This document shows, one piece after another, positions 1 through 64,000 of a stretch of 64,000 nt of DNA. Below the pieces are notes generated by a model. The model did no database searches and had not been told where the DNA came from. It saw nothing but the letters and a program-made list of their open reading frames with translations. Numbering within the stretch: position 1 is the first letter of the stretch; every line of letters starts with the position of its first letter. The stretch is taken from IMG/VR virus record IMGVR_UViG_3300037297_000066, positions 248,001 through 312,000 of that record. One strand, given 5' to 3'. The position numbers and the translations under genes were made by a program.

Positions 1-310
1 TCTTTAGACTTGTACCACTCAAGGTAGCTCTGGCTGACCTCGTGGGGATCAAACTCGTTGCATTGCAACAAACTTTGAGCCAAGGCCCGAGCCATCTTGG
101 TATCATCGGTCCACTGGCCAGCTTTCAAGTTAGCGTTGATGGGGCTGACGCTGTCTCGGAATCGCCCATCCCAGTTCATCAGGTTTTTGCCCGTGAAGTG
201 GTGAGTCTCGAAGGGCATTCCGAGAGCATCCCCAATGGCTAGTCCGAGTACGCTCATGGAAGACTCCTCAAAGTCGATCTCCAATTTTGTCAAACGGTGT
301 ACAGTAAGGC

Positions 311-724
311 GTGGCTCTAGGCAAGTACGGTACTCACGGGATTCAGTGTGTTTGTGGAGCGGTAGAACAACTAGCAACACTCGGCAAACACCGGTACGAC
401 AGACAGCCCCAACAATACCTTCCCAAAGGCTGGTCTCGATGGGGCTGGAAGTACTTTCTCTGTGACAAGTGTTCCGAAAACAAGGACCTCCTGGAAGAAC
501 TGCATCACTCCTACGTATCCCTCAGTATCAAATCAAACTCAGGGTCCTGGTGTGTAGATCTGGTCGAAGGCGGAGTGAACCTCTGCAAAGAGGAGACCGT
601 TGTGCTTCGAGTGGAGCCTCGGGAGCCTGTGGTTTACCTTCTGGGGGAACCTTTCGACGGAGGCGTGGAGGAAGCTTTAGCGTCTTCCTTGGCCAAGAGC
701 TGGTTGGCTGAGAACGGAGGCTGA
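311..724 (+). CDS. hypothetical protein
   Basis: 137-aa ORF, stop TGA 2 nt before next ATG. Confidence 0.55.
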   Translation: MALGKYGTHGIQCVCGAVEQLATLGKHRYDRQPQQYLPKGWSRWGWKYFLCDKCSENKDLLEELHHSYVSLSIKSNSGSWCVDLVEGGVNLCKEETVVLRVEPREPVVYLLGEPFDGGVEEALASSLAKSWLAENGG

Positions 725-726
725 CC

Positions 727-1767
727 ATGGGCCCTGAAGAGCTCCGAAAACTCCGGGAGAAAGCAGCCGACTTGCAAGAAGAGATGCTCTCTCATTTACC
801 TCCAGCTCAGCGAGTGTGCCCTCCCAAACGTGATCTTGTCGAGATGGGGAAGGCTCTTTGGACGCAGAGTTACCGTCATAGTCAGGATGATGGAGAAGCT
901 TTCGGCCACCTTTTCTGGTGGTTCCGAGAGATGGCTAAACTGAAGCCCGAGATAGTGCCTTTGGCCTCGGCTTTCATTTTCCTGCCTCAAGAGCAGATCC
1001 TGCAGTGGTGGTCAGCTCGATGGGCAGACCAAGGGTTTCCCACCTTTCAGCTCGGTCACAAGTACGCTGCTGCCCTCATGGCCACTATGGTGCGGCCCCA
1101 GGATGTGCAGGACATCAGACCTCCCTTCAAGGCGTTCTTAATCGAGGTACCCAAAGGGTTGTTGAGCGTCTGTCACACTGAACAGGACAAGCAGTACCCC
1201 ATCATCAAAGTTGCCGTGCACTACAATCTCCGGCCAGATGGTGAAGCGTCTTGGAACTACTCAGCCTTGACCGAAGGCCCAGTCACTACTTGGAAGCATG
1301 GGCTTCCCACAAAGGTTTTGGCAGGCGAAGAGTTTGAAGGAGCTATGGAGGACTGGGAAAGCTACTCTTTCGCTTTCGAATGGGGCGATCAGGACGAAAG
1401 GGTCAACGCTCTAATTTCTCGTCTCATTGTGGGCGTTTGCTTGACGGCTTCCTCTCCGGACGAATCCAAGCCCGTAGGCAAGGGCCACCAGAAGTCTGCG
1501 GGCCAGCTTCGAGAGGGCCCGGAGCCTGAGGTACGTACCTACGTGTTGGGGAAGCCTATCAAGCTAGACGTGCGGCAGGCCATCAAGGACTACGTGGCCG
1601 GAGGTATCAGGAAGAGCCCGAGTGTCCAGACGCTCGTGAGAGGGCACTGGAAGAGGCAACCCCACGGACCTCGCTCATCCCTTCGGAAGTGGATATGGAG
1701 AGAGCCTTTCTGGCGAGGACTTGAGAACGCTCCTATCCTGTGTCGCCCCCACCAGATTGGGGAGTGA
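727..1767 (+). CDS. hypothetical phage protein
   Basis: 346-aa ORF; C-terminal VRGHWKRQPHGP..LRKWIWREPFWRG is a type of motif common in phage hypothetical proteins. Confidence 0.75.
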   Translation: MGPEELRKLREKAADLQEEMLSHLPPAQRVCPPKRDLVEMGKALWTQSYRHSQDDGEAFGHLFWWFREMAKLKPEIVPLASAFIFLPQEQILQWWSARWADQGFPTFQLGHKYAAALMATMVRPQDVQDIRPPFKAFLIEVPKGLLSVCHTEQDKQYPIIKVAVHYNLRPDGEASWNYSALTEGPVTTWKHGLPTKVLAGEEFEGAMEDWESYSFAFEWGDQDERVNALISRLIVGVCLTASSPDESKPVGKGHQKSAGQLREGPEPEVRTYVLGKPIKLDVRQAIKDYVAGGIRKSPSVQTLVRGHWKRQPHGPRSSLRKWIWREPFWRGLENAPILCRPHQIGE

Positions 1768-1773
1768 TTCCTG

Positions 1774-2235
1774 GTGCTGCACAAGACTAAAAGAGACTCA
1801 CCCTCCCGAACTCTTTGTGGGGTATCCATCGACCATCTTGAGGGAGATGACACGTATACCTGCCTGTCCCTTTCTATGGGAGAGGACACCTGTCCCTTGT
1901 GTCACAGTCTCCAGGGATTTGAGGAAGATCTGGAAACTCTTTCGGACCAACAGGCTACTTGTGAAGAGAGATGCAACATTCTGGAAAGAGAAGTAGGCTT
2001 CCTTCGAGAGAGGGCCGATGTCTTGAGCACGGCCTTGGCTTTGATGGTCCTGGGCGACGACTCCCGGGACCGTCGCAGACTTCACGCTATCTCGAAACAG
2101 AACATCAACCTTCGTCTCCGGATCTTTCCGGTAGACGGTCCCCCATACTTCAGGGTAGAAATGCACCCTGGAAGGGAGCCTGACCTTGAGCCGGAATTTG
2201 TCACTGCCTGGGATCGAATCCGAGAAGATGGTTGA
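1774..2235 (+). CDS. hypothetical protein (Cys pairs, coiled coil, C-terminal TAWDRI motif)
   Basis: 153-aa ORF overlapping next start. Confidence 0.6.
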   Translation: MLHKTKRDSPSRTLCGVSIDHLEGDDTYTCLSLSMGEDTCPLCHSLQGFEEDLETLSDQQATCEERCNILEREVGFLRERADVLSTALALMVLGDDSRDRRRLHAISKQNINLRLRIFPVDGPPYFRVEMHPGREPDLEPEFVTAWDRIREDG

Positions 2236-2683
2236 GCGACCGAGCTTCGAGCAGATCTATATGCATCTGGCTTGGCTCATGTCCCAACGCTCGACCTGCA
2301 AACGCCTGAATGTCGGATGTGTGATCGTGAGCCCCGACTACCGCAAAGTCATTGCCGTGGGGTACAACGGCAACGCTACGGGGCTCAAGAACGAGTGTGA
2401 CTCCTCCGAGCCCGGGAAGTGTGGGTGCATCCACGCTGAAGAGAACGCCGTTATCAACTGCGACGTTCCTCGAACCACCCCCAAGGTTGTGTTCTGCAGC
2501 CACTTGCCTTGCAAGATGTGCGCTAAACGGTTGGTCAATCTTGGAGGGGTCCGGAAAGTCTACTACGACGAGGACTATCGCCTTCGAGAGGGCCTCGATG
2601 TCTTAAGAGATGCTGGAATCCGGTATCAGAGACTGTCAGTTCCGAAAACAATCTGTCTCGTGACCGAGAAGAACGGTGTATAG
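2228..2683 (+). CDS. dCMP deaminase family protein
   Basis: RSTCKRLNVGCVIV, GYNG, HAEENA and PCKMCAK zinc-deaminase motifs; ATG at 2228. Confidence 0.92.
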   Translation: MVERPSFEQIYMHLAWLMSQRSTCKRLNVGCVIVSPDYRKVIAVGYNGNATGLKNECDSSEPGKCGCIHAEENAVINCDVPRTTPKVVFCSHLPCKMCAKRLVNLGGVRKVYYDEDYRLREGLDVLRDAGIRYQRLSVPKTICLVTEKNGV

Positions 2684-2690
2684 GGGAGTT

Positions 2691-2972
2691 ATGCCCAGAA
2701 TCACATTAGAGTTCTCTGACTCGGCAATGCGTCGTCTGAACGACTTGGCAAAGGATCCCGCCCATGACAGCGTTCCCAAGGTGATCATGAACGCTCTTCG
2801 GGTATACGACTTCACCTACGATCGAACCTCCAAGGGAGCCAAGATCTTCATAGTCTCCCAAGACTCGACCCAGGAGCTTCAGATGCCTTCCCAAGAAGTT
2901 GGGAAGCAGAAGCAGCAGCCGGACCAGCCAAGGTCTGTGTGGGATCGGATTGGAGACGACGAGGACGATTAA
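2691..2972 (+). CDS. ribbon-helix-helix-like small DNA-binding protein
   Basis: MPRITLEFSDSAMRRLNDLAK..SVPKVIMNALRVY pattern; GGGGAG RBS. Confidence 0.5.
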   Translation: MPRITLEFSDSAMRRLNDLAKDPAHDSVPKVIMNALRVYDFTYDRTSKGAKIFIVSQDSTQELQMPSQEVGKQKQQPDQPRSVWDRIGDDEDD

Positions 2973-4132
2973 GCCCTCTTCGACTTCAGTCCACGTTTCC
3001 TGGGATTGACGGCCTTCCGTACCTCTTCCTTGACCAGCTCTTCTACCAAGGTTTTGAGGGAGGCTGTGAACTCTTCGATGAGGGGACGGGCAGCTCTTTT
3101 GACCCGGGTCTCGAACTTCATGCGGCCGAGTCTACCAACTGGGCTCCGAACTTTTCCACCACAATCTGGACCCCAAGTCGAAACTTGAGCAGGGCCTCTT
3201 GTTCAGAGTCAGTGGCGTCTTTGATGGGGATGGTACTCTCTCCTTCTACCACGGATGTCAGAGCCTGGATTCGGCCTTTCTCAACGGCCTGGAGACTCAC
3301 CCGGATCTTTCGGGGGCTTCCGTTGATTCCGCTTTCTAGAACCAGACGGTGTCCGGCTAGTACTCTTTCGAACGCTTTTTGTACGGCTTGTTGATGCATT
3401 GATCCTGTCCCAACATGTGGGGAACTTTAGGGGCTCCCCGAGAGGCTCGAAGACCTCCAGAAATTTGAACAACGGCCAGTTGACCTTGGTTCTCTGTATG
3501 ATTCCTCGGTCGGTCTGGACCGTCCCCCATCCGTTTTCGTGATGAAGATTCACTTGGAGGACCTCTACCTCGTAGCCGGTCTTTCGGTGTCTCCAGCGAC
3601 GGTAGGGGACCTTCAGGAGTTCAGACTCAAGCTTGTAGTTGGTCCTGAACTCTTCCCAGGTTTCCAAGTAGACTTCCTGGGTTCGCAGGTTGCAGAGGGA
3701 GACCTCTCGCTGCCTTTCCTGAAGGAGCTTCACAAGGTCTCCAGGGACTACGTCCATTTCCCGTAGCCCCTTTCTCGTGCACCTCCAGAGTCGCTTACTT
3801 GGGTCCACCCGTCGCCTCTCGGTAAAGGGCCACGCACTTAGGGCAGACGTTTGTATCCAGCTGTCGTTCGGAAATTTGGACCTCCAGATCCCAGCCTCCC
3901 CACCCCTGCTTTCCTTGGGCGTTGACTTGGTTCGTGGGGACCACGTGTCCACACAAGCTGGGAGTGTCGATTCCTCCCCCGTACTTGGACCCTGCTTCGG
4001 TGAGAGGACGGATGTGCCACAGAGAGGTGGATGAAGCCAAAGAGGACTCACAGAAGCGGTAGCGAGGCATAGGGGGGAGCTCCTTGTAAGGAGGCCGGTG
4101 GAAGAGTTGGAGAAGGGTCTCGCCGACCCAGA

Positions 4133-4420
4133 TCAGGATTCTGAGCATGGGGGATCCTGAATGGCTTCGGGGATGTCGTTGATGTCGCACTCGGACCAAT
4201 AGCCGCCGGCTCCGGCCCAGCACACCATGGGGGGGATGTTGACTCCCTCGTGGGTGTACCCGGAGATGAAATGGTCAACCCTGATTTTGTAGGTCCGTCT
4301 GGAGATGTTGGTCCCTTTGTTGACGTTCCGAACCAAGGTTCCCTTCGGGATGGTCACGGTATCCCCCTGCTTGATGGGTAACTCGTGATCGGGGACGTAA
4401 CCTTCGAATTTCCTAGCCAT
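4133..4420 (-). CDS. hypothetical protein (SH3-like beta)
   Basis: ORF from MARKFEGYVP; LPIKQGDTVTIPKG. Confidence 0.5.
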   Translation of the reverse strand: MARKFEGYVPDHELPIKQGDTVTIPKGTLVRNVNKGTNISRRTYKIRVDHFISGYTHEGVNIPPMVCWAGAGGYWSECDINDIPEAIQDPPCSES

Positions 4421-4676
4421 TGTTCTTCTCCCGGCAGTATTCGCACCACTCTTCTGGATGAGGGGCGTGGGCCTTAGCTCTACCCAAAGAGGAGTGGTTG
4501 AGTACGCTTCCGTGATCTTCACACACAGTTACCCAGGGAAGCTCCCCATCCTCATCGTCGAGATCGGATTGGTCCGCCCTGTAAATCCCCACGAAGGTGC
4601 CTGTGCTTCGGACCTTGTGTTTGTAGGCCAGTCCAGCAATTCCGTGTAGGTGGTACTGTTTGACTGGCCTTGCCAC
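4413..4676 (-). CDS. hypothetical protein
   Basis: 87-aa ORF directly downstream of a conserved promoter-like motif; CEDHG and WCEYC. Confidence 0.6.
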   Translation of the reverse strand: MARPVKQYHLHGIAGLAYKHKVRSTGTFVGIYRADQSDLDDEDGELPWVTVCEDHGSVLNHSSLGRAKAHAPHPEEWCEYCREKNNG

Positions 4677-4677
4677 A

Positions 4678-4712
4678 CCCCTACTACACGTGAGGGGCCC
4701 CGATCTTAACCC
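4678..4712 (-). promoter_or_regulatory. phage promoter-like motif GGGTTAAGATC-N8-TCACGTGTAGT
   Basis: same bipartite motif at 19262 and 20526, each directly upstream of a start codon. Confidence 0.7.
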
Positions 4713-4972
4713 GGGTCCCGAAGTTTCCAGTCCGAGCCGTCGGGGCTTCTCAACTCTGTGCCTGGTACTACCACTGCCTCTACCCTGCCGAAGGGGGTAT
4801 CTAGCTTCTCATCCAGGATCACGATGTAGGTGTGGACTACGTGGAAGGAAGCTATCCCGCCCACCCGTCCTGTAACCGGATCTGGTTGGTTGTGGTAGTT
4901 GTCGGGGATCACCACAGGGGCTCCCAAGGGGACGGACTTGTGCAGAGAGGGTTCTGGAAGGTTGGTGTTCAT
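4706..4972 (-). CDS. hypothetical protein
   Basis: 88-aa ORF. Confidence 0.55.
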   Translation of the reverse strand: MNTNLPEPSLHKSVPLGAPVVIPDNYHNQPDPVTGRVGGIASFHVVHTYIVILDEKLDTPFGRVEAVVVPGTELRSPDGSDWKLRDPG

Positions 4973-4975
4973 GCT

Positions 4976-5791
4976 CTACGATACACCTGGGAGGCTAGGA
5001 TCTTGATCAGAACTCTCGTCTAACAGACGATCCCAGACAGTTTTACGCACTAACCTCTTGTATTTACTTGGAAAACTCTCAAAAGAGGCGCTTACCGTCC
5101 TTTTGTGATCCAGGTCCTCCAGGAATACTCTGCGTCCCTGGATGTCGTACCTGAGGCCAATGAGGTAGGCCCCTTTCCCGTCAGTGTATTCGGCCCCGAC
5201 TTCAAACTTGGGAGGCTCAGGCTTCTCTCGGGCGTAGTGTTTCCAGAACCCTTCCAGAGGGAGGTTGTGACGTTTTTCGTCTGCCGTTTGGTACTGCACT
5301 GTCCGGCGTTGCTCGCTGTCACGATCGACCCCCAGGACCAGTACCGGAGCTTCCAGCTTCTTCCCGGTGACCTTCCACCATTTCTCTCGGGGTTTGGGCA
5401 TCCACTCCAGATCTTCCAGGCTGACTTGGAGTATCCTTTCAGGGGGCGCTCTGTTCGGGAGGTCTTCAGAAGGTAGCCATACCTGTGTGTTCCAGGGCCT
5501 GTGTCCTGAGCACACCTTCACGATGTTGCGTTCAGAAAGGGCTACCCGGAACCAGGCAGGATAAGCGCAGTCCTTGATGTGGCATTTCCAGGTCCAGTCG
5601 GCTGCTTGGACGAATTCCCAGCTCAGGACAAAACTCCTGAGGGACATGCTCTGAGGGTTTCCTAATCGCCCCTCGAAGTACAGACGATCGCCTTCCACAG
5701 AGGTGACGACTGCTTGAGAGAGTTTGTCTGGGCTACGGATTTGCCAGACCTCTCCTACCTGAGGATCATCTCGTGGCATGCTGGTGACCAT
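4976..5791 (-). CDS. hypothetical protein (repeated SH3-like units, C-terminal TVWDRLL)
   Basis: 271-aa ORF; PQVGEVWQ, PKPREKWW and FEVGAEY units. Confidence 0.7.
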   Translation of the reverse strand: MVTSMPRDDPQVGEVWQIRSPDKLSQAVVTSVEGDRLYFEGRLGNPQSMSLRSFVLSWEFVQAADWTWKCHIKDCAYPAWFRVALSERNIVKVCSGHRPWNTQVWLPSEDLPNRAPPERILQVSLEDLEWMPKPREKWWKVTGKKLEAPVLVLGVDRDSEQRRTVQYQTADEKRHNLPLEGFWKHYAREKPEPPKFEVGAEYTDGKGAYLIGLRYDIQGRRVFLEDLDHKRTVSASFESFPSKYKRLVRKTVWDRLLDESSDQDPSLPGVS

Positions 5792-5806
5792 ACACCAACA
5801 TGGTGT

Positions 5807-6205
5807 ATGGTGGTAGCTGTGAAGGTCTTGATCTTCGGGTCACGAGAGTGGTTGAGCCCCGGGCCCATCCGGACGGTTCTTCAGCAGCTGCCCCCGGATT
5901 CGATCGTGGTGGCTGGAGCCTGTCGAGGGGCAGACAACATCGCCGCTCACGAGGCTCGCAAGCTCGGTCTTCGTGTCAGGGAGTACCCCGCTGACTGGGA
6001 CAGGTTCAATCTGGACGCTGGTCCCATGCGCAATCAGCAGATGCTCGACGAAGAGCATCCTGACCAAGAGGGAGTCCACATTGACCGTGCCTACTGTTTC
6101 CACCGCCAGACTGGTCTAGGCAAAGGCAGTCGGGATATGGCAGAACGTGTCCGGAAAGCTACCCCCACAATCCTTCTCAACATCACCTGCAAGGTAAGAG
6201 GATGA
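5807..6205 (+). CDS. SLOG / DUF2493-like (YspA-related) protein
   Basis: VLIFGSR, VVAGACRGAD, YPADW and AGPMRNQQML motifs. Confidence 0.8.
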   Translation: MVVAVKVLIFGSREWLSPGPIRTVLQQLPPDSIVVAGACRGADNIAAHEARKLGLRVREYPADWDRFNLDAGPMRNQQMLDEEHPDQEGVHIDRAYCFHRQTGLGKGSRDMAERVRKATPTILLNITCKVRG

Positions 6206-6828
6206 GCACCAAGATCTACAACGCCTACAGAGTCAAGAAGTCCCGAGACCTGTGGCCTCTTCTACGGGACATCCGACGCATAGCTGAAGCGAACGTTCGT
6301 CGGATGATCAACGAGTTCTACGACGATGTCCACAAGGGTATCAGCACCAAGAGTCCCCTCTACAAAGCGGCCCGGAAAAGAGGTTTGAATCCCTACGAAG
6401 CTAGAGAATCGGTGACTCGTAAGGTGGTGCATCGGGGGTACCGTATCCAAAGCACCACCATGGAACGGACGCTCTTCAACTTCGACGCTTCGGTCACGGT
6501 GAGAGAACACAAAGGTCGCTACTACCTCATCACCTATGCCGACTGGTTCTCCCCAGTGGGCAAGTGCTTCGAGTTCCTCCGAGAAGATCCTCGGCTAGAG
6601 GATTACCACTACCAGAACCAGTGCGATCGTCCCAAAGAGATCAGCGCCCGAGCGTGGAAGGCTCGGGAGAAGGTTTGGGACGCCATTGACGAGGCTGGGT
6701 GGTGGGACTACCTGAGTCTGACTATCTGTGACTGGGACAACTTTCGCCGGATAAATCCTTGGCTGGATCGAGTCAGGGAGTACTACCAAGAAAAAGCTCG
6801 CAAGAAAACCCGGAGCAAGAAGAAATGA
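6202..6828 (+). CDS. hypothetical protein
   Basis: 208-aa ORF, ATGA coupling. Confidence 0.7.
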   Translation: MSTKIYNAYRVKKSRDLWPLLRDIRRIAEANVRRMINEFYDDVHKGISTKSPLYKAARKRGLNPYEARESVTRKVVHRGYRIQSTTMERTLFNFDASVTVREHKGRYYLITYADWFSPVGKCFEFLREDPRLEDYHYQNQCDRPKEISARAWKAREKVWDAIDEAGWWDYLSLTICDWDNFRRINPWLDRVREYYQEKARKKTRSKKK

Positions 6829-7145
6829 ACAAGCTGCAACTAGCCCAATACATTGTTGACCAACTAAACGAGATCTACTCCCATGACCCCGAGGCCCTCC
6901 ATGCCTTGTGTGAGAGCCGGGTCCCCTGCAACGAAGCACTTAGGAAGCACCCGACGGTCCAGGTTCTTGTGGAAGGGGGTGGAACCGAGTCCAGGGTGGG
7001 ACTTCTTGGAATCCTCAACGGGATCGTCGGCATCCAGGACGACGGGTGGGGGTACATATCTGCCATATACGACGAAGATACCATGAGATTACAAGGGTTT
7101 AGCGTCCTGGACAAGACCCCAAAGGTTGACAATACCGAGCTCTAA
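6825..7145 (+). CDS. hypothetical protein
   Basis: ORF from MNKLQLAQ; VGLLGILNGIVG. Confidence 0.65.
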   Translation: MNKLQLAQYIVDQLNEIYSHDPEALHALCESRVPCNEALRKHPTVQVLVEGGGTESRVGLLGILNGIVGIQDDGWGYISAIYDEDTMRLQGFSVLDKTPKVDNTEL

Positions 7146-7217
7146 GTTTACGGCCCGCTGGCCGAAGGTTGACAATACTAGAGTTGGGTTTCCGGACCAG
7201 AGTTCAGGTGTTGACAA
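7122..7217 (+). repeat. AAGGTTGACAATAC direct repeat (x2) plus partial GTTGACAA
   Basis: copies at 7122-7135, 7165-7178 and 7210-7217. Confidence 0.6.
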
Positions 7218-7343
7218 CCTAAAGCCTCGTGTGCACACTATTCCCGAAATGCACGAATCGTAGCTGCACCGCCCCCGATCACGATCCCCTCCTGTTTGGT
7301 CGTTTGGCCCAAAACCCACAACGACTGAAACAGGAGAAGTATC

Positions 7344-7709
7344 ATGAAAGCATATTCGGAAGCGATCGGGAACCTCAGAACGAGAATCAAGGACCTTACC
7401 GAGAAGGCTCGGGAGAACAGAGCGGAGATCGCTCAACTCAAGGAACAGCCAGACACAGGGGTGGAACGCTGTTCTCTGAGGAGCGACTACTGCACGTACA
7501 CAAGGTCGGAGGCTAGGCACGTGTTGTTAGCCTACGCCCTGCTTCGAGGACGCCCTTACCTAGCCCTCGAACGCAAGTGCGTGGAGGAACCCTCCCCCAA
7601 TCGGATCCTGAAGAAGATTCAGGAAGCCTTCGGAGAGGACTACCCGGACTTCTCCCTTCAGACCATTCTCGATTGGCTGAAGGGAAAAGTCGAACAGCGG
7701 GCGGCGTAA
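7344..7709 (+). CDS. hypothetical protein
   Basis: 121-aa ORF with AGGAG RBS; EARHVLLAYALLRGRPY. Confidence 0.75.
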   Translation: MKAYSEAIGNLRTRIKDLTEKARENRAEIAQLKEQPDTGVERCSLRSDYCTYTRSEARHVLLAYALLRGRPYLALERKCVEEPSPNRILKKIQEAFGEDYPDFSLQTILDWLKGKVEQRAA

Positions 7710-8727
7710 CCTGGAACCTGAAGCAGGCAAAAAAGTGGCCGGAGGCTCTCATCAAGGGAGTCTCCGGGTTACCAGGGCGCCCCCGCTACTTGTGGTCTTG
7801 CACACACTACGACGGAGCTCTTTCTGGCGTCTGTCTCCATGAGGGTCGAGAACACTGGTTCGAGTGTGTTTATGACCAGCAGTGGATTGACAGTAGTGAA
7901 GGCGAACCAGAGTTTTTCCAAGGAAGAATCTTCGTACTGATTGAGCTGACAGCAGACGACATCAAACACGAGTACTCCCTTCAAAAACGGTTCAGCTTCT
8001 TCCTGGGAGGGCCCGTGGTCATGTACGAAGAGGATGGGTCTCGAAAGCGTGGCAGGCTAGTCAAGGATGGTAGGTTTGCCAGGCTGAAGAGGCGCATTCT
8101 GAACGGACCTTGGCGTTGGAAGCTCTACAACTGGTCTGTTCGGAACAAACCTAAGAGGGACTACTCCACTCGCAAGGTGGTTGGTTGGTGGGGGACCAAA
8201 GGCTTCAGCTTTGACATGTGCCTGGCTTATGGCCTGCACAAGAGAGGGCTGCTCTGATGAAGAACGTAGCTACTCTGACAGTGGAGGATGTCTACATGAT
8301 CTCCTACCTAGTCATGCGAGGATGGAAGCATCAAGGGTATCCAGACTGCTGGATCAAGGAAGGTTTCTACCATACCAAAACACAGCGGGCCGAGAGGTGT
8401 AACTGCGGCGGGTGTTGGGAAGATGTGGAGACCAATGAATTTGATTTGGAAGAGGCATACTATGTCCAAGAAGAAATTGACGCTAATCCAGACGGCGCTT
8501 CAGCCCCTCAAGCAACAGATTGAGGGTAAGGGTCTCCCTTGGGAGGAACCCTACGTCCTGGAAGAGGCTCCAGACTTTGCCGAGTGGGTCAAGGCCGATT
8601 GCCGGCTCGGGGCCGATGTGAGTTCTGGGAAGCTATGCATGTGGTTCATCACCAAGGATGACCTGAAATGGCAGCATCCCGACTTCGATCTAGAGCACCA
8701 CCTAGGGCTCTATGAGAGCTATGTCCG

Positions 8728-9051
8728 ATGGCCAGAAAACTTTACCTCGTGACCCGTAGCGACCTGCCCTTTGAGCAACAGGCCGTGCAGGCCGCTCACA
8801 GCCTCCACAGCTTCGAGAAGGAGCACCGGGAGGTCTATGTGACCTGGAGGGATGAAAGCCAAACCCTGGCCTTTCTGGCGGCTCCCAATGAGGGAGCTCT
8901 CCAGAGGCTCTTGGAGAAAGCTGAGTGGGCTGGGGTCCCTGCTGCTGGATTTCTGGAACCAGACTTGGGGAACTCCTTGACAGCAGTGGCTGTCGGGCCG
9001 GCCGGAAAGAAACTTTGCAGGCGTTTTCCATTGGCTATCTCTGGTGTATAG
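8728..9051 (+). CDS. peptidyl-tRNA hydrolase PTH2-like protein
   Basis: KLYLVTRSDL..QAVQAAH N-terminus and EPDLGNSLTAVAVGP C-terminus. Confidence 0.75.
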   Translation: MARKLYLVTRSDLPFEQQAVQAAHSLHSFEKEHREVYVTWRDESQTLAFLAAPNEGALQRLLEKAEWAGVPAAGFLEPDLGNSLTAVAVGPAGKKLCRRFPLAISGV

Positions 9052-9058
9052 TCTCTAG

Positions 9059-9334
9059 GTGCCTCCCCGGAATCCTCTCTACAAGGTGGGCTCGGTCATC
9101 GAGACCAGTGATGGCCTGATGGAGGTTCGTCCGGAACGCTACGACTATGAGAACGCCAAACACACCTGCCCTGTCTGCGGGGGCATTGGTTGGGTTTGGC
9201 AAGGAACTTTCACCTGTGATGGGAACATCAACTGTCAGGCCAGAGCTCTCGTAGCCTGCGGTACTGTGTTTGTTCCTGCTCACAATACGTGGCAACAGAG
9301 AGTGCTAGATCAGAAGCATTTGGAAGGAAGGTGA
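9059..9334 (+). CDS. hypothetical zinc-binding protein
   Basis: CPVCGG and FTCDG..C. Confidence 0.5.
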   Translation: MPPRNPLYKVGSVIETSDGLMEVRPERYDYENAKHTCPVCGGIGWVWQGTFTCDGNINCQARALVACGTVFVPAHNTWQQRVLDQKHLEGR

Positions 9335-9351
9335 TCCTGATGTTTTGAACT

Positions 9352-9555
9352 ATGCACATCAATCATCGACGTAAGAACGTCCATCGGGCCAAACACCACA
9401 ACTGTCGGGTCATGCCATTGATGAACTCATCGAGTCCGTTTCGTCAGGTCAAGAATCGAGAGGCTAGACGAAACGCTCGTAATCTCATCAAGGGCGGCCT
9501 CTTCGACAACATTCCTGCGAAGTACCCCAGGAACGTTCGCTGGGAATACTGGTAA
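9352..9555 (+). CDS. small basic hypothetical protein
   Basis: 67-aa ORF. Confidence 0.55.
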   Translation: MHINHRRKNVHRAKHHNCRVMPLMNSSSPFRQVKNREARRNARNLIKGGLFDNIPAKYPRNVRWEYW

Positions 9556-9556
9556 T

Positions 9557-9634
9557 GCTCTCGGACCCCGTGGAAGGGGCGACGGATTCTAACCCCGTGT
9601 CAGAGTGAGGGTTCAACTCCCTCCGAGAGCGCCA
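9557..9634 (+). tRNA. tRNA-Sup(CUA), amber anticodon
   Basis: GCTCTCG/CGAGAGC acceptor, loop TT-CTA-AC, GAGGG-TTCAACT-CCCTC, ends GCCA. Confidence 0.75.
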
Positions 9635-9635
9635 T

Positions 9636-9714
9636 GGGGACGTAGCTCAGTGGTTGAGAGCGGCGAGCTCTAAACTCGTGTCTGTCGGGGGTTCGAGTCC
9701 CTCCGTCCTCACCA
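9636..9714 (+). tRNA. tRNA-Sup(CUA), amber anticodon
   Basis: GGGGACG/CGTCCTC, D-arm GCTC-AGTGGTTGA-GAGC, GCGAG-CT-CTA-AA-CTCGT, ends ACCA. Confidence 0.85.
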
Positions 9715-10218
9715 GGCCACGATGATCCGTTGACCCTTCAGGGACTGGACGTCGGTGTGCAGGAAGTTCTTCATGATCTCAGGAACGTAGCTGTAGAGCT
9801 TTCGGTTCTCTTTCCACACACCTTCTACGATTCGTCCTTTTCCTGTACGGTCCCCCTCATCCACAGTGAAGTAGGCCACAAGAGCGTAGCTGGCTACTTC
9901 AATGACTTCCTCACGTTCTTCGGACTCCCAGAGCTGGTCCAACACGTTTGACACAGTGGCCGTTTCGGCTCCTTGAGCAAGAAACTTCAGGACAGCCTCG
10001 TTGTGGGTAGGGGAGCAGTGTTGGGGGTCGTACACTAGGTTATCCACCCCGAGCGTACGTAGAAAGTCGGCTGTCTTGTCGCAACGTCCTCCCCCAACAT
10101 CGACATTGATCATCCCCCGTTTCCACACTCTCGCCTCAGCCAACACTCTGTACAAAAGTGGGACTTCCTCGCAACAGCAAGACGTTTGTGGGGCCACTCC
10201 GCCTAAGTGACCCCACAA
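9709..10218 (-). CDS. SAM-dependent methyltransferase-like protein
   Basis: NVDVGGG, VYDP and TVSNVLDQL motifs. Confidence 0.65.
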   Translation of the reverse strand: MWGHLGGVAPQTSCCCEEVPLLYRVLAEARVWKRGMINVDVGGGRCDKTADFLRTLGVDNLVYDPQHCSPTHNEAVLKFLAQGAETATVSNVLDQLWESEEREEVIEVASYALVAYFTVDEGDRTGKGRIVEGVWKENRKLYSYVPEIMKNFLHTDVQSLKGQRIIVAW

Positions 10219-10223
10219 ATAGT

Positions 10224-11165
10224 TCAGGCTTGGACCACTTTCAGGTGCTGTAACCGTTCCAGATCAACGTCGTGAGCCGTGTTGTCAGTATCGGTCCACT
10301 TCATGCGTTTCCCGGACTTCTGGATACGTGTCACTCCCACGATCTTCTGCACTCGGTGGCAACCCTTACGCCCTGGGATAGGTTCACTTTCAGATAATTC
10401 TACCAGGTCTCCCACTCGCAAATGGTCGGGGGGAATGTAGACCACCTTAGAAGAGTTTCCTTGGTGCCGGTTAGCCAAGGCTCGGGCAACCCTTTCCTGG
10501 AGCTCCTTTTCGGTGATGAGAAGGTCATTGACCTGAGTAGGATCCGAACTAGCTTTCGTGACGAAAGAGTCTCCAGGTAACTGGGAGGCTTTCGTAGCTA
10601 GTCCTGATTGGATCTCTTCATCCATGTCTTCTAGCTGTGTCCGTGTAGGAGGCATCCGAATGTTGGGGCTGACTCCTCGTTCCCTAGCGTTGGCGTGAAT
10701 GCGTTCGACGTGGTTGAAAGGTAGAGGAGCTCCCCGAGCTGGGACCACGAAGGGAATGTCTAGATGACCACTCTCCTGCCCTTCAACCAAAGACTTCAAA
10801 GTGAAAGGTTTCACCTGAAGTAATAGGAGTTGGTTGGTCCAGAAAGACTCTTCGGCTTCCGGGGTCCTCTCAACGGAGATCCCCAAGCTTCTAGCTTGAT
10901 CGAAGAACCCGCTACCTGGCTTTTCAGTCTCGGCATTGACCACTACCGCCGTCGAGAGGGGGCGTTTATCCTGGTGGTCTTCTTCGGCAATGATGGCCAG
11001 AATCTCGGCCAAACCTCGTCCTCGAATGGCGTGTTTGACCGTATCGGCTACGGCTCCGTAGCTCACGAGAAGGTGTAGATGGTGGGCATAATGGGAGAGG
11101 ATGCCTCGGACACAAGCTACGTGTAGGGCGTCCACTACCCGCTTCTCAGCGTGATTTAGCGTCAT
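10224..11165 (-). CDS. hypothetical protein
   Basis: 313-aa ORF; RPLSTAVVVNAETEKPGSGFF. Confidence 0.65.
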   Translation of the reverse strand: MTLNHAEKRVVDALHVACVRGILSHYAHHLHLLVSYGAVADTVKHAIRGRGLAEILAIIAEEDHQDKRPLSTAVVVNAETEKPGSGFFDQARSLGISVERTPEAEESFWTNQLLLLQVKPFTLKSLVEGQESGHLDIPFVVPARGAPLPFNHVERIHANARERGVSPNIRMPPTRTQLEDMDEEIQSGLATKASQLPGDSFVTKASSDPTQVNDLLITEKELQERVARALANRHQGNSSKVVYIPPDHLRVGDLVELSESEPIPGRKGCHRVQKIVGVTRIQKSGKRMKWTDTDNTAHDVDLERLQHLKVVQA

Positions 11166-11296
11166 GACTGACTCCGTTCGATTGTCGCTCGCCAGTTTGT
11201 GCGAGCCAGCGACAGACCATCCCGTCGCTACCTGGAGTCACCCTACAAGTAGAAGTTCAACCTGGCTTGGTAACTTACTTGTAGGCTTCCCAAAGC

Positions 11297-11596
11297 ATGA
11301 AGAACTACGACTACGATCGTACAAAGACGGCCGCCAAGGCCAAGGTACCCGTCTTCTCGAAGTTCGAGGTCAAGGTACCTGCCAAGAAGATCGAGTCAGA
11401 AGTAGCCAAGCACTACGACGTGGTACCCGGATCTTGCAAGTTGCAAAGAGGGGTTGAGCAGAAGCACAACGGTGCTTACGTCAACTTCACCTGCCAAAGC
11501 AAGGATGGGGAAACCCTGACAGGCTCCGTGACCACCTCTTTGGAAAACCACGGGAACGCCATCAGGGCCATGGCCTTCATCAACGTGGACGGCTAG
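11297..11596 (+). CDS. hypothetical protein with N-terminal YDYDR motif
   Basis: MKNYDYDRTKTAA. Confidence 0.7.
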   Translation: MKNYDYDRTKTAAKAKVPVFSKFEVKVPAKKIESEVAKHYDVVPGSCKLQRGVEQKHNGAYVNFTCQSKDGETLTGSVTTSLENHGNAIRAMAFINVDG

Positions 11597-11883
11597 TCTG
11601 ACTCGATGACACAGAGGATGGTGTCCTCTGACTGGACCACTACCTCTTCTCCGTCGAGGATGGTTTCGTTGCTGGCGTAGGACTGGAACACCACGTGGTC
11701 CCCGACTTTGACCTCCATTGGAAGTCGCCCGCCGTTCTTCAGGAACTTGCCGGGGCCCACGGCCAGGACCTCTCCCTCGTAGGGAGTTTCTTTGGCGGTC
11801 GGGGGGATGTAGATCCCTCCGGCACTCATCTCTTCAGCTTCTTTTCGCCGAATCACTACCTGGTTGTGAAGAGGTCGTAGCAT
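11593..11883 (-). CDS. groES: co-chaperonin GroES
   Basis: LRPLHNQVVIRR, SAGGIYIP, GEVLAVGPG and VKVGDHV motifs. Confidence 0.95.
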   Translation of the reverse strand: MLRPLHNQVVIRRKEAEEMSAGGIYIPPTAKETPYEGEVLAVGPGKFLKNGGRLPMEVKVGDHVVFQSYASNETILDGEEVVVQSEDTILCVIESD

Positions 11884-12110
11884 CTCTTGATCTCCATCTG
11901 AAGTAGAGCAACAGCAGGCCGATTGCTCCCCAGAGCCCTGTGACGGACCACATGAGGGGATGGTTAGCCATTAGGCTGAGCAGGACCAACCCTATCAAAG
12001 GTAGCCCGAAGGTTACAAGGTCCAAAACGGTTCTCTGGCTCATAACTCAACTCCTGAAAGGGGTCGCTAGTTAAGCCAGGGCATAAACAGGTGCGGGGAA
12101 CTGAACCCTT

Positions 12111-12731
12111 CTACTGGCAGTAGGAGCACGAACACCCAAGCCTTTCCAAGGTCATGCAGTCCACTTCCAGACCCGTACAGGAGTTGGAGTCTCCGCAAGC
12201 ACATCCGGATGCGTAGATGCAGGCGTCGTCACAGTAGAACACACAAGTGTCGTACACATCATAGTCAGGAGTGAGACACCTTTCCTCTAGCTCAGCTTGA
12301 GTGAGCAGGCAGTCGTCTCCTGAAGATCCCCCCGAAGAAGATCCGCCAGAGCCTCCCAGTATGTCTTCTTGGCAATCCCCGTCACAATCGAGGTAGGCAC
12401 TCTCATCCGCTTGAGCCTGCGCTTCGTCAACGAAGGTTCCTTGTTCTGCGTCCCACACACCCTGGTCTTGCACCGGGGCATTCCATCGCAAGGCGAGTCC
12501 TGCACAAGACACGTCTTCGATGCAGGCGACTCGACAAGCGACGTACTCCTCTGGGTAGTCAGCCCAATCATTAGCGTGACGGGCATCTAGCTCGCAGTCG
12601 TAAAGCCTCTGATTGTAGCGGGCTGTCAGATCAGGGTAACTGTTGTGTGAAGGCTCATCTTCTTCCACTTCTGGGAGAAGCCCACAAGCCGTGAAAAATG
12701 CCACAAAACCAAGAAGAGTTTTCGTTGTCAT
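12111..12731 (-). CDS. Cys-rich predicted lipoprotein
   Basis: signal peptide with FTAC lipobox; many Cys; GGSGGSSSGGSSG linker. Confidence 0.65.
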   Translation of the reverse strand: MTTKTLLGFVAFFTACGLLPEVEEDEPSHNSYPDLTARYNQRLYDCELDARHANDWADYPEEYVACRVACIEDVSCAGLALRWNAPVQDQGVWDAEQGTFVDEAQAQADESAYLDCDGDCQEDILGGSGGSSSGGSSGDDCLLTQAELEERCLTPDYDVYDTCVFYCDDACIYASGCACGDSNSCTGLEVDCMTLERLGCSCSYCQ

Positions 12732-13213
12732 GTCAGATCATACACCGTGACGGGGACTCGGACGACCTTCTGAATGATCTCTTCGATCCGACTCCAATCC
12801 CCTCCAGCCAAGCCAGCACCCATCCGGGGCATGTGGATGGTGGCGTTGTTGATCCTGGCCCGTACGTTGACCTGGAAAAGTCCTGAGTGGATAGCCTCGT
12901 AACGGATGGGGTGCTTGTTTTCCGTTCGTCGAACTCCGTGCTGGCCGATGACATTAGCCACCCAGAGCTGGGTCTCCACTTCGATGAACTGGACGCTTCC
13001 CAACCCGAACTTCCCCACGACCTGGACTCGGCCATCCAAACAACGTCCCGTCCGGTACCATAGACGATAGGCGTTCTCGACGTCCGGCCAACGACGGGTC
13101 AGAGCCTTGACGAAACCCGCACCCCACCGGCCTTCATCGTTGCAGCAGTGAGCGATGATTTTGGAGCCTTCTCCCCAGGGACGGGTGGCGTCACCTTTGA
13201 CGTACTGAATCAA
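12728..13213 (-). CDS. macro domain protein (Poa1p-like)
   Basis: YVKGDAT, IIAHCCN..WGAGF, VANVIGQ and IHMPRMGAGLAGGDW motifs. Confidence 0.9.
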   Translation of the reverse strand: MIQYVKGDATRPWGEGSKIIAHCCNDEGRWGAGFVKALTRRWPDVENAYRLWYRTGRCLDGRVQVVGKFGLGSVQFIEVETQLWVANVIGQHGVRRTENKHPIRYEAIHSGLFQVNVRARINNATIHMPRMGAGLAGGDWSRIEEIIQKVVRVPVTVYDLT

Positions 13214-13764
13214 TGTTCCCAGGACAAATAGGACGGTAGTAGTTGGCCAAACGGATGAACATGTGTGTTCTATAGGTGAAATGGTTGTGAAGGATGTTGT
13301 GAATGCCCACCTGGACGTTCATTCCTCCACCCCTTTTTACAAGATTAGCGGCTTCAAGCAGGCTAACCTTGCAGAATTTACAGCAGATTCCGTGACTTCC
13401 TGCTACCCACCTATGCTTTTTCAAGCATCTGAAGAGCCAGTCGAACATGACTCCGGAACGTACCACATTTCTTTGGGTTTTGCCTGGCATTCCGGGCAGA
13501 CCCAGATCCGGGGATCCTCGGCAGTGGGGCCTGGTCGGGTCACGTACCCAACTCCTCGGGCAGAGTCAGCCGCCTTTCCTGGGTCTACAGCGGGCCCTGT
13601 AGCGGCTTTCCCACACAGGTCACAACGACACACCCAGAATGGCCGAGGCTCTTCATAGAGGGGTGGCGGGGCGTCCACAAGGTACTCTTCTTTGGTTCGT
13701 TCAATCATGAGTCCAATCCCAGCCAGTGGGTCCTTTCTTGGGGGGAAACGGGTGTGGTTGCTTA

Positions 13765-15240
13765 CTACTCGTAAGTAGCCCGTTGAAAGAGTCGGGGTGT
13801 TGTCAAGGCCAGTCGAGTTACCCGAGCTCCCAGACGGGTGCACGCTCGGTGGTAGGCACTGGAAAGGTGGTCGCTTGAGTACTCGTGGGCGTACTCGTGA
13901 ATCAGCAGACTCAGAAGGTCCTCATCATCGAACTCTCTGTTGGGCCACTCCTTTCCAAGTCGCCCCAGGTTCAAGCAGAGCCAGCCGCCTTTTTCGTAGT
14001 TGGCCGTCCAAGTCACGTGAGGTTCTAGAACGTAGCGAACTGTCACCGTGTGGTTGTCGAACAAGTTGCTTCCCAAAGCTCCACAGAACCTACTCAGCCC
14101 TATCATCTCCTTGGTCCAAGACTCTTCGGGAATGACTTTCTCGGGGTGTCCGTTGGGATCGTAAGGCTTGGGGCTAGGGGTAACCTGGCCGGCGGGAAGG
14201 ATGGCTTCGGTTTCCTTGATTCGGCCCCATACTGCCTTGGAGTAGGCCCCACCGGGAACCACTGTGTATCCCTGGGAGTGAGCAAGCTTCGTTCCCTCTG
14301 AGTCACTGGGATCGAAGATCACAGCCTTGTTTCCGTGTTGGGTGATCACCACGTCTTTGACCGCCCTGGACTCAGTTCGAGGGTCCCCCAGGGCCTCTTG
14401 CAGGAGCCCCGAAGAGACCTCTTCTGCAGACAGCTTGTTGCTCAGGGCATTGAGGATAGCCACTCCCAAAGCCTTCCGATAACTCGGAGGGACATTGTTC
14501 CGTTCCCAGTTGACAGGGACCTTCTGCTGGACGTCTGCATGGTAGGTCAAGGACTCGTCGAGCTCAACGACGGGGATGCCCAGCTCGTAGATGTGGGCGG
14601 TCTCTCCCTCCCGAACTTCGTAGAGCTGGATTCTGGTGTTGCGAGTGGTGGTTCTGAGATTACCCTCGTCGTCTGCTCGGACCGTTTGGAGGGGCATCTC
14701 AACGCTGGCCACGGAGCTTCGGGACTTCAGCCGTTCTCCGTTGATGTAGGTTCCCACGTCCTCGGGGGGAGCCAACTTGTGAATGTCCTGCATCATAGTG
14801 GCGTACTGATCTCTGGTCATCCGGATGTGGGCCGTGATGAGGGATCCTGTTTCCCGTTTCCTCCTACTATGCTGTCGCTTACCATCTTGGATGGTGATGG
14901 TACCTTTCGTCGTCTTCAGTTCAATGAAGGTGGAGAGGGCAATCACCAGCTTCTCTCCGATCTCGAAGCGCCCTCTGAGCTCGGGGTTGCCTGCCTTCTT
15001 GGAATCCCGGTACATCGTGAAGAAGGACTCCAGAAAGGCAAAGCCTTCGGGGGAATCATCCTCGACCAGAATCTCACAGACAGGACGGCCGGGGAGCATT
15101 TCGGCGGACACCCTCACGTAGGTGACCCCGGGCTCGTCCCAGGCATTCTGGAGCAGCTCGTAGATGACGAACGCTTTGGGGCGATGCTCTAATTTGCGGG
15201 CCAGTCCCTTCAAATCGACGACAATTGCGGGCTCACTCAT
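13765..15240 (-). CDS. GHKL (HATPase_c) ATPase domain protein
   Basis: YELLQNAWDE, VEDDSPEGF and RGRFEIGEK motifs; C-terminal IHEYAHE (HExxH). Confidence 0.8.
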   Translation of the reverse strand: MSEPAIVVDLKGLARKLEHRPKAFVIYELLQNAWDEPGVTYVRVSAEMLPGRPVCEILVEDDSPEGFAFLESFFTMYRDSKKAGNPELRGRFEIGEKLVIALSTFIELKTTKGTITIQDGKRQHSRRKRETGSLITAHIRMTRDQYATMMQDIHKLAPPEDVGTYINGERLKSRSSVASVEMPLQTVRADDEGNLRTTTRNTRIQLYEVREGETAHIYELGIPVVELDESLTYHADVQQKVPVNWERNNVPPSYRKALGVAILNALSNKLSAEEVSSGLLQEALGDPRTESRAVKDVVITQHGNKAVIFDPSDSEGTKLAHSQGYTVVPGGAYSKAVWGRIKETEAILPAGQVTPSPKPYDPNGHPEKVIPEESWTKEMIGLSRFCGALGSNLFDNHTVTVRYVLEPHVTWTANYEKGGWLCLNLGRLGKEWPNREFDDEDLLSLLIHEYAHEYSSDHLSSAYHRACTRLGARVTRLALTTPRLFQRATYE

Positions 15241-15372
15241 GGGATCACACTCCACTGTACACCAGGAGACCTGGATCTAGAGATTTTCCAGTAGAACACC
15301 TGAGGGGCCTCAAATTTAACCCAGGGGTTTGGCCCGTTGGCCAGGAAACTCTTTCGATGCTCCCCCTAAAAC

Positions 15373-15888
15373 GTGAGCCTCAACGCTGATGAGATTGTGC
15401 CGGGACTATGGCAGGGAGCCGTACCTGACTTTGGACCTGCCGTAGCCCAGGCCGGATTCGATGTGCTGGTTCTGACCGCCTCAGAACACCAACGTTCTAC
15501 CGTCTACTACCCTGATGTGAAGGTCATCCAGGCCCCTAACGACGACAGTGTGGGGCGCCCCCTCACTCCCCACAAGCTTCGGACCGCTGTCAGGACAGCT
15601 GTGGAGGTGGCTCGGGATGTTCAGCAGGGGAAAAGAGTGTTGGTGACATGTGCCGCTGGCATGAACCGTTCAGGGTTCGTGGTAGCCCTAGCACTTCACC
15701 TGCTCTACGGGATGAGTGGAGAGATGGCGATCCAGTGGGTCCGCTTCAAGCGACGTAGAGGACATGATGGGTATCGCCCCCTGAGCAACAGGGAGTTCAA
15801 CGAGGTGTTGCGACGGTTGCCCACCGAACCTCCAAAGATCCCAGCCCCCAACATGCTGGTAGAGAGAGCTCCTAGATTCTTGCTCTAG
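15373..15888 (+). CDS. dual-specificity protein phosphatase
   Basis: EIVPGLWQG and VLVTCAAGMNRSG (CX5R). Confidence 0.88.
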   Translation: MSLNADEIVPGLWQGAVPDFGPAVAQAGFDVLVLTASEHQRSTVYYPDVKVIQAPNDDSVGRPLTPHKLRTAVRTAVEVARDVQQGKRVLVTCAAGMNRSGFVVALALHLLYGMSGEMAIQWVRFKRRRGHDGYRPLSNREFNEVLRRLPTEPPKIPAPNMLVERAPRFLL

Positions 15889-16244
15889 CCTTTTAGTTGC
15901 TGTTTGAAGTACTCCAACAGCTGCTGGTAGAGCTCGGGATTTTTCTCCTGCATCGAGTGAAAAGAGCTCGATTCGTAATGGAAGTATCCCCAACTATGCA
16001 AGTAGAGGTAGTTTCCGCAGATCTTCTTGCAGAGATGAACCTTGACGACAGGGAAGACATCTTGTTGCGTCTCTTCTAGTGAGATGTAGAAGGCATCACA
16101 GTCCTCAACTAGTAGACTTCGAGAGCACCACTTCTCATTTATCAAAACAGCATCAGGGTACTGTTCTTGGACCGCCTGTATGAACTCCAAACGGGTTTGC
16201 AAGTAGAGCTCTTCGTTTTGCAGGTGGGATGAAGGGGAGGGCAT
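15885..16244 (-). CDS. hypothetical protein
   Basis: 119-aa ORF. Confidence 0.55.
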   Translation of the reverse strand: MPSPSSHLQNEELYLQTRLEFIQAVQEQYPDAVLINEKWCSRSLLVEDCDAFYISLEETQQDVFPVVKVHLCKKICGNYLYLHSWGYFHYESSSFHSMQEKNPELYQQLLEYFKQQLKG

Positions 16245-16252
16245 TGTTTACC

Positions 16253-16738
16253 TCAGAACCACTTGAGAGCTAGACCGTTGATGATTAGGTGGAGGGTGTT
16301 GTCTGTGAAGATCATGAGCCAGACAGTTAGCCAAACTGGTCTGTTAGAGGGGTAGCCCGTGACCGAACAATCCTTCCAAGGGTAACTTCGGATCAGCTTG
16401 GTTTCACCGCAACGGGAACACTCAAAGTCATCTTCCTTGTGCTTGTCTTTCATTTTCTGGCAAGTACATACCGGTACTTCGATCCACTTGGGAGCTAGAA
16501 GGTTTTTGGCCCAACACAGATAGCGAGCCAACCGCCACCTGTCGATGATGAAATGGGTGGCTATGATGGTGGCCAGGGCCCACGGGGATTGCGTCAAGAA
16601 CAGGAAAGGAAGAGCGTAGGTGAAGGCGTGAGCCAAACACGGCCAGCTAGATTTTGTCTTGTTCGTGGCCATCCAATCCGACTGCAGGAGATAGTCTCCC
16701 ACTAGATGGCAGACCAACATGTCCCCTGTAATCAGCAT
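16253..16738 (-). CDS. DUF3307-like membrane protein
   Basis: HLVGDYLLQSDWMA, THFIIDRW and DNTLHL motifs. Confidence 0.8.
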   Translation of the reverse strand: MLITGDMLVCHLVGDYLLQSDWMATNKTKSSWPCLAHAFTYALPFLFLTQSPWALATIIATHFIIDRWRLARYLCWAKNLLAPKWIEVPVCTCQKMKDKHKEDDFECSRCGETKLIRSYPWKDCSVTGYPSNRPVWLTVWLMIFTDNTLHLIINGLALKWF

Positions 16739-16741
16739 GGC

Positions 16742-17053
16742 CTATTTCTGTACCATGTCTGACCTTCGTAGTACATGGATTTGGTTGACTACCGAGGCCA
16801 AGGCTTCCCCTCGAATGTCTTCATCCCAAGGTACTTCGGATTCGGAGAGCCACTCCCACTCCCCGTAGCCCCCTTCATCTCCCTCTGAGTCGTAGAACTT
16901 GGCTAGCTTGAACCCGTCGCTCTTTCTACGCCGCTTCTCGTAGTGGTAACGGTCCAAGAACAGCAAATTCCCTTCAAGAGAGAACACCCACCGGTGCCGA
17001 GACAGTCGGTTGGGAGATTCTCGGACAACCTGGAAGGGTCCCCGAGACATCAC
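16742..17053 (-). CDS. hypothetical protein
   Basis: 103-aa ORF. Confidence 0.55.
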   Translation of the reverse strand: MMSRGPFQVVRESPNRLSRHRWVFSLEGNLLFLDRYHYEKRRRKSDGFKLAKFYDSEGDEGGYGEWEWLSESEVPWDEDIRGEALASVVNQIHVLRRSDMVQK

Positions 17054-17415
17054 TTCTCACAGTCAGTCTCAGGGTTCCTGAGCCGGTACTCTTCGATTTG
17101 GTCGCAGCGAACGACCAGTCGGGTGCATTTGGGGTTGATGGCTGCCTTACGGTCTTGGAGCTCGTGGCACCAATCTACACAGCTCTGGTTGGGAGCCGTA
17201 GCCCCTCCGGCTCCCCCGGGAGGAAGATCCGAGTTGTAAACGGCGTTGCCCTCTTCACACCCCAGGGTCTGCCAGGTCTGGCAGGCTTCAGCACAATAGG
17301 TAGGGTCTGAGGCTGGTCCAGGGGGAGGCTCCGGAACTACAGGATCTTGAGGATCACAGGAGCTGCACCCACAAAGAAGGGAAGAAACCAGCAAAATAGC
17401 GAAATGCCTGATCAT
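17050..17415 (-). CDS. Cys-rich predicted lipoprotein
   Basis: LLCGC lipobox-like N-terminus. Confidence 0.6.
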   Translation of the reverse strand: MIRHFAILLVSSLLCGCSSCDPQDPVVPEPPPGPASDPTYCAEACQTWQTLGCEEGNAVYNSDLPPGGAGGATAPNQSCVDWCHELQDRKAAINPKCTRLVVRCDQIEEYRLRNPETDCEK

Positions 17416-17527
17416 ACCAACCTCACGCTATAGAGAAATTCTTCTTGTCACATTTCTGATGCGATGTGTCTGTCTAGTTCCCAGAGGGGTCTTTGAACCC
17501 AGGGATTCTACACACCAAAGGCTCCCC

Positions 17528-18376
17528 ATGCCAACGATCAAATCCGTAACCAAACCCCAAATCCGAATGGACTACCGTAAATTGCGGAAGTCTGGCTACC
17601 TACCTGACCCTCCCAAGAAGCGGGGAGAAACTCCAGATCGAGTTTTTGAGACTCAACTCCAACCCCGCCTAAAGACCTTTTTCCAGGGAGACGTGGATTT
17701 GTCTCCCTACACCACTGAAACCAACCAGCTCAACGCTTCTTCTTGCGCAGGCAACTCGACGGCCGACAGTGTGGAGATCCTCAATGCTGTCGAAGGGCGC
17801 CCCCGTGTCGAGTTGAGTCGTTTGTTCGTCTACAACTTAGCTCGGTCCATGATGGACATTGACCAAGATGGTTGCGGCGACATCAACTACGACGACGGTA
17901 CGTACATCCGTTTGGCCTTCTCGGTCCTGAGCAAGTTTGGGATCTGTGAAGAGTCAGACTGGCCCTATGACCTTCGTCGGAACCTTTACCGGCTTCCCAG
18001 CATCATTGCTATGCGTAGGGCCACTGGGCATCGCATCCACAGCTACTATCGAATCACGGCCAAAGGGGAGGAACGCTGTGACGAGATCATCAAGGCCCTG
18101 AGAGCTAGGCATCCTGTGGTTTTCGGAACCACGATTGCTGACGACTTCAGCAAGCTTCGCACCGAAGGCCCCGTCAGTCACCCCACGAAAAACCTGAACG
18201 GCGGCCATGCTATGGTCTGCGTTGGGTACCTTCGAGGGAAGGGTTTCATCATCAAGAACTCCTGGGGTCGCACTTGGGGCTCCGACGGATTCTGTATCTT
18301 CACCCCCGACTACATGAGTTGGTCGAAGACAAGGGATATCTGGGTTCCCACCCTCGGGACCACCTTCCGGAAGTAG
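17528..18376 (+). CDS. papain-like (C1A) cysteine peptidase
   Basis: NQLNASSCAG, LSRLFVYN, GGHAMVCVGY and IIKNSWGRTWG motifs. Confidence 0.9.
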   Translation: MPTIKSVTKPQIRMDYRKLRKSGYLPDPPKKRGETPDRVFETQLQPRLKTFFQGDVDLSPYTTETNQLNASSCAGNSTADSVEILNAVEGRPRVELSRLFVYNLARSMMDIDQDGCGDINYDDGTYIRLAFSVLSKFGICEESDWPYDLRRNLYRLPSIIAMRRATGHRIHSYYRITAKGEERCDEIIKALRARHPVVFGTTIADDFSKLRTEGPVSHPTKNLNGGHAMVCVGYLRGKGFIIKNSWGRTWGSDGFCIFTPDYMSWSKTRDIWVPTLGTTFRK

Positions 18377-18382
18377 TAGTGA

Positions 18383-19249
18383 ATGGCTGATCTTGTCGAA
18401 AGAGTGGCTGCTCGGCATTTCCGGGCAGCTTTCTTCAATGTGGGCGACATAATTTTGTACGGGAAGTACAAGAACAAGAAAGGCCGCATTGTCTCTTTCG
18501 GGGAGAACGACAAAGGGCAGCCTACAGTCGAAATCGAGCCCATCCCGAAGGGCCGCAAGAAGAACAAAGTGATGGGTCTCTTCAAGATCTGGAGATCTAC
18601 TGTCGAGAAAGAAGCCACCATGACGGATACCAAGACTCTTGCCCTCAAAGTTGCCGCTAGATACCTTCAAGCTGCTCTGGGACTAGGCAGAACCCTCGAC
18701 CACGGAACCGTTCGAATCCACCGCTATCGGGATCATCTGAGAGTCACGGATTTGACCAATGCGGGTAAGCGGGGAAAGAAGGTTCGGTCGTTCTCTCTCC
18801 AACCAACCTACGCCTACAAGGGCGACGATCAGAAATGGTTGGACAACATGGCCACGCAAATGATCCGGAGCTACAAAGACTACCAGCGGATGCTCTCCTT
18901 CGTGAAAGACGTGCAACACGACTATCCAACGGAGATCTCGATCGAGGAATATGAAGAGCGGGGAATCGATGTAACCCCCGCCGGAGGCAAGCTCAAGATC
19001 GTAGGGGTCGATTTCGAGGGCACGGCAGAACCCCATGAGTTCCTGCTCAAGCACCGTACCCAAATGACTCATCCCAAGACGGGGGAGCCCTCTCACATGC
19101 AGGACACGCTCTACAGCAACGTCGGACGGAAAGACGCTGCCAAGTTCTACGCCTGGGCCAAGGACAACCTGAACACGATCAAACGAATGAGCATCCTGCA
19201 ACTTCGAAAGCAGTGGGACGCCCTGGGCGTTCGGTACGACTACCACTGA
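18383..19249 (+). CDS. hypothetical protein with two RVAARH/KVAARY motifs and a KOW-like N-terminal domain
   Basis: 288-aa ORF; FNVGDIILYGKYKNKKGRIV. Confidence 0.75.
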   Translation: MADLVERVAARHFRAAFFNVGDIILYGKYKNKKGRIVSFGENDKGQPTVEIEPIPKGRKKNKVMGLFKIWRSTVEKEATMTDTKTLALKVAARYLQAALGLGRTLDHGTVRIHRYRDHLRVTDLTNAGKRGKKVRSFSLQPTYAYKGDDQKWLDNMATQMIRSYKDYQRMLSFVKDVQHDYPTEISIEEYEERGIDVTPAGGKLKIVGVDFEGTAEPHEFLLKHRTQMTHPKTGEPSHMQDTLYSNVGRKDAAKFYAWAKDNLNTIKRMSILQLRKQWDALGVRYDYH

Positions 19250-19261
19250 AATTCGGAGCGG

Positions 19262-19291
19262 GGGTTAAGATCTGGGGCTCTCACGTGTAAT
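19262..19291 (+). promoter_or_regulatory. phage promoter-like motif GGGTTAAGATC-N8-TCACGTGTAAT
   Basis: ATG 7 nt downstream; three copies in window. Confidence 0.7.
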
Positions 19292-19297
19292 GGGAGC

Positions 19298-19594
19298 ATG
19301 ACCCCCAAAGTCGAATCCCGAATTCAAGAACTGGGCGACCAGTTGCGAGATGACGGAAGGACTTTCGTCCAGTACGAAGAAGGGGCCGAGCTAGCAGCTG
19401 AGCTGAAGGTCCACCCAAGCGTGGTCCTGAAGGCTTTGAAGTTGGCCGGTTTTGAACTTCGTCGAGAGGTGCCTCGAAAGGTTCGGGGGTTTCGTACCAA
19501 CAACCATGACCGGTGGTATGGTCCTGGAGCTGAGTCCACCCACGGGGGCACCGGGTGGGAGGTCATCTCTGGGTTCGCCGGCAAGGAAGGGTGA
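19298..19594 (+). CDS. hypothetical protein, possible HTH
   Basis: ELAAELKVHPSVVLKALK. Confidence 0.6.
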   Translation: MTPKVESRIQELGDQLRDDGRTFVQYEEGAELAAELKVHPSVVLKALKLAGFELRREVPRKVRGFRTNNHDRWYGPGAESTHGGTGWEVISGFAGKEG

Positions 19595-19895
19595 AGAGAA
19601 TGTCCAAAGCGATTCCCGACACATACATGGTTGAGTTGGCCGGTGCCGAGAATAGGTACTTGCGAGCACGGGGATGGGTACCCACTCTGTACCAACACTC
19701 AGAAAAGGGTTCCATCCGAGTTTGGGTAAGGGGTGGTGCGACATACTACCACACCAAAGCTCTTCAGATCCAAAAGGCTGCAGATCAAGCCGAGTTGGAA
19801 GAGATGGATCGAGTTCACGGGGAGCTCCTGCCCGTGAAGTTCGGGCAGACTCACGTCGCCCCGGAGAAGTAATCTGCTTGTCGGTTCACTGAGGT

Positions 19896-20324
19896 GTGAC
19901 TCCTCAGGATTTCCTCCACGAGCTAGGAGTAACTCCAAGCGTAATAAACAAGCTTCGCCGGATGCCTTTTCAACAGGCTCAGGCGAAGCTTGAGGAGATC
20001 AAAACAGTCGCCCGAAGACAATACCGGCGACTTGCTCTCAAGTACCATCCGGATCGAAACTTGGAAGATCCTGAGGGAGCTCAACAGAGTTTCATCCTGT
20101 TGGGAAATGTGCTTCAGTACGTGGAGTCGTTGAAAGTTCAACCTCCCGTTCCCCCTCCCATGCGACGGCCCGTCATGCATGTGAGTTTTCCGTTCACATC
20201 CACTACCTCTACGAGCTCTACAACTACAGGTACGTATAGCACCTACAGTTACTTCGGAATGACGGGTAACCGGCCTCGTCCTGTGTACAATGCTCGTAGG
20301 GTAATCTTCGTGCGACCGCTATGA
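19896..20324 (+). CDS. DnaJ (J-domain) protein
   Basis: ARRQYRRLALKYHPDRN (HPD). Confidence 0.85.
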   Translation: MTPQDFLHELGVTPSVINKLRRMPFQQAQAKLEEIKTVARRQYRRLALKYHPDRNLEDPEGAQQSFILLGNVLQYVESLKVQPPVPPPMRRPVMHVSFPFTSTTSTSSTTTGTYSTYSYFGMTGNRPRPVYNARRVIFVRPL

Positions 20325-20525
20325 GACAGTCAGGATTTCAGGTCAAATCTTCCGACAGTAGTGACCTTCCTTACGAGGTGGTGAAGAAACCAGTCTTGAG
20401 GGGAGACGGGAAAGTGGAATTCTGCTCCGTAAGGGTTTACCCGCCGATCCACAGATGTGAAGTGGACCAGATGGTTCGGCCCATGAACTTCTGGAACGAC
20501 GAAATCGATTTCAGGTAGTTCAGCT

Positions 20526-20555
20526 GGGTTAAGATCGGGCCCCCTCACGTGTAAT
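20526..20555 (+). promoter_or_regulatory. phage promoter-like motif GGGTTAAGATC-N8-TCACGTGTAAT
   Basis: ATG 7 nt downstream. Confidence 0.7.
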
Positions 20556-20561
20556 AGGGGC

Positions 20562-21227
20562 ATGTTGCAATACACCCCAATGCACGAAGTTCTTTCCGAA
20601 GGCGACCACGGAAGAGCTTCTCTAAGATACCTTCACATCGGCCAGGAAGAGGCTTCCTACACTCGAATGCGAGCGGCTATCACAGGAGGTCGGGACTCTG
20701 CAATAGCAGAGGGCCACTACGTTCAGCTGAAGGTTGGTGGCTATCTGGTCATGAGTGACACCCCGATGGAGCGTGATACCAACGCCAATGCCGTCCAGTC
20801 GGCCACCGGAGACGTACTCATTGCTGGGCTCGGCCTGGGAATGATCATCATCCCGATGATCACCAAGCCCGAGGTCACGAGCATCACGGTCGTCGAGAAG
20901 GAGGCTGATGTGGTGGCTCTGGTGCAGCCCCAGCTCGTGAAGTACCTCACCGAGAAGCACGGGGATTCGGTGGCTGCCAAGCTCAAGGTCATCACGGCCG
21001 ACATCTTGGAATGGAAGCCTCCCAAGGGCCAGAAGTGGGACACCATCTACTTCGACATCTGGCCGGACATCTGCCTCGATGCCCTCCCCGAGATGAAGAC
21101 GCTTCACCGACGGTTCGGTCGCCGGAAGACCTCGCCGAACTCCTATATGGCGAGTTGGGAGAGAGGTAGGTTGGAGTACGAGAGTAGCCGACAGAAGAGA
21201 GCCCGGGGTCGGTACGGGTGGTACTGA
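20562..21227 (+). CDS. spermidine-synthase-like SAM methyltransferase
   Basis: VLIAGLGLG, ITVVEKE, VITADI and DTIYFDIW motifs. Confidence 0.8.
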   Translation: MLQYTPMHEVLSEGDHGRASLRYLHIGQEEASYTRMRAAITGGRDSAIAEGHYVQLKVGGYLVMSDTPMERDTNANAVQSATGDVLIAGLGLGMIIIPMITKPEVTSITVVEKEADVVALVQPQLVKYLTEKHGDSVAAKLKVITADILEWKPPKGQKWDTIYFDIWPDICLDALPEMKTLHRRFGRRKTSPNSYMASWERGRLEYESSRQKRARGRYGWY

Positions 21228-21631
21228 TGGCCTGGAGGATAGTACGTCAACCGAATGGTCGGCTGGCTAGGTGGAGCGACATCATCGACGGGTTCACTCA
21301 CTACAACATGACCAAAGAGATGGCTGTCAGCTTATGCATGACGGTTAGAGACATGCCCCTGGAACAAGCCGAAACCAAGGTCCAACGAGGTCTCGATGAC
21401 TCGGTTGAAGGGAGGGAGGGAGTGATCTCCAACCCCTCAGAAGGGCCACCCGGGTTCCGTAGGTGGAACGATTGCCTGAACATCATCGAGATAGTTCATG
21501 GTCGTGAAGAGGCGGACTCGTGCCGAAAATGGGGAACCGGGCCCCCTGCAAAGCAACCTGTCATGGAGCAGACGACTGACGAGTACCCCACCGTGTGGGA
21601 CCACATCCTGAACCCTGACAACAAGGACTGA
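21227..21631 (+). CDS. hypothetical protein (paralog of the next ORF; C-terminal TVWDHIL)
   Basis: MAWRIVRQPNGRLARWS versus MDWKLVKQPNGLYAWF. Confidence 0.7.
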   Translation: MAWRIVRQPNGRLARWSDIIDGFTHYNMTKEMAVSLCMTVRDMPLEQAETKVQRGLDDSVEGREGVISNPSEGPPGFRRWNDCLNIIEIVHGREEADSCRKWGTGPPAKQPVMEQTTDEYPTVWDHILNPDNKD

Positions 21632-21632
21632 C

Positions 21633-22013
21633 ATGGACTGGAAACTGGTCAAACAACCGAACGGCCTGTATGCCTGGTTCGTTCTGTCCTTCCAGGACTT
21701 CACGATTCTGTCCATGACCAACGACACTGCTTGGAGAGTGTACAACGGGGCCGGGGGCCAGTACTTCGAGTTCTGCGACCAGACCCTTTGGGCAAAAGAA
21801 GCCGAGCGTGATGTCTTCGAGACGTCCTGGATCTCCAAGCCTGGTACCAACCAGCGTTGGAATACCGCTCTTCTGCTCATCGAGGAGCATCACGGAAGAC
21901 ATGTCAGGGAGATCCGGGAGCAGATAGCTCAGCTGTGTAGCCTCGACGGGGCCCCCTTCAGGACCTCCAGAACGGTATGGGAACGTATCCTGGCTGCTAC
22001 CGGCGGCCCTTGA
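21633..22013 (+). CDS. hypothetical protein (C-terminal TVWERIL)
   Basis: 126-aa ORF. Confidence 0.7.
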   Translation: MDWKLVKQPNGLYAWFVLSFQDFTILSMTNDTAWRVYNGAGGQYFEFCDQTLWAKEAERDVFETSWISKPGTNQRWNTALLLIEEHHGRHVREIREQIAQLCSLDGAPFRTSRTVWERILAATGGP

Positions 22014-22181
22014 GCTGACCCAGAAGACGGGCTCGTTCCTTCTCTAGCCTCTTGTACTTCTCAGTGAAAAAGCAAGCATCCTTCATCTGCTGCTCTACGA
22101 CCCGTAGAAGGGCCTCTAGCTTCCGACGGTCAGCCATACCCCTGAAGGTTCAAAAGAGGCTCAGCGGGGCCCTCAGGGGCC

Positions 22182-22511
22182 TCAGATGGGTGTCTTGGGA
22201 AACTTCGTGGGACCCAGCACCCTCTGGTAAGGCTCTGTCTTCTTGACCGAATGCCAGGTCGGAGGTTTTCCATCGAGGGTCTCCACCACCACCAACTGAC
22301 GCAGGTCGTCTCGTCTGTCGATCCCAACGGCTGTCACCTTGAACCGATGATCCACCTCCAAGAGCTGGTCTCGGCCATCTTGGTTTTTCTGGATCTTGAA
22401 CCGGAGAGCAATCGGATCACCGATTCTCAGCAGAGAAGGGAGATCCTGCCTCACCTTCGGCCGGCCGTTCACATCAGCTAGTTCTACGATGGATGGGATC
22501 GTGATCGTCAT
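22182..22511 (-). CDS. hypothetical protein
   Basis: 109-aa ORF. Confidence 0.6.
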   Translation of the reverse strand: MTITIPSIVELADVNGRPKVRQDLPSLLRIGDPIALRFKIQKNQDGRDQLLEVDHRFKVTAVGIDRRDDLRQLVVVETLDGKPPTWHSVKKTEPYQRVLGPTKFPKTPI

Positions 22512-23309
22512 AGAGCTTGCCTACCGTAGCAGGATCCAGTAAGAGGGAACAAGCCCCCTTCCAGCTGAGGGGGGTGGTTCACAGGCACCACAGGAAACTG
22601 ATGCTACCACGAGCTCAGAAAAACAGCCTACTGCCCAGGGTGAGACTAGCTGGGATCTTCGGATCAGTCTCACGTAGCCAGCGAAGCAACCTCTACCTCG
22701 GGAGCGTGGTCCTTCCTAGGTATTGTGGTTGCTCGAAAAGGGATCCCCAGCTTCAGCGCAGCTTCGGATCCCCTATGGCCAACGGTAACACGTCAGGGAG
22801 GAGCCTGATCCTCTCTTTCCAAGAGAGCTACACATAGCTCTCTTGAATTTCCTTACCTGGGCCCCCAACAAAATTCCTACTCATACACACTCTCTTCTTT
22901 CTCATCCTCATCCAAATCATCCTCATCCAAGTACGAGTGAAACGAGTACTGAAACCCTTTCCCGAATGAATGAAGGTAGTAAAGAGACTGGTAACCGTAA
23001 GGAAGCAGGATCCCCGGAAGATGGAACCCTTGACGAAGATGGAACCCCTGGCAGTGAAGAAACCTCAGGTTCTACGTACAAACTGGTAAATCCTCTTGGT
23101 GATGATGATCTCGTAGGTAGTCGAAAATCTTCAGATCAGGATCCAGACCTCTGGGAGAAGGTAAATCCCAGAGGTCTTTCGCTTGACGGGGGTACCTTCT
23201 CGGCTATAGAGAAGGTTTCTGGTCTCTGAGAAAATGAAGGGCATCCCTGAAGCGGGTTAAGATCCTGGCTTCCCAATCGTTGTCCTTCTGAGACCCAAAA
23301 AATGGCCCG

Positions 23310-24470
23310 TTGGAGGGGCCTTCTATGGCACAAGGACTTCCCTGTCCTGTTGGTTTGCCTTCCAATGCTGAAGAAGTTCTTCAGCACTACTCGGAACTCT
23401 TGGGAGAACATGCTCCTGGTGATGACCCTCGGAAGGTAGTTGAGGAGCTAGTAGCCAACGGGCTCTTCAAGACCTTCGACTATCAGGAGGTTCTCACACC
23501 CCTGGTATCCTCGTTGACAGCGGCTTCCTTCTTGGGAGTCAGTTGGAACAACTGGTTGAATTTCCTGTACTCATCCAAGAAGGCTCGGGATCGAAATCCT
23601 GAGAATCCTTCTGGGAGATCCCGGTACTTCCCGGAGCCAAAGTCGGGCAGGCTTTGCTCGATCCATGCCACCTTCTCCAGGGAGGACATCCTTGACATCA
23701 GTGCGCATTGGGGGGAGGTCTTCCCTCGGCTGGAACGTCTCGGTCCTGAGCTCCTCGGGTTAGATGAGCTTTTCGAGGCCCACCTTCTGAAGTGCCTGGG
23801 AGCCAGGAGCTACACTTGGCCTGCCGGGCTTCCGACCGAAGTCAACGGATTCTACCGACAGTACGGGAAGTTCGTGACCAAGGTTCTCCGTTGTTCCAGG
23901 TTCCGGGGATCCCGGGAGCTCTTCGAAGAGCTTCAGCAGGACATCTGGGCTCGGCTCATGCAGTCCAACGTGTTGCACCAATTTGCTCGGATGTTCCTCC
24001 AGAACAACTCTTCTCGGGACCCTGAGTACGTAGCCAAGTGTTGCCGAGGCTACCTCAAGTGTGCCGTTCTACGGCACTTTGCCAACTGGGTTCGAGATCG
24101 GGTACGTCACACCAATTCGGAATTCGTTCTGCCTCCTAACGAGGACGGGACCGCTTGGGAGACCACCGTCCCTGAAACCTTCCCTGGGTCCCAGTCTGAG
24201 GAGTGTGGGGTGGAGGAAATCACGGACATGCTCCTGCTATTGGATCACCACGGAAAAACCCTCTCGGTTTCGTGTGACAAGGGGTCCAACGATGAGCGTG
24301 TTCGTCAGGAGGGGGAGGCTACCGAGACCTTTCTGAACAATGTCAACCGGGCGGTTGGCTTGGGGTACACACTTCCCCAAGCGGTCAAAGCGGCGGCCAA
24401 GTCGAACTCTCATCGGGAGATGACTTACCGGCTTTCCCGGATTCGGCGGCCTCGGCAGCGTACGGCCTGA
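23310..24470 (+). CDS. possible sigma-factor-like protein
   Basis: LFEELQQDIWARL..GYLKCAVLRHFANWVRDR resembles sigma region 2. Confidence 0.45.
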   Translation: MEGPSMAQGLPCPVGLPSNAEEVLQHYSELLGEHAPGDDPRKVVEELVANGLFKTFDYQEVLTPLVSSLTAASFLGVSWNNWLNFLYSSKKARDRNPENPSGRSRYFPEPKSGRLCSIHATFSREDILDISAHWGEVFPRLERLGPELLGLDELFEAHLLKCLGARSYTWPAGLPTEVNGFYRQYGKFVTKVLRCSRFRGSRELFEELQQDIWARLMQSNVLHQFARMFLQNNSSRDPEYVAKCCRGYLKCAVLRHFANWVRDRVRHTNSEFVLPPNEDGTAWETTVPETFPGSQSEECGVEEITDMLLLLDHHGKTLSVSCDKGSNDERVRQEGEATETFLNNVNRAVGLGYTLPQAVKAAAKSNSHREMTYRLSRIRRPRQRTA

Positions 24471-24900
24471 TGCTATCAGACGGGGTCATCGTCTGCGATC
24501 GGTGTGGTCAACGCAGCTGTCCGGTTGATCTGCTGACCTACGACCTACACGTCTACGACGAGAATGAGATCAAGCCTGGCCCAAGCGGCTGCCCTGAAGG
24601 GGATCGGGGAGACTTCGTGTTCTTGGACCCTACGGGTATTTTTGGGGGGACCCACCCGGGACACGAGCATTGGTGTATGCGTTGTTGGAACCAGGTCACC
24701 AAACCCTACATGACGGTTCCCCTTCGGTATCGGACGGCCACGGCTTGGGAACGCCTGATTTTGGATCGGGATGTGGTGATGGTTCCAGAGGGAGCCCCCG
24801 AGGTTCCGTGGCTCCAGCAGCCTTGTTGGAACCATCAAGCCCACCGGTTTTGGAAGGCTAGGCGGTCGGCCGGATAGTCTTTCGATGGATCGTCAGGGGC

Positions 24901-25686
24901 ATGAATCAGAAGTTGGCTTCTGAGGCGGCTGAGCTCCACCGCCAGATCTATGCCTCGCTACCGTTCACCGTCAGGTTGGCTCACCTGTGGCTCAAGCTGT
25001 CTTTTTCCGACGCTGAGCTGATTGGGAGGCTCTCCTACGCGATTTTCCTCTCCCTGGGGGTCCAAGGTATCCCGGACATCAAAGGGATGCCAGCGCTCGA
25101 ATTTGCGGCCAAGAAGGGTATCCGGGGTCCCCGGGACATGACTAAGGTTCCTACTGGTGTTGGCCAGCGATTTGGCCGGGTAGCCATAGGGAGCGTTATC
25201 AAGATCTTGCCTTCATATCTACGGAGCACGGACGCCAAGGACGAGATCGTAGGGAAGGTGGTAGAGAAGCTGCTCAAGGGGGAGTACAACAAGCCAGGGT
25301 TGTCAGGGGTCCCTCTCAAGCAGGCCGAGAATTACGTCATAATGGCGTTGAAAAACGAGACCAGGAACTACCTGCGTGGGCAAGCCTACCGGCAGACCAC
25401 CCCCATGGTCAACGAGGAGGGGGAGTTCCTGGATTTTCGAAACCCAGAGGAGTTCCTGGAGATAGCTCAGGATCTGACCCCTGGGGAGATCCGGCAAATG
25501 TTCCAGGAGCTGGACCAGGTGGGTAAGGGCTCTCGGGGATCAGATTACTTGAGGCTGCTCTTGGAGGGGTACAGCCAGACGGACATCTCTCGTCAGTTGG
25601 GAGTGTCGATCCCGGCTGTGACCAAGTGGCTTCGCAACAACAAGCAGACGATCAAAGGCATCATCCACAAGTATCTGGCCGCTTAG
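24901..25686 (+). CDS. sigma70-family-like transcription factor
   Basis: YVIMALKNETRNYLR (region 2) and LLLEGYSQTDISRQLGVSIPAVTKWL (region 4 HTH). Confidence 0.7.
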   Translation: MNQKLASEAAELHRQIYASLPFTVRLAHLWLKLSFSDAELIGRLSYAIFLSLGVQGIPDIKGMPALEFAAKKGIRGPRDMTKVPTGVGQRFGRVAIGSVIKILPSYLRSTDAKDEIVGKVVEKLLKGEYNKPGLSGVPLKQAENYVIMALKNETRNYLRGQAYRQTTPMVNEEGEFLDFRNPEEFLEIAQDLTPGEIRQMFQELDQVGKGSRGSDYLRLLLEGYSQTDISRQLGVSIPAVTKWLRNNKQTIKGIIHKYLAA

Positions 25687-25742
25687 TCGATTGACTCTCG
25701 GTGTATTGAGAGGGTAGTCTCAAACCCCTCTTGGGAGTTTCG

Positions 25743-27233
25743 ATGGACTACCGTAACCAGGTTCTATTGGGGGATTGTCTAACGTTGCTACGGCAGCTGC
25801 CAAGCGACACCTTTGACATTTGCATCACGGATCCTCCCTACGGATTGGGAAAGAAGGCTCCTCGTCCGGAAGAGATCCTAGCCTTCTTCATGGGGGCCAG
25901 CCTCGACACCGGGGGTGACTTCATGAACTCGGATTGGGAGATCCCCACCGTTGAGGTGTGGAAGGAGATCTACCGAGTCCTCAAGCCAGGTGCTCATGTG
26001 ATTTCGTTTGGGGGCACCAGGACGTGGGACTTGATCTCGATTGGACTCCGGTTGGCAGGTTTCTCTTACCGGGACACTATCGCCGATGAACACCCTGCTC
26101 TTCAGTGGCTCCAGAGCCAGGGGATGCCCAAGAGTCACAACGTCAGCAAAGCTTACGACAAGAAAAAGGGTATTGATGTCAAGGCAGAGGACTACAAGGG
26201 GCCCGTCACTGACGAGGCTGTTGAGTGGTCTGGGTACGGTACAGGGCTCAAACCCACGTGGGAGCCTATCCTCGTGTTCCGAAAGCCCTTCAAGGGAACG
26301 GTAGCGAAGAACGTTCAGAAGCACGGTACGGGGGCTCTCAACATCGACGCTTGCCGGGTCAAGCATGCTAGTCGAGAAGACTTCGAGCAGCACAAAGCCC
26401 AGGTTGAAGAGGTTCGTAAGAAGGGGGGCGTCCGAGGCGACTCCTGGAAGAACTCTTCAGACTTGAGTGGGGCGTCCGAGGTGACGGAGGCGGGGCGTTG
26501 GCCTCCCAACACAATCTTCGAGCACACTCCTGGTTGCCGGAAAGTGGGAGTGAAAGAGGTTGCCCCCCATCCCCAAGGTTCAGATCGGTTCCAAAAGACT
26601 TCTGGAGGAGATTTCTCTAGTGATTACCAGAACCAGAGGGCTCAGGAAGATCCTGACTATCTGTACGAATGGGAGTGTGCGCCTGGTTGTCCGGCAGCGG
26701 CCTTGAACAAGCAGACGGGAGATCGTCCTAGTACTCTGACAGGTCGAGCTGATCCTAGTAAAAGTCACGCCCACCCGGGAACCCAGACTAACCCTAACTC
26801 AACATTCTTGGGGGAGCGAACTTACCACAGTGCCGTCTATGCTGATTCAGGGGGAGCTTCCAGGTATTACCCTCAGTTTGAGCAGGAGCTGGAGGAACCT
26901 TTTCTGTACGTCGGTAAGGCCAGCAAGCGGGAAGCTTCTCTGAATGGCCGGGTTAAGAAGGTTCACAAGACCCGTAAACCCGTCAAGCTCATGCGGTGGC
27001 TTTGCAGGTTGTCGGGTCGTAAGGGAGCTCTGGTTTTGGACCCTTACTGTGGTTCGGGTTCAACGCTTGTAGCTGCTGATCTGGAAGACATGTTCTGGAC
27101 AGGGATCGAAAGAGATCCTGAGATGCAAGCAGCAGCCGAGCAGCGAGTAGGCATCGTTCACGAAGAGGAACAGAGGCGTAGGGAACAGAGAGAAACCTTT
27201 GCTATGTTCTTCGAGAGAGATGACAACGACTAG
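25743..27233 (+). CDS. N4/N6 DNA methyltransferase with large insertion
   Basis: GDCL, ITDPPYG, LKPTWEPI..RKP, GRWP, HKTRKPVKLM and VLDPYCGSGST motifs. Confidence 0.92.
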   Translation: MDYRNQVLLGDCLTLLRQLPSDTFDICITDPPYGLGKKAPRPEEILAFFMGASLDTGGDFMNSDWEIPTVEVWKEIYRVLKPGAHVISFGGTRTWDLISIGLRLAGFSYRDTIADEHPALQWLQSQGMPKSHNVSKAYDKKKGIDVKAEDYKGPVTDEAVEWSGYGTGLKPTWEPILVFRKPFKGTVAKNVQKHGTGALNIDACRVKHASREDFEQHKAQVEEVRKKGGVRGDSWKNSSDLSGASEVTEAGRWPPNTIFEHTPGCRKVGVKEVAPHPQGSDRFQKTSGGDFSSDYQNQRAQEDPDYLYEWECAPGCPAAALNKQTGDRPSTLTGRADPSKSHAHPGTQTNPNSTFLGERTYHSAVYADSGGASRYYPQFEQELEEPFLYVGKASKREASLNGRVKKVHKTRKPVKLMRWLCRLSGRKGALVLDPYCGSGSTLVAADLEDMFWTGIERDPEMQAAAEQRVGIVHEEEQRRREQRETFAMFFERDDND

Positions 27234-27514
27234 TTGGAAATATCGTCGAACTCTTTACTGAGCTTCTTGTCGTATTCGACTACTTTCCCGTTGACTCGGA
27301 TCTCGTTGATACGGTCGGCCCCATCTCCGTCGAACCCACCCACAGGCTTCTTACCGCAGTTCAATCCTCGGGAGGCTCCTACGTCTCCACACCACTGGAG
27401 GAACTGAAGAATTCGGATGACGGACTTCACACCGTCTGTGTCAGCCACCTCACATTCTATAGTCACGGTGGGGCGGTCGTCGGCGGCCATTCTTCGGTCG
27501 TAGTCGTAGCCCAT
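27230..27514 (-). CDS. hypothetical protein with YDYDR motif
   Basis: MGYDYDRRMAA. Confidence 0.7.
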   Translation of the reverse strand: MGYDYDRRMAADDRPTVTIECEVADTDGVKSVIRILQFLQWCGDVGASRGLNCGKKPVGGFDGDGADRINEIRVNGKVVEYDKKLSKEFDDISN

Positions 27515-27838
27515 CTAGACAGGGTCCTTGTCGGAAGTCGCCAACCGTTTTTGGTGGAGCATCTTCAGGTGTTTCTGAACGGCATCCGTTCGTAACACTC
27601 TGTCCACTGTGTGGTCCAACCCTCGGTTGATGTCCAAGACTTTTCCGTTTGCATCCTGTCTGAGAATAGCCTTGAAGGGTTTGATCTTGCCCCCCATCCC
27701 CAACTCTCCTTCTATGTCGGTGTAGGAGATCCCTCCCACACCTTTGGTAGAAAGATTCTTGGTGATAATCAGAGAGAAAGGAAGAACTCCTTTGATCAAG
27801 GATCCTGCAGTGCGGCGATCGTAGTCGTATTTGCTCAT
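27515..27838 (-). CDS. hypothetical protein with YDYDR motif
   Basis: MSKYDYDRRTAG. Confidence 0.7.
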   Translation of the reverse strand: MSKYDYDRRTAGSLIKGVLPFSLIITKNLSTKGVGGISYTDIEGELGMGGKIKPFKAILRQDANGKVLDINRGLDHTVDRVLRTDAVQKHLKMLHQKRLATSDKDPV

Positions 27839-27847
27839 GGTACTTGA

Positions 27848-28330
27848 TCATCCATAGGTGGTTTTAAGGTAGCTCTCGACTTCAGTACTCCAGAGAGCTC
27901 CTTTGGCCAAGTCACTTCCTTCGGACAAGGTCACTTTGTAGATCTTGCCCTTCTTGAGGATGATGGTGGCCTTGAATCTTTCGTAACCCTTGCCAATTCC
28001 AACACCGCCTTCTAGTACGATGAGCGTTCCGTAGGATTTCGGGGGGTCGGAATCCTCTCTTGAGATCTCTACCTTGAAGGGGGTTGATCCTTTGAGGGTC
28101 TTGGCGGCGGTTCGATCGTAGCTGTATGCGTTCATGGTGTTCTCTTTAGAGGTTTTGCCTAGGTCTCTGAGCAGAGCTTCTGCGTGGTCAAAGGAGGGTC
28201 TGCGGGACTTGATCTCGTGTGCTTTCCCATCCACGGTTAGGAACCACTTACGCCCTTCTTTCTTGAGCGTGGCCCTTCCGTTGAGGCCACTGTATCCTCC
28301 ACCGGGAAGTGGTTTCCAAGACCAGGTCAT
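27848..28330 (-). CDS. hypothetical protein; internal MNAYSYDRTAA (possible second start at 28135)
   Basis: 160-aa ORF. Confidence 0.65.
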   Translation of the reverse strand: MTWSWKPLPGGGYSGLNGRATLKKEGRKWFLTVDGKAHEIKSRRPSFDHAEALLRDLGKTSKENTMNAYSYDRTAAKTLKGSTPFKVEISREDSDPPKSYGTLIVLEGGVGIGKGYERFKATIILKKGKIYKVTLSEGSDLAKGALWSTEVESYLKTTYG

Positions 28331-28333
28331 ATC

Positions 28334-28951
28334 TCACCAGGTGAAGTTTCCTTCCAACTTCCTCATCTGTAATTTGCTGATGATCCAAGGGCCGTGCATG
28401 GTGCTGCAGAAGAGGCCCCCGGCCCACCGCTTTCGATCGTAGTCGCTCAAGTCTCGAAGAGCTCGATCCCTACGGCAGATTATGTTGTGGTTCGCCGCTT
28501 GGATCATGTCTTCTCGGAAGTCTCCCCAGATGGGAGCGTGAGCCAGCACCCAGACGCTGTAGTCTACGAAGCCTTCCTCGTAAAAAGGGTCACCTTCGGG
28601 GAACAGAGCCAAGCTGGCGTGACACAGTTCGTGTGTCAGCTTCTCCAGGGTGCGCCCTGGTTTGCCTTCGACGTAGGAGGGACAAAGGCTGATCTGTCCT
28701 GACCACGGAGCGTAGCTGGCGTTGGCTCCAGCTGAGTGAGCTCCGTCGCTGACAGTTCCGATCTCTACCGCAGGTTCCTTCCCCCACGGTCCCAAAGCTT
28801 CCCCCACCAAACCGTATGCAATTGAGGCCCACGTCTCGACGAATTGGTCCCACTGGGATCCGAAGATCTTGCACACGAACCGTTGAGAGGCGGTTTTGTG
28901 CCTTCTAGATGCTTGGTCTAGTTGTTGCGTTACTGCTTCGGGGAGTGTCAC
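28334..28951 (-). CDS. putative zinc metallopeptidase
   Basis: LTHELCH (HExxH) followed by YEEGF. Confidence 0.6.
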   Translation of the reverse strand: MTLPEAVTQQLDQASRRHKTASQRFVCKIFGSQWDQFVETWASIAYGLVGEALGPWGKEPAVEIGTVSDGAHSAGANASYAPWSGQISLCPSYVEGKPGRTLEKLTHELCHASLALFPEGDPFYEEGFVDYSVWVLAHAPIWGDFREDMIQAANHNIICRRDRALRDLSDYDRKRWAGGLFCSTMHGPWIISKLQMRKLEGNFTW

Positions 28952-29005
28952 TGTTACAGTGAACGCAAAAGAACTTCTTTTGAACTCCCTGATGGTGGAG
29001 GTTCT

Positions 29006-29674
29006 ATGCCCAACCAGCTCAACGTAGGCAACTACTTCATCACTCAGTCAGTGGCTACTCCGACGGTTCCGTTTGGAGGACACCCGACGTTGAAGGGTTT
29101 GGGAGTACCCCCTCAGGTTCGTCCCCTTCTGACGGATCTGGCTTTCGAGGCTTCTGGACGAGGTGTTTTCCCGCTCACTCAGCCGGGGAGGTTCCCTCGG
29201 GGCTCCAGGATGCCGGGTGTCCAGGGGACTATGAGGATCGACTTTACTCTTGCTGCCAATGGAACAGGTAGGACAATAGCCTACCTTGCCCCACAGGTGG
29301 TGAGTCCCACGCAGTACATAAAGGTCGGAATTGACACGTCAAATCGACCGACTTTGACCATCAAGGATGTCGCTGGGACTACGGTTGCCTTGGTGTCTAG
29401 CCCGAGCTACCCTGCTCTTCCTCAGTCAGGGTTGGCCACTATTCATCTGGTGTGGGACTCCAGGAACGTGGTAGTGGGTGCCCGTCACGCTTTGCTTCGG
29501 GTCGAGGTCCCGGGGCGTGACGTGACCACTCCGGACGCTAACTGGGCGACGGACCCCACCTCTGAATGGGTGCACTTCACTCCCGAGTACCTCGTGGTGG
29601 GGGCGTCCCTGGGGGACGCTGACTTCAATGGAGTAGTGAATCTGGTGCAGATGGCCTGCACCGTTCAGACGTGA
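29006..29674 (+). CDS. hypothetical protein, possible lectin/LamG-like fold
   Basis: beta-rich ORF; IHLVWDS. Confidence 0.55.
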   Translation: MPNQLNVGNYFITQSVATPTVPFGGHPTLKGLGVPPQVRPLLTDLAFEASGRGVFPLTQPGRFPRGSRMPGVQGTMRIDFTLAANGTGRTIAYLAPQVVSPTQYIKVGIDTSNRPTLTIKDVAGTTVALVSSPSYPALPQSGLATIHLVWDSRNVVVGARHALLRVEVPGRDVTTPDANWATDPTSEWVHFTPEYLVVGASLGDADFNGVVNLVQMACTVQT

Positions 29675-30077
29675 TCAACGATTTCGTGTACTTACGACGG
29701 GATGAAAAAACTGACTTTTTTCTGTTGCAGGCCCGTCCAAGCCGGTGTACAGTCCTAGAGTTCGAAGGCTTCTGGCCTTCACCCCCTCCCTCCGGAGGGT
29801 CTCTAGATAGAACGAGTTGAGCAGGACAATGACCGCCAGGAAACATACCACACTAAGAGGCTCACAGGGAGCCCAGTGGTCGTGTGTCCAAGGACAGGCG
29901 GCTGAAAAGCGCCCAGATAGCGCATATCTCCTGCCCGCCACCTCCATTCACATGTTCGCCAATTTGGAGGTGGGTACATAGGGCGGCCAGATTCACCACT
30001 AGAGGATGATGAGGCCGCCCTGGGAAACCACGGCGGCCTTAGTCGTTTCAGGAACAAGCATCGGAGGTACAAGAGAG

Positions 30078-30120
30078 CAACCGGACAACCGGACAACTGG
30101 ACAACTTGACAACTTGACAG
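30078..30120 (+). repeat. tandem 8-mer CAACYKGA x5
   Basis: CAACCGGA x2, CAACTGGA, CAACTTGA x2. Confidence 0.85.
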
Positions 30121-30192
30121 GTGTCCAAAGAAAAATCGAAGCCCGGGTTAATAATCGCTCTCCCCATTCGTTGTACTGATAGTTCGAAGATC

Positions 30193-30278
30193 GGGGTCGG
30201 AATAGTTGGCTGGTGCCAACAGCGGTCTGTAAAACCGTTGTCTCTGACGGGGTGGTTCGATTCCACACGGCCCCACCA
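30193..30278 (+). tRNA. tRNA-Tyr(GTA)
   Basis: CT-GTA-AA, long variable arm, ACCA. Confidence 0.85.
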
Positions 30279-30301
30279 CAGAAAGGAACACCAACGCCCA
30301 T

Positions 30302-30375
30302 GGGGGTGTAGCTCAATTAGGCAGAGCAGCGGGCTTTTAACCCGAAGGTTGTGGGTTCGATTCCCACCACTCCTA
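30302..30375 (+). tRNA. tRNA-Lys(TTT)
   Basis: cloverleaf, CT-TTT-AA. Confidence 0.9.
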
Positions 30376-30382
30376 CGAAGAC

Positions 30383-30460
30383 GCCTCAGTAGCTCAATTT
30401 GGTAGAGCAGCGGACTCTTAATCCGAAGGTTTGTGGGTTCAATTCCCTCCTGGGGCACCA
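30383..30460 (+). tRNA. tRNA-Lys(CTT)
   Basis: CT-CTT-AA, ACCA. Confidence 0.9.
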
Positions 30461-30465
30461 AGACA

Positions 30466-30618
30466 ATGGAGAGTGAAGATCTGAAGAAAGCTGATCCGGG
30501 AGCCTTGCGTAGGTTGGCTACTTTTCTCGGGCTCAAAGAGGTTGAAACCCTTACAAACAAGCAGGTGAAACGCTGGATCAAGCTAGCGACCAGACCCTTG
30601 AAGATCACTATGTACTGA
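30466..30618 (+). CDS. small hypothetical protein
   Basis: MESEDLKKAD ORF between tRNAs. Confidence 0.45.
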   Translation: MESEDLKKADPGALRRLATFLGLKEVETLTNKQVKRWIKLATRPLKITMY

Positions 30619-30622
30619 AAAT

Positions 30623-30696
30623 ACCGGGTTAGCCCAGTGGTAAGGCAGCAGGCTCTGATCCTGTGTACGAGGGTTCGACTCCTTCACCCGGTGCCA
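30623..30696 (+). tRNA. tRNA-Gln(CTG)
   Basis: CT-CTG-AT, GCCA. Confidence 0.88.
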
Positions 30697-30893
30697 GATA
30701 GTAGGGACTAGTTCCCTTCGATCCTTGACAACTTGACAGGACTTTGGATGTCCGCCTCGCCACCTCCTAAGGGTGGAAACGTGGACTCTCAGATCCCCCC
30801 GGTATGGAACCGGAAACGGCTGAGGTTCGCAGCGGTGGTTATCCTCTCCTGAAATTGCCCGTGGGGTTCGTCGGAAACGGTGACCCCACATTT

Positions 30894-30965
30894 GCCCCTG
30901 TAAGCATCTGGTGAGGCTACTAGCTTGTCACGCTAGCGAGGAGAGTTCGATTCTCTTCAGGGGCG
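30894..30965 (+). tRNA. tRNA-Asp(GTC)
   Basis: CTAGC-TT-GTC-AC-GCTAG. Confidence 0.85.
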
Positions 30966-30967
30966 CC

Positions 30968-31133
30968 GACTGACATCCCGCCGAGATGAGCCTACAAGCA
31001 ATCTGCTGGTTCGAATCCAGCCTCCGGCACCGGGGCTTAGCCCTATCCCTGCCGGAGTGGCCAAATTGGAAAAGGCAACAGTCTGAAGAAACTGTGTACA
31101 ACGCAATCCCGCTCTCACACTCGGATGTCAGTC
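30968..31133 (+). ncRNA. circularly permuted tRNA-like RNA with conserved terminal helix (Y-RNA-like), copy 1
   Basis: 11-bp terminal stem GACTGACATCC/GGATGTCAGTC; T-arm precedes acceptor hairpin, D-arm and anticodon-like arm. Confidence 0.8.
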
Positions 31134-31136
31134 TAT

Positions 31137-31209
31137 CCCAAAGTAGGCAAACTGGTACGCCGGACCGCTGTTAACGGTTTGATTGAGGGTTCGAATCCTT
31201 CCTTTGGGG
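31137..31209 (+). tRNA. tRNA-Asn(GTT)
   Basis: CT-GTT-AA. Confidence 0.85.
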
Positions 31210-31213
31210 CTAT

Positions 31214-31295
31214 GCTCAGGTGGCGGAATGGCAGACGCAGTCGGTTGAGGGCCGGCCGTCCTAGTGACGTGGGAGTTCGAGTCTCCCCCTGAGCA
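31214..31295 (+). tRNA. tRNA-Leu(GAG)
   Basis: TT-GAG-GG, long variable arm. Confidence 0.88.
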
Positions 31296-31301
31296 CCCTA
31301 T

Positions 31302-31377
31302 GGTGGCTGTACTCGTCTGGTGACGAGGGCTGACTGTGAATCAGCGGAGGCGGGTTCGATTCCCGTCAGTCACCCCA
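31302..31377 (+). tRNA. tRNA-His(GTG)
   Basis: CT-GTG-AA, G-1:C73, CCA. Confidence 0.85.
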
Positions 31378-31378
31378 A

Positions 31379-31462
31379 GCCTAAGTGGCGGAATGGCAGA
31401 CGCCCCGGTCTCAAAAACCGGTGTCCCTAGTGGGCGTGAGAGTTCGAGTCTCTCCTTAGGCA
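31379..31462 (+). tRNA. tRNA-Leu(CAA)
   Basis: CT-CAA-AA, long variable arm. Confidence 0.9.
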
Positions 31463-31566
31463 CTGACCCAGCGCAATTTCCTCCAACAGGTTGGCGTAGA
31501 CGTGGTTCGAGTCCACGAGGATACCGTTGGGTACGGCTTGTCGAGGGGCCCCTTGGCAAGTCTATT

Positions 31567-31651
31567 GCTACAGTGGCGGAATGGCAGACGCGCCAGCCTC
31601 AGAAGCTGGTATCCTTGAATGGGTGTGGGAGTTCGAGTCTCCCCTGTAGCA
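31567..31651 (+). tRNA. tRNA-Leu(CAG)
   Basis: CT-CAG-AA, long variable arm. Confidence 0.9.
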
Positions 31652-31658
31652 CTAGTTT

Positions 31659-31732
31659 GGGATCGTAGCTCAATTTGGGAGAGCACTGGCCTTGCAAGCC
31701 GGGGGTTAGGGGTTCGAGTCCCCTCGGTTCCA
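31659..31732 (+). tRNA. tRNA-Ala(TGC)
   Basis: CT-TGC-AA. Confidence 0.88.
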
Positions 31733-31740
31733 CTACGTTC

Positions 31741-31814
31741 GGGTCTAAGGCTGAGGTAGCCGGCTGGTTTCCAAGTCCAGTGACGATGGGGTTCGATTCC
31801 TCATAGACCCGCCA
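31741..31814 (+). tRNA. tRNA-Trp(CCA)
   Basis: loop TT-CCA-AG, G73, CCA. Confidence 0.7.
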
Positions 31815-31973
31815 GACGACATCCCGCCGGGATGAGCATACAAGCAAACGTTGGTTCGAATCCAACCTTCCCCACCAGGGCCTAGCCCAACCAATGGGGA
31901 AGTAGCCTAGTGGATAGGCAGCGGAAAGTAACTCCGTCGCAAGACTGAACCGCTCTCACACTCGGATGTCGTC
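31815..31973 (+). ncRNA. circularly permuted tRNA-like RNA (Y-RNA-like), copy 2
   Basis: 10-bp terminal stem GACGACATCC/GGATGTCGTC; acceptor CTTCCCC-ACCA...GGGGAAG. Confidence 0.8.
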
Positions 31974-31983
31974 AAACTTTCAT

Positions 31984-32057
31984 TGCGAGGATAGAGAAAG
32001 GGTGTCTCACGAGCTTCATGGGCTCGGGAACATCGGGTTCAACTCCCGACCTCGCTA
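31984..32057 (+). tRNA. tRNA-Met(CAT), 1:72 mismatch
   Basis: CGAGC-TT-CAT-GG-GCTCG. Confidence 0.7.
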
Positions 32058-32058
32058 C

Positions 32059-32133
32059 GGGACCGTAGTACAAGGGTAAGTGCGCACGCCTGATAAGCGT
32101 GAAACGAAGGTTCAACTCCTTCCGGTCCTACCA
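32059..32133 (+). tRNA. tRNA-Ile(GAT)
   Basis: CT-GAT-AA, ACCA. Confidence 0.88.
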
Positions 32134-32297
32134 ATCGAGCGTCCCGCCGAGATGAGCATACAAGCAATATGTTGGTTCGAATCCAACCTCCCCCCCTAGG
32201 GCCTAGCCCAACCAAACGGGGGAGTAGCCTAACGGTAAGGCAGCGGACTCTTAATCCGTGCGAAAGCATACCCCGCTCCCTCACTCGGACGCTCGAT
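32134..32297 (+). ncRNA. circularly permuted tRNA-like RNA (Y-RNA-like), copy 3; Lys(CTT)-type anticodon arm
   Basis: 11-bp terminal stem ATCGAGCGTCC/GGACGCTCGAT; GCGGA-CT-CTT-AA-TCCGT. Confidence 0.8.
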
Positions 32298-32301
32298 TTT
32301 T

Positions 32302-32378
32302 CAGGGTGTAGCTCAACCTGGTAGAGCACTGGTCTGGGGGACCAGGGGTTGTCGGTTCAAGTCCGGCCATCCTGACCA
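32302..32378 (+). tRNA. tRNA-Pro(GGG)
   Basis: CT-GGG-GG, ACCA. Confidence 0.9.
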
Positions 32379-32546
32379 AAGATGCGGGCTAGCATGCATC
32401 TTAGAACTGAGCAGTCCCAGTTAGGAGCCTGGAAGCAAGTGTGCCTCGGTCTGGTGACGCACCTGTCTCGTCGGTGGGTGTAACGGTTTGATTCCGTGGT
32501 AGAGGGGCGGCTACTTAGGTGTGCGCAACACGGCTCGGTTCGACTT

Positions 32547-32623
32547 CAGGGCGTAGCTCAACCTGGTAGAGCGCACGGTTCGGGACCGTGAGGTTGGAGG
32601 TTCAAGTCCTCTTGCCCTGACCA
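32547..32623 (+). tRNA. tRNA-Pro(CGG)
   Basis: TT-CGG-GA, ACCA. Confidence 0.9.
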
Positions 32624-32750
32624 CATCAACTGTCGGAATGGTTGTCTAGGGACGCCTAGCCGAAGGGTTCGACACCTTCCTGGGAGCGGCGGTAGGAGGT
32701 TGGTTCGATTCCAACCCCGGCAGTGTTCTCGACCAGGCGAGGATGTGGAT

Positions 32751-32826
32751 GCTTCAGAAGCTAACCTGGTGGAAGCGCCTGCCTGAAGAGCAGGAGGTGT
32801 TGGTTCGATTCCAACCTGAAGCACCA
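32751..32826 (+). tRNA. tRNA-Phe(GAA)
   Basis: CCTGC-CT-GAA-GA-GCAGG, ACCA. Confidence 0.8.
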
Positions 32827-32827
32827 T

Positions 32828-32899
32828 CGCAGCGTACCAAGGTGGTACCGGTCTTTCATACGGACTTGGGCTGAGGTTCGATTCCTCTCGCTGCGACCA
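32828..32899 (+). tRNA. tRNA-Met/Ile2(CAT), short D-arm
   Basis: TT-CAT-AC, ACCA. Confidence 0.65.
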
Positions 32900-32900
32900 T

Positions 32901-32973
32901 GCGAGACTTGCTACCGGGTGGTGGCACCTGCCTTACAAGCAGGAGAAGCAGGGTTCGAGTCCCTGGTCTCGTA
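32901..32973 (+). tRNA. tRNA-Val(TAC)
   Basis: CCTGC-CT-TAC-AA-GCAGG. Confidence 0.75.
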
Positions 32974-32975
32974 CC

Positions 32976-33065
32976 GGGCCGGCAATGCGGACTTCAAGGT
33001 TCGCCACGACTCACAGTGCCCTTATGGGCCCGGGTCGTGTCGTCTAAGTTGGAAGACACCGGCCC
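32976..33065 (+). ncRNA. tRNA-like RNA permuted at the anticodon loop (YrlA-type architecture)
   Basis: outer GGGCCGG/CCGGCCC; order T-like arm, closed acceptor stem, D-arm GTCT-AAGTTGGA-AGAC. Confidence 0.6.
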
Positions 33066-33073
33066 TAACTCAT

Positions 33074-33145
33074 TCCAGGGTAGCTCAGTGGTAGAGCGGT
33101 CGGCTGTTAACCGATTGGCCGGGGGTTCGAATCCCTCTCCTGGAG
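33074..33145 (+). tRNA. tRNA-Asn(GTT)
   Basis: CT-GTT-AA. Confidence 0.9.
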
Positions 33146-33244
33146 CCGGAGCTTGCCTCTCTAATAAACTAGCAGCCTGGGAGAGCGTACTGGGTTCGAA
33201 GTCCGGGCAACAGTCTTTGTTGTAAGCTGCAGCAAGTTCCATTT

Positions 33245-33320
33245 GCGGGTGTAACTCAATTGGTAGAGTGTCAGCCTTCCAAGCTGAACGTTGAGAGTTC
33301 GAGTCTCTTCACCCGCTCCA
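33245..33320 (+). tRNA. tRNA-Gly(TCC)
   Basis: CT-TCC-AA, TCCA. Confidence 0.92.
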
Positions 33321-33418
33321 CCCCGTCAAGCCCGAAAGGGAGACGGGCGTGGGGGTCCTCCTAGATGCGGCATTGTCCGTGTGTTGCCTAGGCGACATCC
33401 TAGGAGTCTCCCCTGTTT

Positions 33419-33493
<75 letters not shown>

Positions 33494-33495
33494 GT

Positions 33496-33569
33496 GTCAC
33501 CGTAGCTCAATCTGGTAGAGCAGAGCTTTCGTAAAGCTAAGGTTGGAGGTTCAATTCCTCTCGGTGGCT
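33496..33569 (+). tRNA. tRNA-Thr(CGT)
   Basis: TT-CGT-AA. Confidence 0.85.
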
Positions 33570-33576
33570 CCCGTAT

Positions 33577-33653
33577 GTCCCCATCTGCTAGTTGGCCTAG
33601 GCACCCGGACTCTCACTCCGGAAACACGAGTTCGAATCTCGTTGGGGACACCA
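33577..33653 (+). tRNA. tRNA-Glu(CTC)
   Basis: CT-CTC-AC, ACCA. Confidence 0.88.
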
Positions 33654-33713
33654 ACTTTCCTAAACCCCTCTGCTTTACCCTCGGGGAAAGTCCTCGGGTT
33701 TAGGCACAACCAA

Positions 33714-33786
33714 GGCCCCATCTTCTAATGGTTAGGAACCTCGGCTTTCACCCGAGAAATGGCGGGTTCAACTCCCCCTGGGGTCG
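33714..33786 (+). tRNA. tRNA-Glu(TTC)
   Basis: CT-TTC-AC. Confidence 0.85.
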
Positions 33787-33816
33787 CTATTGCTATTATA
33801 GGTCTCTTTAGAGGAG

Positions 33817-34104
33817 ATGACCATGTCTGACCAAGAATCGAGAATTGCTCGCAATGTTGCTCTTCGTTACCTACGAGCTAGGAGGAAGAGCTCCTACCCG
33901 GAGTTCTTGAAATTCTTGGGAGAAGTCTTTTCGAAGCTTCACGGGAAGGACAGTTACTCGGCTAGCGAGCTTCGGACTCAGGCTCAGAAGCATCCTGACT
34001 TTGGTACGTATGAGAAGGACTACCAAGCCTATCTAGAGAAGGCTTGGCACGATCCTGCTTCGAAGTTGGTTCGAGACGGATACAAGTACGTCTGGAAGTC
34101 CTGA
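33817..34104 (+). CDS. hypothetical protein with NVALRY motif
   Basis: 95-aa ORF, AGGAG RBS. Confidence 0.7.
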   Translation: MTMSDQESRIARNVALRYLRARRKSSYPEFLKFLGEVFSKLHGKDSYSASELRTQAQKHPDFGTYEKDYQAYLEKAWHDPASKLVRDGYKYVWKS

Positions 34105-34150
34105 GGGGACAAGTTTTTGCTCGTCTTCGTGACGAGTGGGGGGTCGCTAC

Positions 34151-34223
34151 GCTTCGGTAGCTCAGTCGGTAGAGCAGTAGACTGAAAATCTATGTGTCGA
34201 TGGTTCAATTCCGTCCCGAAGCA
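34151..34223 (+). tRNA. tRNA-Phe(GAA)
   Basis: CT-GAA-AA. Confidence 0.9.
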
Positions 34224-34733
34224 CTACCGTAGTTTGGCCAGTTCCTTCTCTCGAACAGACTTCTCGTTGGGGTTTTGGTAGGCGACGGCATTGGCCACAT
34301 CGATGATCCCCACGTTGACAAGAGCAGCTGCTCCAATCGTCTGGTTCCCCTGGTTGACCTTCACGTGGCTATTGGACTCGTTTGCGGCTGAAAGGTGCTG
34401 AGCCTCGTTGGACTTCCAGTCCTTCAGGTAAAGATCCAACATCTGTAGAGCAGGTTTGGAGGCTCCTGTGAGAGGAAGATTGGATCGCAGGATACGTTCT
34501 GCGACCTTGGCCCCGGCCTGTCCGATCTTGAGAGCCTTGTCGTAGGCCCGGTCGAGCTTGACCCGGTCTCTGTCGTCGAACATGGCTCCTCGACTCTCCA
34601 CGTAAGTGAAGACTTTCGCTAGTTTGCCCAGGTCATCGTTTCTTTTTTGAGCGGGGGCTATGGCAGCTACGAGTTGACCTTGGGGGCCTCTCTTGGCGGC
34701 GTACCTTGCAGCGATTCGTTCTTCGAGGGTCAT
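34224..34733 (-). CDS. hypothetical protein with RIAARY motif
   Basis: 169-aa ORF antisense to the tRNA array. Confidence 0.7.
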   Translation of the reverse strand: MTLEERIAARYAAKRGPQGQLVAAIAPAQKRNDDLGKLAKVFTYVESRGAMFDDRDRVKLDRAYDKALKIGQAGAKVAERILRSNLPLTGASKPALQMLDLYLKDWKSNEAQHLSAANESNSHVKVNQGNQTIGAAALVNVGIIDVANAVAYQNPNEKSVREKELAKLR

Positions 34734-34784
34734 AATTCAGTTCCAGTAGAGGGCCTCAGTGGAGCTGGTTGACAAATTCTTTTT

Positions 34785-34860
34785 CAGGGCGTGGTGCAAT
34801 CTGGTAGCACGCCGGCTTTGGGTGCCGGTGGTTGGAGGTTCAAATCCTCTCGCCCTGACC
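34785..34860 (+). tRNA. tRNA-Pro(TGG)
   Basis: TT-TGG-GT. Confidence 0.9.
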
Positions 34861-35042
34861 CGGTGGCATGGAGCCTCTGACCGAAAGGTCACGATGATCG
34901 GGAGATCGTGAATGGCGCAGGATCACTGCCCTTTTTCTAGAGTAGGGTAAGCCCTGACAGTCGTTCCGTGGACGTCGGTTACTGGGTTCGAGTCCCAGCA
35001 CTGTTCCAATTTCTACGCCAGTCATTCCGGCTGGTGTATTTA

Positions 35043-35091
35043 CCCCAGCAGACACACTTGGACGGTATGCCGTCCCGCCGTGTCGGGAGAG
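35043..35091 (+). promoter_or_regulatory. copy of the conserved RNA helix overlapping the RBS of the TROVE-like gene (putative autoregulatory operator)
   Basis: GACAC-ACTT-GGACGG-TATG-CCGTCC-CGCC-GTGTC directly before GGGAGAG-ATG. Confidence 0.6.
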
Positions 35092-37011
35092 ATGAAAATG
35101 GTAGACCAGGTACAGCGTGAGAACCTGGGTCCGGCAGAGCGTATCATCAACGTCCTGTTGACCTACGAGGACCACATGGTCCACAACCGGGTTGGGATCG
35201 TAGAGCCCGATCCAGACAGCCAGATCGGCCTTCGCTGGACCCAGGCAACTTGGGTCGAGAAGGACGGCAAGAAGGTTGTCTACAAGCTCCTCCCTGGGGC
35301 CCGGGGACGAAACGGAAAGACCACTCGGCGCAAGGTCGAAGTGGGCACTCTCTGGAACGACGGCACGGTTCGCAGTGCCGATCGTCGGAAGATCGGGGAG
35401 CTCCGTCAGCCTGGCCTCTTTCCCGAAGTGGCAGTCTGGATGTACCGACAGGTGGCTGAGATCTACAAGCTCGACAACGAGTTCTGTGCTCGTTGGGCCA
35501 GCTACGCTTACTCCCAGACCCACCGAGATCTGAAGGTGGTACTGGCGGCCTTCCTCCTGGTTCAGGCTCGCAAGGGTGACCCTGTGATGGACCAGGGCAA
35601 GGTAGCCTTCTTCGACGACGACTTCCGTGACGTGGGTGAGGCAATGTGCCTTCACTACGGTGGGAAGTCCGACAAGTCTGCTCTCGATGCGAAGCTTCTG
35701 CTCCGCATTCGGAAGATTCTGGAGGTCCCTGAGATCGCCCAGATCAACCGAGATCTTGGGTTCGGGAAGTCGGCTCGGAGGGCTTACCTGGGTCGTTGGC
35801 CCAGGGTCGTTCAGAAGTGGCTGAGATACCGGGAAGACAACCCGGTTCTGCTGCGGGGCTTGGTCAACAAGGGTGCTTTCCGAGCAACCGTACAGGACTT
35901 GGCTCAGCAGTCTCGGTACAGTCCGTCGAGCCCCCTCTTCTACCAGATCCTTCGGTGGCCTCAGAAGCAGGCTGACGGGGGACACCGGAAGATGGCTCTC
36001 GACCAGAAGGTGACCAAGCAGGAATCCTGGGCGGGTAAGACCGAACAGGAGATCTGCGAGATCATCACCAGTCAGAGGACTGGTTGGAAGCGTGTCACGA
36101 CTCTGGTTCCGTCAGAGATTGGGGTTACCCGAGCCATCATGGCAGCAGCTGTGGAGGCAGGGTCCCTCTCGGACAAGGACCTGATCAACCACACGCCACT
36201 TTTGGAAGAACTGGGCCTCTTGCAGGACCAGGACGTTCGGGGGCGTTGGGAGGCTGCGCTTCAGGCTGCCGAGGACCGTCGAGCTGCTAACGTGGCTCGT
36301 AACGTCAAGAGCCAGCAGACTCGTGAGCAACTCGAAGGGGCTGCTGACCAGTCTGTCCTGAAGGCTGTCGAAGAGGTGGCTACAGGGATTCGGGTCTTCT
36401 TCTGTGTGGACCGATCTTCCTCGATGGGTATCGCTATCGAGGCAGCCAAGGAGCACATCGAGAAGTTCTTGCCTGGGTTCCCGCCCGATCAGCTCTTCAT
36501 CTGTGCCTTCAACTCGTCTGCTCGGAAGGTGACTCTCAAGCAGCACTCGTCGGTTGGAGTTCGGGAAGCTTTCCGGGGCATGGTCGGCTCTGGAGGCACG
36601 GACTACGGTGCGGCTGTACGCTTCTTCTCGAAGCCCGAGTACATGCCAGCCGAGGAGGAGGTTTCGCTCTTCTTCTTCATCGGAGACGAAGCAGCGGACA
36701 CTCGTTCCTTGGTTCAGGCCGTTCGGAACTCGGATCTCAACATCGTGGCCTTCGCTCTGGTGAAGGTCGTGTCTCCCGGTTGGGACCCTGGACTCTGTGT
36801 TCAGGAAGCTGCAGCCCAGTTGGGTATCCCTGTGATCCCGATCGACGAGAAGGTGTTCTCGGACGTCTATGCGACCCCGAGGATCCTTCGTGACCTGATC
36901 GCAAATACGCCGGTAGCTCAGACCCCTGGTCACAGGGAGGTTCGGCGGGTGACCCTTCTGGACACCATTCTGGACACTGAGCTGCTCAAGAAGCCCCTGT
37001 GGGCTGCATGA
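35092..37011 (+). CDS. TROVE/Ro60-like RNA-binding protein with C-terminal vWA domain
   Basis: helical N-terminal region with TROVE-like pattern (LDAKLLLRI..YLGRWPRVVQKWL..FRATVQDLAQQSRYSP); MIDAS FCVDRSSSMG, GGTDYG and FIGDE. vWA is secure; TROVE is inferred. Confidence 0.7.
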   Translation: MKMVDQVQRENLGPAERIINVLLTYEDHMVHNRVGIVEPDPDSQIGLRWTQATWVEKDGKKVVYKLLPGARGRNGKTTRRKVEVGTLWNDGTVRSADRRKIGELRQPGLFPEVAVWMYRQVAEIYKLDNEFCARWASYAYSQTHRDLKVVLAAFLLVQARKGDPVMDQGKVAFFDDDFRDVGEAMCLHYGGKSDKSALDAKLLLRIRKILEVPEIAQINRDLGFGKSARRAYLGRWPRVVQKWLRYREDNPVLLRGLVNKGAFRATVQDLAQQSRYSPSSPLFYQILRWPQKQADGGHRKMALDQKVTKQESWAGKTEQEICEIITSQRTGWKRVTTLVPSEIGVTRAIMAAAVEAGSLSDKDLINHTPLLEELGLLQDQDVRGRWEAALQAAEDRRAANVARNVKSQQTREQLEGAADQSVLKAVEEVATGIRVFFCVDRSSSMGIAIEAAKEHIEKFLPGFPPDQLFICAFNSSARKVTLKQHSSVGVREAFRGMVGSGGTDYGAAVRFFSKPEYMPAEEEVSLFFFIGDEAADTRSLVQAVRNSDLNIVAFALVKVVSPGWDPGLCVQEAAAQLGIPVIPIDEKVFSDVYATPRILRDLIANTPVAQTPGHREVRRVTLLDTILDTELLKKPLWAA

Positions 37012-37019
37012 GGTGAAAC

Positions 37020-37958
37020 ATGGGTTGGAGAGATCTGCTTCAGACCGAGGATGAGACGTTCGTCTCCCCCTGGGTGGGAGGAAGGTCTCTCCGATCCTTC
37101 GATCGCTTCTGGCGTATCGAGGGAAAACTCCCTCAAGAGCATGGTTGGCATAGGTTCCGTCTGGCGGGCCGGAAGGCTTGTTGGACGGGGCCTGCTGATC
37201 AGTCTGGGGAGCTCAGGGATCGTCTGAGAGGCTACCTGGTAGCTGACCGACTCGTGCCAGATGAGGCTCGGGTCGAGACAGATCCAATCAAGCTGGCTCA
37301 GGGATTCGAGAGAGTTCACCTGATCGAGCCTGGTTTGGATCGGTTCGTTCGGGTAGTCGCTGGCCGGTCCTTCGAGGACGGCCCTCTCATCTACGACAGC
37401 CAGGAGTTCCCTCTTGGTCCCGAGGATGAGGTTCTTCAGGCATACTTCGACGAAGCCAAGTCTGTGGACCATGTCTCGGGGGTCGCCCCTGCTTTGGAGG
37501 CTGCGTTTCGTTTCGAATCGTGGCATCGGGAGGAGATCCGGCGGCGTCGAGAAGAGGAACGAAAGCGTCGGGAGGAAGAGGATCGGCAGCGTCAGTTGGA
37601 GGCTCGGAGACAGGAAATCATCGAGACTTTGGGGGATGCTGCTGGACGTCGGGAACTGGCTCGTTACGACTTTGCTGAGGCAGCCAGAGCTGCTTTGGCG
37701 GTAGGAGGAGCTCAGTACCTAGACTCTCGTCCCTCCTACAACAAGGGCGAGATGGTTGTTCGGTACCGGATGAACGGCCGGGGGTTGGAGTGCACTTGTG
37801 ACGCTCAGACCCTGAGGATCATCGATTCCGGCTGCTGTCTGACCAACCACGCCACTGGGGAGCAGACCGACACGAGGTTCACCCTGGAGTCACTTCCGGG
37901 GGTCATACAAGAAGCTGACCGTCGGCACATCTTGGTGGTGTATCGTCACGTAGACTGA
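37020..37958 (+). CDS. conserved hypothetical protein; C-terminal E2-like (UBC-fold) candidate
   Basis: coiled coil followed by IIDSGCCLT..FTLESLPGVIQEA, resembling the E2 GxICL..TLxxL pattern; operon context. Confidence 0.45.
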   Translation: MGWRDLLQTEDETFVSPWVGGRSLRSFDRFWRIEGKLPQEHGWHRFRLAGRKACWTGPADQSGELRDRLRGYLVADRLVPDEARVETDPIKLAQGFERVHLIEPGLDRFVRVVAGRSFEDGPLIYDSQEFPLGPEDEVLQAYFDEAKSVDHVSGVAPALEAAFRFESWHREEIRRRREEERKRREEEDRQRQLEARRQEIIETLGDAAGRRELARYDFAEAARAALAVGGAQYLDSRPSYNKGEMVVRYRMNGRGLECTCDAQTLRIIDSGCCLTNHATGEQTDTRFTLESLPGVIQEADRRHILVVYRHVD

Positions 37959-37966
37959 GAGGTACC

Positions 37967-38338
37967 ATGCAGGAATCAGGCGTTGTTTTGGATCTGAAGG
38001 AGCAGCCGATCTATTGGCACACCCCAGCGGATCGGACAACGGGGGCTATTCCTGACAGCCACACTCTGTGGGAGGTCCTCTGGGAGAATCGTGAAAACCT
38101 GTCTGGGTTTGCCCACAGTCATCCTGGCCGTGGGCTTCCCGGGCCATCCTACACGGATGTCACGACATTCTCCTCCATTGAGCGAGCTCTCGGAAAGAAG
38201 CTCAATTGGTGGATCACCAGCGAGGATCGGGTCGCCTTGGTCAGGTGGTTTGGTCCTGGGAAACACGACTACAAGGCACTTGCCGTAGAAGATGAACTGG
38301 TCTGGGTACCCAGACTGAGAGAACTTTCCTACCCTTAG
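37967..38338 (+). CDS. JAB/MPN metallo-isopeptidase
   Basis: N-terminal E and GFAHSHP..GPSYTDV (HxH-x7-S-x2-D). Confidence 0.85.
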   Translation: MQESGVVLDLKEQPIYWHTPADRTTGAIPDSHTLWEVLWENRENLSGFAHSHPGRGLPGPSYTDVTTFSSIERALGKKLNWWITSEDRVALVRWFGPGKHDYKALAVEDELVWVPRLRELSYP

Positions 38339-38366
38339 GGGTAGACACGAAGGAAGGTCAAATCAG

Positions 38367-38627
38367 ATGGCAATCGAAGAGCATGAAGCACGTGTGAACA
38401 TCACCTGGGCTCAGCAGAACGGCGATCTGCCGGACCCAGTGGCATTCGACGCAACGGATGCCAACATCCTGACCTGGGCCACCGAAGCCGTCCGTGGTGG
38501 AGATGTCCCTGGAATCGAAGCTGACCAGAACGCCGACTTCGACGGGTACGTTGTGGAGCGATTCGCCTCCAAGGAGGAAGTCCCCTACAACCGGCTCGTG
38601 GTTCGGCCGAAGGCAGAGTTTGGTTGA
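38367..38627 (+). CDS. ubiquitin-like (beta-grasp) protein candidate
   Basis: 86 aa, strand-strand-helix-strand pattern, ends LVVRPKAEFG; lies between JAB and ThiF. Confidence 0.65.
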   Translation: MAIEEHEARVNITWAQQNGDLPDPVAFDATDANILTWATEAVRGGDVPGIEADQNADFDGYVVERFASKEEVPYNRLVVRPKAEFG

Positions 38628-38669
38628 TAACCAGGTGGGTGGCCTTCGGGCCATCCGCTGTCACCCAAG

Positions 38670-39257
38670 ATGGAGATGAAGATGCAGACAGTGATGGTAG
38701 TGGGTGTGGGGGCCCTCGGATCCCACGCCATCCAATTCCTCCGAGGAGCAGCCCGGATTCGTGCCATCGACTTCGATCGGGTGGAGCAGAAGAATACCCT
38801 TTCTCAGTTTCACCCCAGGAATTCGGTGGGCAAGAACAAGGCCCAAGCCCTCCAGCAGGCGATGCAGTTCCTCTGGGGGATCAAGATCGAGGTCATTCCT
38901 CACAAGCTCGTTCAGGGCAACGCTCAGGTCGTTCTCAAGGGAGCGGACCTGGTTCTAGACTGCCTGGACAACGGGGCTTCCCGTGAGATCCTGCAGAAGG
39001 CTGTTCGGCAGGCCGGTATTCCGTGTCTTCATGGAGCTCTCTCTGCCGGGGGCATGTTCGGCCGGGTCATCTGGGACGATCTGTTCAATATCGACTACGA
39101 GTCTGGAGAAGGGATTGCCACTTGCGAGGATGGGGCTTTCCTGCCGTTCATCGGTCTGGTGAGCACCTACCTGGCTCGGAGCGCCCAAGCCTGGCTAGAA
39201 ACTGGGAAGCAGCTTAGCTTCCAGGTCTACCCTTCGGCCCCCGCCACCAGGATTTAG
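38670..39257 (+). CDS. ThiF/E1-like adenylyltransferase
   Basis: VVGVGALGS, IDFDRVEQKN, KNKAQAL and DLVLDCLDN motifs. Confidence 0.92.
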   Translation: MEMKMQTVMVVGVGALGSHAIQFLRGAARIRAIDFDRVEQKNTLSQFHPRNSVGKNKAQALQQAMQFLWGIKIEVIPHKLVQGNAQVVLKGADLVLDCLDNGASREILQKAVRQAGIPCLHGALSAGGMFGRVIWDDLFNIDYESGEGIATCEDGAFLPFIGLVSTYLARSAQAWLETGKQLSFQVYPSAPATRI

Positions 39258-39261
39258 GGGG

Positions 39262-39289
39262 TTGAAAACAAGCTCCAACGGTGTATAGT
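39262..39289 (+). promoter_or_regulatory. promoter-like TTGAAA-N16-TATAGT upstream of the tRNA-like RNA trio
   Basis: contains the GGTGTATAGT motif seen at 4 intergenic sites. Confidence 0.55.
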
Positions 39290-39361
39290 GCATCCGTTGG
39301 TTTCTGGAGAACATCGTGAGAAAGCTGGAATGAGACTTTGCCGGGTTTCGGCCCGGCTTCT

Positions 39362-39504
39362 GGGGCTTCACAGGGGATGTGGTTCCCCGCCTGTTTTTTG
39401 GAACAGGAGCATCAGCTCTACCCCGCCACCACACTCGGTTTCCTAGGAAACCCGCCGTAGTTGGCCTACAAGCATTACCGGTTCGACTCCGGGAAGCCCC
39501 GCCA
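39362..39504 (+). ncRNA. CCA-ended tRNA-like RNA with the conserved helix inserted in the variable region
   Basis: GGGGCTT/AAGCCCC-G-CCA; T-arm CCGG-TTCGACT-CCGG; ACTCGG-TTTCC-TA-GGAAA-CCCGCC. Confidence 0.75.
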
Positions 39505-39513
39505 CTCAAAAAC

Positions 39514-39649
39514 GCCGCTCTTGAGGCACGGTCGCCTCACTTTCCCTACAAGAAAGCTAAGCTAGCCCCGCATGTACACTCGGCCCTCTCGGGGGCCCGC
39601 CGTATGGTGCATACAAGCAATTCCGGTTCGACTCCGGAGAGCGGCGCCA
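39514..39649 (+). ncRNA. second CCA-ended tRNA-like RNA with the inserted conserved helix
   Basis: GCCGCTC/GAGCGGC-G-CCA; D-arm TGAGGC/GCCTCA; ACTCGG-CCC..GGG-CCCGCC. Confidence 0.75.
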
Positions 39650-39777
39650 GGACATCCCGCAGGAACGTGCCTACACGCATACAGCTCAATTGGTAGAGCA
39701 TCGGATTCCTATTCCGAGGGTTGGGGGTTCAAATCCCCCTATGTGACCTTCCTACCGCACCTCCACTCGGATGTCCT
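39649..39777 (+). ncRNA. conserved helix enclosing a tRNA-Arg(CCT) body (39676-39746)
   Basis: AGGACATCC/GGATGTCCT stem; inner TCGGA-TT-CCT-AT-TCCGA, no CCA. Confidence 0.7.
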
Positions 39778-39877
39778 AATCTCTTAATCCCAAGCCCCCA
39801 GGAGAAGATCTCCTGCGTGTGGCTAAGGGACACCTTCTAGGGGTTCATGATCAATCTACTTGTTGGGACTGTTGATC

Positions 39878-40264
39878 ATGGAATCCTACGACTATGATCG
39901 GAGCGTGGCAGCAGGAACTCTCAAGCCGTGGGGTGATAGCTTGGTTCAGTGGATGGAGTCTTTGTCCAAGCAGGTGATCGATGTGGTCGCCAAGAGCCGG
40001 AAGTTTCGTGGCCTCAAGCTAAACTCCAGATCCTACGAGGGGAGAGGCAGAGAAGACCTGATCATGGGGATGGACCCCAAGACGGGAAAGCCCGTCAGTG
40101 TGAAGTCTTACGTTTACTTCTCTCCCGAGGATGCTCAGGTACGGGCCCGAGTGGTTCATAGTAGGGACCGAGAGATGGATATTGTGGTAGACCGGACCAT
40201 CGGTTTCCGGGAGTCCTCAAATCCAGTGATCCAGGAAGTTTCAAAGTACTTCGCTGCAGCCTGA
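39878..40264 (+). CDS. hypothetical protein with YDYDR motif
   Basis: MESYDYDRSVAAG. Confidence 0.7.
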   Translation: MESYDYDRSVAAGTLKPWGDSLVQWMESLSKQVIDVVAKSRKFRGLKLNSRSYEGRGREDLIMGMDPKTGKPVSVKSYVYFSPEDAQVRARVVHSRDREMDIVVDRTIGFRESSNPVIQEVSKYFAAA

Positions 40265-40269
40265 TAGTG

Positions 40270-41067
40270 ATGGCCTACGATTACGACCGTCGAGAAGCAG
40301 CTCGTCCCATCCCCATCAACAAGGGGATGGTCCAGAACACGGCTGACAAGATCATCCGGGAGCTCCCGAAGCACATGAAGTTTCGGGATCTATCCAGCCC
40401 GTTGTACATGACCCGAGGCTGGACTCCCAAGTGGGGTTTTTACGTGGGCGTCTACGAGACGACTGATGTCCAGGGATACCCTGTCAACGTCCCGGTGGAA
40501 GTGGGTTCCAAGTCTACGGTGGTTTGGGACAGCCCCCGTAGGTGGGTGGACGGAGGAGCCGTTAAAAGCCGTTACCGAGCGGATGGGAAGGGTAAGGCCA
40601 AAGGGTACGGTTCCAAATGGGCTCTTCGGATCAACTTCAACTCGAATCGCTCTCCCCAGGACATTCTGGACAACCTTTCCGGGGTTAAGCGAGAGCTGAT
40701 CTCGGTCCTATCCCATGAGGTGACCCATCTCCGAGATCTTCTTCGGCACAAAGGGGATGCTCATGAGGATTCACCTGACGCTGTTGAGAGGTACTACAAT
40801 GAGCCTACCGAGCTCCGAGCTTTCATGCGGCAGGTGGTTGACGAGGTCCTCGCTCATGCTGACGAGGTTGGTCGGGACACCGAGGGTTTCGGACTCTACC
40901 TGAACAACAACTTCGTGGACCGAGCTCTAGAAAGTTCAGCTACTTGGGACCGGATTCGAAAGCACTTGTTTCCGAAGAATCGGAATCTACTCCTCAAGGC
41001 AGTAGTCAGGTCTTTGCAAGATGCTTGGCCTGGGCTACAACGCAAGTATCCTGTCGAGGAAATCTGA
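40270..41067 (+). CDS. YDYDR-motif protein with HExxH (putative metallopeptidase)
   Basis: MAYDYDRREAA; LSHEVTHL..YYNEPTELRAF. Confidence 0.65.
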   Translation: MAYDYDRREAARPIPINKGMVQNTADKIIRELPKHMKFRDLSSPLYMTRGWTPKWGFYVGVYETTDVQGYPVNVPVEVGSKSTVVWDSPRRWVDGGAVKSRYRADGKGKAKGYGSKWALRINFNSNRSPQDILDNLSGVKRELISVLSHEVTHLRDLLRHKGDAHEDSPDAVERYYNEPTELRAFMRQVVDEVLAHADEVGRDTEGFGLYLNNNFVDRALESSATWDRIRKHLFPKNRNLLLKAVVRSLQDAWPGLQRKYPVEEI

Positions 41068-41109
41068 TGTTCGCTTTTCGCAGATTGCAGGAAGTCATGC
41101 TCACGCCGG

Positions 41110-41310
41110 TTGCGCCGGCAGGAGGACTTCATGCATCACAAGAGAAGACGCCCCAAGAATCGACGTGCTGGTTGTCTGTTCTGTAAGCCGCACAAGATGA
41201 ACGGAATCAGTAAGCTGGGTCAAACCAAGCCTAGTCTGTGTAGGACCCTTCAAGAAGACTTTTCGGGTCGTGCGCCGCATGGGTACTACCTCACGAAGTT
41301 GGGCAAGTGA
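41110..41310 (+). CDS. small basic Cys-containing protein
   Basis: HHKRRRPKNRRAGCLFCKPHK. Confidence 0.5.
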   Translation: MRRQEDFMHHKRRRPKNRRAGCLFCKPHKMNGISKLGQTKPSLCRTLQEDFSGRAPHGYYLTKLGK

Positions 41311-41665
41311 AGTTGTTGGATTCTATTCTCGCCCTTTGGTCTGGGATCACTACCGAGCCGGTGACGCCGGCAGGAGGATCCCATGCACTTCAAGAGACGC
41401 AGACGTAAGCGAGGCGGTCACAAGGGTTGTTGTGGAATGTGTTGTCTCCGGACCACGGATGGGCGACGCAACGGACGACGGATGACCCTTCAAGAACAAG
41501 CATCAGTCTTCGACATGCTTCAGCAGATCGAGGATCTAGAGCTGGTTTGCCGGCCCCGGATCCCCGTCCTTCATGGCTACTACCTTGGTGGTCAGACCCC
41601 GGTCCACGTTCTGAAAGTCGTCAGAGAGATTGAAACTGGGGAGTGGGATGATAGAATCCTGACCC

Positions 41666-41953
41666 ATGGCAGTGACGACCTGCTTCTACATCGAGCCTCC
41701 GTTGAGACAGCGCATCCTGACCTACGTGGAGTACCACAGGTGGAGCAGCGCTTCTCAAGTGGCGAAGGCTCTGAAGGAAAAGACTAGCTCCGTCGCTTCG
41801 ATTCTGAAGAAGATGGCGGATCAGGGAACTCTGGTCCGAAAGGATGGGTATGGGCCCCGAGGTGGCTACGGTTACAGTCTTCCGGGACCCAGCTCTCAAC
41901 CTCTCACCTGTTGGGAGAGGGTCCTGGAGGATTGGGTACCGTTTGGAGAGTGA
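41666..41953 (+). CDS. winged-HTH protein (C-terminal TCWERVL)
   Basis: SASQVAKALKEKTSSVASILKKMADQGTLVR. Confidence 0.7.
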   Translation: MAVTTCFYIEPPLRQRILTYVEYHRWSSASQVAKALKEKTSSVASILKKMADQGTLVRKDGYGPRGGYGYSLPGPSSQPLTCWERVLEDWVPFGE

Positions 41954-42029
41954 ACCAGATAGGTTCTGGGCCTGCCTGGAAAGCAGAGTGCAGTCGCAAG
42001 GCTGTGGGGATCGAGACCTCCGCTCTCCG
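41945..42029 (+). tRNA. tRNA-Ser(GGA), atypical T-loop ATCGAGA
   Basis: CT-GGA-AA, long variable arm, G73. Confidence 0.8.
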
Positions 42030-42114
42030 CTAGGTTGGAGGATTGAGTCTTTCGTAAGTCTGGCTTTGGGGAGGGCCTTCGGACCCTCTTTCATGTCTGG
42101 TCCCCCAACCGTTT

Positions 42115-42392
42115 GTCCCGGTAGCTCAAACGGAAAGAGCGCAGGAAAAACGGAGCCTGTTCCAAAATCTGCTTCAGGGTGGAGGAGTAGCTGAACCTGC
42201 TTTGGTGAGGAGTCGGTGGGCGATGTTTGCCGAAACACCAGCCAGGGTGGGGTGTTCTCAAGGTTGCGGATGCACCGGGCCATGCCCTACTGGTAACAGC
42301 TAGGGGTGGGCGGGAGTCGCCATGGCAGGGAAGCGCGTTATCCTACACGAGAACTTTGCTGTTACATGTGGGTTCGAGTCCCATCCGGGACA
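42115..42392 (+). ncRNA. tRNA body with ~200-nt structured insertion in the anticodon arm
   Basis: GTCCCGG/CCGGGAC-A acceptor; canonical D-arm at 5' end and T-arm GTGGG-TTCGAGT-CCCAT at 3' end. Confidence 0.6.
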
Positions 42393-42396
42393 CTAT

Positions 42397-42482
42397 GGAA
42401 GGTGAAGGTCCAGTGGTGGGCCGCCGGCTTTGAACACCGGAGATGCGAGAGCATTGGAGTTCGACTCTCCCGCCTTCCTCCA
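42397..42482 (+). tRNA. tRNA-Ser(TGA)
   Basis: loop TT-TGA-AC, long variable arm, TCCA. Confidence 0.7.
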
Positions 42483-42575
42483 ACATGTTGATGGGTACCC
42501 GATCCCGAAAGCTGTTCACGGCCGTCAGGGTTGGGGTGGAGCGAGGACCTTGTACTCGTACTCAATTCAAGGCAA

Positions 42576-42660
42576 GGAAGACGAACCGAGTGGGACTCGG
42601 ACCTGTTTCGAAAGCAGAGTGCGGTGGCAACGCCGTGGGGATCGAGACCTCCGTCTTCCG
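42576..42660 (+). tRNA. tRNA-Ser(CGA), atypical T-loop ATCGAGA
   Basis: TT-CGA-AA, long variable arm. Confidence 0.8.
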
Positions 42661-42665
42661 CTATT

Positions 42666-42753
42666 GGAGGGTAAACCAGGTGGGACCTGGAGCTGACTGC
42701 TAATCAGTCTGCGGTGGCAACGCCGTGGGGATCGAGACCTCTGCCCTCCGCCA
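42666..42753 (+). tRNA. tRNA-Ser(GCT), atypical T-loop ATCGAGA
   Basis: CT-GCT-AA, GCCA. Confidence 0.82.
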
Positions 42754-42777
42754 CAACTTCTGGTGTATAGTGCTATC

Positions 42778-43359
42778 ATGAAGTTCGCTGACCTTCCTCG
42801 ACTGGCCCTGGGACACACCATTCAGCTGGCTGGAGCCATCTGGAGCGGTGAGGGCAAGAACTACCTTTGCTTCCTTCCGGATGAGGAGGAAGCTCTCCCC
42901 CTGGAGATCGTGACGCTCACCCAGGAGGAGTGGGAGGAGTTCCTGCTGCAGACGGACCTGCTCAACGTCGAGGCTCAGGTCCTGGACGAGGCTGGCAAGG
43001 TGGTCAAGGCCATCGTCCGGAAGAGCCAGCGGCAGATCTCTCAGAACGTCTCCTGGGAGGTGTTCCGTCGGGACGCCTACCACTGCCGTTACTGTGGCCG
43101 GGGGGACGTTCCCTTGACGGTGGACCACCTGGTTTTGTGGGAAGAGGGAGGCCCCTCGGTTCCAGCCAACTTGGTGAGTTCCTGCAAGAAGTGCAACAAG
43201 ACCCGGGGAAACACTCCTTACGCTGAGTGGTTGAACCACCCGTACTACAAGCGAGTTTCCCAAGACCTTTCCAGAGCCACAATCGCTCAGAACTTGGCTT
43301 TGGTTCCGACTCTGGCTACCATTCCCAGGCAGCCGCACAAGCCCGGGAAAAGGAGGTAG
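42778..43359 (+). CDS. HNH endonuclease domain protein
   Basis: VFRRDAYHCRYCG..LTVDHLV..GG..NLVSSCKKCNKTRG. Confidence 0.9.
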   Translation: MKFADLPRLALGHTIQLAGAIWSGEGKNYLCFLPDEEEALPLEIVTLTQEEWEEFLLQTDLLNVEAQVLDEAGKVVKAIVRKSQRQISQNVSWEVFRRDAYHCRYCGRGDVPLTVDHLVLWEEGGPSVPANLVSSCKKCNKTRGNTPYAEWLNHPYYKRVSQDLSRATIAQNLALVPTLATIPRQPHKPGKRR

Positions 43360-43432
43360 GGCCTCTAGCTCAATCGGTCAGAGCAACGGTCTCATAAATC
43401 GTTGGTTGTCGGTTCGAACCCGACGGGGCCCA
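43359..43432 (+). tRNA. tRNA-Ile2/Met(CAT)
   Basis: CT-CAT-AA, G1-C72, A73. Confidence 0.85.
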
Positions 43433-43820
43433 CAATGGGTGAAAGCCCAGCCTGTCGAAAGGCAGGACCTGCTTACTGCCAAAGCGCTTTTTGGGATGGT
43501 CTCCAGGAAGACGACGGTAAGCTAGGGAGGACCGAGGCTGGTCACAAGAGGTGAGCTAGTACCAGAAGGTTTGACTACAGTGACCTCCCCACCGGGGCCC
43601 AAGCTGTAGGATCGGCCGTCCTCATACTCATCAGGGTCTGTCAGGGTGATACCTGGCAGACCCACCAAGTGTTGGTTGTCTTGCCGTCGCCTTCTAAAGG
43701 TGATAGGCACACCGAGCGGCCGCCGGTGGTTCTGTTGAACCCGGTCCTAACGGATGTCGGGGTTCCCTAGGCTGTACTACTGGAGAAGAATAGGCAGCCA
43801 GCACTTGAACTTTTAGACTT

Positions 43821-43896
43821 TGGGATGTAGCTCAATTGGTAGAGCGACTGACTCTGGATCAGTAGGTTGAGGGTTCGATCCCTTCCATCCCAGCCA
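43821..43896 (+). tRNA. tRNA-Gln(CTG)
   Basis: CT-CTG-GA, GCCA. Confidence 0.9.
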
Positions 43897-43911
43897 ATCA
43901 CAGGTGACATC

Positions 43912-44073
43912 ATGACGGAACAAGAGAGAGTCAGGTTGAGGGGCATCCTTCTTGGGAAAGAAGGTGTGATTTCGGAGTTGCTTCGGGACTTGAAGCACTA
44001 CTCTTCTGAGGAACGAAAGCAGAGGGGGGAAGCGATCAACAGACTTACTGCGGAAGCCAAAAGACTCCTGTAG
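43912..44073 (+). CDS. stand-alone PheRS alpha N-terminal coiled-coil-like protein
   Basis: LRGILLGKEGVISELLRDLKHYSSEERKQRGEAINRL resembles the PheS N-terminal arm. Confidence 0.65.
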   Translation: MTEQERVRLRGILLGKEGVISELLRDLKHYSSEERKQRGEAINRLTAEAKRLL

Positions 44074-44079
44074 TCACTT

Positions 44080-44153
44080 TGGGGTGTCGTTCAACGGTAG
44101 GACGCCGGACTTTGAATCCGTGAATGGGGGTCCGATTCCCTCCACCCCAGCCA
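44080..44153 (+). tRNA. tRNA-Gln(TTG)
   Basis: CT-TTG-AA, GCCA; T-loop TCCGATT. Confidence 0.85.
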
Positions 44154-44311
44154 AGTAGGACAAAGGAAAGTCCTCTGAAAGCAGCCGTGAACCGTATCGC
44201 CTAACAACCGCAAATGCGTAAAAAACCGTGAGCTGGGGGAAGGGCCCAGACAGGGGCGGTACGTAGTAGGGGCTCCGAGTAGGAGGGTGAGTAGGTTGTC
44301 TGATGCCGACT

Positions 44312-44398
44312 ATTAGCGTAGCTCAAACGGGAGAGCATCCGGATCGCAGTTGCGGTTTTTCAAACCGGAGGTTGTGGGTTCGATTCCCGCCGTGAACG
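44312..44398 (+). pseudogene. tRNA-like element with hairpin inserted in the anticodon loop
   Basis: canonical D and T arms, TCCGG/CCGGA stem, 22-nt loop, weak acceptor. Confidence 0.4.
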
Positions 44399-44845
44399 TC
44401 GGATTTTTCTGAGGTAGCGAAGGGCTACTCTCTGGCTTAAAGAAGAGGTCTTCAAGAGGACTTCATTGAGGTTGCTTTGGATGGCTGCCTTGTGGCTACG
44501 TAGCAGGTTCGATACTTCTTGTTCTAGTTTGGTGAAGCTGTTGCTTAGGGAAGTCTTCTGAAGGGTCACTTTGAGCTTGGAAGCCACGGTTTCGATTTGG
44601 GCTTTGATGTCCTCGTGGGATTTCTGCTCCGCTCTCTCGTAGTCACTCTTTCCTTCTTCAAGGGGGTCCACTCCTGGGGTGCCTTTGATTGTCAGTTTCA
44701 GCATTCGGATGGTTTTGTTGGTGACATCATAGGCGGCTTGAAGGACATCTTTTTTGCGGGGGGTCTTGATCAGTATCCAGTTGGGGGTGTGGAACCCAGG
44801 AGAGGAGATCTTCACTGATCCGTCTCTTAACCATCTAGTGCCCAT
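44360..44845 (-). CDS. hypothetical protein with C-terminal RVALRY motif
   Basis: 161-aa ORF. Confidence 0.6.
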   Translation of the reverse strand: MGTRWLRDGSVKISSPGFHTPNWILIKTPRKKDVLQAAYDVTNKTIRMLKLTIKGTPGVDPLEEGKSDYERAEQKSHEDIKAQIETVASKLKVTLQKTSLSNSFTKLEQEVSNLLRSHKAAIQSNLNEVLLKTSSLSQRVALRYLRKIRRSRRESNPQPPV

Positions 44846-44876
44846 GCTTGAGGAGCCTCATAAGTTTTTTCGTTTT

Positions 44877-44960
44877 GCTCGGGTGGCGGAATGGCAGACG
44901 CCCCGGATTTAGATTCCGGTGCCCCTTGTGGGCGTGAGGGTTCGAGTCCCTCTCCGAGCA
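44877..44960 (+). tRNA. tRNA-Leu(TAG)
   Basis: TT-TAG-AT, long variable arm. Confidence 0.9.
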
Positions 44961-44962
44961 CT

Positions 44963-45038
44963 GTGGCCGATGCTCGTAAGGTAGAGCGCCTGGTTGTGGC
45001 CCAGGAAATAGCGGGTTCGAATCCCGTCGGTCACCCCA
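44963..45038 (+). tRNA. tRNA-His(GTG)
   Basis: TT-GTG-GC, CCCA. Confidence 0.8.
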
Positions 45039-45044
45039 CGAAAG

Positions 45045-45503
45045 TTGACGATCGACGGGGTGTTGTGGCATTGTTCGTTCGTGTCCCAACTCGGTGACAT
45101 TCTGAAGTCTCCGAATGCCGTGGAGACGTTGGCGGTCTTTCGGACCAGAACCTTCAGGTACGAAGACTTGTTCGAGTTGTTCGAGGACCTGAAGGGGTTG
45201 TTCGTTCTTGGGTATACCGCCTTATGGTCAGATAGGCCCCCTGATTACGGTATAATAGCGTACAAGGGGGAAGGTGACGAAGAGTCGTCTGTGGATCTGC
45301 AGATTTCATTTAAAGAGGTCAGAGCTCTTCGACTTCAGGACACGCCGGAACACACTACTCTTGTAAGGGCTTTTCAGACTTCCGAAGGTAAACGACTGTT
45401 GTTGGAAGCTCTTCGGGAGAAGGCTCTTTCCACTCCTAAGGAAGATCCTGTACCCTTACCTACTTGCTGGGAACGGCTCCTAGCACAAGACACGCCCTCG
45501 TAG
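45045..45503 (+). CDS. hypothetical protein (C-terminal TCWERLL); start uncertain
   Basis: 152-aa ORF. Confidence 0.6.
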   Translation: MTIDGVLWHCSFVSQLGDILKSPNAVETLAVFRTRTFRYEDLFELFEDLKGLFVLGYTALWSDRPPDYGIIAYKGEGDEESSVDLQISFKEVRALRLQDTPEHTTLVRAFQTSEGKRLLLEALREKALSTPKEDPVPLPTCWERLLAQDTPS

Positions 45504-45566
45504 CTCAGGGGATAGAGCAGCGGTTTCCTAAACCGAAGATCGGCCGTTCGAATCGGCCCGGGGGTA
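45494..45566 (+). tRNA. tRNA-Arg(CCT)
   Basis: TT-CCT-AA. Confidence 0.85.
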
Positions 45567-45569
45567 CCG

Positions 45570-45992
45570 ATGGACAGAGAGACAAGAGAGTGGCTCTCGG
45601 ACTTGCAACGCAGGTTGTGGGGGTACGGAGCCCTCCCGGTTCGGGACCTTCGTATGAAGGGAGAAGAGTTCCAGAGGGTGTTTGAGCTCATAGAGAGTGA
45701 ACCTTTGCTGACCCAGATGGGATCTTGCAGGTTTGGCTTCTCTTTGTGTATCTCTATCTACGACCATCCCGTCACTCCGGGGGTGCCTCCGATCTTCTTG
45801 TTGGCTATATCCGAAGACCACCTACCCTCCCCATCTAGCTTTGAGCGAATCAATAATGAGTGCGAAGAGTGGAATCGAACAGACTTTGCGTGGGAGCTCT
45901 TCTCACGACACACCCACTCAGACCGAAACCGCCAGTGGCTCGACTTCTACCAGTGGGAAGCCCCTAGGGAACGGTCGCACTACGAGTACTAG
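45570..45992 (+). CDS. hypothetical protein
   Basis: 140-aa ORF. Confidence 0.55.
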   Translation: MDRETREWLSDLQRRLWGYGALPVRDLRMKGEEFQRVFELIESEPLLTQMGSCRFGFSLCISIYDHPVTPGVPPIFLLAISEDHLPSPSSFERINNECEEWNRTDFAWELFSRHTHSDRNRQWLDFYQWEAPRERSHYEY

Positions 45993-46420
45993 GTTCGACT
46001 CAGCGGCCGAATTGTTCGAGGCTGTGAGGGCCTACTCCTTGAGGGGGAAGGAAACCCTGATTGCCTGTGCCAGCTATCACGGGGCTCTGGTGGGCTTCAC
46101 AGTGGCGGACACCAAAGGTCCGGCACCCAGGTGGCTCATCCTCCGAAAGGCTGTCAAAGTGGCAATGGGAGCCTCTACGGACGAAGATGAGCGGGGGTGG
46201 CTCAGGAAGTTGCTCAGCTACCAAGGTAGGAGGGAGTTGATCCCCTGGATCCTGGGTGAGGACGACAAGAAAAAACCGGCCAGAAGGTCTATTGGTAAGA
46301 CCATAGAAAAGGCACCCGATCCCCCAGTGAAAGCTGGACTGGAGATCGAGCCTGATGTAGATCTGAGTCTGGAAGAGATGTTCGACCTGCTTGATTCAGA
46401 TGATTGAGAGCAGGTGATTT

Positions 46421-46497
46421 CGCGGAGTGGAGCAGTCTGGTAGCTCGTTGGGCTCATAACCCAGAGGCCGTAGGTTCGAATCCTACCTCCGCAACCA
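46421..46497 (+). tRNA. initiator tRNA-fMet(CAT)
   Basis: C1-A72 mismatch, GGG/CCC anticodon stem, ACCA. Confidence 0.93.
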
Positions 46498-46679
46498 AAC
46501 CAGGGCAGAGGGTGACGCTGTCACGCTAGCAGCAGCCGCTCCCCCGAGGCCCTGGGAAGCTGTATTGAGAACCGCCGCTTGGTCAGACTTCCCCGTCAGG
46601 ACTTGGCCTAATAAGCGTAGCAACTCTCGGCGGCTTTCCTTTCTCACCTAGTTCGGGGAGGTGGGAGAGGTCACTATTT

Positions 46680-46756
46680 GGGATCGTAGCTCAATTTGGG
46701 AGAGCACTGCGTTCGCAATGCAGGAGTTAGGGGTTCAAGTCCCCTCGGTTCCACCA
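46680..46756 (+). tRNA. tRNA-Ala(CGC)
   Basis: TT-CGC-AA, ACCA. Confidence 0.88.
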
Positions 46757-46991
46757 TTGCTAGTTGGCCTGAGGTCTGCTTAACTAGGGCTATGCCTGCG
46801 AGGTACATACCCCCGTAAGGCGCCTCCTTCCAAGAAAGGAGGTGCCTAGTGCGGTACTGCAGGTTCTGCGAACTTGCTTCCCTGCTAGCTGGTCGGCCCT
46901 ACATGTGTCGGCCTTGTTGGCGGAAGCTGTTTCGCAACAAGAAAGGTTGATTTCCCTCGGGAGTGGGCTAAGGCTCGCTCCCGTTGTATTT

Positions 46992-47067
46992 GGGGTCATA
47001 GCTCAGCTGGGAGAGCGCCTGTCTGGCAGACAGGAGGTCGGGAGTTCGATCCTCCCTGGCTCCACCA
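46992..47067 (+). tRNA. tRNA-Ala(GGC)
   Basis: CT-GGC-AG, G3:U70, ACCA. Confidence 0.9.
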
Positions 47068-47254
47068 AACTTTCTATTGAAAGCCTCTGGTGCAATGCAC
47101 GAAGAATTCCCAATTGTTACCTGTGGGTCCTGTGATGCTTGGTGGCATCAAGGAGAAATACCCTGGCATTACCCGGGGTGCTCTGTGTCAGAGAACGTGG
47201 GCCCCACGGCTTCTGGGAGTGAGTACGAGGAAGGTATCGGGGTGAGGCAGGATC

Positions 47255-47707
47255 ATGAGTAGCGAAATCGCTAGACGAGTCGCTCTTCGATACAAGCAGA
47301 AGGGTGTTGCCAAGCGAAAGCGGAAGCAGCAGTACCGTCGTACCAAGATCAAATCCCGTCGTCAGAGCAAGAAGTGGCGGGCCACCCATCGAGGTGAGGT
47401 CAAGCGTTACCGTCGCAAGGTCAAGGTCAACCCGATGCAGCACCGGCTCCGGAAGCGAGCTGGTATCGACCTGACTCAAACCGAGCCCATCGAGTTCTGG
47501 GACTTGGAAACGAACCAAGGCGGAGAGGTCCAGGGCATCACTGAGGATGCTGTTGAGGCTGTAGTGGATGGGGAGACCCGCTACTACGATCCCATCGACT
47601 TTCTGGAATCTGTAGCCTTCCTGTTCGAAGATGACGAGGAAGAACTCTACGATCTTCTCGATCCTCTATTCGGGGAAGACTCCGAGGAGGATGACACGCC
47701 GCAGTAG
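47255..47707 (+). CDS. hypothetical protein with RVALRY motif; very basic N-half, very acidic C-half
   Basis: 150-aa ORF. Confidence 0.75.
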   Translation: MSSEIARRVALRYKQKGVAKRKRKQQYRRTKIKSRRQSKKWRATHRGEVKRYRRKVKVNPMQHRLRKRAGIDLTQTEPIEFWDLETNQGGEVQGITEDAVEAVVDGETRYYDPIDFLESVAFLFEDDEEELYDLLDPLFGEDSEEDDTPQ

Positions 47708-47770
47708 CTCAAATGGTAGAGCTCCGGTTTTGTAAACCGGTGGTTGGGGGTTCAAGTCCTCTCTGCGGCT
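47698..47770 (+). tRNA. tRNA-Thr(TGT)
   Basis: TT-TGT-AA. Confidence 0.9.
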
Positions 47771-47791
47771 CCGTTGGTGTATAGTGGTACC

Positions 47792-48118
47792 ATGACAATC
47801 CCCAGGAAGAGTTCGAGGAACATTCGGGTCGAGGGTAAGAAGTACCGGTGGATGGTTTCATCCCGTCGGCAGGGTTGTGACAAGCGCCTGACCGTGGAAT
47901 CGACCGACCGGAAGTTCCTTCAGGTGATCTTGCGAGCCAGGGAGATGTGCGACGAGACTGGGAAGATTTTGCCTTCTGTGGACGAGGTTCCCAAGACCAC
48001 TCTCACTCCCAAGGAAGTGGCAACCATCATCGTGGAGGCCCATCGACAAGGGTGGCCTGGGAGTGACCTGAAGGGGTTCAAACCGTCCGCCAGCTTGAGA
48101 GACTTCTTGGTCTTGTGA
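47792..48118 (+). CDS. hypothetical protein
   Basis: MTIPRKSSRNIRVEGKKYRW..TPKEVATII. Confidence 0.7.
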   Translation: MTIPRKSSRNIRVEGKKYRWMVSSRRQGCDKRLTVESTDRKFLQVILRAREMCDETGKILPSVDEVPKTTLTPKEVATIIVEAHRQGWPGSDLKGFKPSASLRDFLVL

Positions 48119-48387
48119 TTCGGCCCGTCTGTGACTCTTGCCACCAGGAGCTCAAGGTTCCTGGTGCGATCTTGCTGGGACCTGTAGTAGGTCTCCAGAA
48201 GCGCCGGAAGTATCATCTGTGTGTGGGGTGCTATGAGCGGCTCAGGAGCTGTCTCAAGCCATGCCACGCTTGTTTGGTCGAGGGTTCTGGAGCTCTGCTC
48301 ATCAGTCCCCCCGATGAGGCGGAGATGGTGAAGTTCCGGAACGTTTGCTTAGCTTGTTGCCATCGGTGCGTGGCTCCGATGGGTATT

Positions 48388-48459
48388 GCCGTCGTGGCTC
48401 AAAGGTAGAGCACGTCCTTGGTAAGGACGGGGTTGAGAGTTCGATTCTCTCCGACGGCT
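48388..48459 (+). tRNA. tRNA-Thr(GGT)
   Basis: TT-GGT-AA. Confidence 0.9.
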
Positions 48460-48509
48460 CTGGCTGAATTGTGAGAACATCTAGCCGAGCTGGGGTGAGG
48501 CCCAGCATT

Positions 48510-48581
48510 GCGGACGTAACTCAATGGTAGAGTCCCTGCTTCCCATGCAGGCGGTTGCGAGTTCGAATCTCGTCGTCCGCT
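48510..48581 (+). tRNA. tRNA-Gly(CCC)
   Basis: TT-CCC-AT. Confidence 0.88.
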
Positions 48582-48956
48582 CTACTTGGAGACGATAGCC
48601 CCACCTTGACCACAGTTGGGGCAAGGGAAGGTGGGGTCGTAGATGTTTCCTTCCTCATCCCCCACGAATCCACACTTGGGACATCCTCTGAGGGAGGCGG
48701 TCTTGGCCATGGCTAGGTCTAGAGAGCCCCGTGGGCCTACGATCTTCCCGTCCTCGATAGGCCACCCTTTCTGGATGGCCAAACGTACAACTTCCCGTCC
48801 TCGTACGATGGCATCAGCGATGTCTTCGGCGAGCCCTTTCCCTAGACCTGTAGCAGATCGGATCACCTCTTTGAGGCGTTCGACTTTGTGCTTCTTGGTC
48901 TCTTTCTTTTGGTATCGGAAAGCCACTCTCTGAGCTATGTTGGTGTAGTCCATCAT
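48582..48956 (-). CDS. hypothetical protein with RVAFRY motif and C-terminal zinc ribbon
   Basis: CPKCG..CPNCG. Confidence 0.7.
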   Translation of the reverse strand: MMDYTNIAQRVAFRYQKKETKKHKVERLKEVIRSATGLGKGLAEDIADAIVRGREVVRLAIQKGWPIEDGKIVGPRGSLDLAMAKTASLRGCPKCGFVGDEEGNIYDPTFPCPNCGQGGAIVSK

Positions 48957-48980
48957 GGGAGAATGGCTATAGGTAGATTT

Positions 48981-49052
48981 GACCTGGTTCGATGGCTCGG
49001 CGACGGGTCTGCAAAACCCGTTTCGAGGGTTCAATTCCCTCCCAGGTCTCCA
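48981..49052 (+). tRNA. tRNA-Cys(GCA)
   Basis: CT-GCA-AA, U73, CCA. Confidence 0.85.
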
Positions 49053-49053
49053 T

Positions 49054-49129
49054 GCCCTCGTAGCACAATGGATAGTGCATCAGCCTTCTAAGCTGCAGGT
49101 TGCAGGTTCGAGTCCTGCCGGGGGTGCCA
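49054..49129 (+). tRNA. tRNA-Arg(TCT)
   Basis: CT-TCT-AA, GCCA. Confidence 0.9.
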
Positions 49130-49141
49130 AGGAGAAGCGTC

Positions 49142-49609
49142 GTGGAAATCGAGAGAAAGTGGCGTCTGAAAACCCTACCCAGTCGTACCTTGTTCGAGTC
49201 TTGGGCCATGCTGGAGCAGGCTTACTTGATCTCTTCCGATGGGGAGCTTCGAGTCAGGCGTTTCGGAGACGACTTTTTCCTTACGATCAAAGGTCCAGGA
49301 TCTATTGTCCGTAGGGATTGGGAAAAACCGATCCCTGCGTGGGCATACCTTTTGGTCCAGAAACATTGTGTTGGCAGTCTGATCACAAAGACCCGCTACT
49401 TCTCTGAGAATTCTAAGATTGAAGTAGACGAATACCACGGACATCTTGAGGGTCTGGTGATCCTAGAATGTGAGTTTCCTAGCTTGGAAAAGGCAGAGGA
49501 GTTCGAGTTTCCTGGTTGGGCTGGAGAGGCTGTGGAGGTGACAGAGGAACCTGCCTACAAGAACAAGAACTTAGCTCTGCTGAAATCTGTTCCAGTTTGG
49601 CCCGAGTGA
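49142..49609 (+). CDS. CYTH (triphosphate tunnel) domain protein
   Basis: EIERKWRL, EQAYL, LRVRR, LTIKG, KTRY, EVDEY, ECEF and YKNKNL motifs. Confidence 0.9.
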   Translation: MEIERKWRLKTLPSRTLFESWAMLEQAYLISSDGELRVRRFGDDFFLTIKGPGSIVRRDWEKPIPAWAYLLVQKHCVGSLITKTRYFSENSKIEVDEYHGHLEGLVILECEFPSLEKAEEFEFPGWAGEAVEVTEEPAYKNKNLALLKSVPVWPE

Positions 49610-49625
49610 AGTTTCGGGCTTACAC

Positions 49626-49701
49626 GCCCCAGTAGCTCAAAGGATAGAGCACCGGCCTTCGAAGCCGTTGGTTGCAGGTTCGACTCCTGCCTGGGGTACC
49701 A
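49626..49701 (+). tRNA. tRNA-Arg(TCG)
   Basis: CT-TCG-AA, ACCA. Confidence 0.9.
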
Positions 49702-49706
49702 CACTT

Positions 49707-49779
49707 CCCCTCGTCCCGCCGGAATGCGGGCACAGGTCTACGAAATCTGTTGGTCTCGGTTCGACTCCGAGCGGGGGGT
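49707..49779 (+). tRNA. tRNA-Arg(ACG)
   Basis: CT-ACG-AA. Confidence 0.78.
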
Positions 49780-49993
49780 CTAGTATATTGGCCTGGATGA
49801 AATGCGTTACTTGCGGCGTCATCTACCTGCCTTGGAAAGGGGAGGACTTCGCTGGGTTCGCTGCCAGGTACCAGTGCCGTCCTTGCTTCAATCGGTCGTG
49901 GGAGAACTTCCTACGGTTGAGAGAAGAGTATCAGAGGTTGGTGACTTCAGGGATTCACCCTAAGGTTGCTGATCGAATGATGCAAAGAAGAAT

Positions 49994-50067
49994 CTCCTCG
50001 TCTCAGCGGAACTGAGCACGGGTTTCCGAAGCCCGTTGACTGGGTTCAACTCCCAGCGGGGAGGCCA
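49994..50067 (+). tRNA. tRNA-Arg(CCG)
   Basis: TT-CCG-AA, GCCA. Confidence 0.78.
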
Positions 50068-50331
50068 TTGACAGTCTCTGTGAGGCTGTGTAAGCTTTCT
50101 CAAAAGCGCAAGGTGGATGGCCGAGCGCTCCTGACTGAAAGGAGTGACTGATGCAAAACATCCACGTTCATCGCTATGATAGCCCCGCTTACTACACCGG
50201 ATGGATCATGCCCGAGGATCGTTCCTGGATCGTGTTCATAGATCAGGAAGGTCAAGCCACCTTCTGGAGGCGTGTAGAGAAGTCCCCTTCTGAGGGTAGG
50301 GTGGACCATTCGTACGTAAATGTGGAAGACT

Positions 50332-50784
50332 CTACTCTTCCCTCCTAGGGTCGCTGGGAGGAATAGAGTCTGGTCGGGGAGGCAGCGTTGCTACGTTGCA
50401 CCAGAAGAGTTGGATGACCTCAACGGTTTTTTGCAGAGCGTCGAATCCGAGAGGTTTTCGGATGTAGGCGTTGCAGCCGGTGGCGTATGCCTTCCTGACA
50501 TCCTCTTGAGAGTTTGAGTTCGTGAGGATTATCACGGGCAGAGCTCTGAGTCGGGGGTTTTTCCTGATTTCCTTCAGAACTTCCAAGCCATTGTACTTCG
50601 GGATGTTCAGATCCAAGAGGACCAAATCTGGTCTAGGAGAGTAGTCCTTAAGGTGGCGGAGGGCGGCTTCTCCGTCAGTTTCCACGTGAAGAGTGTGGTC
50701 GATAGCTGACTCTTCTAGGGCCAGCTGGACCAACTCCACATCACGGGAATTGTCTTCAATCAGGAGAATGCGGAAGTGACTCAT
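50332..50784 (-). CDS. single-domain response regulator (Rcp1-like)
   Basis: ILLIEDN, PDLVLLDLNIP, VIILTNS and AYIRKP motifs. Confidence 0.92.
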   Translation of the reverse strand: MSHFRILLIEDNSRDVELVQLALEESAIDHTLHVETDGEAALRHLKDYSPRPDLVLLDLNIPKYNGLEVLKEIRKNPRLRALPVIILTNSNSQEDVRKAYATGCNAYIRKPLGFDALQKTVEVIQLFWCNVATLPPRPDSIPPSDPRREE

Positions 50785-51823
50785 TTTGTGCCGGGAGGGT
50801 GAAGTGGAAAACAGTCCCTTGATTGGGCTCTGATTCGGTCCATATCTTACCCCCATGGTGTTCGACGACACGTTTGACTATGGCCAGTCCAATCCCCGTT
50901 CCTGGATACTGTTCAACAGTGTACAGACGGGTGAATACTCCGAAGATTCGGTTGGCATGCCTCATGTCGAAGCCGATTCCATTGTCCCTCACCGAAATGA
51001 GCCATTTGTGGTCATTGAAAGGCTTTGCGGTAACTTCGATTCTGGGGGGTCCCTTTCGATACTTGATGCTGTTGGAGAACAGATTCTGGAAGACTTGAGC
51101 CACCATGCTACGGTCGCCTTGGATGATGGGCAGGTCAGGGTCTAACTGGAACACTACGCCTGACTCTTTGACGTACCGTACTAAAGCCTTTTTGGCTTCC
51201 TCGATGGCTTGTCGGAGGGGGAAGGTCTTTTGGAGGTTGACTCGGCTGGCCCTTGAGAAGGAAAGCAAGTCTTCGATCTTCTGCGCCATGTGTTCGGTGC
51301 TGGAGATGATCTCGTCCAGGAAGTGTTTCTCTTCTTCCCCTAGGCTGTCGTAGACCCGTCGCTTGAGCAGGGTAGCAAATCCGGCTATGGCAGTGACAGG
51401 TTCTCGGAGGTCATGCGAGGTAATGTAGGCGAACTGATCTAGGTCGTCACTCTGTCGTTGCAGGTTGTTCTGCAGCGTTTTCAGGGTGTTTAGATCTTGC
51501 AGCTCTATGAGATAGTACCCTTGGTTGCTGGGGATCTTGGCTACTGTGACCAGAGCATGGAACGTGGATCCATCCCCTTTCACGTACTTTCTCTCCGCTG
51601 GCTCTCTCAAAGGCAGTGTGATGCTGTGCCCTTGTTTGGCGAACTGGTTGAGAGGTTTGCCTACCAGATACTCAGGCTTCTCTTTTAGGAGCACGCACAA
51701 CCGTCGGTTGGCAGCAATGATGGTGCCTTTCTGGTCGAGTACAGCTTGGGCTAGGTGAGATCCTTGGAAAGCCGCCCTACAAAGAAACTCGGCCGTGTTG
51801 TTCCTGCAGAAAGGCTCAGTCAT
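50756..51823 (-). CDS. PAS-domain sensor histidine kinase
   Basis: FAYITSHDLREP (H-box), QVFQNLFSNSIKY, VRDNGIGF and GTGIGLAIVK motifs. Confidence 0.95.
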   Translation of the reverse strand: MTEPFCRNNTAEFLCRAAFQGSHLAQAVLDQKGTIIAANRRLCVLLKEKPEYLVGKPLNQFAKQGHSITLPLREPAERKYVKGDGSTFHALVTVAKIPSNQGYYLIELQDLNTLKTLQNNLQRQSDDLDQFAYITSHDLREPVTAIAGFATLLKRRVYDSLGEEEKHFLDEIISSTEHMAQKIEDLLSFSRASRVNLQKTFPLRQAIEEAKKALVRYVKESGVVFQLDPDLPIIQGDRSMVAQVFQNLFSNSIKYRKGPPRIEVTAKPFNDHKWLISVRDNGIGFDMRHANRIFGVFTRLYTVEQYPGTGIGLAIVKRVVEHHGGKIWTESEPNQGTVFHFTLPAQNESLPHSPD

Positions 51824-52748
51824 GGGAGGAAGAGGGGCTCCAAAACTTCAACATGCTGGATTGGACGCTAGCATAATACGTGGCCCCGGCTCCTGCCAGC
51901 ACCCCCAGCAAAGTCAGGATTCCCAAGATGACTTTGGTACGGTTGTGCATCTTGGTGGTTTGAATCTGCGTTTGGTGGCCCGTCACGACTTCCTGCAGGT
52001 CCAGCATTGAAGGGCGATCGGCTTCGAGGTTGGTAACCCTTTCCTCTAGATTCTTGTGGTCGTTGACTAGTACATCTACCTGGGTACGCATCGAGGGCCG
52101 GTTGGAGTGTCCTTGAAGGATCTCCTTATCCAGCACTTGAAGCATCTTCATCATGATGTCTTGCTGAGTCTCGATCTTGACGACGGTTTTCCCCTGTTCT
52201 TGCATGTGCGTGTAGATGTTCCTGGACAGGTCGGCTACGGCTGCTGAGGTTTCGACCGTTCTGCTGGAGATGGCTTGATGTTCTCCACTTTGGTGAGCCA
52301 TTAGCAGAGCGGCTTTGGTTCGCTCCACCTTCTTGACCAACGTAGCTTCTGCAGGGGGTACCCGAATACTGGTTCGGCATTTTTCTATGGCGAACATGAT
52401 TCGACGGAAGATCTCTTCCGCTTCTGTGTAGTTCTTGACGATGTAGTCGGCCGCCCCGTCCTTGACCATGTTCAGGGCCAACTTACGGTCCTGGTTATGG
52501 GTCATGATGATGATCGGTACATCAGGAAACCTTTGGTGGAGGGTTTGGAAGGTTTCCTTGCCGGCCGAGTCAGGGAGGGAAAGGTCCAAGATCACCACAT
52601 CTATGGGCATCCTGGTCAATTGCTTGACAGCCTCTTCCAGATTGCAGGCTTCCAGGATCTCGGATCGATCGGTGGCGAACCGTTCTTCCAGCAGGTATCG
52701 CAGCAGCTCCCGGTCTGTCCGGGAATCTTCAACCATTAGCAGTCGCAT
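51816..52748 (-). CDS. response regulator receiver fused to coiled coil and C-terminal TM helix
   Basis: LLMVED, IILDLSLPD and DYIVK motifs; VILGILTLLGVLAGAGATYY. Confidence 0.85.
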   Translation of the reverse strand: MRLLMVEDSRTDRELLRYLLEERFATDRSEILEACNLEEAVKQLTRMPIDVVILDLSLPDSAGKETFQTLHQRFPDVPIIIMTHNQDRKLALNMVKDGAADYIVKNYTEAEEIFRRIMFAIEKCRTSIRVPPAEATLVKKVERTKAALLMAHQSGEHQAISSRTVETSAAVADLSRNIYTHMQEQGKTVVKIETQQDIMMKMLQVLDKEILQGHSNRPSMRTQVDVLVNDHKNLEERVTNLEADRPSMLDLQEVVTGHQTQIQTTKMHNRTKVILGILTLLGVLAGAGATYYASVQSSMLKFWSPSSSHD

Positions 52749-52942
52749 GTTCGCTAGTGAGGTTTTACAAGTGTTTTTCTCGGTGTACCAACATGGTACC
52801 TGGTCCTGTGGGTGTCCATATTTGACCACCGTTTGGTCGGATCTGACCGTAATCGGCTGGTCGGGCAATGCGAGGCGAGCGAGCTGGTGAACGCACCTCT
52901 CTCACACAGAGGATCCGCTGGGTTCGATCCCCAGGTCTCGCA

Positions 52943-53500
52943 CTACTCTTCTAGGAGGCGTTCCCAAGAGGTCTTGGGAGGGTTCCAGGACACGGGGTTC
53001 TTTAGTTTGGGGGGTGGCGGGGTTCCCATTTCAAACTCGCTTCTCACCTCGTTGTCTGCAGTTACGTGGATGCGTACGTCTCTCCCTAAGAAGACCTGTC
53101 TTGGGGGTCCTTGCCGTACCTGGATGATGTCATTCTCTTTGATCTGGAACAGGAAGGTCAGGCGTCCTTCTTCCAACACGTAGTCTTCTCCGGGCATCAT
53201 TAGCAGTCCGTTGACGTACACGTACGTTTCTTCGAGGATGGAGGAGGCGTCGATTTGGCAGAGGAACGCAAGATTTCCTTCCCCTCTTCTGGTGTAGTCT
53301 CTACCAGGAACCAACGGTCGTCCGTTGACGTATACCGACATACTTTGGAGTTCATCAGAACCTGAGGTTGAGGGGAGTCGTCGTCTTCTGCTGAGGGTTG
53401 TTCTCCAGAGGTTGAGAAGCCACATGAAGATGCGTCGGATCATTTCAGTCCTTCTTCCAGCAGTCTTTCGTGCCAGGTCTTTGGGCCTACGTAGGTGCAA
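52943..53500 (-). CDS. hypothetical protein with duplicated VYVNGxxLxPGxDY repeat (C-terminal TSWERLL)
   Basis: VYVNGRPLVPGRDY and VYVNGLLMMPGEDY. Confidence 0.65.
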   Translation of the reverse strand: MHLRRPKDLARKTAGRRTEMIRRIFMWLLNLWRTTLSRRRRLPSTSGSDELQSMSVYVNGRPLVPGRDYTRRGEGNLAFLCQIDASSILEETYVYVNGLLMMPGEDYVLEEGRLTFLFQIKENDIIQVRQGPPRQVFLGRDVRIHVTADNEVRSEFEMGTPPPPKLKNPVSWNPPKTSWERLLEE

Positions 53501-53637
53501 CGTACGTATCCGTCTTGAGCGGGCCCCTTGATGACCGTGTTCCAGTCTCGGATGGGTTCCTTGACCTCACCCACGATCTTGACAGGCGAGACACGGGTTG
53601 AAGTGTCCGTGGGATCGGATACCATAGTGCTCGACAT
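53440..53637 (-). CDS. small hypothetical protein (C-terminal TWHERLL)
   Basis: 65-aa ORF. Confidence 0.5.
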   Translation of the reverse strand: MSSTMVSDPTDTSTRVSPVKIVGEVKEPIRDWNTVIKGPAQDGYVRCTYVGPKTWHERLLEEGLK

Positions 53638-53650
53638 GCGGCGAGTATAC

Positions 53651-53726
53651 GCCGGGCTAGTCTTCTGGTGAAGACGCCACTCTTACAAGGTGGTTCAGCA
53701 GGGTTCGATCCCCTGGCCCGGTACCA
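53651..53726 (+). tRNA. tRNA-Val(TAC)
   Basis: CT-TAC-AA, ACCA. Confidence 0.8.
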
Positions 53727-53728
53727 AT

Positions 53729-53811
53729 GGCCTCTTGGCGGAATGGCAGACGCAGTGGATTTAAAATCCGCCGCTCGAAAGGGCGTCCCGGTTCGAGTCC
53801 GGGAGGGGCTA
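53729..53811 (+). tRNA. tRNA-Leu(TAA)
   Basis: TT-TAA-AA, long variable arm. Confidence 0.88.
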
Positions 53812-53815
53812 CTAA

Positions 53816-53899
53816 GGGCCACGGCCTAAGCCGGACGGTATGCCGGCGCCCGGCCTATTACCGGGTGGCGTAGGGGTTCAACTCCTCCGTGGCCTACCA
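53816..53899 (+). tRNA. atypical 8/4 (or 9/3) tRNA-like gene, loop CC-TAT-TA
   Basis: GGGCCACG/CGTGGCCT-ACCA; 5-bp D stem; 6-bp anticodon stem. Confidence 0.5.
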
Positions 53900-53969
53900 A
53901 AACACTTGTGAGATTTCTTGTCTGGAATCTTGTTGGGTGGTGTACGATACTATAGAACAACAGCCTTAA

Positions 53970-54042
53970 GCGAGGCGAGTGAGCTGGAGAACACGCCTGC
54001 TCGACACGCAGGTCCCGGTGGGTTCGATTCCCACGCCTCGCA
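53970..54042 (+). tRNA. tRNA-Val(GAC), C33
   Basis: CCTGC-TC-GAC-AC-GCAGG. Confidence 0.7.
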
Positions 54043-54150
54043 CAACACAGTCTTCACCGAGTTCTCTCGGGAAGTGGTGGAGGGCAAGTCGGGAAACCGC
54101 TCGCCCCTAGTGGCTGCTTGAGGAAACTCGGGCAGCCACTTCTCTATCGA

Positions 54151-54804
54151 CTATCGGCCGCCCCGAACCATCTCTTCGACGAGGTTTCGACCACTCTGCA
54201 GTGGGTACTTGAGGCTGCTGGCTGCTGACTCGGCTTCTCTGAAGGCTCGAATCAAAGATTCCGCATCGGCGATTGGGTCCTTGGTTTTGCCCACGAGTTG
54301 ATCGAGCTTTTTGAGGGCGCCTTCGGCTTTCGAGAGGGAGTCGTGAGCTTCTTTCAGCTCGTCCTTCAACCGGGTGACTTCTCGGTCTGAAGAGCCTGAT
54401 AGGAAGGCCGTGATGGCCTTCTTGGCTTGGGTGAATAGGAGCTGCCCAGCGTTTCTCTTGAGCTCGTTGAGGCTCTTGTCCTTGACGCTGTAGACTTCGA
54501 GCTGGCGTTGTCCCCCGTACACCTTGACGATGGCCAGGTAGGTGGAGTCAGGGTCATGGGAGGTGGTGCTGAAGTTCACTTCGCATCTGACGGTCCAGCG
54601 TTGCTCTGTGTTGGGGGCCCCGAAGAAACTGACCGTCGAGCCAATTCCAATGTAGTCGTAGGTGGATCCTGCTGACCAAACCAGGTCGGTGTTGGAGTTC
54701 AGCCACTTAATGACGTTGGTCTTGATCCCTCGAAGAGCTCGGTTGAGAGCCGTGATTAGGGGGTTCTTGGCAGCAGTGACGGAACGGTCGTAGTCGTAGG
54801 TCAT
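54151..54804 (-). CDS. hypothetical protein with YDYDR motif and C-terminal coiled coil
   Basis: MTYDYDRSVTAAK. Confidence 0.7.
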   Translation of the reverse strand: MTYDYDRSVTAAKNPLITALNRALRGIKTNVIKWLNSNTDLVWSAGSTYDYIGIGSTVSFFGAPNTEQRWTVRCEVNFSTTSHDPDSTYLAIVKVYGGQRQLEVYSVKDKSLNELKRNAGQLLFTQAKKAITAFLSGSSDREVTRLKDELKEAHDSLSKAEGALKKLDQLVGKTKDPIADAESLIRAFREAESAASSLKYPLQSGRNLVEEMVRGGR

Positions 54805-54877
54805 GTCATTTCGAGGGGTACAACAAATAGATTTTTGCCCAGGCCCTCCTCGTGGTGTATGGTCTGGGATAAGTATC

Positions 54878-55260
54878 GGGGCCGATTTGGTTTCGACAGA
54901 GGCATGGAGGTTGTAGTTGCGAGCAGAGGCGCTCGGCCCTTTCCAAAACCGAGCCGTAAATAGCTGCAAACGATAATGCAATCGCTGATCAGGCCATCGC
55001 AGCCTGAAAGCCGTCCGACCTTGAGATAGCCTTGGTAAAGGAAGGACGTCAGCACTAAGGCCACTGGACCACAAGGATTGCCTAACCACTTGTGATCGAC
55101 ATTGCAGAATGGCTTTGACGGGCGAGATTCCCGGAACCTCAGAAAGGCAGCCAGCGGCCTCCTGAGTTTTGAACATCCCCTTGGGGACTAGTTGGCTACG
55201 CTCGTGAATGAGGCTACAAGCAAAGGTTTCTGGAACCGGGTTCGAGTCCCGGCGGCTCCA
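54878..55260 (+). ncRNA. ssrA: tmRNA; tag peptide ANDNAIADQAIAA
   Basis: GGGGCCG..TTTCGAC 5' end, G3:U70 acceptor CGGCTCC-A, T-arm CCGGG-TTCGAGT-CCCGG; tag ORF 54966-55007. Confidence 0.92.
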
Positions 55261-55351
55261 CTAAGCAATTTCAAGTCCTGTCAAGGTGTCTGAGCGTCTC
55301 TGATGCTCACTTGTAGGAGTGCTATGAAAAAGCTGAAACGATAGGTGTACC

Positions 55352-55939
55352 ATGTTCACTCAAACGTTGATCCTCACGAACCACTACCGGGCACACGAAA
55401 TCATCGGGTGGCAGGATGCTGTGACTCGTATGTTCTGCGGCAAGATCGAGGTCTTGGCCCAGTACGATGAGATCCTAGCCGTTCTTGGACGGGAGACCCT
55501 CAAGTCTTTCCCAGATCTGAGACGAGCTCTGCGCCAGGTGATCGGGACCGATGCAGAGTCCTTGACCATCAAGGTGCCGGCCGTGGCCGTTCTTCGTCGG
55601 TCAATCGGGACCACGAAGAGCGGTATCAAGTTCAGCAAGATCAACGTCTGCCAGCGGGACGGGTTCACCTGCCAGTACTGCGGGAACAAGCTCCCGATGA
55701 GTCAGCTGAACTACGATCACGTCATTCCTCGGTCTCAGGGTGGTAAGACGGTGTGGACCAACATCGTGACCGCTTGCTACACCTGCAACTCGAAGAAGGC
55801 GAACCGGACGCCTGAGCAGGCCGGAATGGTTCTCTTGAGGGTTCCGGTCAAGCCGAAGACGCTGCCGATGACTCCTCCGATCATCAATCCGGAGCTGGCG
55901 CCCACAGAGTGGTTGCCGTATCTGGAAACGGCGGCATAA
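55352..55939 (+). CDS. HNH endonuclease
   Basis: NVCQRDGFTCQYCG, NYDHVIPRSQGG and NIVTACYTCNSKK motifs. Confidence 0.92.
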   Translation: MFTQTLILTNHYRAHEIIGWQDAVTRMFCGKIEVLAQYDEILAVLGRETLKSFPDLRRALRQVIGTDAESLTIKVPAVAVLRRSIGTTKSGIKFSKINVCQRDGFTCQYCGNKLPMSQLNYDHVIPRSQGGKTVWTNIVTACYTCNSKKANRTPEQAGMVLLRVPVKPKTLPMTPPIINPELAPTEWLPYLETAA

Positions 55940-55970
55940 TCAGAAGACCGTTAGAGGAATTGAGGGCCGA

Positions 55971-56363
55971 GTGGCGAAAGTTGCTCGGCCCTCTTTTTTT
56001 GTGTACCTTGTAGGTATGGTGGCTAGGCTCAGTCAGAAGGCTAAGAAGGCTGAGGCGCTCATCAGCCAGTTGGTCAAGGGAACGGGAGAGTCTTGCCTCA
56101 ACAAGCTTCGATCCTTGTACCCCGAGCTCTACTTGTTCTACGACTCGTACTGGGGGTTGAGGCTATACGCCAAACCAACCTGCTCAGGGGCCCTTCCGGC
56201 TTACCTGAGTCACATGGCATCTGAGGTAGAGAGGTTGTTACCAGGCGGGGGAGCTCGGGTAGTCAAAAGCCGAACCCGAGCTCCGGGGACTGTGTTGCCA
56301 GCCTCTACAATGCCCCCTGTGAAGCTTCCCCTAACGTGTTGGGAGAGGCTTCTCGCAACTTAG
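55971..56363 (+). CDS. hypothetical protein (C-terminal TCWERLL)
   Basis: 130-aa ORF; start uncertain. Confidence 0.55.
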   Translation: MAKVARPSFFVYLVGMVARLSQKAKKAEALISQLVKGTGESCLNKLRSLYPELYLFYDSYWGLRLYAKPTCSGALPAYLSHMASEVERLLPGGGARVVKSRTRAPGTVLPASTMPPVKLPLTCWERLLAT

Positions 56364-56604
56364 GGGTTGCTTCCCGTGTCCAGGGGGTGTATCAGTAAAG
56401 GGCCGCACCGATAGGTTTGGGCTTTTGGGGTGTGCCCACTCGTAAGAGCGCCCCTGCCTTGGGATACCAGGGAGGCACGTACAGTCGGCTGCACCGTCAG
56501 GTTTGAGCTGGCTGCGGACATCGAACCCGGAACGCTGCGAATTTGAGGGCCTGTCCAGCCCTACGTGACCAGCAATCCCCTCGACTGTTTTACGGAGGCT
56601 CCCA

Positions 56605-58032
56605 ATGGAGATCCAAGCACGTTTCGCACACACCAAGCTCAACAACTCTCAAGACAACGAGACCTTCCTCGTACTCACGCTCACGGCCCCCAAGATTGAC
56701 TGGCTGGAGAAGAGGCCGGACATTTCCGTGCTTCCGGTCATTGACGTCTCTGGATCCATGACCGGTCCCAAGCTGGAATATGCCCAGAAGTCGGCCCTCA
56801 AGTTGGTGGAGCATCTTAAGCCCGGGGATGTTTCTGGGCTAGTAGTGTTCTCCAACGGTGTGAATGTTCTAGTCCCCCCCGGGCCAGTCACGGCTGAACA
56901 GAAGGATCGACTTCGGAACGCTATTTCCAAGCTGAAGGCTTCTGGAGGCACCAACTTTGCCGAGGCCATGAGTCGATCTTTGGAGTTGGTCCAGAATCTG
57001 GACCTGCCTCCTAAGTACAACCCTCGGGTCATCATGTTCACTGATGGGGAGCCCACGGTTGGAATCACGGACAACAACGCCATCCTCAGGATACTGGCAG
57101 AGAGCCGGGCCCAGGTGACGGTGAGTGCCTTCGGGTATGGGGCCGGCGGAGTATGGGGTGGTTGTGACCAGGACTTCCTGACGGCGTTTGCCAAGCAAGG
57201 AGCTGGGAACTACGCTTATATCAAGGAGCCTGACGCCGCTCTGAGTGCTTTTGGGAAGGAACTAGGGGGGCTCCTCTCGACCTACGCCACAGACCTTTCG
57301 GTAGATGTGGAGCCCTTGGCTGGGCATCGGGTTGTGGAGGTGGTTTCCGACGTGGATGCACACGAGACTGATGTGACTGGTTTGCTAGAGGTCACGCTGC
57401 CGGACATTTTGGCTGAGGAGGCCCGGCACATCGTTCTCAAGGTTCAGACCAAGGCTGGGAAGGCCGGGCCCCGTGCAGTCAATCTGTTCGATGTCGAAGC
57501 TTCTTACCTGGTCATCACAGAGGAAGGGAAGAAAGTAGAGCAGAAGGTTTCTACCAAGGCCAAGCTTCGGTTCCATTCCGGGGACAACGAGAAGAACCCT
57601 GACAAGGTACTGTCCGAGGTTATTGGGTTGGCCCAGTTGGTTCAGGCCCAACTCAAGGCTGAGGAGAAAGCCAACGACGGGGATTACACGGGAGCGGCCG
57701 GGGTGATGCAGAATGCTCACCAACTGGAGTACATCAGCGAGAACTCCGGGCTTTCGGCCTTGGCAGGCAACATCCAGGACAGGGTTGCCTCTTCCCAAAT
57801 GTATGCTTCAAGTGCAGGTTACCGTCGGAGCACTCACATGGCGGGAACTCGGGCCTATGGAGTGGTTGGGATGGATGCCGGGGCTTCGGCTGATCTGGCG
57901 GGGTCTACCTGCTTCATGAGCTTCGACAATGAGGCGAGGGGAGCTCTGGCGGATTCCTTTCAGGCGGACTCGGGGGTAAAGGTGGAGGGTCTGGGGACCA
58001 TCCACAAGACGTCCAGCGGTAAGCGTTGGTGA
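56605..58032 (+). CDS. vWA domain protein (YfbK-like)
   Basis: VIDVSGSM, GGTNF, MFTDGEP and GAGNYAYI motifs. Confidence 0.9.
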   Translation: MEIQARFAHTKLNNSQDNETFLVLTLTAPKIDWLEKRPDISVLPVIDVSGSMTGPKLEYAQKSALKLVEHLKPGDVSGLVVFSNGVNVLVPPGPVTAEQKDRLRNAISKLKASGGTNFAEAMSRSLELVQNLDLPPKYNPRVIMFTDGEPTVGITDNNAILRILAESRAQVTVSAFGYGAGGVWGGCDQDFLTAFAKQGAGNYAYIKEPDAALSAFGKELGGLLSTYATDLSVDVEPLAGHRVVEVVSDVDAHETDVTGLLEVTLPDILAEEARHIVLKVQTKAGKAGPRAVNLFDVEASYLVITEEGKKVEQKVSTKAKLRFHSGDNEKNPDKVLSEVIGLAQLVQAQLKAEEKANDGDYTGAAGVMQNAHQLEYISENSGLSALAGNIQDRVASSQMYASSAGYRRSTHMAGTRAYGVVGMDAGASADLAGSTCFMSFDNEARGALADSFQADSGVKVEGLGTIHKTSSGKRW

Positions 58033-58239
58033 GTTCGTAGGGGGCGTGAGTTTTGGCTCTCGCCCCCTACCCTTTTGGTGTACTATCCTCGGGTATGAAG
58101 TGCCCGAAGTGTGGGAGTACCAACGTCAAGGGATTGATGGTGTTCGATCCTGACTGGCGTGCAGGTCACTCCAAGTGTCGGGATTGTTGCTTCATAGACC
58201 ATTGGACTTGTTTTTGCGAACCTCCTTGGAGGCTGACCG

Positions 58240-59646
58240 TTGTCCCTAAAGTACGCAGCCCAGAAGGTGAGTGACGGCCACTACGTGTTGCCCAAAGTGG
58301 CAACCATGAAGGTCGAAGTTCACGCCTTTCTTTCGGAAGCCCTCTATGAGGCTTCTGAGGAGCAGGTGTGGGATCAGGCTCGGAATGCCGCTTCCTATGA
58401 GGGAGTGGTGGGGGCCTATCTGATGCCGGATACCCACACTGGGTTTGGGGTACCCATCGGGGGTGTGGTGGTGACAGAAGACACCCTCATTCAAGCCGGA
58501 TCGGGATATGACATCTCGTGTGGGGTGCTCTACATGAAGGTATCGGGGCTTTCTGCCAAGGGTACTCGTGGTAGGTACAACCGAGAGCGTTGGATCACCG
58601 AGGTGGAGAAACGTGTGGCGTTGGGAGTGGGATCCAAGCGCCCCAAGCTGATGCCCCAGTTCTCCCCAGCGTTGTTGGAGAGTATCTTCCGATATGGGGC
58701 CAAACCTCTTGGGACGAAGCCTGATGTATGCGAAAGGCAGTACATTCCGGTTCCCGAAGGCACAGACTTCACCAAGATCGAGAAAGCCTATGAGAAAGCC
58801 CTGCCCCAGCTCGGATCTCTAGGGGGCGGCAACCATTTCATTGAGATGCAAGTGGACGAGGCCACCGGGGATGTTTGGGTCATGATCCATTGCGGGTCCC
58901 GGGGTTATGGTTGGCAGACAGCCAACCACTACTTCTACGAGGGAGCCCAGCTTCGAGGTCTCAGGAAGAACCAACGGGAATCTTCTTGGCTGAGAATCGA
59001 CGAGCCCTTGGGTAGGGAATATTGGGCCTACCACAATTCGGCAGCCAACTATGCCATCGCCAATCGCCACACCATCGTTTCCGGCGTCCAGGAGGCCCTA
59101 GGAGAGGTTTTTGGGGCTGAGGCGGAGGTCTACTACGAAATCAGTCACAACCTCGTACAAGAGGAAACTCTGGTCCTTCCCGACGGAACTACAAAGCGAG
59201 GGTTCGTGCATCGGAAAGGGGCCACCCGAGCCTTTCCGGCCGGGCATCCTGATTTGGTAGGTACCAAGTGGGAGCCGACGGGGCACCCGTGTTTGATTCC
59301 GGGGTCGATGTTCTCAGGGGCTGCCATTCTCTTTGCCGAACCTCAGGCCCATCAGTCGGCTTGTTCGGTCAACCATGGGTCTGGCCGGGTGCTCGCTCGG
59401 GGGCAGGCCAAAAGGAAGCTTCATCACAAGCAGCAACGAATCGACGACCAGATGCGGACGGTCAAACGTCGGTTGGGGGGCGTCGAAGTAGAGGGCATCG
59501 TAGGCAATAGCAAGCACACGCCTTTGGACGAATGTGGAGAGGTCTACAAGGATCTGGACGAGGTGCTTGTCGTTTTGCAGCAGACAGGTATTGCAAGAGT
59601 CGCTCATCGTCTTTACCCTGTGGCGAACCTCAAGGGAACGGACTGA
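58240..59646 (+). CDS. rtcB: RNA ligase RtcB
   Basis: MPDTHTGFGVPIGG, GYDISCG, LGSLGGGNHF, IHCGSRG, HNLV, HRKGATRA, PGSM and HGSGR motifs. Confidence 0.96.
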   Translation: MSLKYAAQKVSDGHYVLPKVATMKVEVHAFLSEALYEASEEQVWDQARNAASYEGVVGAYLMPDTHTGFGVPIGGVVVTEDTLIQAGSGYDISCGVLYMKVSGLSAKGTRGRYNRERWITEVEKRVALGVGSKRPKLMPQFSPALLESIFRYGAKPLGTKPDVCERQYIPVPEGTDFTKIEKAYEKALPQLGSLGGGNHFIEMQVDEATGDVWVMIHCGSRGYGWQTANHYFYEGAQLRGLRKNQRESSWLRIDEPLGREYWAYHNSAANYAIANRHTIVSGVQEALGEVFGAEAEVYYEISHNLVQEETLVLPDGTTKRGFVHRKGATRAFPAGHPDLVGTKWEPTGHPCLIPGSMFSGAAILFAEPQAHQSACSVNHGSGRVLARGQAKRKLHHKQQRIDDQMRTVKRRLGGVEVEGIVGNSKHTPLDECGEVYKDLDEVLVVLQQTGIARVAHRLYPVANLKGTD

Positions 59647-59658
59647 CTCGACTCAGGC

Positions 59659-61684
<2,026 letters not shown>

Positions 61685-62149
61685 GGCATAGTTGGACAGC
61701 TTTGAAGGGCTGGAGGAGACTCCGGCCCTTCTTCTATTTGTGTTCCAGCATTGGCGTGGACAATCGTTTGCGACGGCCTGGAGGTCTCCGAATCACCCAT
61801 CTCAGAAGACGAGACCTTCCGGAGCTTGCTAGAGCTATCGTTTCGGTTGTCTATAAGCAGGGGAAGATCAATTTTGTGGACAACGGGTCCCCTTACGTGA
61901 GGCTTCATGGGAACAGCTTTGATGTGTTCGTTTCGCTAGATGATTGGAAGCTGATCCAACCCTTTATCGATGACGGGACGTTCGATCCGCTTCGGTTCCC
62001 TGGTCCTACTGTGGTGACTTTGAGCCCCAACGACTTTTTGAGTCAGTCTGTTGTGGACTTGAACGCTGATACGTTCTACAAGAGAGTACTCGGAACTCTG
62101 CAGGGGGTCTTTACTGAAGAGTATCCGACGGCCAGTCTGTGAGGTTGCT

Positions 62150-62392
62150 ATGTCCGAAAAGGCAGAAGCTGTCGAGGCTGTTTTGCCTGCTTCAGAAGCT
62201 GTAGAGAAGGCTCCTAAAGACTTCGAACAACCCCCTCGAAAGACGGTGCAGATTCGTTGTCGAATGCCTAAGTGCGATTCGATGTTGCATTACGAACTTT
62301 TGGGAGCGGACGGAGTCCCACTACGAGCCTATGAGTGCGTGGAGTGTGGCAACGTTTGGAACTTGAACCTGGGTGGAGACCCTGGTTTTTAG
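62150..62392 (+). CDS. small zinc-ribbon protein
   Basis: CRMPKC..YECVECG. Confidence 0.55.
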   Translation: MSEKAEAVEAVLPASEAVEKAPKDFEQPPRKTVQIRCRMPKCDSMLHYELLGADGVPLRAYECVECGNVWNLNLGGDPGF

Positions 62393-62455
62393 GCTGTTTT
62401 CGTTGTCCAGCCCGCCGGTTAGCTACTTCGTTTATCAGACGTCCTAACTGCCCCT

Positions 62456-62668
62456 ATGCCTTCCTCTACGAAGCCTAATAGCTTGATGTTCTGCACGAGC
62501 TGCAGGGGCAGACTAGAAATGAGTGGGAGGGAGCCTTACCGCTACGTGTGCTCCGATTGTGGGCAGAACTTCATGGCTGTGATGCAGCTTGTGCCTGTGG
62601 CTTCGAATCAGGAGTCACCCCAACTTCCAGGAGAGTCTGTTGCTGGATCGGGTGAAGGAACAAGCTGA
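62456..62668 (+). CDS. small zinc-ribbon protein
   Basis: CTSC..YVCSDCG. Confidence 0.55.
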   Translation: MPSSTKPNSLMFCTSCRGRLEMSGREPYRYVCSDCGQNFMAVMQLVPVASNQESPQLPGESVAGSGEGTS

Positions 62669-63572
62669 AGGCGTTCGCTTCCTGCGTAGGGTAGTTGACG
62701 GTAACCTGACCACCCCTCTCATGCTAGTGGGGCCGGAGGGTACCGGCCGCAGGTTATCCGTTCTTGAAGCTGCTAGAGAGATGTTTGGAGGAGGCGAGCA
62801 TCACGATCTTTTGATCGACGAAGGGAAGCACCCTGATTTGAAGGTGCTGGTTCCAGAATCTGGCAAGGATCTGGGAGTGGATGCTGTTCGAGGGCTGTTG
62901 AGGGAGACGATCTTCTTTCCCGTTGACGCTCCCAAGAAGTTTTTCGTTATCGATGAGGCTGACCGAATGACTCCAGCAGCGTCCAACGCTTTGCTGAAGA
63001 CGTTGGAGGAGCCGCCAAGCACGTGTCGCTTCTTTCTTCTGGTGCAGTCTACTGACCGAGTTTTGCCAACGATTCGGTCTCGTTGCGGCGTTGTTCAGTA
63101 CCGTCAGTTGTCTGAGTCGTTGGTGATGAGTCACCTTAGTCGTTTCGAGAAGGACGGCACTAAAGCACTTGTCTACGCTCGCTTAGCAGAAGGCTCTATA
63201 GGAAGAGCCGTTTCCCTATGGGGCTCCGGTCGTCTCACTTTACGAGATCAAGTCTTGGGGCTCTTAAAAACAGGGTTATCAGGCGACACGTCTTCTCTCT
63301 TTTCGACTGTGGATGGGCTACAGTCAGAACTCCCGTTGGGTCTTCGTTTTCTAGAACACGTAGTTCAAGATCTGCTGATGCTTCCCTACTGTTCAGAGCG
63401 TTTGACCAACCTAGATGTCGTCGATTCTCTGACGGATCTAAGGGCTCAAATGGGGGACGCTCGTTTGAGGAAGCTTCGAGAGGGTTTGAAGTCTTTGTTG
63501 GGTAAGACCTACCTGACGACGTTGCCCTTTCATACCAAGACGTTTTTGGCTGACGTGTTGGAGGGCGGTTGA
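62640..63572 (+). CDS. holB: DNA polymerase III delta-prime-like clamp-loader subunit
   Basis: GPEGTGR, HPDL, IDEADRMT..ASNALLKTLEEPP and LPTIRSRC motifs. Confidence 0.92.
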   Translation: MLDRVKEQAEGVRFLRRVVDGNLTTPLMLVGPEGTGRRLSVLEAAREMFGGGEHHDLLIDEGKHPDLKVLVPESGKDLGVDAVRGLLRETIFFPVDAPKKFFVIDEADRMTPAASNALLKTLEEPPSTCRFFLLVQSTDRVLPTIRSRCGVVQYRQLSESLVMSHLSRFEKDGTKALVYARLAEGSIGRAVSLWGSGRLTLRDQVLGLLKTGLSGDTSSLFSTVDGLQSELPLGLRFLEHVVQDLLMLPYCSERLTNLDVVDSLTDLRAQMGDARLRKLREGLKSLLGKTYLTTLPFHTKTFLADVLEGG

Positions 63573-64000
63573 TGGCTAAGCCCTTCCCGTTCCACGTGGC
63601 CTATGGAGAAGACACCTTCATGTTGGGGCGTCACCTGGCATTCGGAAGGTCTTTCCGGAACCGAGACATAATTCAGCTGGACGGGGCTGTTGTTGGTGAA
63701 GAGGAACTGGTTTCTGCCTGTGAGTCCTTTTCGCTTGGGGGTCAAGATCGGGTAGTTGTTTTGGACAACGCCCAGAAGGTGAAAGGCAAGGAACTATCTC
63801 GGTACATCGAGGAGAAGGAGCGTAAGGATCTGGCTACGATTCTGGTGGCTGTGGTTCGAGCCAAGTCACTCCCTGATCCGTGGTCTAAGCTTGGCTCCAA
63901 AGGTCAAACGGTTTGTTTTCAGGAGTTGAAGCCGTGGTCGGAGGAGCCTGCCAAAAAACTGATGGCAGAGGAAGCAGAGCGTTTGGGGATCAAGTTGAGT
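63572..64000 (+). CDS. holA: DNA polymerase III delta-like subunit, truncated by window end
   Basis: YGEDTFML..FSLGGQDRVVVLDNAQK; follows holB; no stop before 64000. Confidence 0.65.
   Translation, partial: MAKPFPFHVAYGEDTFMLGRHLAFGRSFRNRDIIQLDGAVVGEEELVSACESFSLGGQDRVVVLDNAQKVKGKELSRYIEEKERKDLATILVAVVRAKSLPDPWSKLGSKGQTVCFQELKPWSEEPAKKLMAEEAERLGIKLS

What the first reader, a model, noticed from the sequence alone, without database searches (positions are those of the whole stretch)
9557..9714. Two tandem amber-anticodon (CUA) tRNAs outside the main array, in a genome region that still uses TAG as stop
Seen: two different CCA-encoding cloverleafs (discriminators G and A), both with CTA centred in a 7-nt loop. 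Many secure genes here end in TAG (groEL, MTase, HNH 42778, phosphatase) and long ORFs contain no in-frame TAG, so this window is not globally recoded. A PTH2-like gene lies 500 nt upstream. Known: some large phages carry amber suppressors and recode TAG mainly in late genes. Inference: timed readthrough, or recoding of genes outside the window, possibly with two different amino acids.
Basis: partly seen in the sequence, partly recalled or inferred. Interest (0 to 1): 0.65.

Follow-up and report, generated by a model that had tools for sequence, protein, structure and literature searches.

The report
Amber tRNAs paired with Pth2 hydrolase
Two real stop-codon-reading (amber) tRNA genes sit in a giant phage that otherwise uses the normal genetic code, and they belong to a widespread, apparently undescribed two-gene unit (a Pth2-like peptidyl-tRNA hydrolase plus a stop-reading tRNA) whose purpose is not code switching and is still unknown.

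Summary
Window 9557-9634 and 9636-9714 (+) are two different cloverleaf tRNAs with a CUA anticodon and an encoded CCA. They lie 20 kb from the main array of 50 tRNAs.

The window belongs to a complete 437-kb phage genome with terminal repeats, so "recoding outside the window" could be tested, and it fails:
- Code 11 gives the best coding density everywhere.
- TAG ends 186 of 579 called genes, including chaperonin, methylase, terminase and helicase.
- Frames that continue past TAG are no commoner than past TGA or TAA.
- The genome has no release-factor gene and none of the four aaRS families searched.

The useful lead is the Pth2-like gene 506 nt upstream. Its homologues were grouped into 48 phage lineages.
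- In 37 lineages the gene is accompanied by a stop-anticodon tRNA (CUA, rarely UUA or UCA). In 33 the tRNA lies within 1.5 kb.
- The tRNA is on the same strand, and in 17 lineages it is the only kind of tRNA nearby.
- The unit occurs in mycobacteriophages, Acinetobacter phage ME3 and many huge uncultured phages, in what look like standard-code neighbourhoods.

These tRNAs covary as true tRNAs, often have an unpaired 31-39 position, and differ widely in acceptor identity. My best reading is a stop-codon decoding plus peptidyl-tRNA clearing unit. The mechanism is inferred, not shown.

The parts
8728..9051 (+). Pth2-like peptidyl-tRNA hydrolase gene (107 aa). It ends in TAG. This is the partner gene of the module.
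   Evidence: - Pfam PF01981: E 6e-9, 36.5 bits.
- A profile of 36 phage homologues hits archaeal Pth2 structure 2zv3 at E 3.7e-11.
- AlphaFold model pLDDT 95. The 14 best Foldseek hits are Pth2 structures, TM 0.61-0.81.
- Only one PTH2 gene in the genome.
9059..9334 (+). Small ORF (91 aa) between the hydrolase and the tRNAs. No known family.
   Evidence: ORF list and own gene call. No Pfam or PHROG hit. Not conserved in other module loci.
9352..9555 (+). Small ORF (67 aa) that ends in TAA one base before tRNA-1. Weak coding score.
   Evidence: No family hit.
9557..9634 (+). tRNA(CUA)-1. Discriminator G, encoded CCA, loop UUCUAAC closed by an A31.C39 mismatch, atypical G8, 8-nt variable loop.
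   Evidence: ARAGORN. Rfam tRNA 30.5 bits. The same anticodon-arm type is found next to Pth2-like genes in Cane17, Phabba, L008/L097, L079 and L058.
9636..9714 (+). tRNA(CUA)-2. Discriminator A, encoded CCA, loop CUCUAAA. The D and T arms resemble those of phage tRNA-Trp genes.
   Evidence: ARAGORN. Rfam tRNA 61.1 bits. The best blastn matches are phage tRNA-Trp genes and the Yersinia phage fHe-Yen9-04 tRNA-Sup-CTA. Alignment.
30193..54043 (+). Main tRNA array (50 sense tRNAs). Together with one tRNA-Gly outside the window it covers 19 amino acids. There is no tRNA-Trp(CCA).
   Evidence: ARAGORN on the window and on the whole genome.
54878..55261 (+). Phage tmRNA (tag ANDNAIADQAIAA, tag frame ends in TGA). 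A second ribosome-rescue element in the same genome.
   Evidence: ARAGORN. Sequence. No SmpB gene found.

Best explanation
Shown:
- The two genes are genuine elongator-type tRNAs whose anticodon reads the UAG stop codon.
- They sit at the 3' end of a + strand gene block that contains a Pth2-fold hydrolase gene.
- This pairing (Pth2-like gene plus a stop-anticodon tRNA, same strand, usually within 1.5 kb) is a conserved unit in many unrelated large phages.
- This phage uses the standard code throughout and has no release factor and none of the four aaRS families searched.

Inferred:
- The tRNAs are made together with the hydrolase and charged by host synthetases. The two probably use different synthetases.
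- They compete with host RF1 at UAG.
- The hydrolase frees tRNA from the peptidyl-tRNA that results.
- The unit therefore acts in trans on translation termination. It would be a back-up or rescue route that keeps ribosomes and tRNAs cycling when normal termination at that codon is slow, blocked or attacked, for example by A-site mRNA-cleaving toxins or loss of release-factor activity.
- It does not turn UAG into a sense codon of phage genes.
- Which amino acid is inserted would matter little.
For: tRNA reality:
- Searches detect both tRNAs.
- 35 module tRNAs pair in 94% of cells against 64% in shuffles (0 of 500 shuffles reach it), and 20 of 21 pairs show compensatory change.
- The loops are of the CUCUAAA or UUCUAAA type with U33 and A37.

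Standard code:
- Density is 0.876 under code 11 against 0.838 with TAG read as sense. TAG terminators occur in every 20-kb bin.
- There is no TAG-specific excess of in-frame continuation.
- Terminase, helicase, chaperonin and methylase all end in TAG.
- The genome is complete. No RF-1 domain and none of the four aaRS families searched were found.

Linkage:
- 67 of 80 IMG/VR loci with the hydrolase carry a stop-anticodon tRNA, and in 53 of 77 it is the nearest tRNA.
- By lineage (hydrolase proteins clustered at 60% identity), 37 of 48 have one and 33 of 48 have one within 1.5 kb. In 17 it is the only kind of tRNA within 6 kb either side.
- Internal control: within 1.5 kb of the hydrolase there are 37 stop and 42 sense tRNAs; at 1.5-6 kb there are 6 and 122 (p 4.5e-13). 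All 43 stop tRNAs are on the hydrolase strand.
- No other neighbouring gene is shared by more than 7 lineages.
- Cultured examples: Mycobacterium phages Cane17 and Phabba, Acinetobacter phage ME3, and the Yersinia/Erwinia Eneladusvirus phages at 3 kb.

The neighbourhoods look standard-code across GC 23-69%.

Stop decoding, not amino-acid identity, appears to be the conserved property:
- Three different stop anticodons occur.
- Anticodon switching occurs within one hydrolase cluster (L023/L073 have UUA, L056 has CUA).
- Acceptor stems and discriminators differ widely, and a few of the tRNAs have long variable arms.

Position 31-39 is unpaired in 24 of 68 stop tRNAs against 13 of 291 sense tRNAs from the same DNA (p 6e-11).

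The same genome also encodes a tmRNA.
Against: - There is no expression, charging or suppression data. No RNA runs hold this phage.
- A termination back-up would be most useful for a heavily used stop codon. Instead, the codon read by the module tRNA is the rarest stop in 20 of 37 lineages, the middle one in 15 and the commonest in only 2. That looks more like limiting collateral read-through.
- This genome shows no excess of back-up TGA or TAA after TAG. The median extension is 37.5 codons.
- Pth enzymes are known to act on free peptidyl-tRNA, not inside the ribosome, so the link to termination needs an extra step (drop-off) that is assumed.
- The phage hydrolases lack the Lys-bearing loop of archaeal Pth2 and have Glu at the aligned catalytic Asp, so their substrate could differ.
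- 11 of 48 lineages have the hydrolase without a stop tRNA nearby. XacN1 keeps its two CUA tRNAs far from its Pth2 domain.
Confidence: 0.4

Rival explanations
1. Programmed read-through of one or a few specific phage genes. The tRNAs would set a host-independent ratio of a normal protein to a C-terminally extended or fused one, or would gate a short gene such as a lysis gene that has an early in-frame TAG.
For: - 19 TAG-terminated genes are followed in frame by another coding stretch, several with TAG directly abutting ATG.
- My scans need 25-50 open codons on each side, so a short gene with an early TAG would be missed.
- The module tRNA usually reads a minority stop codon, as expected if only a few sites matter.
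- In L059 the hydrolase gene itself carries one in-frame TGA, and a tRNA(UCA) lies 3.3 kb away.
Against: - In-frame continuation after TAG (10%) matches TGA (8%) and TAA (11%), and downstream starts lie within 0-8 codons.
- The XacN1 authors read through all 18 of that phage's amber stops and found no added similarity (PMC5852040).
- It does not explain why a peptidyl-tRNA hydrolase is the conserved partner.
- The amino-acid identity of the tRNA is not conserved.
Confidence: 0.2
2. A weapon or counter-defence aimed at the host or at rival elements. Read-through of host, prophage or defence-system genes that end in the targeted stop codon disturbs them, or the tRNA occupies the A site at stop codons to block toxins that cut mRNA there. 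The hydrolase would then protect the phage's own translation from the side effects.
For: - The unit is conserved in lytic large phages of very different hosts.
- It travels with other translation-repair genes: a tmRNA here and CCA-adding enzymes in 4 lineages.
- From my own knowledge, not tested here: RelE-type toxins cut A-site stop codons with UAG preferred, and tmRNA rescues the products.
Against: - No defence or anti-defence family was found among the neighbours.
- The phage's own genes end in TAG as often as 32%, so it would hit itself.
- No experimental link exists.
Confidence: 0.15
3. Nonsense-mutation buffering. A suppressor carried by a very large genome masks new stop-codon mutations, for example CAG or TGG changed to TAG. 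This would raise robustness, and the hydrolase would merely be a neighbour with general tRNA-recycling use.
For: - The unit is concentrated in very large phage genomes of 150-500 kb.
- Amber is one mutation away from Gln and Trp codons, and tRNA-2 has a Trp-like body.
- A 2026 NAR paper states that suppressor tRNAs in standard-code bacteria decode stop codons that arise by nonsense mutation (PMC13092985).
Against: - It does not explain the tight, same-strand linkage to the hydrolase.
- It does not explain the use of UUA or UCA anticodons in some lineages.
- Selection for robustness is weak compared with the cost of reading through a third of the genes.
Confidence: 0.1
4. Code switch. TAG is a sense codon in late genes or in genes elsewhere in the genome, as in Lak, crAss-like and other recoded phages.
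For: Phage amber suppressors are strongly associated with TAG recoding in gut phages (Borges et al. preprint).
Against: - The complete genome was examined. Code 11 is best almost everywhere.
- There is no TAG-specific interrupted frame.
- Terminase and other large genes are open and end in TAG.
- TAG makes up 32% of stops.
- There is no RF2, GlnRS or TrpRS gene.
- Module neighbourhoods in 48 lineages show no TAG-specific gain in open frames.
Confidence: 0.03
5. Decaying or hitch-hiking tRNA genes without function. Their position near PTH2 would be a by-product of both lying in tRNA-rich regions.
For: - tRNA-1 barely passes the Rfam threshold and has unusual G8 and variable-loop features.
- In some phages the hydrolase does lie inside a big tRNA array.
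Against: - In 17 lineages the stop tRNA is the only kind of tRNA within 6 kb either side of the hydrolase.
- Stop tRNAs are 18-fold enriched within 1.5 kb compared with 1.5-6 kb in the same loci.
- There is strong compensatory covariation.
- The pair is retained in a relative about 95% identical from another habitat.
Confidence: 0.05

Closest known systems
Xanthomonas jumbo phage XacN1: two tRNA(CUA) genes in a standard-code genome (PMC5852040)
   Same: A jumbo phage with a near-complete tRNA set, two amber-type tRNAs, a Pth2-domain protein and a standard code. The authors found no read-through targets.
   Different: In XacN1 the CUA tRNAs lie in the terminal repeats, far from the Pth2 domain, which is the C-terminus of a 280-aa protein. 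Here the two are adjacent on one strand.
Cluster C mycobacteriophages (Bixzunavirus and Myrnavirus, e.g. Cane17, Phabba): annotated 'peptidyl tRNA hydrolase' followed by 'tRNA-OTHER', plus a tmRNA
   Same: A homologous hydrolase (35-38% identity) is followed within 0.13-0.25 kb by a tRNA(CUA). That tRNA has the same UUCUAA loop and unpaired 31-39 position as tRNA-1 here. These phages also carry a tmRNA.
   Different: There is one stop tRNA rather than two. It lies inside the main tRNA array. The hosts are Actinobacteria. The tRNA is left as 'OTHER', or called Arg(tct), in the records. I found no paper that discusses the pairing.
TAG-recoded phages (Lak, crAss-like, 'Garnet'/'Agate' etc.) and the Jade 'code-change module' of suppressor tRNA, aaRS and release factor (Borges et al.)
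   Same: A phage-encoded suppressor tRNA placed next to a translation-factor gene.
   Different: Those phages have in-frame stops in late genes, depleted use of that stop as a terminator, low GC, and sometimes RF and aaRS genes. None of this is seen here. Here the partner gene is a hydrolase.
Classical bacterial amber suppressors (supE, supF, Su7) and the 'extended anticodon' rules
   Same: Anticodon CUA, with U33, A37 and A38, and a weak A-U 31-39 pair or none, as in efficient suppressors (for the loops and for the pair types; the rules are from my own knowledge and the references in PMC13092985).
   Different: Those are single mutant alleles of host tRNAs. These are conserved wild-type phage genes. 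35% of them have no 31-39 pair at all, which differs from the 27-43 'unpinned' 4-bp stems described for UGA or UAA reading.
Archaeal/eukaryotic Pth2 (PF01981; PDB 2zv3, 1wn2, 1q7s)
   Same: The same fold (TM 0.74-0.81). The conserved Q..HA motif and the Thr-Ala of the C-terminal strand are present.
   Different: The phage proteins are shorter. The Gly-Lys loop is absent, there is a 4-residue deletion after an invariant Glu-Pro-Asp, and Glu stands where Pth2 has the catalytic Asp. PHROGs lists the family as of unknown function.

Membership tests
tRNA (elongator type) | The cloverleaf scores over the Rfam RF00005 gathering threshold. Acceptor, D, anticodon and T stems are present, with T54-T55-C56 and G18-G19. 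| tested here: met
   61.1 and 30.5 bits against a threshold of 29. ARAGORN. Sequence read. Covariation across 35 homologous-context tRNAs. tRNA-1 is borderline and has G8.
Nonsense (amber) suppressor tRNA | Anticodon CUA at positions 34-36 of a 7-nt loop, with U33 and a purine at 37. | tested here: met
   Loops UUCUAAC and CUCUAAA.
Nonsense (amber) suppressor tRNA | The tRNA is aminoacylated and inserts an amino acid at UAG in vivo. | not testable with these tools
   No RNA run holds the phage. None of the four aaRS families searched is in the genome, so charging would depend on the unknown host.
Stop-codon-recoded (code 15-like) phage | In-frame TAG inside genes, especially late genes. Coding density rises when TAG is read as sense. 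| tested here: not met
   Terminase and helicase are open under code 11 and end in TAG.
Stop-codon-recoded (code 15-like) phage | The reassigned codon is depleted as a terminator. | tested here: not met
   TAG ends 186 of 579 genes, and 38% of genes in the best codon-score quartile.
Code-change module (suppressor tRNA + aaRS + release factor) | Phage-encoded RF1 or RF2 and a matching aaRS. | tested here: not met
   PF00472 gives only a 15-bit sub-threshold match. PF00749, PF00579, PF00152 and PF00587 give none, in a complete genome.
tRNA-Pyl (ARAGORN's label) | 3-nt variable loop, 6-bp anticodon stem, a single base between the acceptor and D stems, a small D-loop without GG. | tested here: not met
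   Both tRNAs have two bases at positions 8-9, G18G19, a 5-position anticodon stem and 7-8-nt variable loops. The label only reflects the CUA anticodon. The pyl genes were not searched.
Pth2 peptidyl-tRNA hydrolase (PF01981) | Sequence match over Pfam's cut-off, and the Pth2 fold. | tested here: met
   36.5 bits against 23. Profile against 2zv3 at E 3.7e-11. Model pLDDT 95, TM 0.74-0.81 to Pth2 structures.
Pth2 peptidyl-tRNA hydrolase (PF01981) | Catalytic residues of archaeal Pth2: the Lys of the Gly-Lys loop and the Asp of the D-A-G-x-T motif. | tested here: inconclusive
   The Lys loop is deleted. An invariant Glu77 aligns with the Asp, and Asp79 and Thr85 are also invariant. Activity was not tested.
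Pth2-like + stop-anticodon tRNA module (defined in this report) | The hydrolase homologue and a tRNA with a stop anticodon lie on the same strand within about 1.5 kb. | tested here: met
   Window: 506 nt apart, same strand, two tRNAs. The pattern holds in 33 of 48 lineages.

The most novel reading that the evidence does not exclude
The hydrolase and the stop-anticodon tRNA together form a two-piece substitute for a release factor. The tRNA recognises the stop codon and takes the finished chain. Its weakened anticodon stem (unpaired 31-39) favours loss of the peptidyl-tRNA from the ribosome. The dedicated Pth2-like enzyme then cleaves the protein off. The result is termination without RF1 or RF2, at the price of one extra residue. 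This would be a new, RNA-guided route of translation termination, carried by many large phages.
Probability: 0.1. Interest if true: 0.9.

Novelty: new variant of a known kind. Interest (0 to 1): 0.62.

Why it matters
Suppressor tRNAs in phages are usually read as signs of a changed genetic code. Their presence in standard-code phages (XacN1, Atu_ph07, Summit, cluster C mycobacteriophages) has been noted repeatedly without explanation.

Here a complete genome rules out recoding. The tRNAs turn out to be one half of a conserved unit whose other half is a peptidyl-tRNA hydrolase. That turns a vague puzzle into a testable two-gene problem, and cultured carriers exist: Bixzunavirus on M. smegmatis and ME3 on Acinetobacter.

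If the unit is a termination or rescue device, or a counter-defence, it adds a new way for phages to manipulate the end of translation. It would also yield natural suppressor tRNAs with unusual anticodon stems that could be useful for genetic-code engineering. And it warns annotators not to infer code 15 from a CUA tRNA alone.

Tried and rejected
- **Near-identical DNA in GenBank phages:** none. An exact pattern of tRNA-2 in IMG/VR: none.
- **The 313-aa neighbour (10224-11165, - strand):** no relatives in IMG/VR.
- **Minimum-free-energy folds of the two tRNAs:** not cloverleaves and z-scores are weak. This is uninformative, as is usual for tRNAs.
- **Raw comparison of open frames under alternative codes:** uninformative at 55% GC. 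It was replaced by a codon-usage-trained caller.
- **Apparent excess of TAG flanked by coding signal:** it came from adjacent same-frame genes (TAG overlapping the next gene's ribosome-binding site or start) and from antisense frames of + strand genes. It vanished once called genes were used.
- **Back-up stop test after TAG:** no signal.
- **Autoregulation idea (the hydrolase gene ends in the codon its tRNA reads):** not supported. Only 4 of 32 CUA lineages end in TAG.
- **Release-factor compensation for heavy TAG use:** weakened by the rarity of the cognate stop codon in most lineages.
- **Amino-acid identity of the two tRNAs:** not assignable from similarity. The best matches are 65-76%, which is background level. 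tRNA-2 has Trp-like D and T arms but A73 and G1-C72.
- **Hunt for read-through targets near UUA and UCA modules:** too noisy.
- **Promoter and terminator scan of 7000-10500:** nothing above shuffles.
- **Pfam models for sheath, gp23 capsid and terminase_6N:** no usable hits in this genome. PHROGs found the terminase.
- **Read laying:** it showed the pair in a relative about 95% identical, but the table of differences was cut before the tRNAs, so substitutions inside them could not be read.
- **Literature:** seven full-text searches found no paper that notes the hydrolase-suppressor pairing. That is not proof that none exists.
Full report
**What is at the coordinates**

ARAGORN finds two adjacent tRNA genes with anticodon CUA at window 9557-9634 and 9636-9714 on the + strand. 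Rfam's tRNA model scores the second at 61.1 bits and the first at 30.5 bits, just over the 29-bit threshold.

Read from the sequence:
- Both have perfect or near-perfect 7-bp acceptor stems, T-loops with T54-T55-C56, G18-G19 and an encoded CCA.
- The discriminators are G and A.
- The anticodon loops are UUCUAAC and CUCUAAA.
- The first tRNA is atypical. It has G at position 8, an extra base before the anticodon stem, an 8-nt variable loop and an A.C mismatch at 31-39.

The main array of 50 tRNAs starts 20 kb downstream, and a tmRNA follows it. A Pth2 family gene (PF01981, 36.5 bits) lies at 8728-9051 on the same strand, 506 nt upstream.

**The genome and its code**

The window is bases 248001-312000 of a single 437,331-bp virus record with direct terminal repeats, rated 100% complete. 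The phage recurs in wetland and marine-sediment metagenomes, and no RNA data exist for it.

I trained a codon-usage model on the 92 longest frames and called genes under code 11 and with each stop codon in turn read as sense.
- Code 11 gives 579 genes and the highest density: 0.876 against 0.838 with TAG read as sense.
- The pattern is the same or nearly so in almost every 20-kb bin; TAG-sense is marginally higher in three of 22.
- Stops are TGA 313, TAG 186 and TAA 80, and TAG terminators occur in every bin.
- The long one-strand block at 320-420 kb is 92-99% coding under code 11.

An initial excess of TAGs flanked by coding signal had two causes. One was adjacent same-frame genes, often with TAG overlapping the next gene's ribosome-binding site or start codon. 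The other was antisense frames. When the test was restricted to called genes, the frame continues past TAG in 19 of 186 cases, past TGA in 25 of 313 and past TAA in 9 of 80. A start codon lies within 0-8 codons in nearly all of them.

Secure genes end in TAG:
- Cpn60 chaperonin, DNA methylase and HNH endonuclease in the window.
- The large terminase subunit and a 1472-aa helicase elsewhere in the genome.

There is no excess of TGA or TAA back-up stops after TAG. TAG is not avoided in genes with the best codon scores.

The genome has no gene with an RF-1 domain over threshold. It has no class Ic, Ib, IIb or tRNA-synt_2b family synthetase and no SmpB.

The phage is therefore a standard-code phage without code-change machinery. 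A single short gene with an early in-frame TAG cannot be excluded by these scans.

**The Pth2 link**

Homologues of the 107-aa hydrolase were first found in eight IMG/VR contigs. Each of the four scanned had a tRNA(CUA) within 0.8-1.5 kb.

In GenBank phages the protein occurs in 230 records: 204 mycobacteriophages, plus Erwinia, Yersinia, Acinetobacter, Serratia, Stenotrophomonas, Tenacibaculum, Xanthomonas and Ralstonia phages and five uncultured huge phages. Individual cases:

| Phage | Hydrolase to tRNA | tRNA |
|---|---|---|
| Mycobacterium phage Cane17 | 250 nt | 'tRNA-OTHER', which is a CUA tRNA |
| Mycobacterium phage Phabba | about 130 nt | CUA by ARAGORN, annotated Arg(tct) |
| Acinetobacter phage ME3 (tRNA locus tags gt003 and gt004 in this stretch) | 450 nt | CUA |
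| Huge phage LR756500 | 0.8 kb | CUA |
| Huge phage LR745208 | 0.13 kb | UUA |
| Yersinia/Erwinia Eneladusvirus | about 3 kb | CUA |
| XacN1 and RsoM2USA | not linked | - |

A wider scan with an alignment returned 188 IMG/VR relatives, of which the best 80 loci were kept.
- 67 of the 80 carry a stop-anticodon tRNA within 6 kb either side. In all there are 66 CUA, 3 UUA and 3 UCA tRNAs. The next most frequent anticodon, CAU, occurs 33 times.
- The nearest tRNA is a stop-anticodon tRNA in 53 of 77 loci.

To remove redundancy I clustered the hydrolases at 60% identity into 48 lineages, including the window and the GenBank cases.
- 37 lineages have a stop-anticodon tRNA in the locus.
- 33 have one within 1.5 kb.
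- In 17 it is the only kind of tRNA in the locus.

As an internal control I took one locus per lineage. Within 1.5 kb of the hydrolase there are 37 stop and 42 sense tRNAs. Between 1.5 and 6 kb there are 6 and 122 (Fisher p 4.5e-13). All 43 stop tRNAs are on the hydrolase strand, and 33 are downstream.

No other gene family accompanies the hydrolase in more than 7 lineages. CCA-adding enzymes do so in 4.

None of the 48 neighbourhoods, which span GC 23-69%, shows a TAG-specific gain in open frames.

**Properties of the module tRNAs**

Thirty-five of them align to a cloverleaf. Ninety-four per cent of cells are paired, against 64% in shuffles (0 of 500 shuffles reach this), and 20 of 21 pairs show compensatory change. 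They are therefore under selection as tRNAs.

- **Loops.** They are almost all C/U-U-C-U-A-A-A/C.
- **Position 31-39.** It is unpaired in 24 of 68 distinct stop tRNAs but in only 13 of 291 sense tRNAs from the same DNA (p 6e-11). Other anticodon-stem positions do not differ. When 31-39 is paired it is nearly always A-U. This is not the 27-43 'unpinned' stem described for UGA or UAA reading. tRNA-1 of the window shares this feature, and its whole anticodon arm, with the Cane17 tRNA.
- **Identity.** Acceptor stems and discriminators (A, G, U, C) vary freely, and a few members have long variable arms.
- **Anticodon switching.** One hydrolase cluster contains both UUA and CUA partners.
- **Tandem pairs.** As in the window, pairs recur in L033, L086, L030, L061 and L021.
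- **Which stop is read.** The codon read is the rarest stop in 20 of 37 lineages, the middle one in 15 and the commonest in 2. These are small local samples.

Taken together, decoding a stop codon is the conserved property. The amino acid inserted is not conserved. The choice of stop looks as if it limits collateral read-through, which in turn implies that the tRNAs really do decode stops in vivo.

**The two window tRNAs**

Neither is close to any other tRNA of the genome. The best matches are 65-76% identical. tRNA-2 has D and T arms like phage tRNA-Trp genes, but it has A73 and G1-C72 where those have G73. The genome encodes tRNAs for 19 amino acids and lacks only Trp.

Which amino acids are inserted cannot be told. 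The different discriminators make two different synthetases likely. Both tRNAs are present in a relative about 95% identical from a marine sediment sample.

**The hydrolase**

The family has invariant His24, Glu77, Pro78, Asp79, Thr85 and Ala86, and near-invariant Arg10, Asp12 and Gln21. A profile matches archaeal Pth2 structures at E 3.7e-11. The AlphaFold model (pLDDT 95) matches only Pth2 structures, with TM 0.74-0.81.

Compared with archaeal Pth2, the Gly-Lys loop that carries the catalytic Lys is missing, four residues are deleted after Glu-Pro-Asp, and Glu aligns with the catalytic Asp. The protein therefore has the Pth2 fold with a remodelled active site, and its substrate preference is open. 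PHROGs lists it as of unknown function.

In the window the gene ends in TAG, so read-through would add 19 residues. Across lineages the hydrolase genes mostly end in a codon that their partner tRNA does not read.

**How it most likely works**

Shown:
- The tRNAs are real.
- The code is standard.
- There is a conserved co-oriented pairing with a Pth2-fold enzyme.
- The tRNAs have a stop-decoding anticodon and variable identity.

Inferred: the tRNAs are charged by host enzymes and compete with release factor at UAG, and the hydrolase recycles the peptidyl-tRNA that results. My preferred reading is a termination back-up or rescue unit, which fits the tmRNA in the same genome.

The weak point is that the cognate stop is usually a minority codon. 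That fits a few specific targets, or damage limitation, better than bulk termination. The rivals keep real weight: programmed read-through of a few sites, action against the host or its defences, and nonsense buffering. Code switching and non-function are close to excluded.

The most novel reading still allowed is a two-piece release-factor substitute. In it the tRNA recognises the stop, the peptidyl-tRNA drops off, and the hydrolase releases the chain.

**Compared with what is known**

Two CUA tRNAs in a standard-code jumbo phage were reported for XacN1, with no targets found. An opal suppressor is reported in Atu_ph07 and a suppressor in siphophage Summit. Borges et al. note occasional suppressors in standard-code phages and propose that they may precede code change.

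I found no paper that notes the hydrolase-tRNA pairing. In several GenBank records the hydrolase is unannotated, or the tRNA is labelled 'OTHER' or given a sense anticodon. The tRNAs as such are a new member of a known kind. The conserved module is, as far as I could search, a new variant.

**Caveats**

- The gene calls are my own simple model.
- Lineage counts rest on ARAGORN anticodon calls and on 12-kb neighbourhoods.
- IMG/VR contigs may include fragments of related phages, despite the clustering.
- Nothing here measures expression, charging, suppression or hydrolase activity.

Noticed in passing
whole genome (G000); window 30193-54043: The phage encodes tRNAs for 19 amino acids, but ARAGORN found no tRNA-Trp(CCA). 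tRNA(CUA)-2 has D and T arms like those of phage tRNA-Trp genes, so it may descend from the missing Trp tRNA.
   Followed up: partly
window 54878-55261: Phage tmRNA with tag ANDNAIADQAIAA. The tag frame ends in TGA. No SmpB gene is present in the complete genome.
   Followed up: partly
L059 6001-6312 (IMGVR_UViG_3300028920_000001, 427 kb): The Pth2-like gene has one in-frame TGA (L059 6041-6043), between invariant N-terminal residues and the rest of the protein. A tRNA(UCA) lies 3.3 kb downstream. Neighbouring long frames mostly lack in-frame TGA. Either this is a pseudogene, or the hydrolase is made only when its opal suppressor is active.
   Followed up: partly
L028 5902-5977; L070 5721-5797; L084 5832-5906; L069 4804-4881: GC-rich hydrolase lineages that lack a stop-anticodon tRNA instead carry, next to the hydrolase, a tRNA with the unusual anticodon AAU. 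If A34 is deaminated it could read AUA. This is a second odd tRNA type tied to this gene.
   Followed up: no
L021 7192-7265; L088 3569-3645: Next to the CUA tRNA of these loci lies a second tRNA-like gene that ARAGORN cannot assign. The L021 gene has an 8-nt anticodon loop containing CUAG. These may be expanded-loop stop or quadruplet decoders.
   Followed up: no
module tRNAs of L011, L021, L025, L058, L079, L088, L097, L099, window 9557-9634 and others: The loop-proximal 31-39 pair is unpaired in 35% of stop-anticodon tRNAs against 4.5% of sense tRNAs in the same phage DNA. This trait differs from the published 27-43 'unpinned' stems.
   Followed up: yes
window 8700-8775 and just after 9714, in run X3: A marine-sediment relative about 95% identical replaces 74 nt at the start of the hydrolase gene with 268 other letters. 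It also has about 330 extra letters right after tRNA-2. The tRNA pair itself is retained.
   Followed up: no
L012/L014 (Yersinia phage fHe-Yen9-04 289142-289444; Erwinia phage pEa_SNUABM_44 285459-285761); L017 5462-5532: The Pth2-like gene is unannotated in these GenBank records. Phabba's tRNA is annotated Arg(tct), whereas ARAGORN reads CUA in a UUCUAAA loop with a C.C 31-39 mismatch.
   Followed up: partly
window 17528-18376, 38670-39257, 60092-61684: The phage carries a papain-family cysteine protease, a ThiF-family (E1-like) protein and a GroEL-type chaperonin.
   Followed up: no
G000 215528-215628 (outside the window): A lone 101-nt tRNA-Gly(GCC) call lies far from the array. It is long enough to hold an intron, or it may be a false call.
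   Followed up: no

What the first reader, a model, noticed from the sequence alone, without database searches (positions are those of the whole stretch)
30968..32297. Three circularly permuted tRNA-like genes interleaved in the tRNA array
Seen at 30968-31133, 31815-31973 and 32134-32297. The order is outer stem 5' strand, TACAAGCA, T-arm (GTTCGAATC), acceptor 3' strand plus NCCN (copy 2 has an exact ACCA), a conserved GGGCYTAGCCC hairpin, acceptor 5' strand, D-arm, anticodon arm, a short variable segment, and the outer stem 3' strand. The break is at the variable-loop/T-arm junction and the anticodon arm is kept: CT-CTT-AA (Lys), AA-GTA-AC (lacks U33) and an 8-nt CTGAAGAA loop. Known: permuted tRNA genes occur in some algae and archaea, and two-piece permuted tmRNAs occur in bacteria; YrlA is opened at the anticodon loop instead. 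Inference: RNase P/3' processing could give two-piece tRNA mimics held by the outer helix. Ligation by the encoded RtcB is an alternative.
Basis: partly seen in the sequence, partly recalled or inferred. Interest (0 to 1): 0.88.

Follow-up and report, generated by a model that had tools for sequence, protein, structure and literature searches.

The report
Permuted tRNA-like Y RNAs, huge phage
The three elements are real, circularly permuted tRNA-shaped RNAs from a large, undescribed family in huge phages that sits next to a distant relative of the Ro60 RNA-binding protein, so they most likely act as phage "Y RNAs" (tRNA mimics that dock onto a protein ring) rather than as ordinary tRNAs.

Summary
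Three about 160-nt units (30968-31133, 31815-31973, 32134-32297, + strand) fold as described: terminal helix, UACAAGCA, T-arm, acceptor 3' strand, closing insert, acceptor 5' strand, D-arm, anticodon arm, terminal helix.

They belong to a family of at least 48 covarying members in about 30 related 80-620 kb phage contigs, one GenBank record and several MAG contigs. No Rfam 15 family reached threshold.

The terminal helix carries a conserved internal loop and occupies the variable-arm position. The same helix, closed by a tetraloop, forms a giant variable arm in non-permuted relatives with free NCCA ends (window 39362-39649). The copies are therefore true circular permutations.

RNase P substrate features are enriched at the closed acceptor: NCCA 13/48, U-1 22/39, G+1 37/39. 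Some members are tetraloop-capped, and U33 is kept in only 56%, which argues against routine decoding.

The RNAs are linked to an operon whose 643-aa protein (35080-37011) best matches Ro60/TROVE by predicted fold. This holds even in loci fetched by RNA alone.

Best reading: a new Y-RNA-like (YrlA-like) tRNA mimic, possibly matured into two pieces. The function is untested.

The parts
30968..31133 (+). Permuted tRNA-like RNA, copy 1. Terminal helix GACUGACAUCC/GGAUGUCAGUC; acceptor 3' strand followed by ACCG; 8-nt anticodon loop CUGAAGAA.
   Evidence: Fold (z -3.96). Model R1 scores 128.6 bits. Flanked by tRNA-Asp (ends 30967) and tRNA-Asn (starts 31137).
31815..31973 (+). Permuted tRNA-like RNA, copy 2. 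T-arm 31850-31866; acceptor 3' strand 31867-31873; ACCA 31874-31877; hairpin 31878-31888; acceptor 5' strand 31896-31902; D-arm 31905-31919; anticodon arm 31921-31937 (loop AAGUAAC).
   Evidence: Fold (z -3.91). R1 scores 137.1 bits.
32134..32297 (+). Permuted tRNA-like RNA, copy 3. Anticodon loop CUCUUAA. Positions 32240-32258 are identical to 19 nt of the phage tRNA-Lys(CUU) at 30407-30425.
   Evidence: Fold (z -4.41). R1 scores 141.3 bits. Shared 19-mer.
39362..39504 (+). Non-permuted relative, unit 1. 8-bp acceptor, long-stem D-arm, anticodon arm, the same helix module (ACUC / CGCC loop) closed by a short loop as a giant variable arm, UACAAGCA, 4-bp T-stem, and an end of GCCA.
   Evidence: Fold (0 of 200 shuffles as stable). 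Motif scan and acceptor search.
39514..39649 (+). Non-permuted relative, unit 2. Same layout as unit 1, ending ...AGAGCGGC-G-CCA.
39650..39776 (+). Third topology. The same helix module (GGACAUCC/GGAUGUCC, CGCA/ACUC loop) acts as a leader-trailer stem around a normal-order tRNA-Arg(CCU) at 39675-39748.
   Evidence: Folds. tRNA called.
35080..37011 (+). 643-aa protein with a beta-rich N-terminus, a helical repeat region and a C-terminal VWA domain. Probably a very divergent Ro60 (TROVE plus vWA)-like protein and the candidate RNA partner.
   Evidence: Pfam finds only VWA_2. AlphaFold2 model has pLDDT 80. The nine best Foldseek PDB hits are all Ro60/Rsr/TROVE, with full-length alignments. The helical part alone again matches Ro60 best. 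The gene is linked to the RNA in loci fetched by RNA alone.
37020..37958 (+). Conserved 312-aa operon protein of unknown function.
   Evidence: No Pfam or NCBIfam family. Syntenic in relatives.
37967..38338 (+). JAB/MPN-like protein.
   Evidence: Pfam Prok-JAB, E 4.6e-4 here and 1.9e-5 in the L146 orthologue.
38367..38627 (+). Conserved 86-aa protein ending in ...AEFG, between the JAB and E1-like genes. Possibly ubiquitin-like; this is inference only.
   Evidence: ORF listed. It is 54-63% identical in RNA-anchored loci.
38670..39257 (+). ThiF/MoeB/E1-like adenylyltransferase (195 aa). In 26 related loci, arrays of this RNA family start 50-1,700 nt downstream (usually under 700).
   Evidence: Pfam ThiF, E 1.7e-23. 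NCBIfam and PDB sequence matches. Neighbour clustering.
58240..59646 (+). RtcB RNA ligase, 26 kb downstream of the three copies. No direct link to the RNAs was shown.
   Evidence: Pfam RtcB, E 1.6e-87.

Best explanation
The three elements are paralogous members of a previously undescribed family of about 140-165-nt phage RNAs that mimic tRNA and are built like bacterial Y RNAs of the YrlA type.

Steps shown or directly inferred from sequence:
- Each is probably cut out of the tRNA-array transcript by the enzymes that process the neighbouring tRNAs. The gap to the upstream tRNA (or tRNA-like unit) is 0-2 nt and the gap to the downstream tRNA is 3-10 nt.
- The core folds into a tRNA-like L-shape: T-loop, D-loop GG, U8, A26 and a covarying 15-48 Levitt pair.
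- The acceptor stem is closed by an insert.
- The two RNA ends pair into a roughly 22-bp rod with conserved internal loops (5' CC-ANCA/CGCC-GAU..., 3' ...ACUCGG). This rod leaves the body where a class II tRNA has its variable arm.

Steps inferred by analogy:
- The rod is the docking site for the divergent Ro60-like protein encoded 2.8 kb downstream on the same strand.
- The tRNA-shaped end presents a tRNA look-alike to tRNA-handling enzymes or nucleases, as Y RNAs do for Ro60.
- In members that carry NCCA, U-1 and G+1, including copy 2 and probably copy 1, host RNase P and 3' trimming probably open the acceptor. This would give a two-piece RNA held together by the acceptor stem and the rod.

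The structure and the gene linkage are shown. Protein binding, processing and biological role are inferred.
For: - Structure: RNAalifold on 8 members and a covariance model give 48 full-length members. Of all cells, 95% are paired, and 32 of 34 pairs show compensatory changes. The covariation score is 0.82, against 0.20 for shuffles and at most 0.14 for slid partners.
- tRNA tertiary signature: the 15-48 pair is A-U in 30 and G-C in 9 of 48 members. The T-loop is UUCRANU, A26 is present in 47/48 and U8 in 41/48.
- YrlA-like plan: terminal helix, T-arm, loop-closed acceptor and D-arm, with YUAC starting the segment before the T-arm. Compare the Rfam YrlA consensus and PMC4201824.
- The window copies carry GCCGAGAU next to the terminal helix. 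A bona fide mycobacteriophage YrlA beside its Ro gene carries GGCCGAGAG at the same place.
- Two family members lack the anticodon arm and so match the YrlA layout.
- Partner protein: the Foldseek top hits for the 643-aa protein are Ro60/Rsr/TROVE. This holds for the whole model (E 3.5e-7 to 1e-5) and for the helical part alone (probability 0.84-0.97, against below 0.2 for other helical repeats).
- Linkage: the RNA lies downstream of the operon in 26 anchor loci. In 9 of 14 loci fetched by RNA pattern alone the operon is adjacent. In three of these the RNA is 97-360 nt from the Ro60-like gene itself.
- Processing: enrichment of NCCA, U-1 and G+1, and the precedent of RNase P cleavage plus CCA addition in M. 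smegmatis YrlA.
Against: - No TROVE domain is detectable by sequence in the 643-aa protein, the window or about 190 related loci. The profile-profile match to TROVE has only 30% probability.
- The structural matches have low TM-scores (0.19-0.38), and the model's pTM is 0.51-0.57.
- The YrlA Ro-binding motif GNCGAA(N)G is not conserved across the family.
- The Rfam YrlA model scores only 24.7 bits against a threshold of 69.
- In the non-permuted relatives the presumed docking helix is an internal hairpin, unlike any known Y RNA.
- The operon also encodes JAB, a small conserved protein and an E1-like enzyme. Their relation to the RNA is unknown and could point to a different partner.
- No expression data were available.
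Confidence: 0.55

Rival explanations
1. They are genuine permuted (split) tRNA genes. After RNase P cleavage at G+1 and trimming or CCA repair, the two pieces form a working tRNA with an open-ended long variable arm. This tRNA is aminoacylated, perhaps by an anticodon-independent class II-type synthetase (Ser, Leu or Tyr), and used in translation or in another aminoacyl-transfer reaction.
For: - Non-permuted relatives with free NCCA ends, 8/4 or 7/5 acceptor/T branches and tRNA-Sec-like D-arms resemble allo-tRNAs. Some allo-tRNAs are active in translation (PMC5389517).
- NCCA, U-1 and G+1 are enriched in the permuted form.
- The anticodon arm has canonical size: 5 bp, with a 7-nt loop in 32/46 members. 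A37 is present in 25/32 and A38 in 26/32.
- Copy 3 carries the exact anticodon arm of the phage tRNA-Lys(CUU).
- One related phage locus encodes an EF-Tu homologue.
Against: - U33 is present in only 18/32 seven-nt loops. From general knowledge, it is nearly universal in decoding tRNAs. Copy 2 has A33 and copy 1 has an 8-nt loop.
- Seven members have the acceptor capped by 2-4 nt loops.
- The long single-stranded linkers (UACAAGCA...) are conserved but have no counterpart in tRNAs.
- Most allo-tRNA-UAU species tested were inactive in translation.
- A full set of ordinary tRNAs is already encoded.
Confidence: 0.15
2. They are free-standing decoys or sponges for host tRNA-targeting defence nucleases or tRNA-binding enzymes. 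Each paralogue imitates a different tRNA anticodon arm. The long terminal helix only keeps a nicked RNA together, and the neighbouring Ro60-like operon is not the partner.
For: - Several paralogues per genome have different anticodon loops.
- Copy 3 copies the tRNA-Lys(CUU) arm exactly.
- The phage invests heavily in tRNAs, a tmRNA and RtcB.
- The literature links phage tRNA arrays to escape from tRNA-cleaving defences (abstracts listed).
Against: - The terminal helix has conserved internal-loop sequences across distant phages. A simple clamp would not need these.
- The family has tight, unbiased linkage to the Ro60-like operon.
- There is no enrichment of any particular anticodon.
Confidence: 0.15
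3. The shared helix is a removable processing element, that is, an intron-like or leader-trailer stem. It is cut on both strands by an endonuclease and the body is rejoined by RtcB. This would yield normal tRNAs from the permuted, insert-bearing and leader-trailer genes, as in archaeal and algal bulge-helix-bulge processing.
For: - One module occurs in three topologies: permuted, internal, and flanking a normal tRNA-Arg.
- RtcB is encoded in the window and near one MAG copy.
Against: - The module has symmetric 4x4 and 2x1-2 loops, not a 3-4-3 bulge-helix-bulge motif.
- Removing it leaves 20-28 nt of conserved unpaired linker, not a canonical variable region.
- No splicing endonuclease was seen among the window proteins scanned.
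- Conservation of the helix loops fits a binding site in the mature RNA better.
Confidence: 0.05
4. They are decaying pseudo-tRNAs or recombination debris in a tRNA array, with no function.
For: tRNA arrays recombine, and copy 3 shares 19 nt with a neighbouring tRNA.
Against: All six helices covary across 48 members from distant phages, and unpaired motifs are conserved.
Confidence: 0.02

Closest known systems
YrlA-type bacterial and phage Y RNAs (Rfam RF02553; Chen et al. 2014, PMC4201824)
   Same: - The RNA ends pair into a long helix with internal loops.
- The body is a tRNA mimic with a T-arm, a D-arm and a loop-closed acceptor stem.
- The Levitt 15-48 pair covaries.
- YUAY/YUAC starts the segment before the T-arm.
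- The genes lie on the same strand within a few kb of a Ro60-type gene.
- One YrlA (M. smegmatis, 7-bp acceptor) is opened by RNase P and gains CCA. The same route is predicted here.
   Different: - YrlA is a tRNA opened at the anticodon stem. This family keeps a complete anticodon arm, often plus a mini-hairpin, and is opened in the variable region.
- The linkers are long and conserved (UACAAGCA; A-rich ...CGCAA...).
- The helix motif differs: ACUCGG with CC-ANCA, not GNCGAA(N)G.
- The partner is Ro60-like only by predicted fold.
- The Rfam model scores far below threshold.
- Non-permuted versions exist.
Circularly permuted tRNA genes of red and green algae and some archaea (Soma et al. 2007; from memory, and mentioned in papers listed)
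   Same: The gene order is 3' half, then an intervening sequence between the acceptor strands, then 5' half. The leader and trailer pair with each other. An encoded CCA can precede the intervening sequence.
   Different: Those genes use a bulge-helix-bulge junction, a splicing endonuclease and a ligase to make a circular intermediate and then a normal decoding tRNA. Here there is no bulge-helix-bulge motif, the break lies in a long variable-arm rod that is itself conserved, and the anticodon loops are not under tRNA-like constraint. I know of no report of such genes in bacterial viruses, and a literature search returned none.
Two-piece (permuted) tmRNA
   Same: The permutation logic is the same: an acceptor piece ending in CCA lies upstream, and the 5' acceptor strand lies downstream. 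RNase P opens the precursor and the two pieces stay paired. From general knowledge, the long helix leaves the tRNA-like domain at the variable-arm position, like tmRNA helix 2.
   Different: There is no tag reading frame and there are no pseudoknots. A real D-arm and anticodon arm are present. The Rfam permuted-tmRNA model scores 20 bits against a threshold of 47. The 15/17 match to this phage's own tmRNA (55207-55223) is not seen in relatives' tmRNAs.
allo-tRNAs and irregular tRNA polycistrons (Mukai et al. 2017, PMC5389517)
   Same: The non-permuted relatives (39362-39649 and 17 others) have 8/4 or 7/5 acceptor/T branches, a long-stem short-loop D-arm, a long variable arm, very diverse anticodons and clustered genes. 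The authors also proposed possible non-translational roles.
   Different: The variable arm here is a 45-60-nt rod with conserved loops. The three focal copies are permuted, have a 7/5 branch and have an ordinary D-arm. Linkage to a Ro60-like operon was not described for allo-tRNAs.

Membership tests
YrlA / bacterial Y RNA | tRNA-like module with T-arm, D-arm, loop-closed acceptor stem and tRNA tertiary pairs | tested here: met
   Consensus structure and covariation. Levitt pair A-U in 30 and G-C in 9 of 48. Canonical T-loop.
YrlA / bacterial Y RNA | Helix formed by the 5' and 3' ends, carrying the Ro60-binding motif GNCGAA(N0-1)G on the 5' strand | tested here: inconclusive
   A terminal helix is present in all members. 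The window copies have GCCGAGAUG, like GGCCGAGAG in the Bxz1 YrlA. The family consensus is CC-ANCA-GAU / ACUCGG.
YrlA / bacterial Y RNA | Encoded within about 4 kb of a Ro60/TROVE gene, on the same strand | tested here: inconclusive
   The gene at 35080-37011 lies 2.8 kb downstream on the same strand and is Ro60-like by Foldseek. Linkage holds in RNA-anchored loci. No TROVE domain is found by sequence.
YrlA / bacterial Y RNA | tRNA body opened at the anticodon stem, with no anticodon arm | tested here: not met
   46 of 48 members keep a 5-bp anticodon arm.
YrlA / bacterial Y RNA | Reaches the Rfam RF02553 gathering score | tested here: not met
   Best score is 24.7 bits on copy 3, against a threshold of 69. 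Adjacent ordinary tRNA pairs score as high.
YrlA / bacterial Y RNA | Bound by Ro60/Rsr in cells | not testable with these tools
   Needs immunoprecipitation or a gel-shift assay.
Circularly permuted tRNA genes | 3' half upstream of 5' half, with acceptor strands joined through an intervening sequence | tested here: met
.
Circularly permuted tRNA genes | Bulge-helix-bulge motif at the leader-trailer junction | tested here: not met
   The helix has symmetric 4x4 and 2x1-2 internal loops.
Circularly permuted tRNA genes | Product is a canonical decoding tRNA (U33, 7-nt loop, free CCA end) | tested here: not met
   U33 is present in 18/32 seven-nt loops. Fourteen loops are not 7 nt. Seven acceptors are capped by 2-4 nt loops.
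Two-piece tmRNA | Tag reading frame and pseudoknots between the tRNA-like halves | tested here: not met
   The RNA is about 160 nt with no such domain. Permuted-tmRNA model: 20 bits against a threshold of 47.
allo-tRNA | 12-bp acceptor branch split 8/4 or 9/3, long variable arm, tRNA-Sec-like D-arm | tested here: not met
   The three focal copies are 7/5 with an ordinary D-arm. The non-permuted units at 39362-39649 do show 8/4 and a long-stem D-arm.

The most novel reading that the evidence does not exclude
These are the first permuted tRNA genes found in bacterial viruses. After RNase P opening they become two-piece, CCA-ended tRNAs. Like their non-permuted long-variable-arm siblings, they are aminoacylated independently of the anticodon and then work while tethered by the variable-arm rod to a Ro60-like ring. 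That would be a protein-docked tRNA used for recoding, amino-acid transfer or tRNA quality control, possibly coupled to the adjacent JAB, small-protein and E1-like genes.
Probability: 0.15. Interest if true: 0.92.

Novelty: new variant of a known kind. Interest (0 to 1): 0.8.

Why it matters
Y RNAs and Ro60 are conserved from bacteria to humans, yet what the tRNA-like end of bacterial Y RNAs does is still open. This family would matter for four reasons.

- It widens the class to huge phages and to a Ro60-like protein that sequence searches miss.
- Nature has made the same tRNA-plus-rod object in both permuted and non-permuted gene orders. That gives a built-in experiment on whether a free CCA end matters.
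- It links such RNAs to a JAB, small-protein and E1-like operon.
- These about 160-nt genes are invisible to tRNA finders and to Rfam. They are unannotated in the one GenBank relative, so tRNA arrays of large phages are being under-read.

Tried and rejected
- Megablast of the region against 50,697 phage records found no match.
- An exact search for the 17-nt 5' block in IMG/VR found only the source contig (437 kb). The other ten hits were chance.
- A search for the GGGCYTAGCCC hairpin found nothing informative outside the source contig.
- Rfam found no family above threshold. YrlA, permuted tmRNA and tRNA gave only partial weak hits, at gathering thresholds and permissive thresholds.
- Most TACAAGCA...GGTTCGAATCC hits are ordinary tRNA-Val(UAC).
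- The idea that the 5' block derives from the tmRNA was dropped. The 15/17 match is absent from relatives' tmRNAs.
- Ro60 by sequence: Pfam TROVE, phmmer with Bxz1 gp220 and a 40-sequence TROVE HMM found nothing in the window or the clade loci. The PDB profile search found only VWA.
- K-turn, box C/D, hammerhead and bulge-helix-bulge readings of the conserved blocks were checked by eye and rejected.
- A TcdA-like reading (ct6A) of the ThiF protein was rejected. It is closer to ThiF, MoeB and Uba4.
- The BFVD fold search failed with a tool error.
- Three recently described bacterial tRNA-mimic families (skipping-rope, DUF2693-FD, salivarius-1) did not appear among the Rfam matches.
Full report
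**Observation**

The window carries 52 tRNA genes and a tmRNA on the + strand. It comes from a 437,331-bp IMG/VR contig, IMGVR_UViG_3300037297_000066.

The conserved parts are:
- a 5' block, TCCCGCCGRGATGAGCMTACAAGCAA;
- the T-arm;
- the GGGCYTAGCCC hairpin;
- a 3' block, CCGCTCYCWCACTCGGA.

Each minimum-free-energy fold contains these elements:
- a 10-11 bp terminal helix whose sequence differs between copies but stays paired;
- an internal loop, a 3-bp helix and a 4-bp helix;
- a T-arm;
- a 7-bp acceptor stem closed across the hairpin;
- a D-arm and a 5-bp anticodon arm.

The z-scores are -3.9 to -4.4. The unit boundaries abut the neighbouring genes: the upstream tRNA, or for copy 2 an uncalled tRNA-like unit, ends 0-2 nt before each unit, and the next tRNA starts 3-10 nt after it.

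**A real RNA family**

A pattern search brought in clear relatives from other very large phage contigs. The RNAalifold structure of eight sequences had compensatory changes in 24 of 34 pairs.

A covariance model built from them (R1) found about 48 full-length members scoring above 45 bits. They lie in 33 of 61 loci taken from related 80-620 kb phage contigs, always on the strand of the anchor gene and often in 2-5 copies.

On the 48-member alignment:
- 95% of cells are paired;
- 32 of 34 pairs show changes on both sides;
- the covariation score is 0.82, against 0.20 in shuffles and at most 0.14 when partners are slid.

The family also occurs in these places:
- the only GenBank relative, Virus Rctr197k, where it is unannotated;
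- MAG contigs labelled Methylobacter, Deltaproteobacteria, Verrucomicrobia, Polyangiaceae and others.

No Rfam 15 family reaches threshold.

**Anatomy**

The body has the tertiary signature of tRNA:

| Feature | Count |
|---|---|
| U8 | 41/48 |
| A26 | 47/48 |
| T-loop UUCRANU | all 48 |
| Levitt pair 15-48, A-U | 30/48 |
| Levitt pair 15-48, G-C | 9/48 |

D-loop GG is also kept.

The terminal helix leaves the body between the anticodon arm (often followed by a mini-hairpin) and the T-arm. This is where class II tRNAs have their variable arm.

Conserved unpaired segments flank the inner helix: YUACA(A/C)GCA on the 5' side and an A-rich ...CGCAA... on the 3' side. The helix itself has a 4x4 internal loop, with ACUC on the 3' strand facing CGCC or ANCA on the 5' strand.

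The acceptor-closing insert is not conserved. It ranges from 2 to 49 nt, and the GGGCYTAGCCC hairpin is specific to this phage.

**Permutation is genuine**

The same helix module also occurs closed by a tetraloop. In that form it makes a 45-60-nt variable arm in non-permuted units with an open acceptor stem. Two such units are in the window (39362-39504 and 39514-39649, both ending G-CCA) and 17 more are in relatives.

These non-permuted units have 8/4 or 7/5 acceptor/T branches and long-stem, short-loop D-arms. This resembles the allo-tRNAs of Mukai et al. (PMC5389517).

A third arrangement uses the module as a leader-trailer stem around a normal tRNA-Arg(CCU) (39650-39776).

Arrays mixing permuted and non-permuted units are common; L178, for example, has five units in a row. 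A permuted unit is what results from cutting a tandem pair of non-permuted units at the tips of their variable arms.

**Is the acceptor opened?**

| Feature in the permuted form | Observed | Comparison |
|---|---|---|
| NCCA right after the 7-nt acceptor 3' strand | 13/48 (NCC in 21/48) | about 0.75 expected for CCA |
| U at position -1 | 22/39 | 23% U in the inserts |
| G at position +1 | 37/39 | not applicable |

From general knowledge, these are the preferences of bacterial RNase P.

M. smegmatis YrlA has a 7-bp acceptor, is cleaved by RNase P in vivo and in vitro, and gains CCA (PMC4201824). A two-piece product is therefore plausible for copy 2 (ACCA, U-1), likely for copy 1 (ACCG, U-1) and less so for copy 3 (CCUA, C-1).

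Seven members are instead capped by 2-4 nt loops, including UUCG. A free end therefore cannot be essential to whatever the family has in common.

**Not ordinary decoders**

The anticodon arm keeps tRNA dimensions, but U33 is present in only 18 of 32 seven-nt loops. Fourteen loops are not 7 nt long, and the "anticodons" span many codons with no pattern.

Copy 3 shares 19 identical nucleotides with the phage tRNA-Lys(CUU), which shows exchange with real tRNA genes.

**The partner**

In 26 related loci the RNA array starts downstream of a ThiF/E1-like gene, 50-1,700 nt away and usually under 700 nt. That gene ends a conserved operon:
- a 643-aa VWA protein;
- a 312-aa protein;
- a JAB-like protein;
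- a conserved 86-aa protein;
- the ThiF/E1-like protein.

In the window this canonical site holds the non-permuted units. The three focal copies lie 2.8-4.1 kb upstream of the 643-aa gene, on the same strand.

Evidence on the 643-aa protein:
- By sequence it shows only a VWA domain.
- Its AlphaFold2 model (pLDDT 80) has all nine best PDB matches in Ro60/Rsr/TROVE structures, aligned over 550-590 columns (E 3.5e-7 to 1e-5). These rank ahead of all VWA-only proteins.
- A separate model of the helical region alone again matches Ro60 structures best (probability 0.84-0.97, TM 0.27-0.38). Other helical repeats have probability below 0.2.
- A profile-profile alignment to TROVE proteins is weak (30%) but falls on the equivalent segment leading into the VWA MIDAS motif.

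The anchor loci were chosen through this gene, so I tested linkage separately in loci fetched by RNA pattern alone. Nine of 14 hold the operon beside the RNA. In three (L101, L221, L238) the RNA is 97-360 nt from the Ro60-like gene itself.

This mirrors the criterion used to define YrlA RNAs: within 4 kb of Ro60 on the same strand. A bona fide phage YrlA beside the Bxz1 Ro gene carries GGCCGAGAG next to its terminal helix. The window copies carry GCCGAGAUG at the same place.

**Conclusion**

The best-supported reading is a new Y-RNA-like family. Its members are tRNA mimics whose end-to-end helix docks a divergent Ro60-like protein. Some members are probably opened by RNase P into two pieces.

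It is not a member of YrlA as currently defined, for these reasons:
- it retains an anticodon arm;
- it has a different helix motif;
- it scores far below the Rfam threshold;
- its partner is recognisable only by predicted fold.

Rivals that remain possible are working split tRNAs, nuclease decoys acting without the protein, and intron-like processing. Debris is excluded by covariation. Binding, processing, charging and function all remain to be tested.

Noticed in passing
window 37020-39257 (and L253, L014, L261, L193, L226): A conserved operon joins the Ro60-like gene to a 312-aa protein with no family match, a JAB/MPN-like protein, a conserved 86-aa protein ending in ...AEFG, and a short ThiF/E1-like enzyme. 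This looks like a ubiquitin-like or sulfur-carrier activation set with no E2, sitting next to tRNA-like RNAs.
   Followed up: partly
window 9557-9714: Two tandem tRNAs have a CUA anticodon, and ARAGORN labels them Pyl. They are likely amber suppressors, which suggests the phage reads TAG as a sense codon. The GenBank relative annotates the Ro60-like gene only as a misc_feature.
   Followed up: no
window 55207-55223: The phage tmRNA carries AAUGAGGCUACAAGCAA just 5' of its T-arm, a 15/17 match to the 5' block of the three elements. The five tmRNAs found in related loci lack it, so it is probably coincidence or a local exchange.
   Followed up: yes
window 31741-31814: A tRNA-like unit directly upstream of copy 2 ends in an encoded CCA. 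ARAGORN does not call it and it falls below the Rfam threshold (27.2 bits). Its anticodon region appears to have an oversized loop.
   Followed up: no
window 31464-31566, 32379-32546, 32624-32750, 32976-33073, 33148-33244, 33321-33418: Several 100-170-nt gaps in the tRNA array contain T-arm-like GGTTCGA motifs but no called tRNA. They may hide further irregular tRNA-like RNAs.
   Followed up: no
L033 5359-6663 (contig IMGVR_UViG_3300032782_000001): A related 436-kb phage encodes an EF-Tu homologue with GTP_EFTU domains 1-3, a few kb from irregular tRNA-like units that carry repeated UACAAGCAA motifs.
   Followed up: no
window 56605-59646: A 475-aa protein with an N-terminal VWA domain lies immediately upstream of RtcB. 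An HNH endonuclease (55352-55939) sits just after the tmRNA.
   Followed up: no
window 50756-52868 (- strand): The phage encodes a PAS-domain histidine kinase and a response-regulator receiver protein side by side, within the second tRNA-rich region.
   Followed up: no
L192 3124-3271 and 5842-6933: On a cyanobacterial MAG contig, a family member lies 2.6 kb upstream of an RtcB homologue on the same strand.
   Followed up: no

What the first reader, a model, noticed from the sequence alone, without database searches (positions are those of the whole stretch)
32976..33065. Fourth permuted element, opened at the anticodon loop (YrlA-like architecture)
Seen: outer stem GGGCCGG/CCGGCCC, CAAT, T-like arm GCGGAC-TTCAAG-GTTCGC, 8-bp acceptor CACGACTC/GGGTCGTG closed by a GCCC-TTAT-GGGC hairpin, TC, D-arm GTCT-AAGTTGGA-AGAC, A. 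This is a tRNA read T-acceptor-D. Known: this is the arm order of the YrlA tRNA-like module. It lacks the ACUC/CGCC helix. The acceptor-closing GCCC/GGGC hairpin parallels GGGC/GCCC in the other permuted copies.
Basis: partly seen in the sequence, partly recalled or inferred. Interest (0 to 1): 0.68.

Follow-up and report, generated by a model that had tools for sequence, protein, structure and literature searches.

The report
Orphan permuted tRNA-like RNA in phage
A 90-base stretch wedged between two tRNA genes of a 437-kb phage folds like a tRNA whose ends sit at the anticodon stem and whose acceptor stem is closed by a hairpin; this is the layout of bacterial YrlA "Y RNAs", but it lacks their protein-binding part and has no detectable relative.

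Summary
The proposed fold is the minimum-energy and centroid structure (-45.5 kcal/mol, z -4.3) and it persists within the tRNA-Val/El4/tRNA-Asn precursor. The element (El4) carries U8, A14, A15:U48, G18G19, A21, A26 and UUCAA, and two G·U pairs mark + as the functional strand.

The order T / closed acceptor / D, closed by a stem at the anticodon-stem position, is the YrlA tRNA-like topology. A 643-aa ORF 2 kb downstream on the same strand is a cryptic Ro60-like protein by structure.

El4 is not a demonstrable YrlA member:
- It has no in-register Rfam match and no 5' Ro-binding motif.
- Its T hairpin is non-canonical: 6-nt loop, 6-bp stem, C53:G61.
- It does not score with a model of the phage clade's own permuted tRNA-like family (El1-3 here, 46 cores in relatives).
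- It has no homologue in about 1.3 Mb of related phage DNA.

Best reading (about 0.45): a structure-maintained, non-decoding tRNA mimic released by processing of its neighbouring tRNAs, that is, a Y-RNA effector domain without the Ro handle. A decayed relic and a mere processing spacer remain live rivals.

The parts
32976..32982 (+). Outer stem, 5' strand (GGGCCGG). It occupies the position of the anticodon-stem 3' strand of a tRNA.
   Evidence: Pairs perfectly (7 G-C/C-G pairs) with 33059-33065 in the MFE and centroid folds.
32983..32986 (+). CAAT, the variable-loop equivalent. The terminal U could form a Levitt-type pair with A15 of the D loop.
   Evidence: Sequence. A pyrimidine at the last variable-loop position is conserved in YrlA (10.1101/312249).
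32987..33004 (+). T-like hairpin GCGGAC-TTCAAG-GTTCGC: 6 bp with one G·U and a 6-nt loop containing UUCAA. It is non-canonical (C:G at the loop-closing pair, loop one base short).
   Evidence: The family core alignment has G:C at this pair in 74 of 74 rows. Model R1 does not align this hairpin.
33005..33012 (+). Acceptor-like helix, 3' strand (CACGACTC).
   Evidence: 8 bp with 33032-33039, one U·G.
33013..33031 (+). Cap that closes the acceptor-like helix: ACAGT, hairpin GCCC-TTAT-GGGC (33018-33029), CC. There is no free 3' end and no CCA.
33032..33039 (+). Acceptor-like helix, 5' strand (GGGTCGTG).
33040..33058 (+). Connector TC (U8 equivalent), D arm GTCT-AAGTTGGA-AGAC (A14, A15, G18G19, A21 equivalents), then A (position 26 equivalent).
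   Evidence: When rotated, ARAGORN calls the element a tRNA only at 80% of its default threshold.
33059..33065 (+). Outer stem, 3' strand (CCGGCCC).
32901..32975 (+). Upstream tRNA-Val(TAC). Its discriminator is at 32973, so only 2 nt (CC) separate it from El4.
   Evidence: ARAGORN; Rfam tRNA 43.5 bits.
33074..33147 (+). Downstream tRNA-Asn(GTT), 8 nt after El4. RNase P cleavage at its 5' end would define El4's 3' end.
   Evidence: ARAGORN; Rfam tRNA 68.8 bits. The processing step is an inference.
35080..37011 (+). Context: 643-aa ORF made of an N-terminal beta domain, a helical-repeat domain and a VWA domain. It is a cryptic Ro60/Rsr-like protein lying 2.0 kb downstream of El4 on the same strand.
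   Evidence: Pfam finds only VWA_2 and the TROVE HMM is negative. The top 13 Foldseek PDB hits to the full AF2 model are all Ro60/Rsr/TROVE. For the helical domain alone against 48,161 PDB representatives, the top 3 are Ro60s at Z 9.0, 8.8 and 8.7 over 247-265 residues, and the next hit is Z 6.4.

Best explanation
El4 is a real, strand-specific structured RNA in the phage's tRNA operon. It is a circularly permuted, non-decoding tRNA-like module with the topology of the YrlA effector domain.

Shown:
- Four perfect helices are arranged as outer (anticodon-position) stem, T-like hairpin, hairpin-closed 8-bp acceptor and D arm.
- tRNA core letters are present at the junctions and in the D loop.
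- It is packed tightly between tRNA-Val and tRNA-Asn on the tRNA strand.
- A Ro60-like gene and three larger permuted tRNA-like RNAs lie within 2 kb.

Inferred:
- El4 is transcribed with the array.
- It is set free as a 90-100-nt RNA when RNase P cuts at the 5' end of tRNA-Asn and 3' processing trims tRNA-Val.
- It has no anticodon loop, no free CCA end and none of the bulged-helix and conserved motifs that its neighbours carry, so it cannot decode and probably does not bind the Ro60-like protein in the way they do.
- Most likely it presents a tRNA-like elbow and acceptor surface to a tRNA-recognising factor, as a mimic or competitor. In effect it is a Y-RNA effector domain without the Ro handle.

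It is lineage-specific. It is not a detectable member of Rfam YrlA or of the clade's own family.
For: - Fold: the proposed structure is the MFE and centroid fold, z -4.26, and it is retained in the 247-nt precursor context.
- Strand: the two G·U pairs and the UUCAA and GG loop letters work only on the + strand.
- Chance is excluded.
- tRNA-likeness is real but partial. The rotated element is called a tRNA by ARAGORN at 80% of the default threshold, not at 90% or more.
- No donor: neither half of El4 resembles any tRNA or element in the genome or in relatives. It is therefore not a fresh duplication, yet all 29 pairs are intact, which argues for maintenance of the structure.
- Strain data: in an independent marine-sediment run, a contig covering 32828-33069 differs at 3 positions, all in the upstream tRNAs. 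A second contig covering 33040-33273 differs at 19 positions plus 2 indels, all downstream of 33065. El4 has none.
- Context: a Ro60-like ORF lies 2 kb downstream, RtcB is in the window, and three permuted full-cloverleaf RNAs lie upstream.
- Precedent: the topology matches published YrlA.
Against: - No orthologue was found in 958 kb of loci from about 60 related phage contigs (best 19.9 bits, E 0.18), elsewhere in its own genome, in three related viral records, or by a 17-mer scan of IMG/VR. There is therefore no covariation support for El4 itself.
- The T hairpin lacks G53:C61 and the 7-nt loop, and thermodynamically prefers a plain 7-bp/4-nt hairpin, so an elbow may not form.
- The acceptor plus T stack would be 13-14 bp rather than 12.
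- No RNA data exist.
- The strain argument rests on short Logan contigs. In two other runs the contigs simply stop at El4's edges.
Confidence: 0.45

Rival explanations
1. Decaying relic. El4 is a non-functional remnant, either of a tandem tRNA pair or of a longer Y-like RNA of the El1-3 kind that lost its outer Ro-binding stem and anticodon-like arm. It is carried passively in the array.
For: - It is an orphan, with no homologue in relatives.
- The T arm is degenerate at family-invariant positions.
- It is sub-threshold as a tRNA and fails the family core model.
- The arrays of relatives are highly plastic.
- Another spacer of this array (33148-33243) is deleted in a strain variant.
- Sim and Wolin's model derives YrlA from dimeric tRNAs, so intermediates and relics are to be expected in tRNA arrays.
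Against: - All 29 base pairs are intact although no recent donor exists.
- The outer stem is 7 bp. That is 2 bp longer than an anticodon stem, using positions that in a tRNA would be the unpaired residues 32/33 and 37/38, which suggests adaptation to being a closed stem.
- There are no changes in a strain whose flanks differ at 22 or more positions.
Confidence: 0.27
2. Structural spacer. The G+C-rich four-helix fold matters only as a structure inside the polycistronic precursor. For example, it could act as a barrier to 3'-5' exonucleases, or as a spacer that keeps neighbouring pre-tRNAs from mispairing and positions RNase P or Z. The tRNA-like letters would be an inherited by-product.
For: - It occupies a tRNA-sized slot, 2 nt after tRNA-Val and 8 nt before tRNA-Asn.
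- Several other inter-tRNA gaps in this array are also strongly structured, for example 33654-33713 at z -5.2 and 30697-30893 at z -3.4.
- RNAfold pairs the T regions of the two flanking tRNAs with each other when they are folded together, so an insulating structure is conceivable.
Against: - Most tRNAs of the array abut each other with 1-10 nt and need no spacer.
- Some gaps are unstructured (z about 0).
- A generic barrier does not need U8/A14/GG/A21-type letters or the exact T-acceptor-D junction geometry.
- There is no terminator-like U tract.
Confidence: 0.18
3. True permuted tRNA gene. The ends would be joined (for example by the phage RtcB) into a circle and RNase P/Z would then open the acceptor, giving a functional tRNA as in Cyanidioschyzon merolae.
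For: - The phage encodes RtcB.
- The acceptor-like helix is 7-8 bp and followed by an A.
- With any 3-nt filler between the outer-stem strands, ARAGORN at 80% threshold reads a 72-nt tRNA.
Against: - No anticodon loop is encoded. The two strands of the outer stem pair to their very ends, and joining the processed ends would give a 10-14-nt loop without U33.
- There is no CCA.
- The T loop is one base short and C53:G61 is reversed.
- RNase P and Z products carry 5'-P and 3'-OH ends, which are not RtcB substrates (established enzymology; see PMC7824862).
- ARAGORN finds nothing at 90% or more of its threshold.
Confidence: 0.03
4. Chance arrangement of hairpins in G+C-rich DNA, or a false positive from a junction between tandem tRNAs.
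For: Tandem tRNA junctions do mimic T-acceptor-D. They score 28-34 bits with model R1 and 22.9 bits with Rfam YrlA. Chen et al. warn about this.
Against: - El4's T hairpin and D arm belong to no called tRNA.
- Its acceptor strands and outer strands are mutually complementary (8 and 7 bp), which junctions are not.
- The random expectation is far below one per genome, and z is -4.26.
Confidence: 0.02

Closest known systems
YrlA (Rfam RF02553), the tRNA-like Y RNA bound by Rsr/Ro60 in Salmonella, Mycobacterium smegmatis, mycobacteriophages and others
   Same: - Same 5'-to-3' order: anticodon-position stem strand, variable loop, T hairpin, loop-closed acceptor stem, D arm, stem strand.
- tRNA core letters are present in the D loop and junctions, with a pyrimidine at the end of the variable loop.
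- It is encoded on the same strand within 4 kb of a Ro60-type gene.
- An acceptor helix of 7 bp or more also occurs in M. smegmatis YrlA, which RNase P cleaves (PMC4201824; 10.1101/312249).
   Different: - There is no Ro-binding module: the stem is only 7 bp, has no GNCGAAN0-1G motif and does not extend.
- There is no V arm.
- The connector is UC, not the conserved UA.
- The T loop is 6 nt with C:G closure.
- There is no in-register Rfam hit.
- It is embedded flush between tRNA genes rather than standing as its own gene.
The phage clade's own permuted full-cloverleaf RNAs: El1-3 in this window (about 30968-31131, 31816-31975, 32134-32296) and 46 distinct cores in related huge-phage contigs
   Same: - T / closed acceptor / D order, same strand, same 2-kb neighbourhood upstream of the Ro60-like gene.
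- A small G+C hairpin caps the acceptor in the window's copies.
   Different: These RNAs have features El4 lacks:
- canonical T arms (G53:C61 in 74 of 74 rows, 7-nt loop)
- usually an anticodon-like arm after the D arm, so the break is in the variable region
- a long outer stem with a 5'-strand bulge and a CCGAG/CTCGG helix
- conserved ACAAGCA and (C)ACTCGG motifs
- when rotated, a default ARAGORN tRNA call
Circularly permuted tRNA genes of Cyanidioschyzon merolae and some other algae
   Same: The 3' half is encoded upstream of the 5' half, and an intervening sequence links the acceptor ends.
   Different: Those genes encode every tRNA nucleotide and mature through a circular intermediate into decoding tRNAs. 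El4 encodes no anticodon loop and no CCA, and no bulge-helix-bulge motif is evident. (Comparison from established knowledge; not tested beyond.)
Junctions of tandem tRNA genes, the known false positives of YrlA searches
   Same: A T arm followed by a spacer and a D arm, in a tRNA array.
   Different: Junctions belong to two complete tRNAs, and their acceptor strands do not pair with each other. El4's strands pair (8 bp), it has its own closing stem, and it overlaps no tRNA.

Membership tests
YrlA (Rfam RF02553; Chen et al. 2014) | Match to the family covariance model at or above the gathering score (69 bits) | tested here: not met
   There was no hit at gathering threshold. At E up to 10, the only overlapping hit is 16.1 bits at 33046-33120, out of register and spanning into tRNA-Asn.
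YrlA (Rfam RF02553; Chen et al. 2014) | Arm order T stem-loop, loop-closed acceptor-like stem, D stem-loop, enclosed by a stem at the anticodon-stem position | tested here: met
   The MFE and centroid folds give this order. The published order is quoted.
YrlA (Rfam RF02553; Chen et al. 2014) | GNCGAAN0-1G (Ro/Rsr-binding) motif near the 5' end, with a stem extending into a Ro-binding module | tested here: not met
   El4's 5' end reads GGGCCGGCAATG and contains no GNCGAA. The stem ends after 7 bp, 2 nt from tRNA-Val.
YrlA (Rfam RF02553; Chen et al. 2014) | Encoded within about 4 kb of a Ro60 orthologue, on the same strand | tested here: inconclusive
   The TROVE Pfam model finds nothing in the genome. 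However, the ORF at 35080-37011(+) is Ro60-like by structure: the Foldseek top 13 hits are all Ro60, and the helical domain gives Z 8.7-9.0 to three Ro60s against 6.4 for the next hit. Orthology and RNA binding were not shown.
YrlA (Rfam RF02553; Chen et al. 2014) | Conserved tRNA tertiary-interaction nucleotides (T and D loops, UA connector, pyrimidine ending the variable loop) | tested here: inconclusive
   Present: U8, A14, A15/U48, G18G19, A21, UUCAA, and a variable loop ending in U. Deviating: UC connector, 6-nt T loop, C53:G61.
Permuted full-cloverleaf RNAs of this phage clade (El1-3 type) | Significant score with the family core model R1 (real members 40-79 bits; tRNA junctions 28-34 bits) | tested here: not met
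   The only hit overlapping El4 is 11.6 bits (E 0.11) at 32949-33057, and it borrows tRNA-Val's T arm.
Permuted full-cloverleaf RNAs of this phage clade (El1-3 type) | Flanking ACAAGCA/ACACGCA motif 5' of the T arm, (C)ACTCGG motif 3', and a long outer stem with a bulge | tested here: not met
   35 of 46 family cores have CTCGG 17-57 nt (mostly 36-47) after the D arm. El4 has neither motif.
Canonical tRNA (after rotation) | Recognised by a tRNA finder; 7-nt anticodon and T loops; G53:C61; 12-bp acceptor/T stack | tested here: not met
   ARAGORN finds nothing at default, 95% or 90% thresholds, and calls a tRNA only at 80% with an artificial 3-nt filler. Rotated El1-3 pass at the default threshold.
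Permuted tRNA genes (C. merolae type) | All mature tRNA nucleotides encoded, with termini able to be joined into an anticodon, D, T or variable loop | tested here: not met
   No anticodon-loop nucleotides are encoded, and the flanks would give a 10-14-nt loop without U33.
Permuted tRNA genes (C. merolae type) | Circular RNA intermediate and aminoacylated product | not testable with these tools
   No RNA run holds this DNA.

The most novel reading that the evidence does not exclude
El4 may be a free-standing, Ro-independent tRNA-elbow mimic that a huge phage makes as part of its tRNA operon. It would be the effector half of a Y RNA without the tether, acting as a competitor or decoy for a tRNA-recognising host or phage factor. 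It may also be a living intermediate of the proposed birth of Y RNAs from dimeric tRNA transcripts. The wider context makes this reading more interesting:
- The clade carries a cryptic Ro60-like gene.
- It also carries dozens of variable-region-permuted complete cloverleaves, which tRNA finders accept once rotated.
- RtcB is encoded in the same window.
The evidence therefore does not exclude that some of these RNAs are cut and re-ligated.
Probability: 0.15. Interest if true: 0.75.

Novelty: new variant of a known kind. Interest (0 to 1): 0.5.

Why it matters
Y RNAs with tRNA-like domains are known in bacteria and in a few phages, always as partners of a recognisable Ro60. Three things differ here.
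- The Ro60-type protein is invisible to sequence models. It is found only by structure, and it belongs to a family of more than 1,300 proteins from huge-phage contigs.
- The accompanying RNAs are more tRNA-like than any described YrlA.
- One element (El4) keeps only the tRNA-like part.

If El4 is expressed and stable, tRNA mimicry would be usable without the Ro tether. It would also be a concrete example for the 'Y RNAs arose from tRNA dimers' model. If El4 is a relic, it still marks tRNA arrays as the place where such RNAs are born and die.

Tried and rejected
- Rfam at gathering and at E up to 10 gave no family for El4.
- Megablast of the 6-kb region against GenBank phages found no match.
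- An exact 17-mer scan of IMG/VR returned 11 loci, all chance matches in coding DNA.
- A motif scan for the El1-3 flank in IMG/VR returned nothing.
- The El4-only covariance model R2 found no homologue in 60 sources, in its own genome or in three viral records. Two metagenome records could not be searched whole.
- blastn-short of El4's halves against the genome and all loci gave only chance matches of 16 nt or less.
- Near-identical Logan contigs carrying the Ro-like gene (L098, L099) stop about 370 nt short of El4.
- No RNA runs hold this DNA. The runs laid were contigs only, so they give no ends, strand or expression.
- Sequence searches of the 643-aa ORF against PDB found only VWA domains, both by single sequence and by profile. 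Foldseek with the helical domain alone was not significant (Rsr ranked 20th, E 0.26). Only the exhaustive VIA search separated the Ro60s.
- The terminator reading was rejected because there is no U tract.

Full report
SETTING

The window is bases 248001-312000 of a 437,331-bp IMG/VR virus record with direct terminal repeats and 55% G+C. It holds 52 ARAGORN tRNA genes plus a tmRNA, all on the + strand. The finding (El4, 32976-33065) sits inside the densest part of this array. tRNA-Val(TAC) ends 2 nt before it and tRNA-Asn(GTT) begins 8 nt after it.

OBSERVATION

RNAfold returns the same structure as both the minimum-energy and the centroid fold: -45.5 kcal/mol, 43% of the ensemble, z -4.26, and no shuffle out of 200 as stable. 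The one difference is that the T-like hairpin can zip to 7 bp with a 4-nt loop.

The fold survives when the two flanking tRNAs are folded with it. The reverse complement folds almost as well. There, however, the two G·U pairs become A·C mismatches and the tRNA-type loop letters are lost, so the + strand, which is the tRNA strand, is the meaningful one.

Read as a tRNA opened at the anticodon loop, El4 has U8, A14, A15 with U at the end of the 4-nt variable loop, G18G19, A21, A26 and UUCAA.

A simple descriptor (T hairpin, directly adjacent 7-8-bp helix closed within 35 nt, 2 nt, 4-bp D arm) hit once in 4 Mb of Markov-1 random sequence, and never together with an outer closing stem. In the real genome it hit three times, all on the + strand, and El4 was the only hit with the outer stem.

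HOW tRNA-LIKE IS IT?

Only partly.
- The hairpin at the T position has a 6-bp stem, a 6-nt loop and C:G at the loop-closing pair.
- The acceptor-like helix is 8 bp.
- After rotation, with any three filler bases between the outer-stem strands, ARAGORN reports a 72-nt tRNA only when its threshold is lowered to 80%. It reports nothing at 90%, 95% or the default.
- Rfam's tRNA model reports not even a partial hit on El4 at E up to 10.

THE NEIGHBOURS

My scan found the three 'other permuted copies': El1 at about 30968-31131, El2 at about 31816-31975 and El3 at about 32134-32296. They differ in kind from El4.
- They have perfect T arms (TTCGAAT) and 7-bp acceptors closed by a small GGGC/GCCC hairpin.
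- After the D arm comes a 5-bp anticodon-like arm.
- Everything is enclosed by an 11-bp outer stem plus a bulged CCGAG/CTCGG helix and conserved linkers.

Their break is therefore in the variable region, not the anticodon loop. When rotated, ARAGORN calls them at its default threshold: El2 as tRNA-Tyr(GTA), El3 as tRNA-Lys(CTT), and El1 as a tRNA with an 8-nt loop. Rfam YrlA touches them only weakly, at 24.9 bits (El3) and 17.7 bits (El1) over model positions 30-81. That is no better than a tandem-tRNA junction, which scores 22.9 bits.

THE Ro60-LIKE GENE

The ORF at 35080-37011(+), 2.0 kb downstream of El4, has only a VWA_2 Pfam hit. The TROVE HMM finds nothing in the genome, and PDB sequence searches see only VWA domains.

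An AlphaFold model was built from 23 homologues (pLDDT 79.6). Its 13 best Foldseek PDB matches are all Ro60/Rsr/TROVE structures aligned over 536-614 columns, although TM-scores are low.

The helical domain was then folded alone and compared with all 48,161 PDB representatives. Its three best matches were the three Ro60 representatives:
- Xenopus Ro, Z 9.0 over 262 residues
- Thermus phage phiLo Ro60, Z 8.8
- Deinococcus Rsr, Z 8.7

Each spans the whole domain. The next hit scores Z 6.4 over 112 residues. Foldseek on the domain alone was not significant.

I conclude that this is a divergent Ro60-type protein (helical ring plus VWA, with an extra N-terminal beta domain). RNA binding is untested. 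Its family has more than 1,300 members, many on 400-480-kb contigs. RtcB, a second VWA protein and GroEL lie 21-27 kb downstream.

THE FAMILY IN RELATIVES

Loci around this gene were fetched from 5 viral and 80 metagenome contigs at 44-55% protein identity (one truncated contig was 99% identical). They carry 46 distinct T / closed-acceptor / D cores that lie outside ARAGORN tRNAs, all on the gene's strand.
- About 40 have the anticodon-like arm.
- 35 of 46 have CTCGG 17-57 nt (mostly 36-47) after the D arm, and most have ACAAGCA or ACACGCA before the T arm.
- A few lack the anticodon-like arm and have the classical YrlA order with a V hairpin, for example L047:7459-7534 and L040:1572-1629.

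A core covariance model (R1) scores real members at 40-79 bits and tRNA junctions at 28-39 bits. On the 77-row alignment, all 7 pairs of the closed acceptor helix change on both sides, and 93% of cells are paired against 66% in shuffles and 42-54% in slid controls. The loop-closing G:C of the T arm is invariant, 74 of 74.

Ro60 with a tRNA-like partner is already known in some jumbo phages (PMC7824862; PMC12135203; PMC4201824). I found no description of this cryptic Ro60 clade or of variable-region-permuted complete cloverleaves.

WHERE El4 STANDS

El4 is not a member of that family by any test.
- R1 gives only 11.6 bits, and only by borrowing tRNA-Val's T arm.
- The motifs and the long stem are absent.
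- C:G replaces the invariant G:C.

A model built from El4 alone (R2) finds nothing in 958 kb of relatives' loci (best 19.9 bits, E 0.18), nothing else in its own genome and nothing in three related viral records. A 17-mer scan of IMG/VR gave only chance hits. Its halves resemble no tRNA or element in the genome or in relatives. El4 is an orphan, so there is no covariation evidence for or against it.

The only population evidence comes from Logan contigs of an independent marine-sediment run. One contig covers 32828-33069 with 3 changes, all in the upstream tRNAs. Another covers 33040-33273 with 19 changes and 2 indels, all beyond 33065. None lies in El4. If changes fell evenly, the chance that all 22 miss El4's 90 of 446 bases would be about 0.007 (my arithmetic). 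However, the contigs are short and may come from different strains, and in two other runs the contigs simply end at El4's borders. No RNA run holds the region.

MECHANISM

Shown: the anatomy, the strand, the packing between tRNAs and the genomic company.

Inferred:
- El4 is co-transcribed with the array; no promoter- or terminator-like site was found between 32188 and 33794, which spans El4.
- It is released by the enzymes that mature its neighbours.
- It then persists as a compact four-helix RNA.

Without an anticodon loop, a free CCA end or the conserved bulged helix, it can neither decode nor, probably, bind the Ro60-like protein as El1-3 presumably do. What remains is the surface that YrlA is thought to offer to a tRNA-binding effector (10.1101/312249). 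I therefore put a free tRNA mimic or competitor first (0.45). The other readings follow: a decaying relic (0.27), a purely structural spacer (0.18), a true permuted tRNA gene (0.03) and chance (0.02).

The relic reading is weakened because the helices are intact although no recent donor exists, and because the outer stem is two pairs longer than an anticodon stem. The mimic reading is weakened by the non-canonical T hairpin and the lack of any orthologue.

VERDICT

I rate it a new variant of a known kind, of moderate interest in itself. The surrounding family and the cryptic Ro60 are the more valuable lead.

Noticed in passing
window 30968-31131, 31816-31975, 32134-32296 (+); relatives e.g. 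L014:9003-9160, L023:3852-3923, L047:7459-7534: These are three roughly 165-nt RNAs that are complete cloverleaves permuted in the variable region: T arm, hairpin-closed 7-bp acceptor, D arm and anticodon-like arm, enclosed by a long outer stem with a bulged CCGAG/CTCGG helix and conserved ACAAGCA and (C)ACTCGG motifs.
- When rotated, ARAGORN calls them tRNA-Tyr(GTA), tRNA-Lys(CTT) and a tRNA with an 8-nt loop.
- 46 distinct cores occur in related huge-phage contigs, with strong covariation in the closed acceptor.
- They are below the Rfam YrlA threshold.
- It is open whether they are Y RNAs for the Ro60-like protein or are cut and re-ligated.
   Followed up: partly
window 35080-37011 (+): A 643-aa ORF annotated only as VWA is Ro60/TROVE-like by predicted structure. 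Its helical domain matches three Ro60 structures at Z 8.7-9.0, against 6.4 for the next hit. The TROVE Pfam model misses it. The family has more than 1,300 members, many on 400-480-kb contigs.
   Followed up: yes
window 56605-58032, 58240-59646, 59963-61684 (+): A second VWA-domain protein lies immediately upstream of an RtcB RNA ligase (295 bits) and a GroEL. Together with the Ro60-like gene and the tRNA-like RNAs, this recalls the Salmonella rsr-yrlBA-rtcBA repair operon.
   Followed up: partly
window 9557-9634 and 9636-9714 (+): Two tandem tRNAs with anticodon CUA (labelled 'Pyl' by ARAGORN) are candidate amber suppressors lying far from the main array. I did not examine whether the phage recodes TAG.
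   Followed up: no
window 31741-31811 (+): A tRNA-like sequence just upstream of El2 was missed by ARAGORN. It scores 27.2 bits with Rfam tRNA (gathering score 29), has an acceptor followed by CCA and a loop containing CCA, and may be a tRNA-Trp, which is otherwise absent from the set.
   Followed up: no
window 32624-32750 (+): This inter-tRNA gap has a 7-bp acceptor-like pairing (CTGTCGG...CCGGCAG) and two T-arm-like hairpins. It may be an odd long tRNA-like RNA or a tRNA with an insertion, and no tool called it.
   Followed up: no
window 33148-33243 (+): In a marine-sediment run, one strain variant lacks this 96-nt spacer between tRNA-Asn and tRNA-Gly; the joint 33147/33244 has ACA in its place. 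Spacers of the array are therefore variable between strains, whereas El4 is unchanged there.
   Followed up: partly
L028:7966-8067 (+): A related contig carries another T / closed-acceptor / D module whose closing stem (CCACG/CGTGG) sits at the anticodon-stem position. It has no anticodon-like arm and no CTCGG motif, and its acceptor continues into a long hairpin. It is topologically the nearest thing to El4, but the El4 model did not detect it as homologous.
   Followed up: partly
window 30193-30278 (+): The tRNA-Tyr(GTA) at the head of the array scores above threshold with Rfam's tRNA-Sec model (49.3 bits against 47). This is probably just a long variable arm.
   Followed up: no
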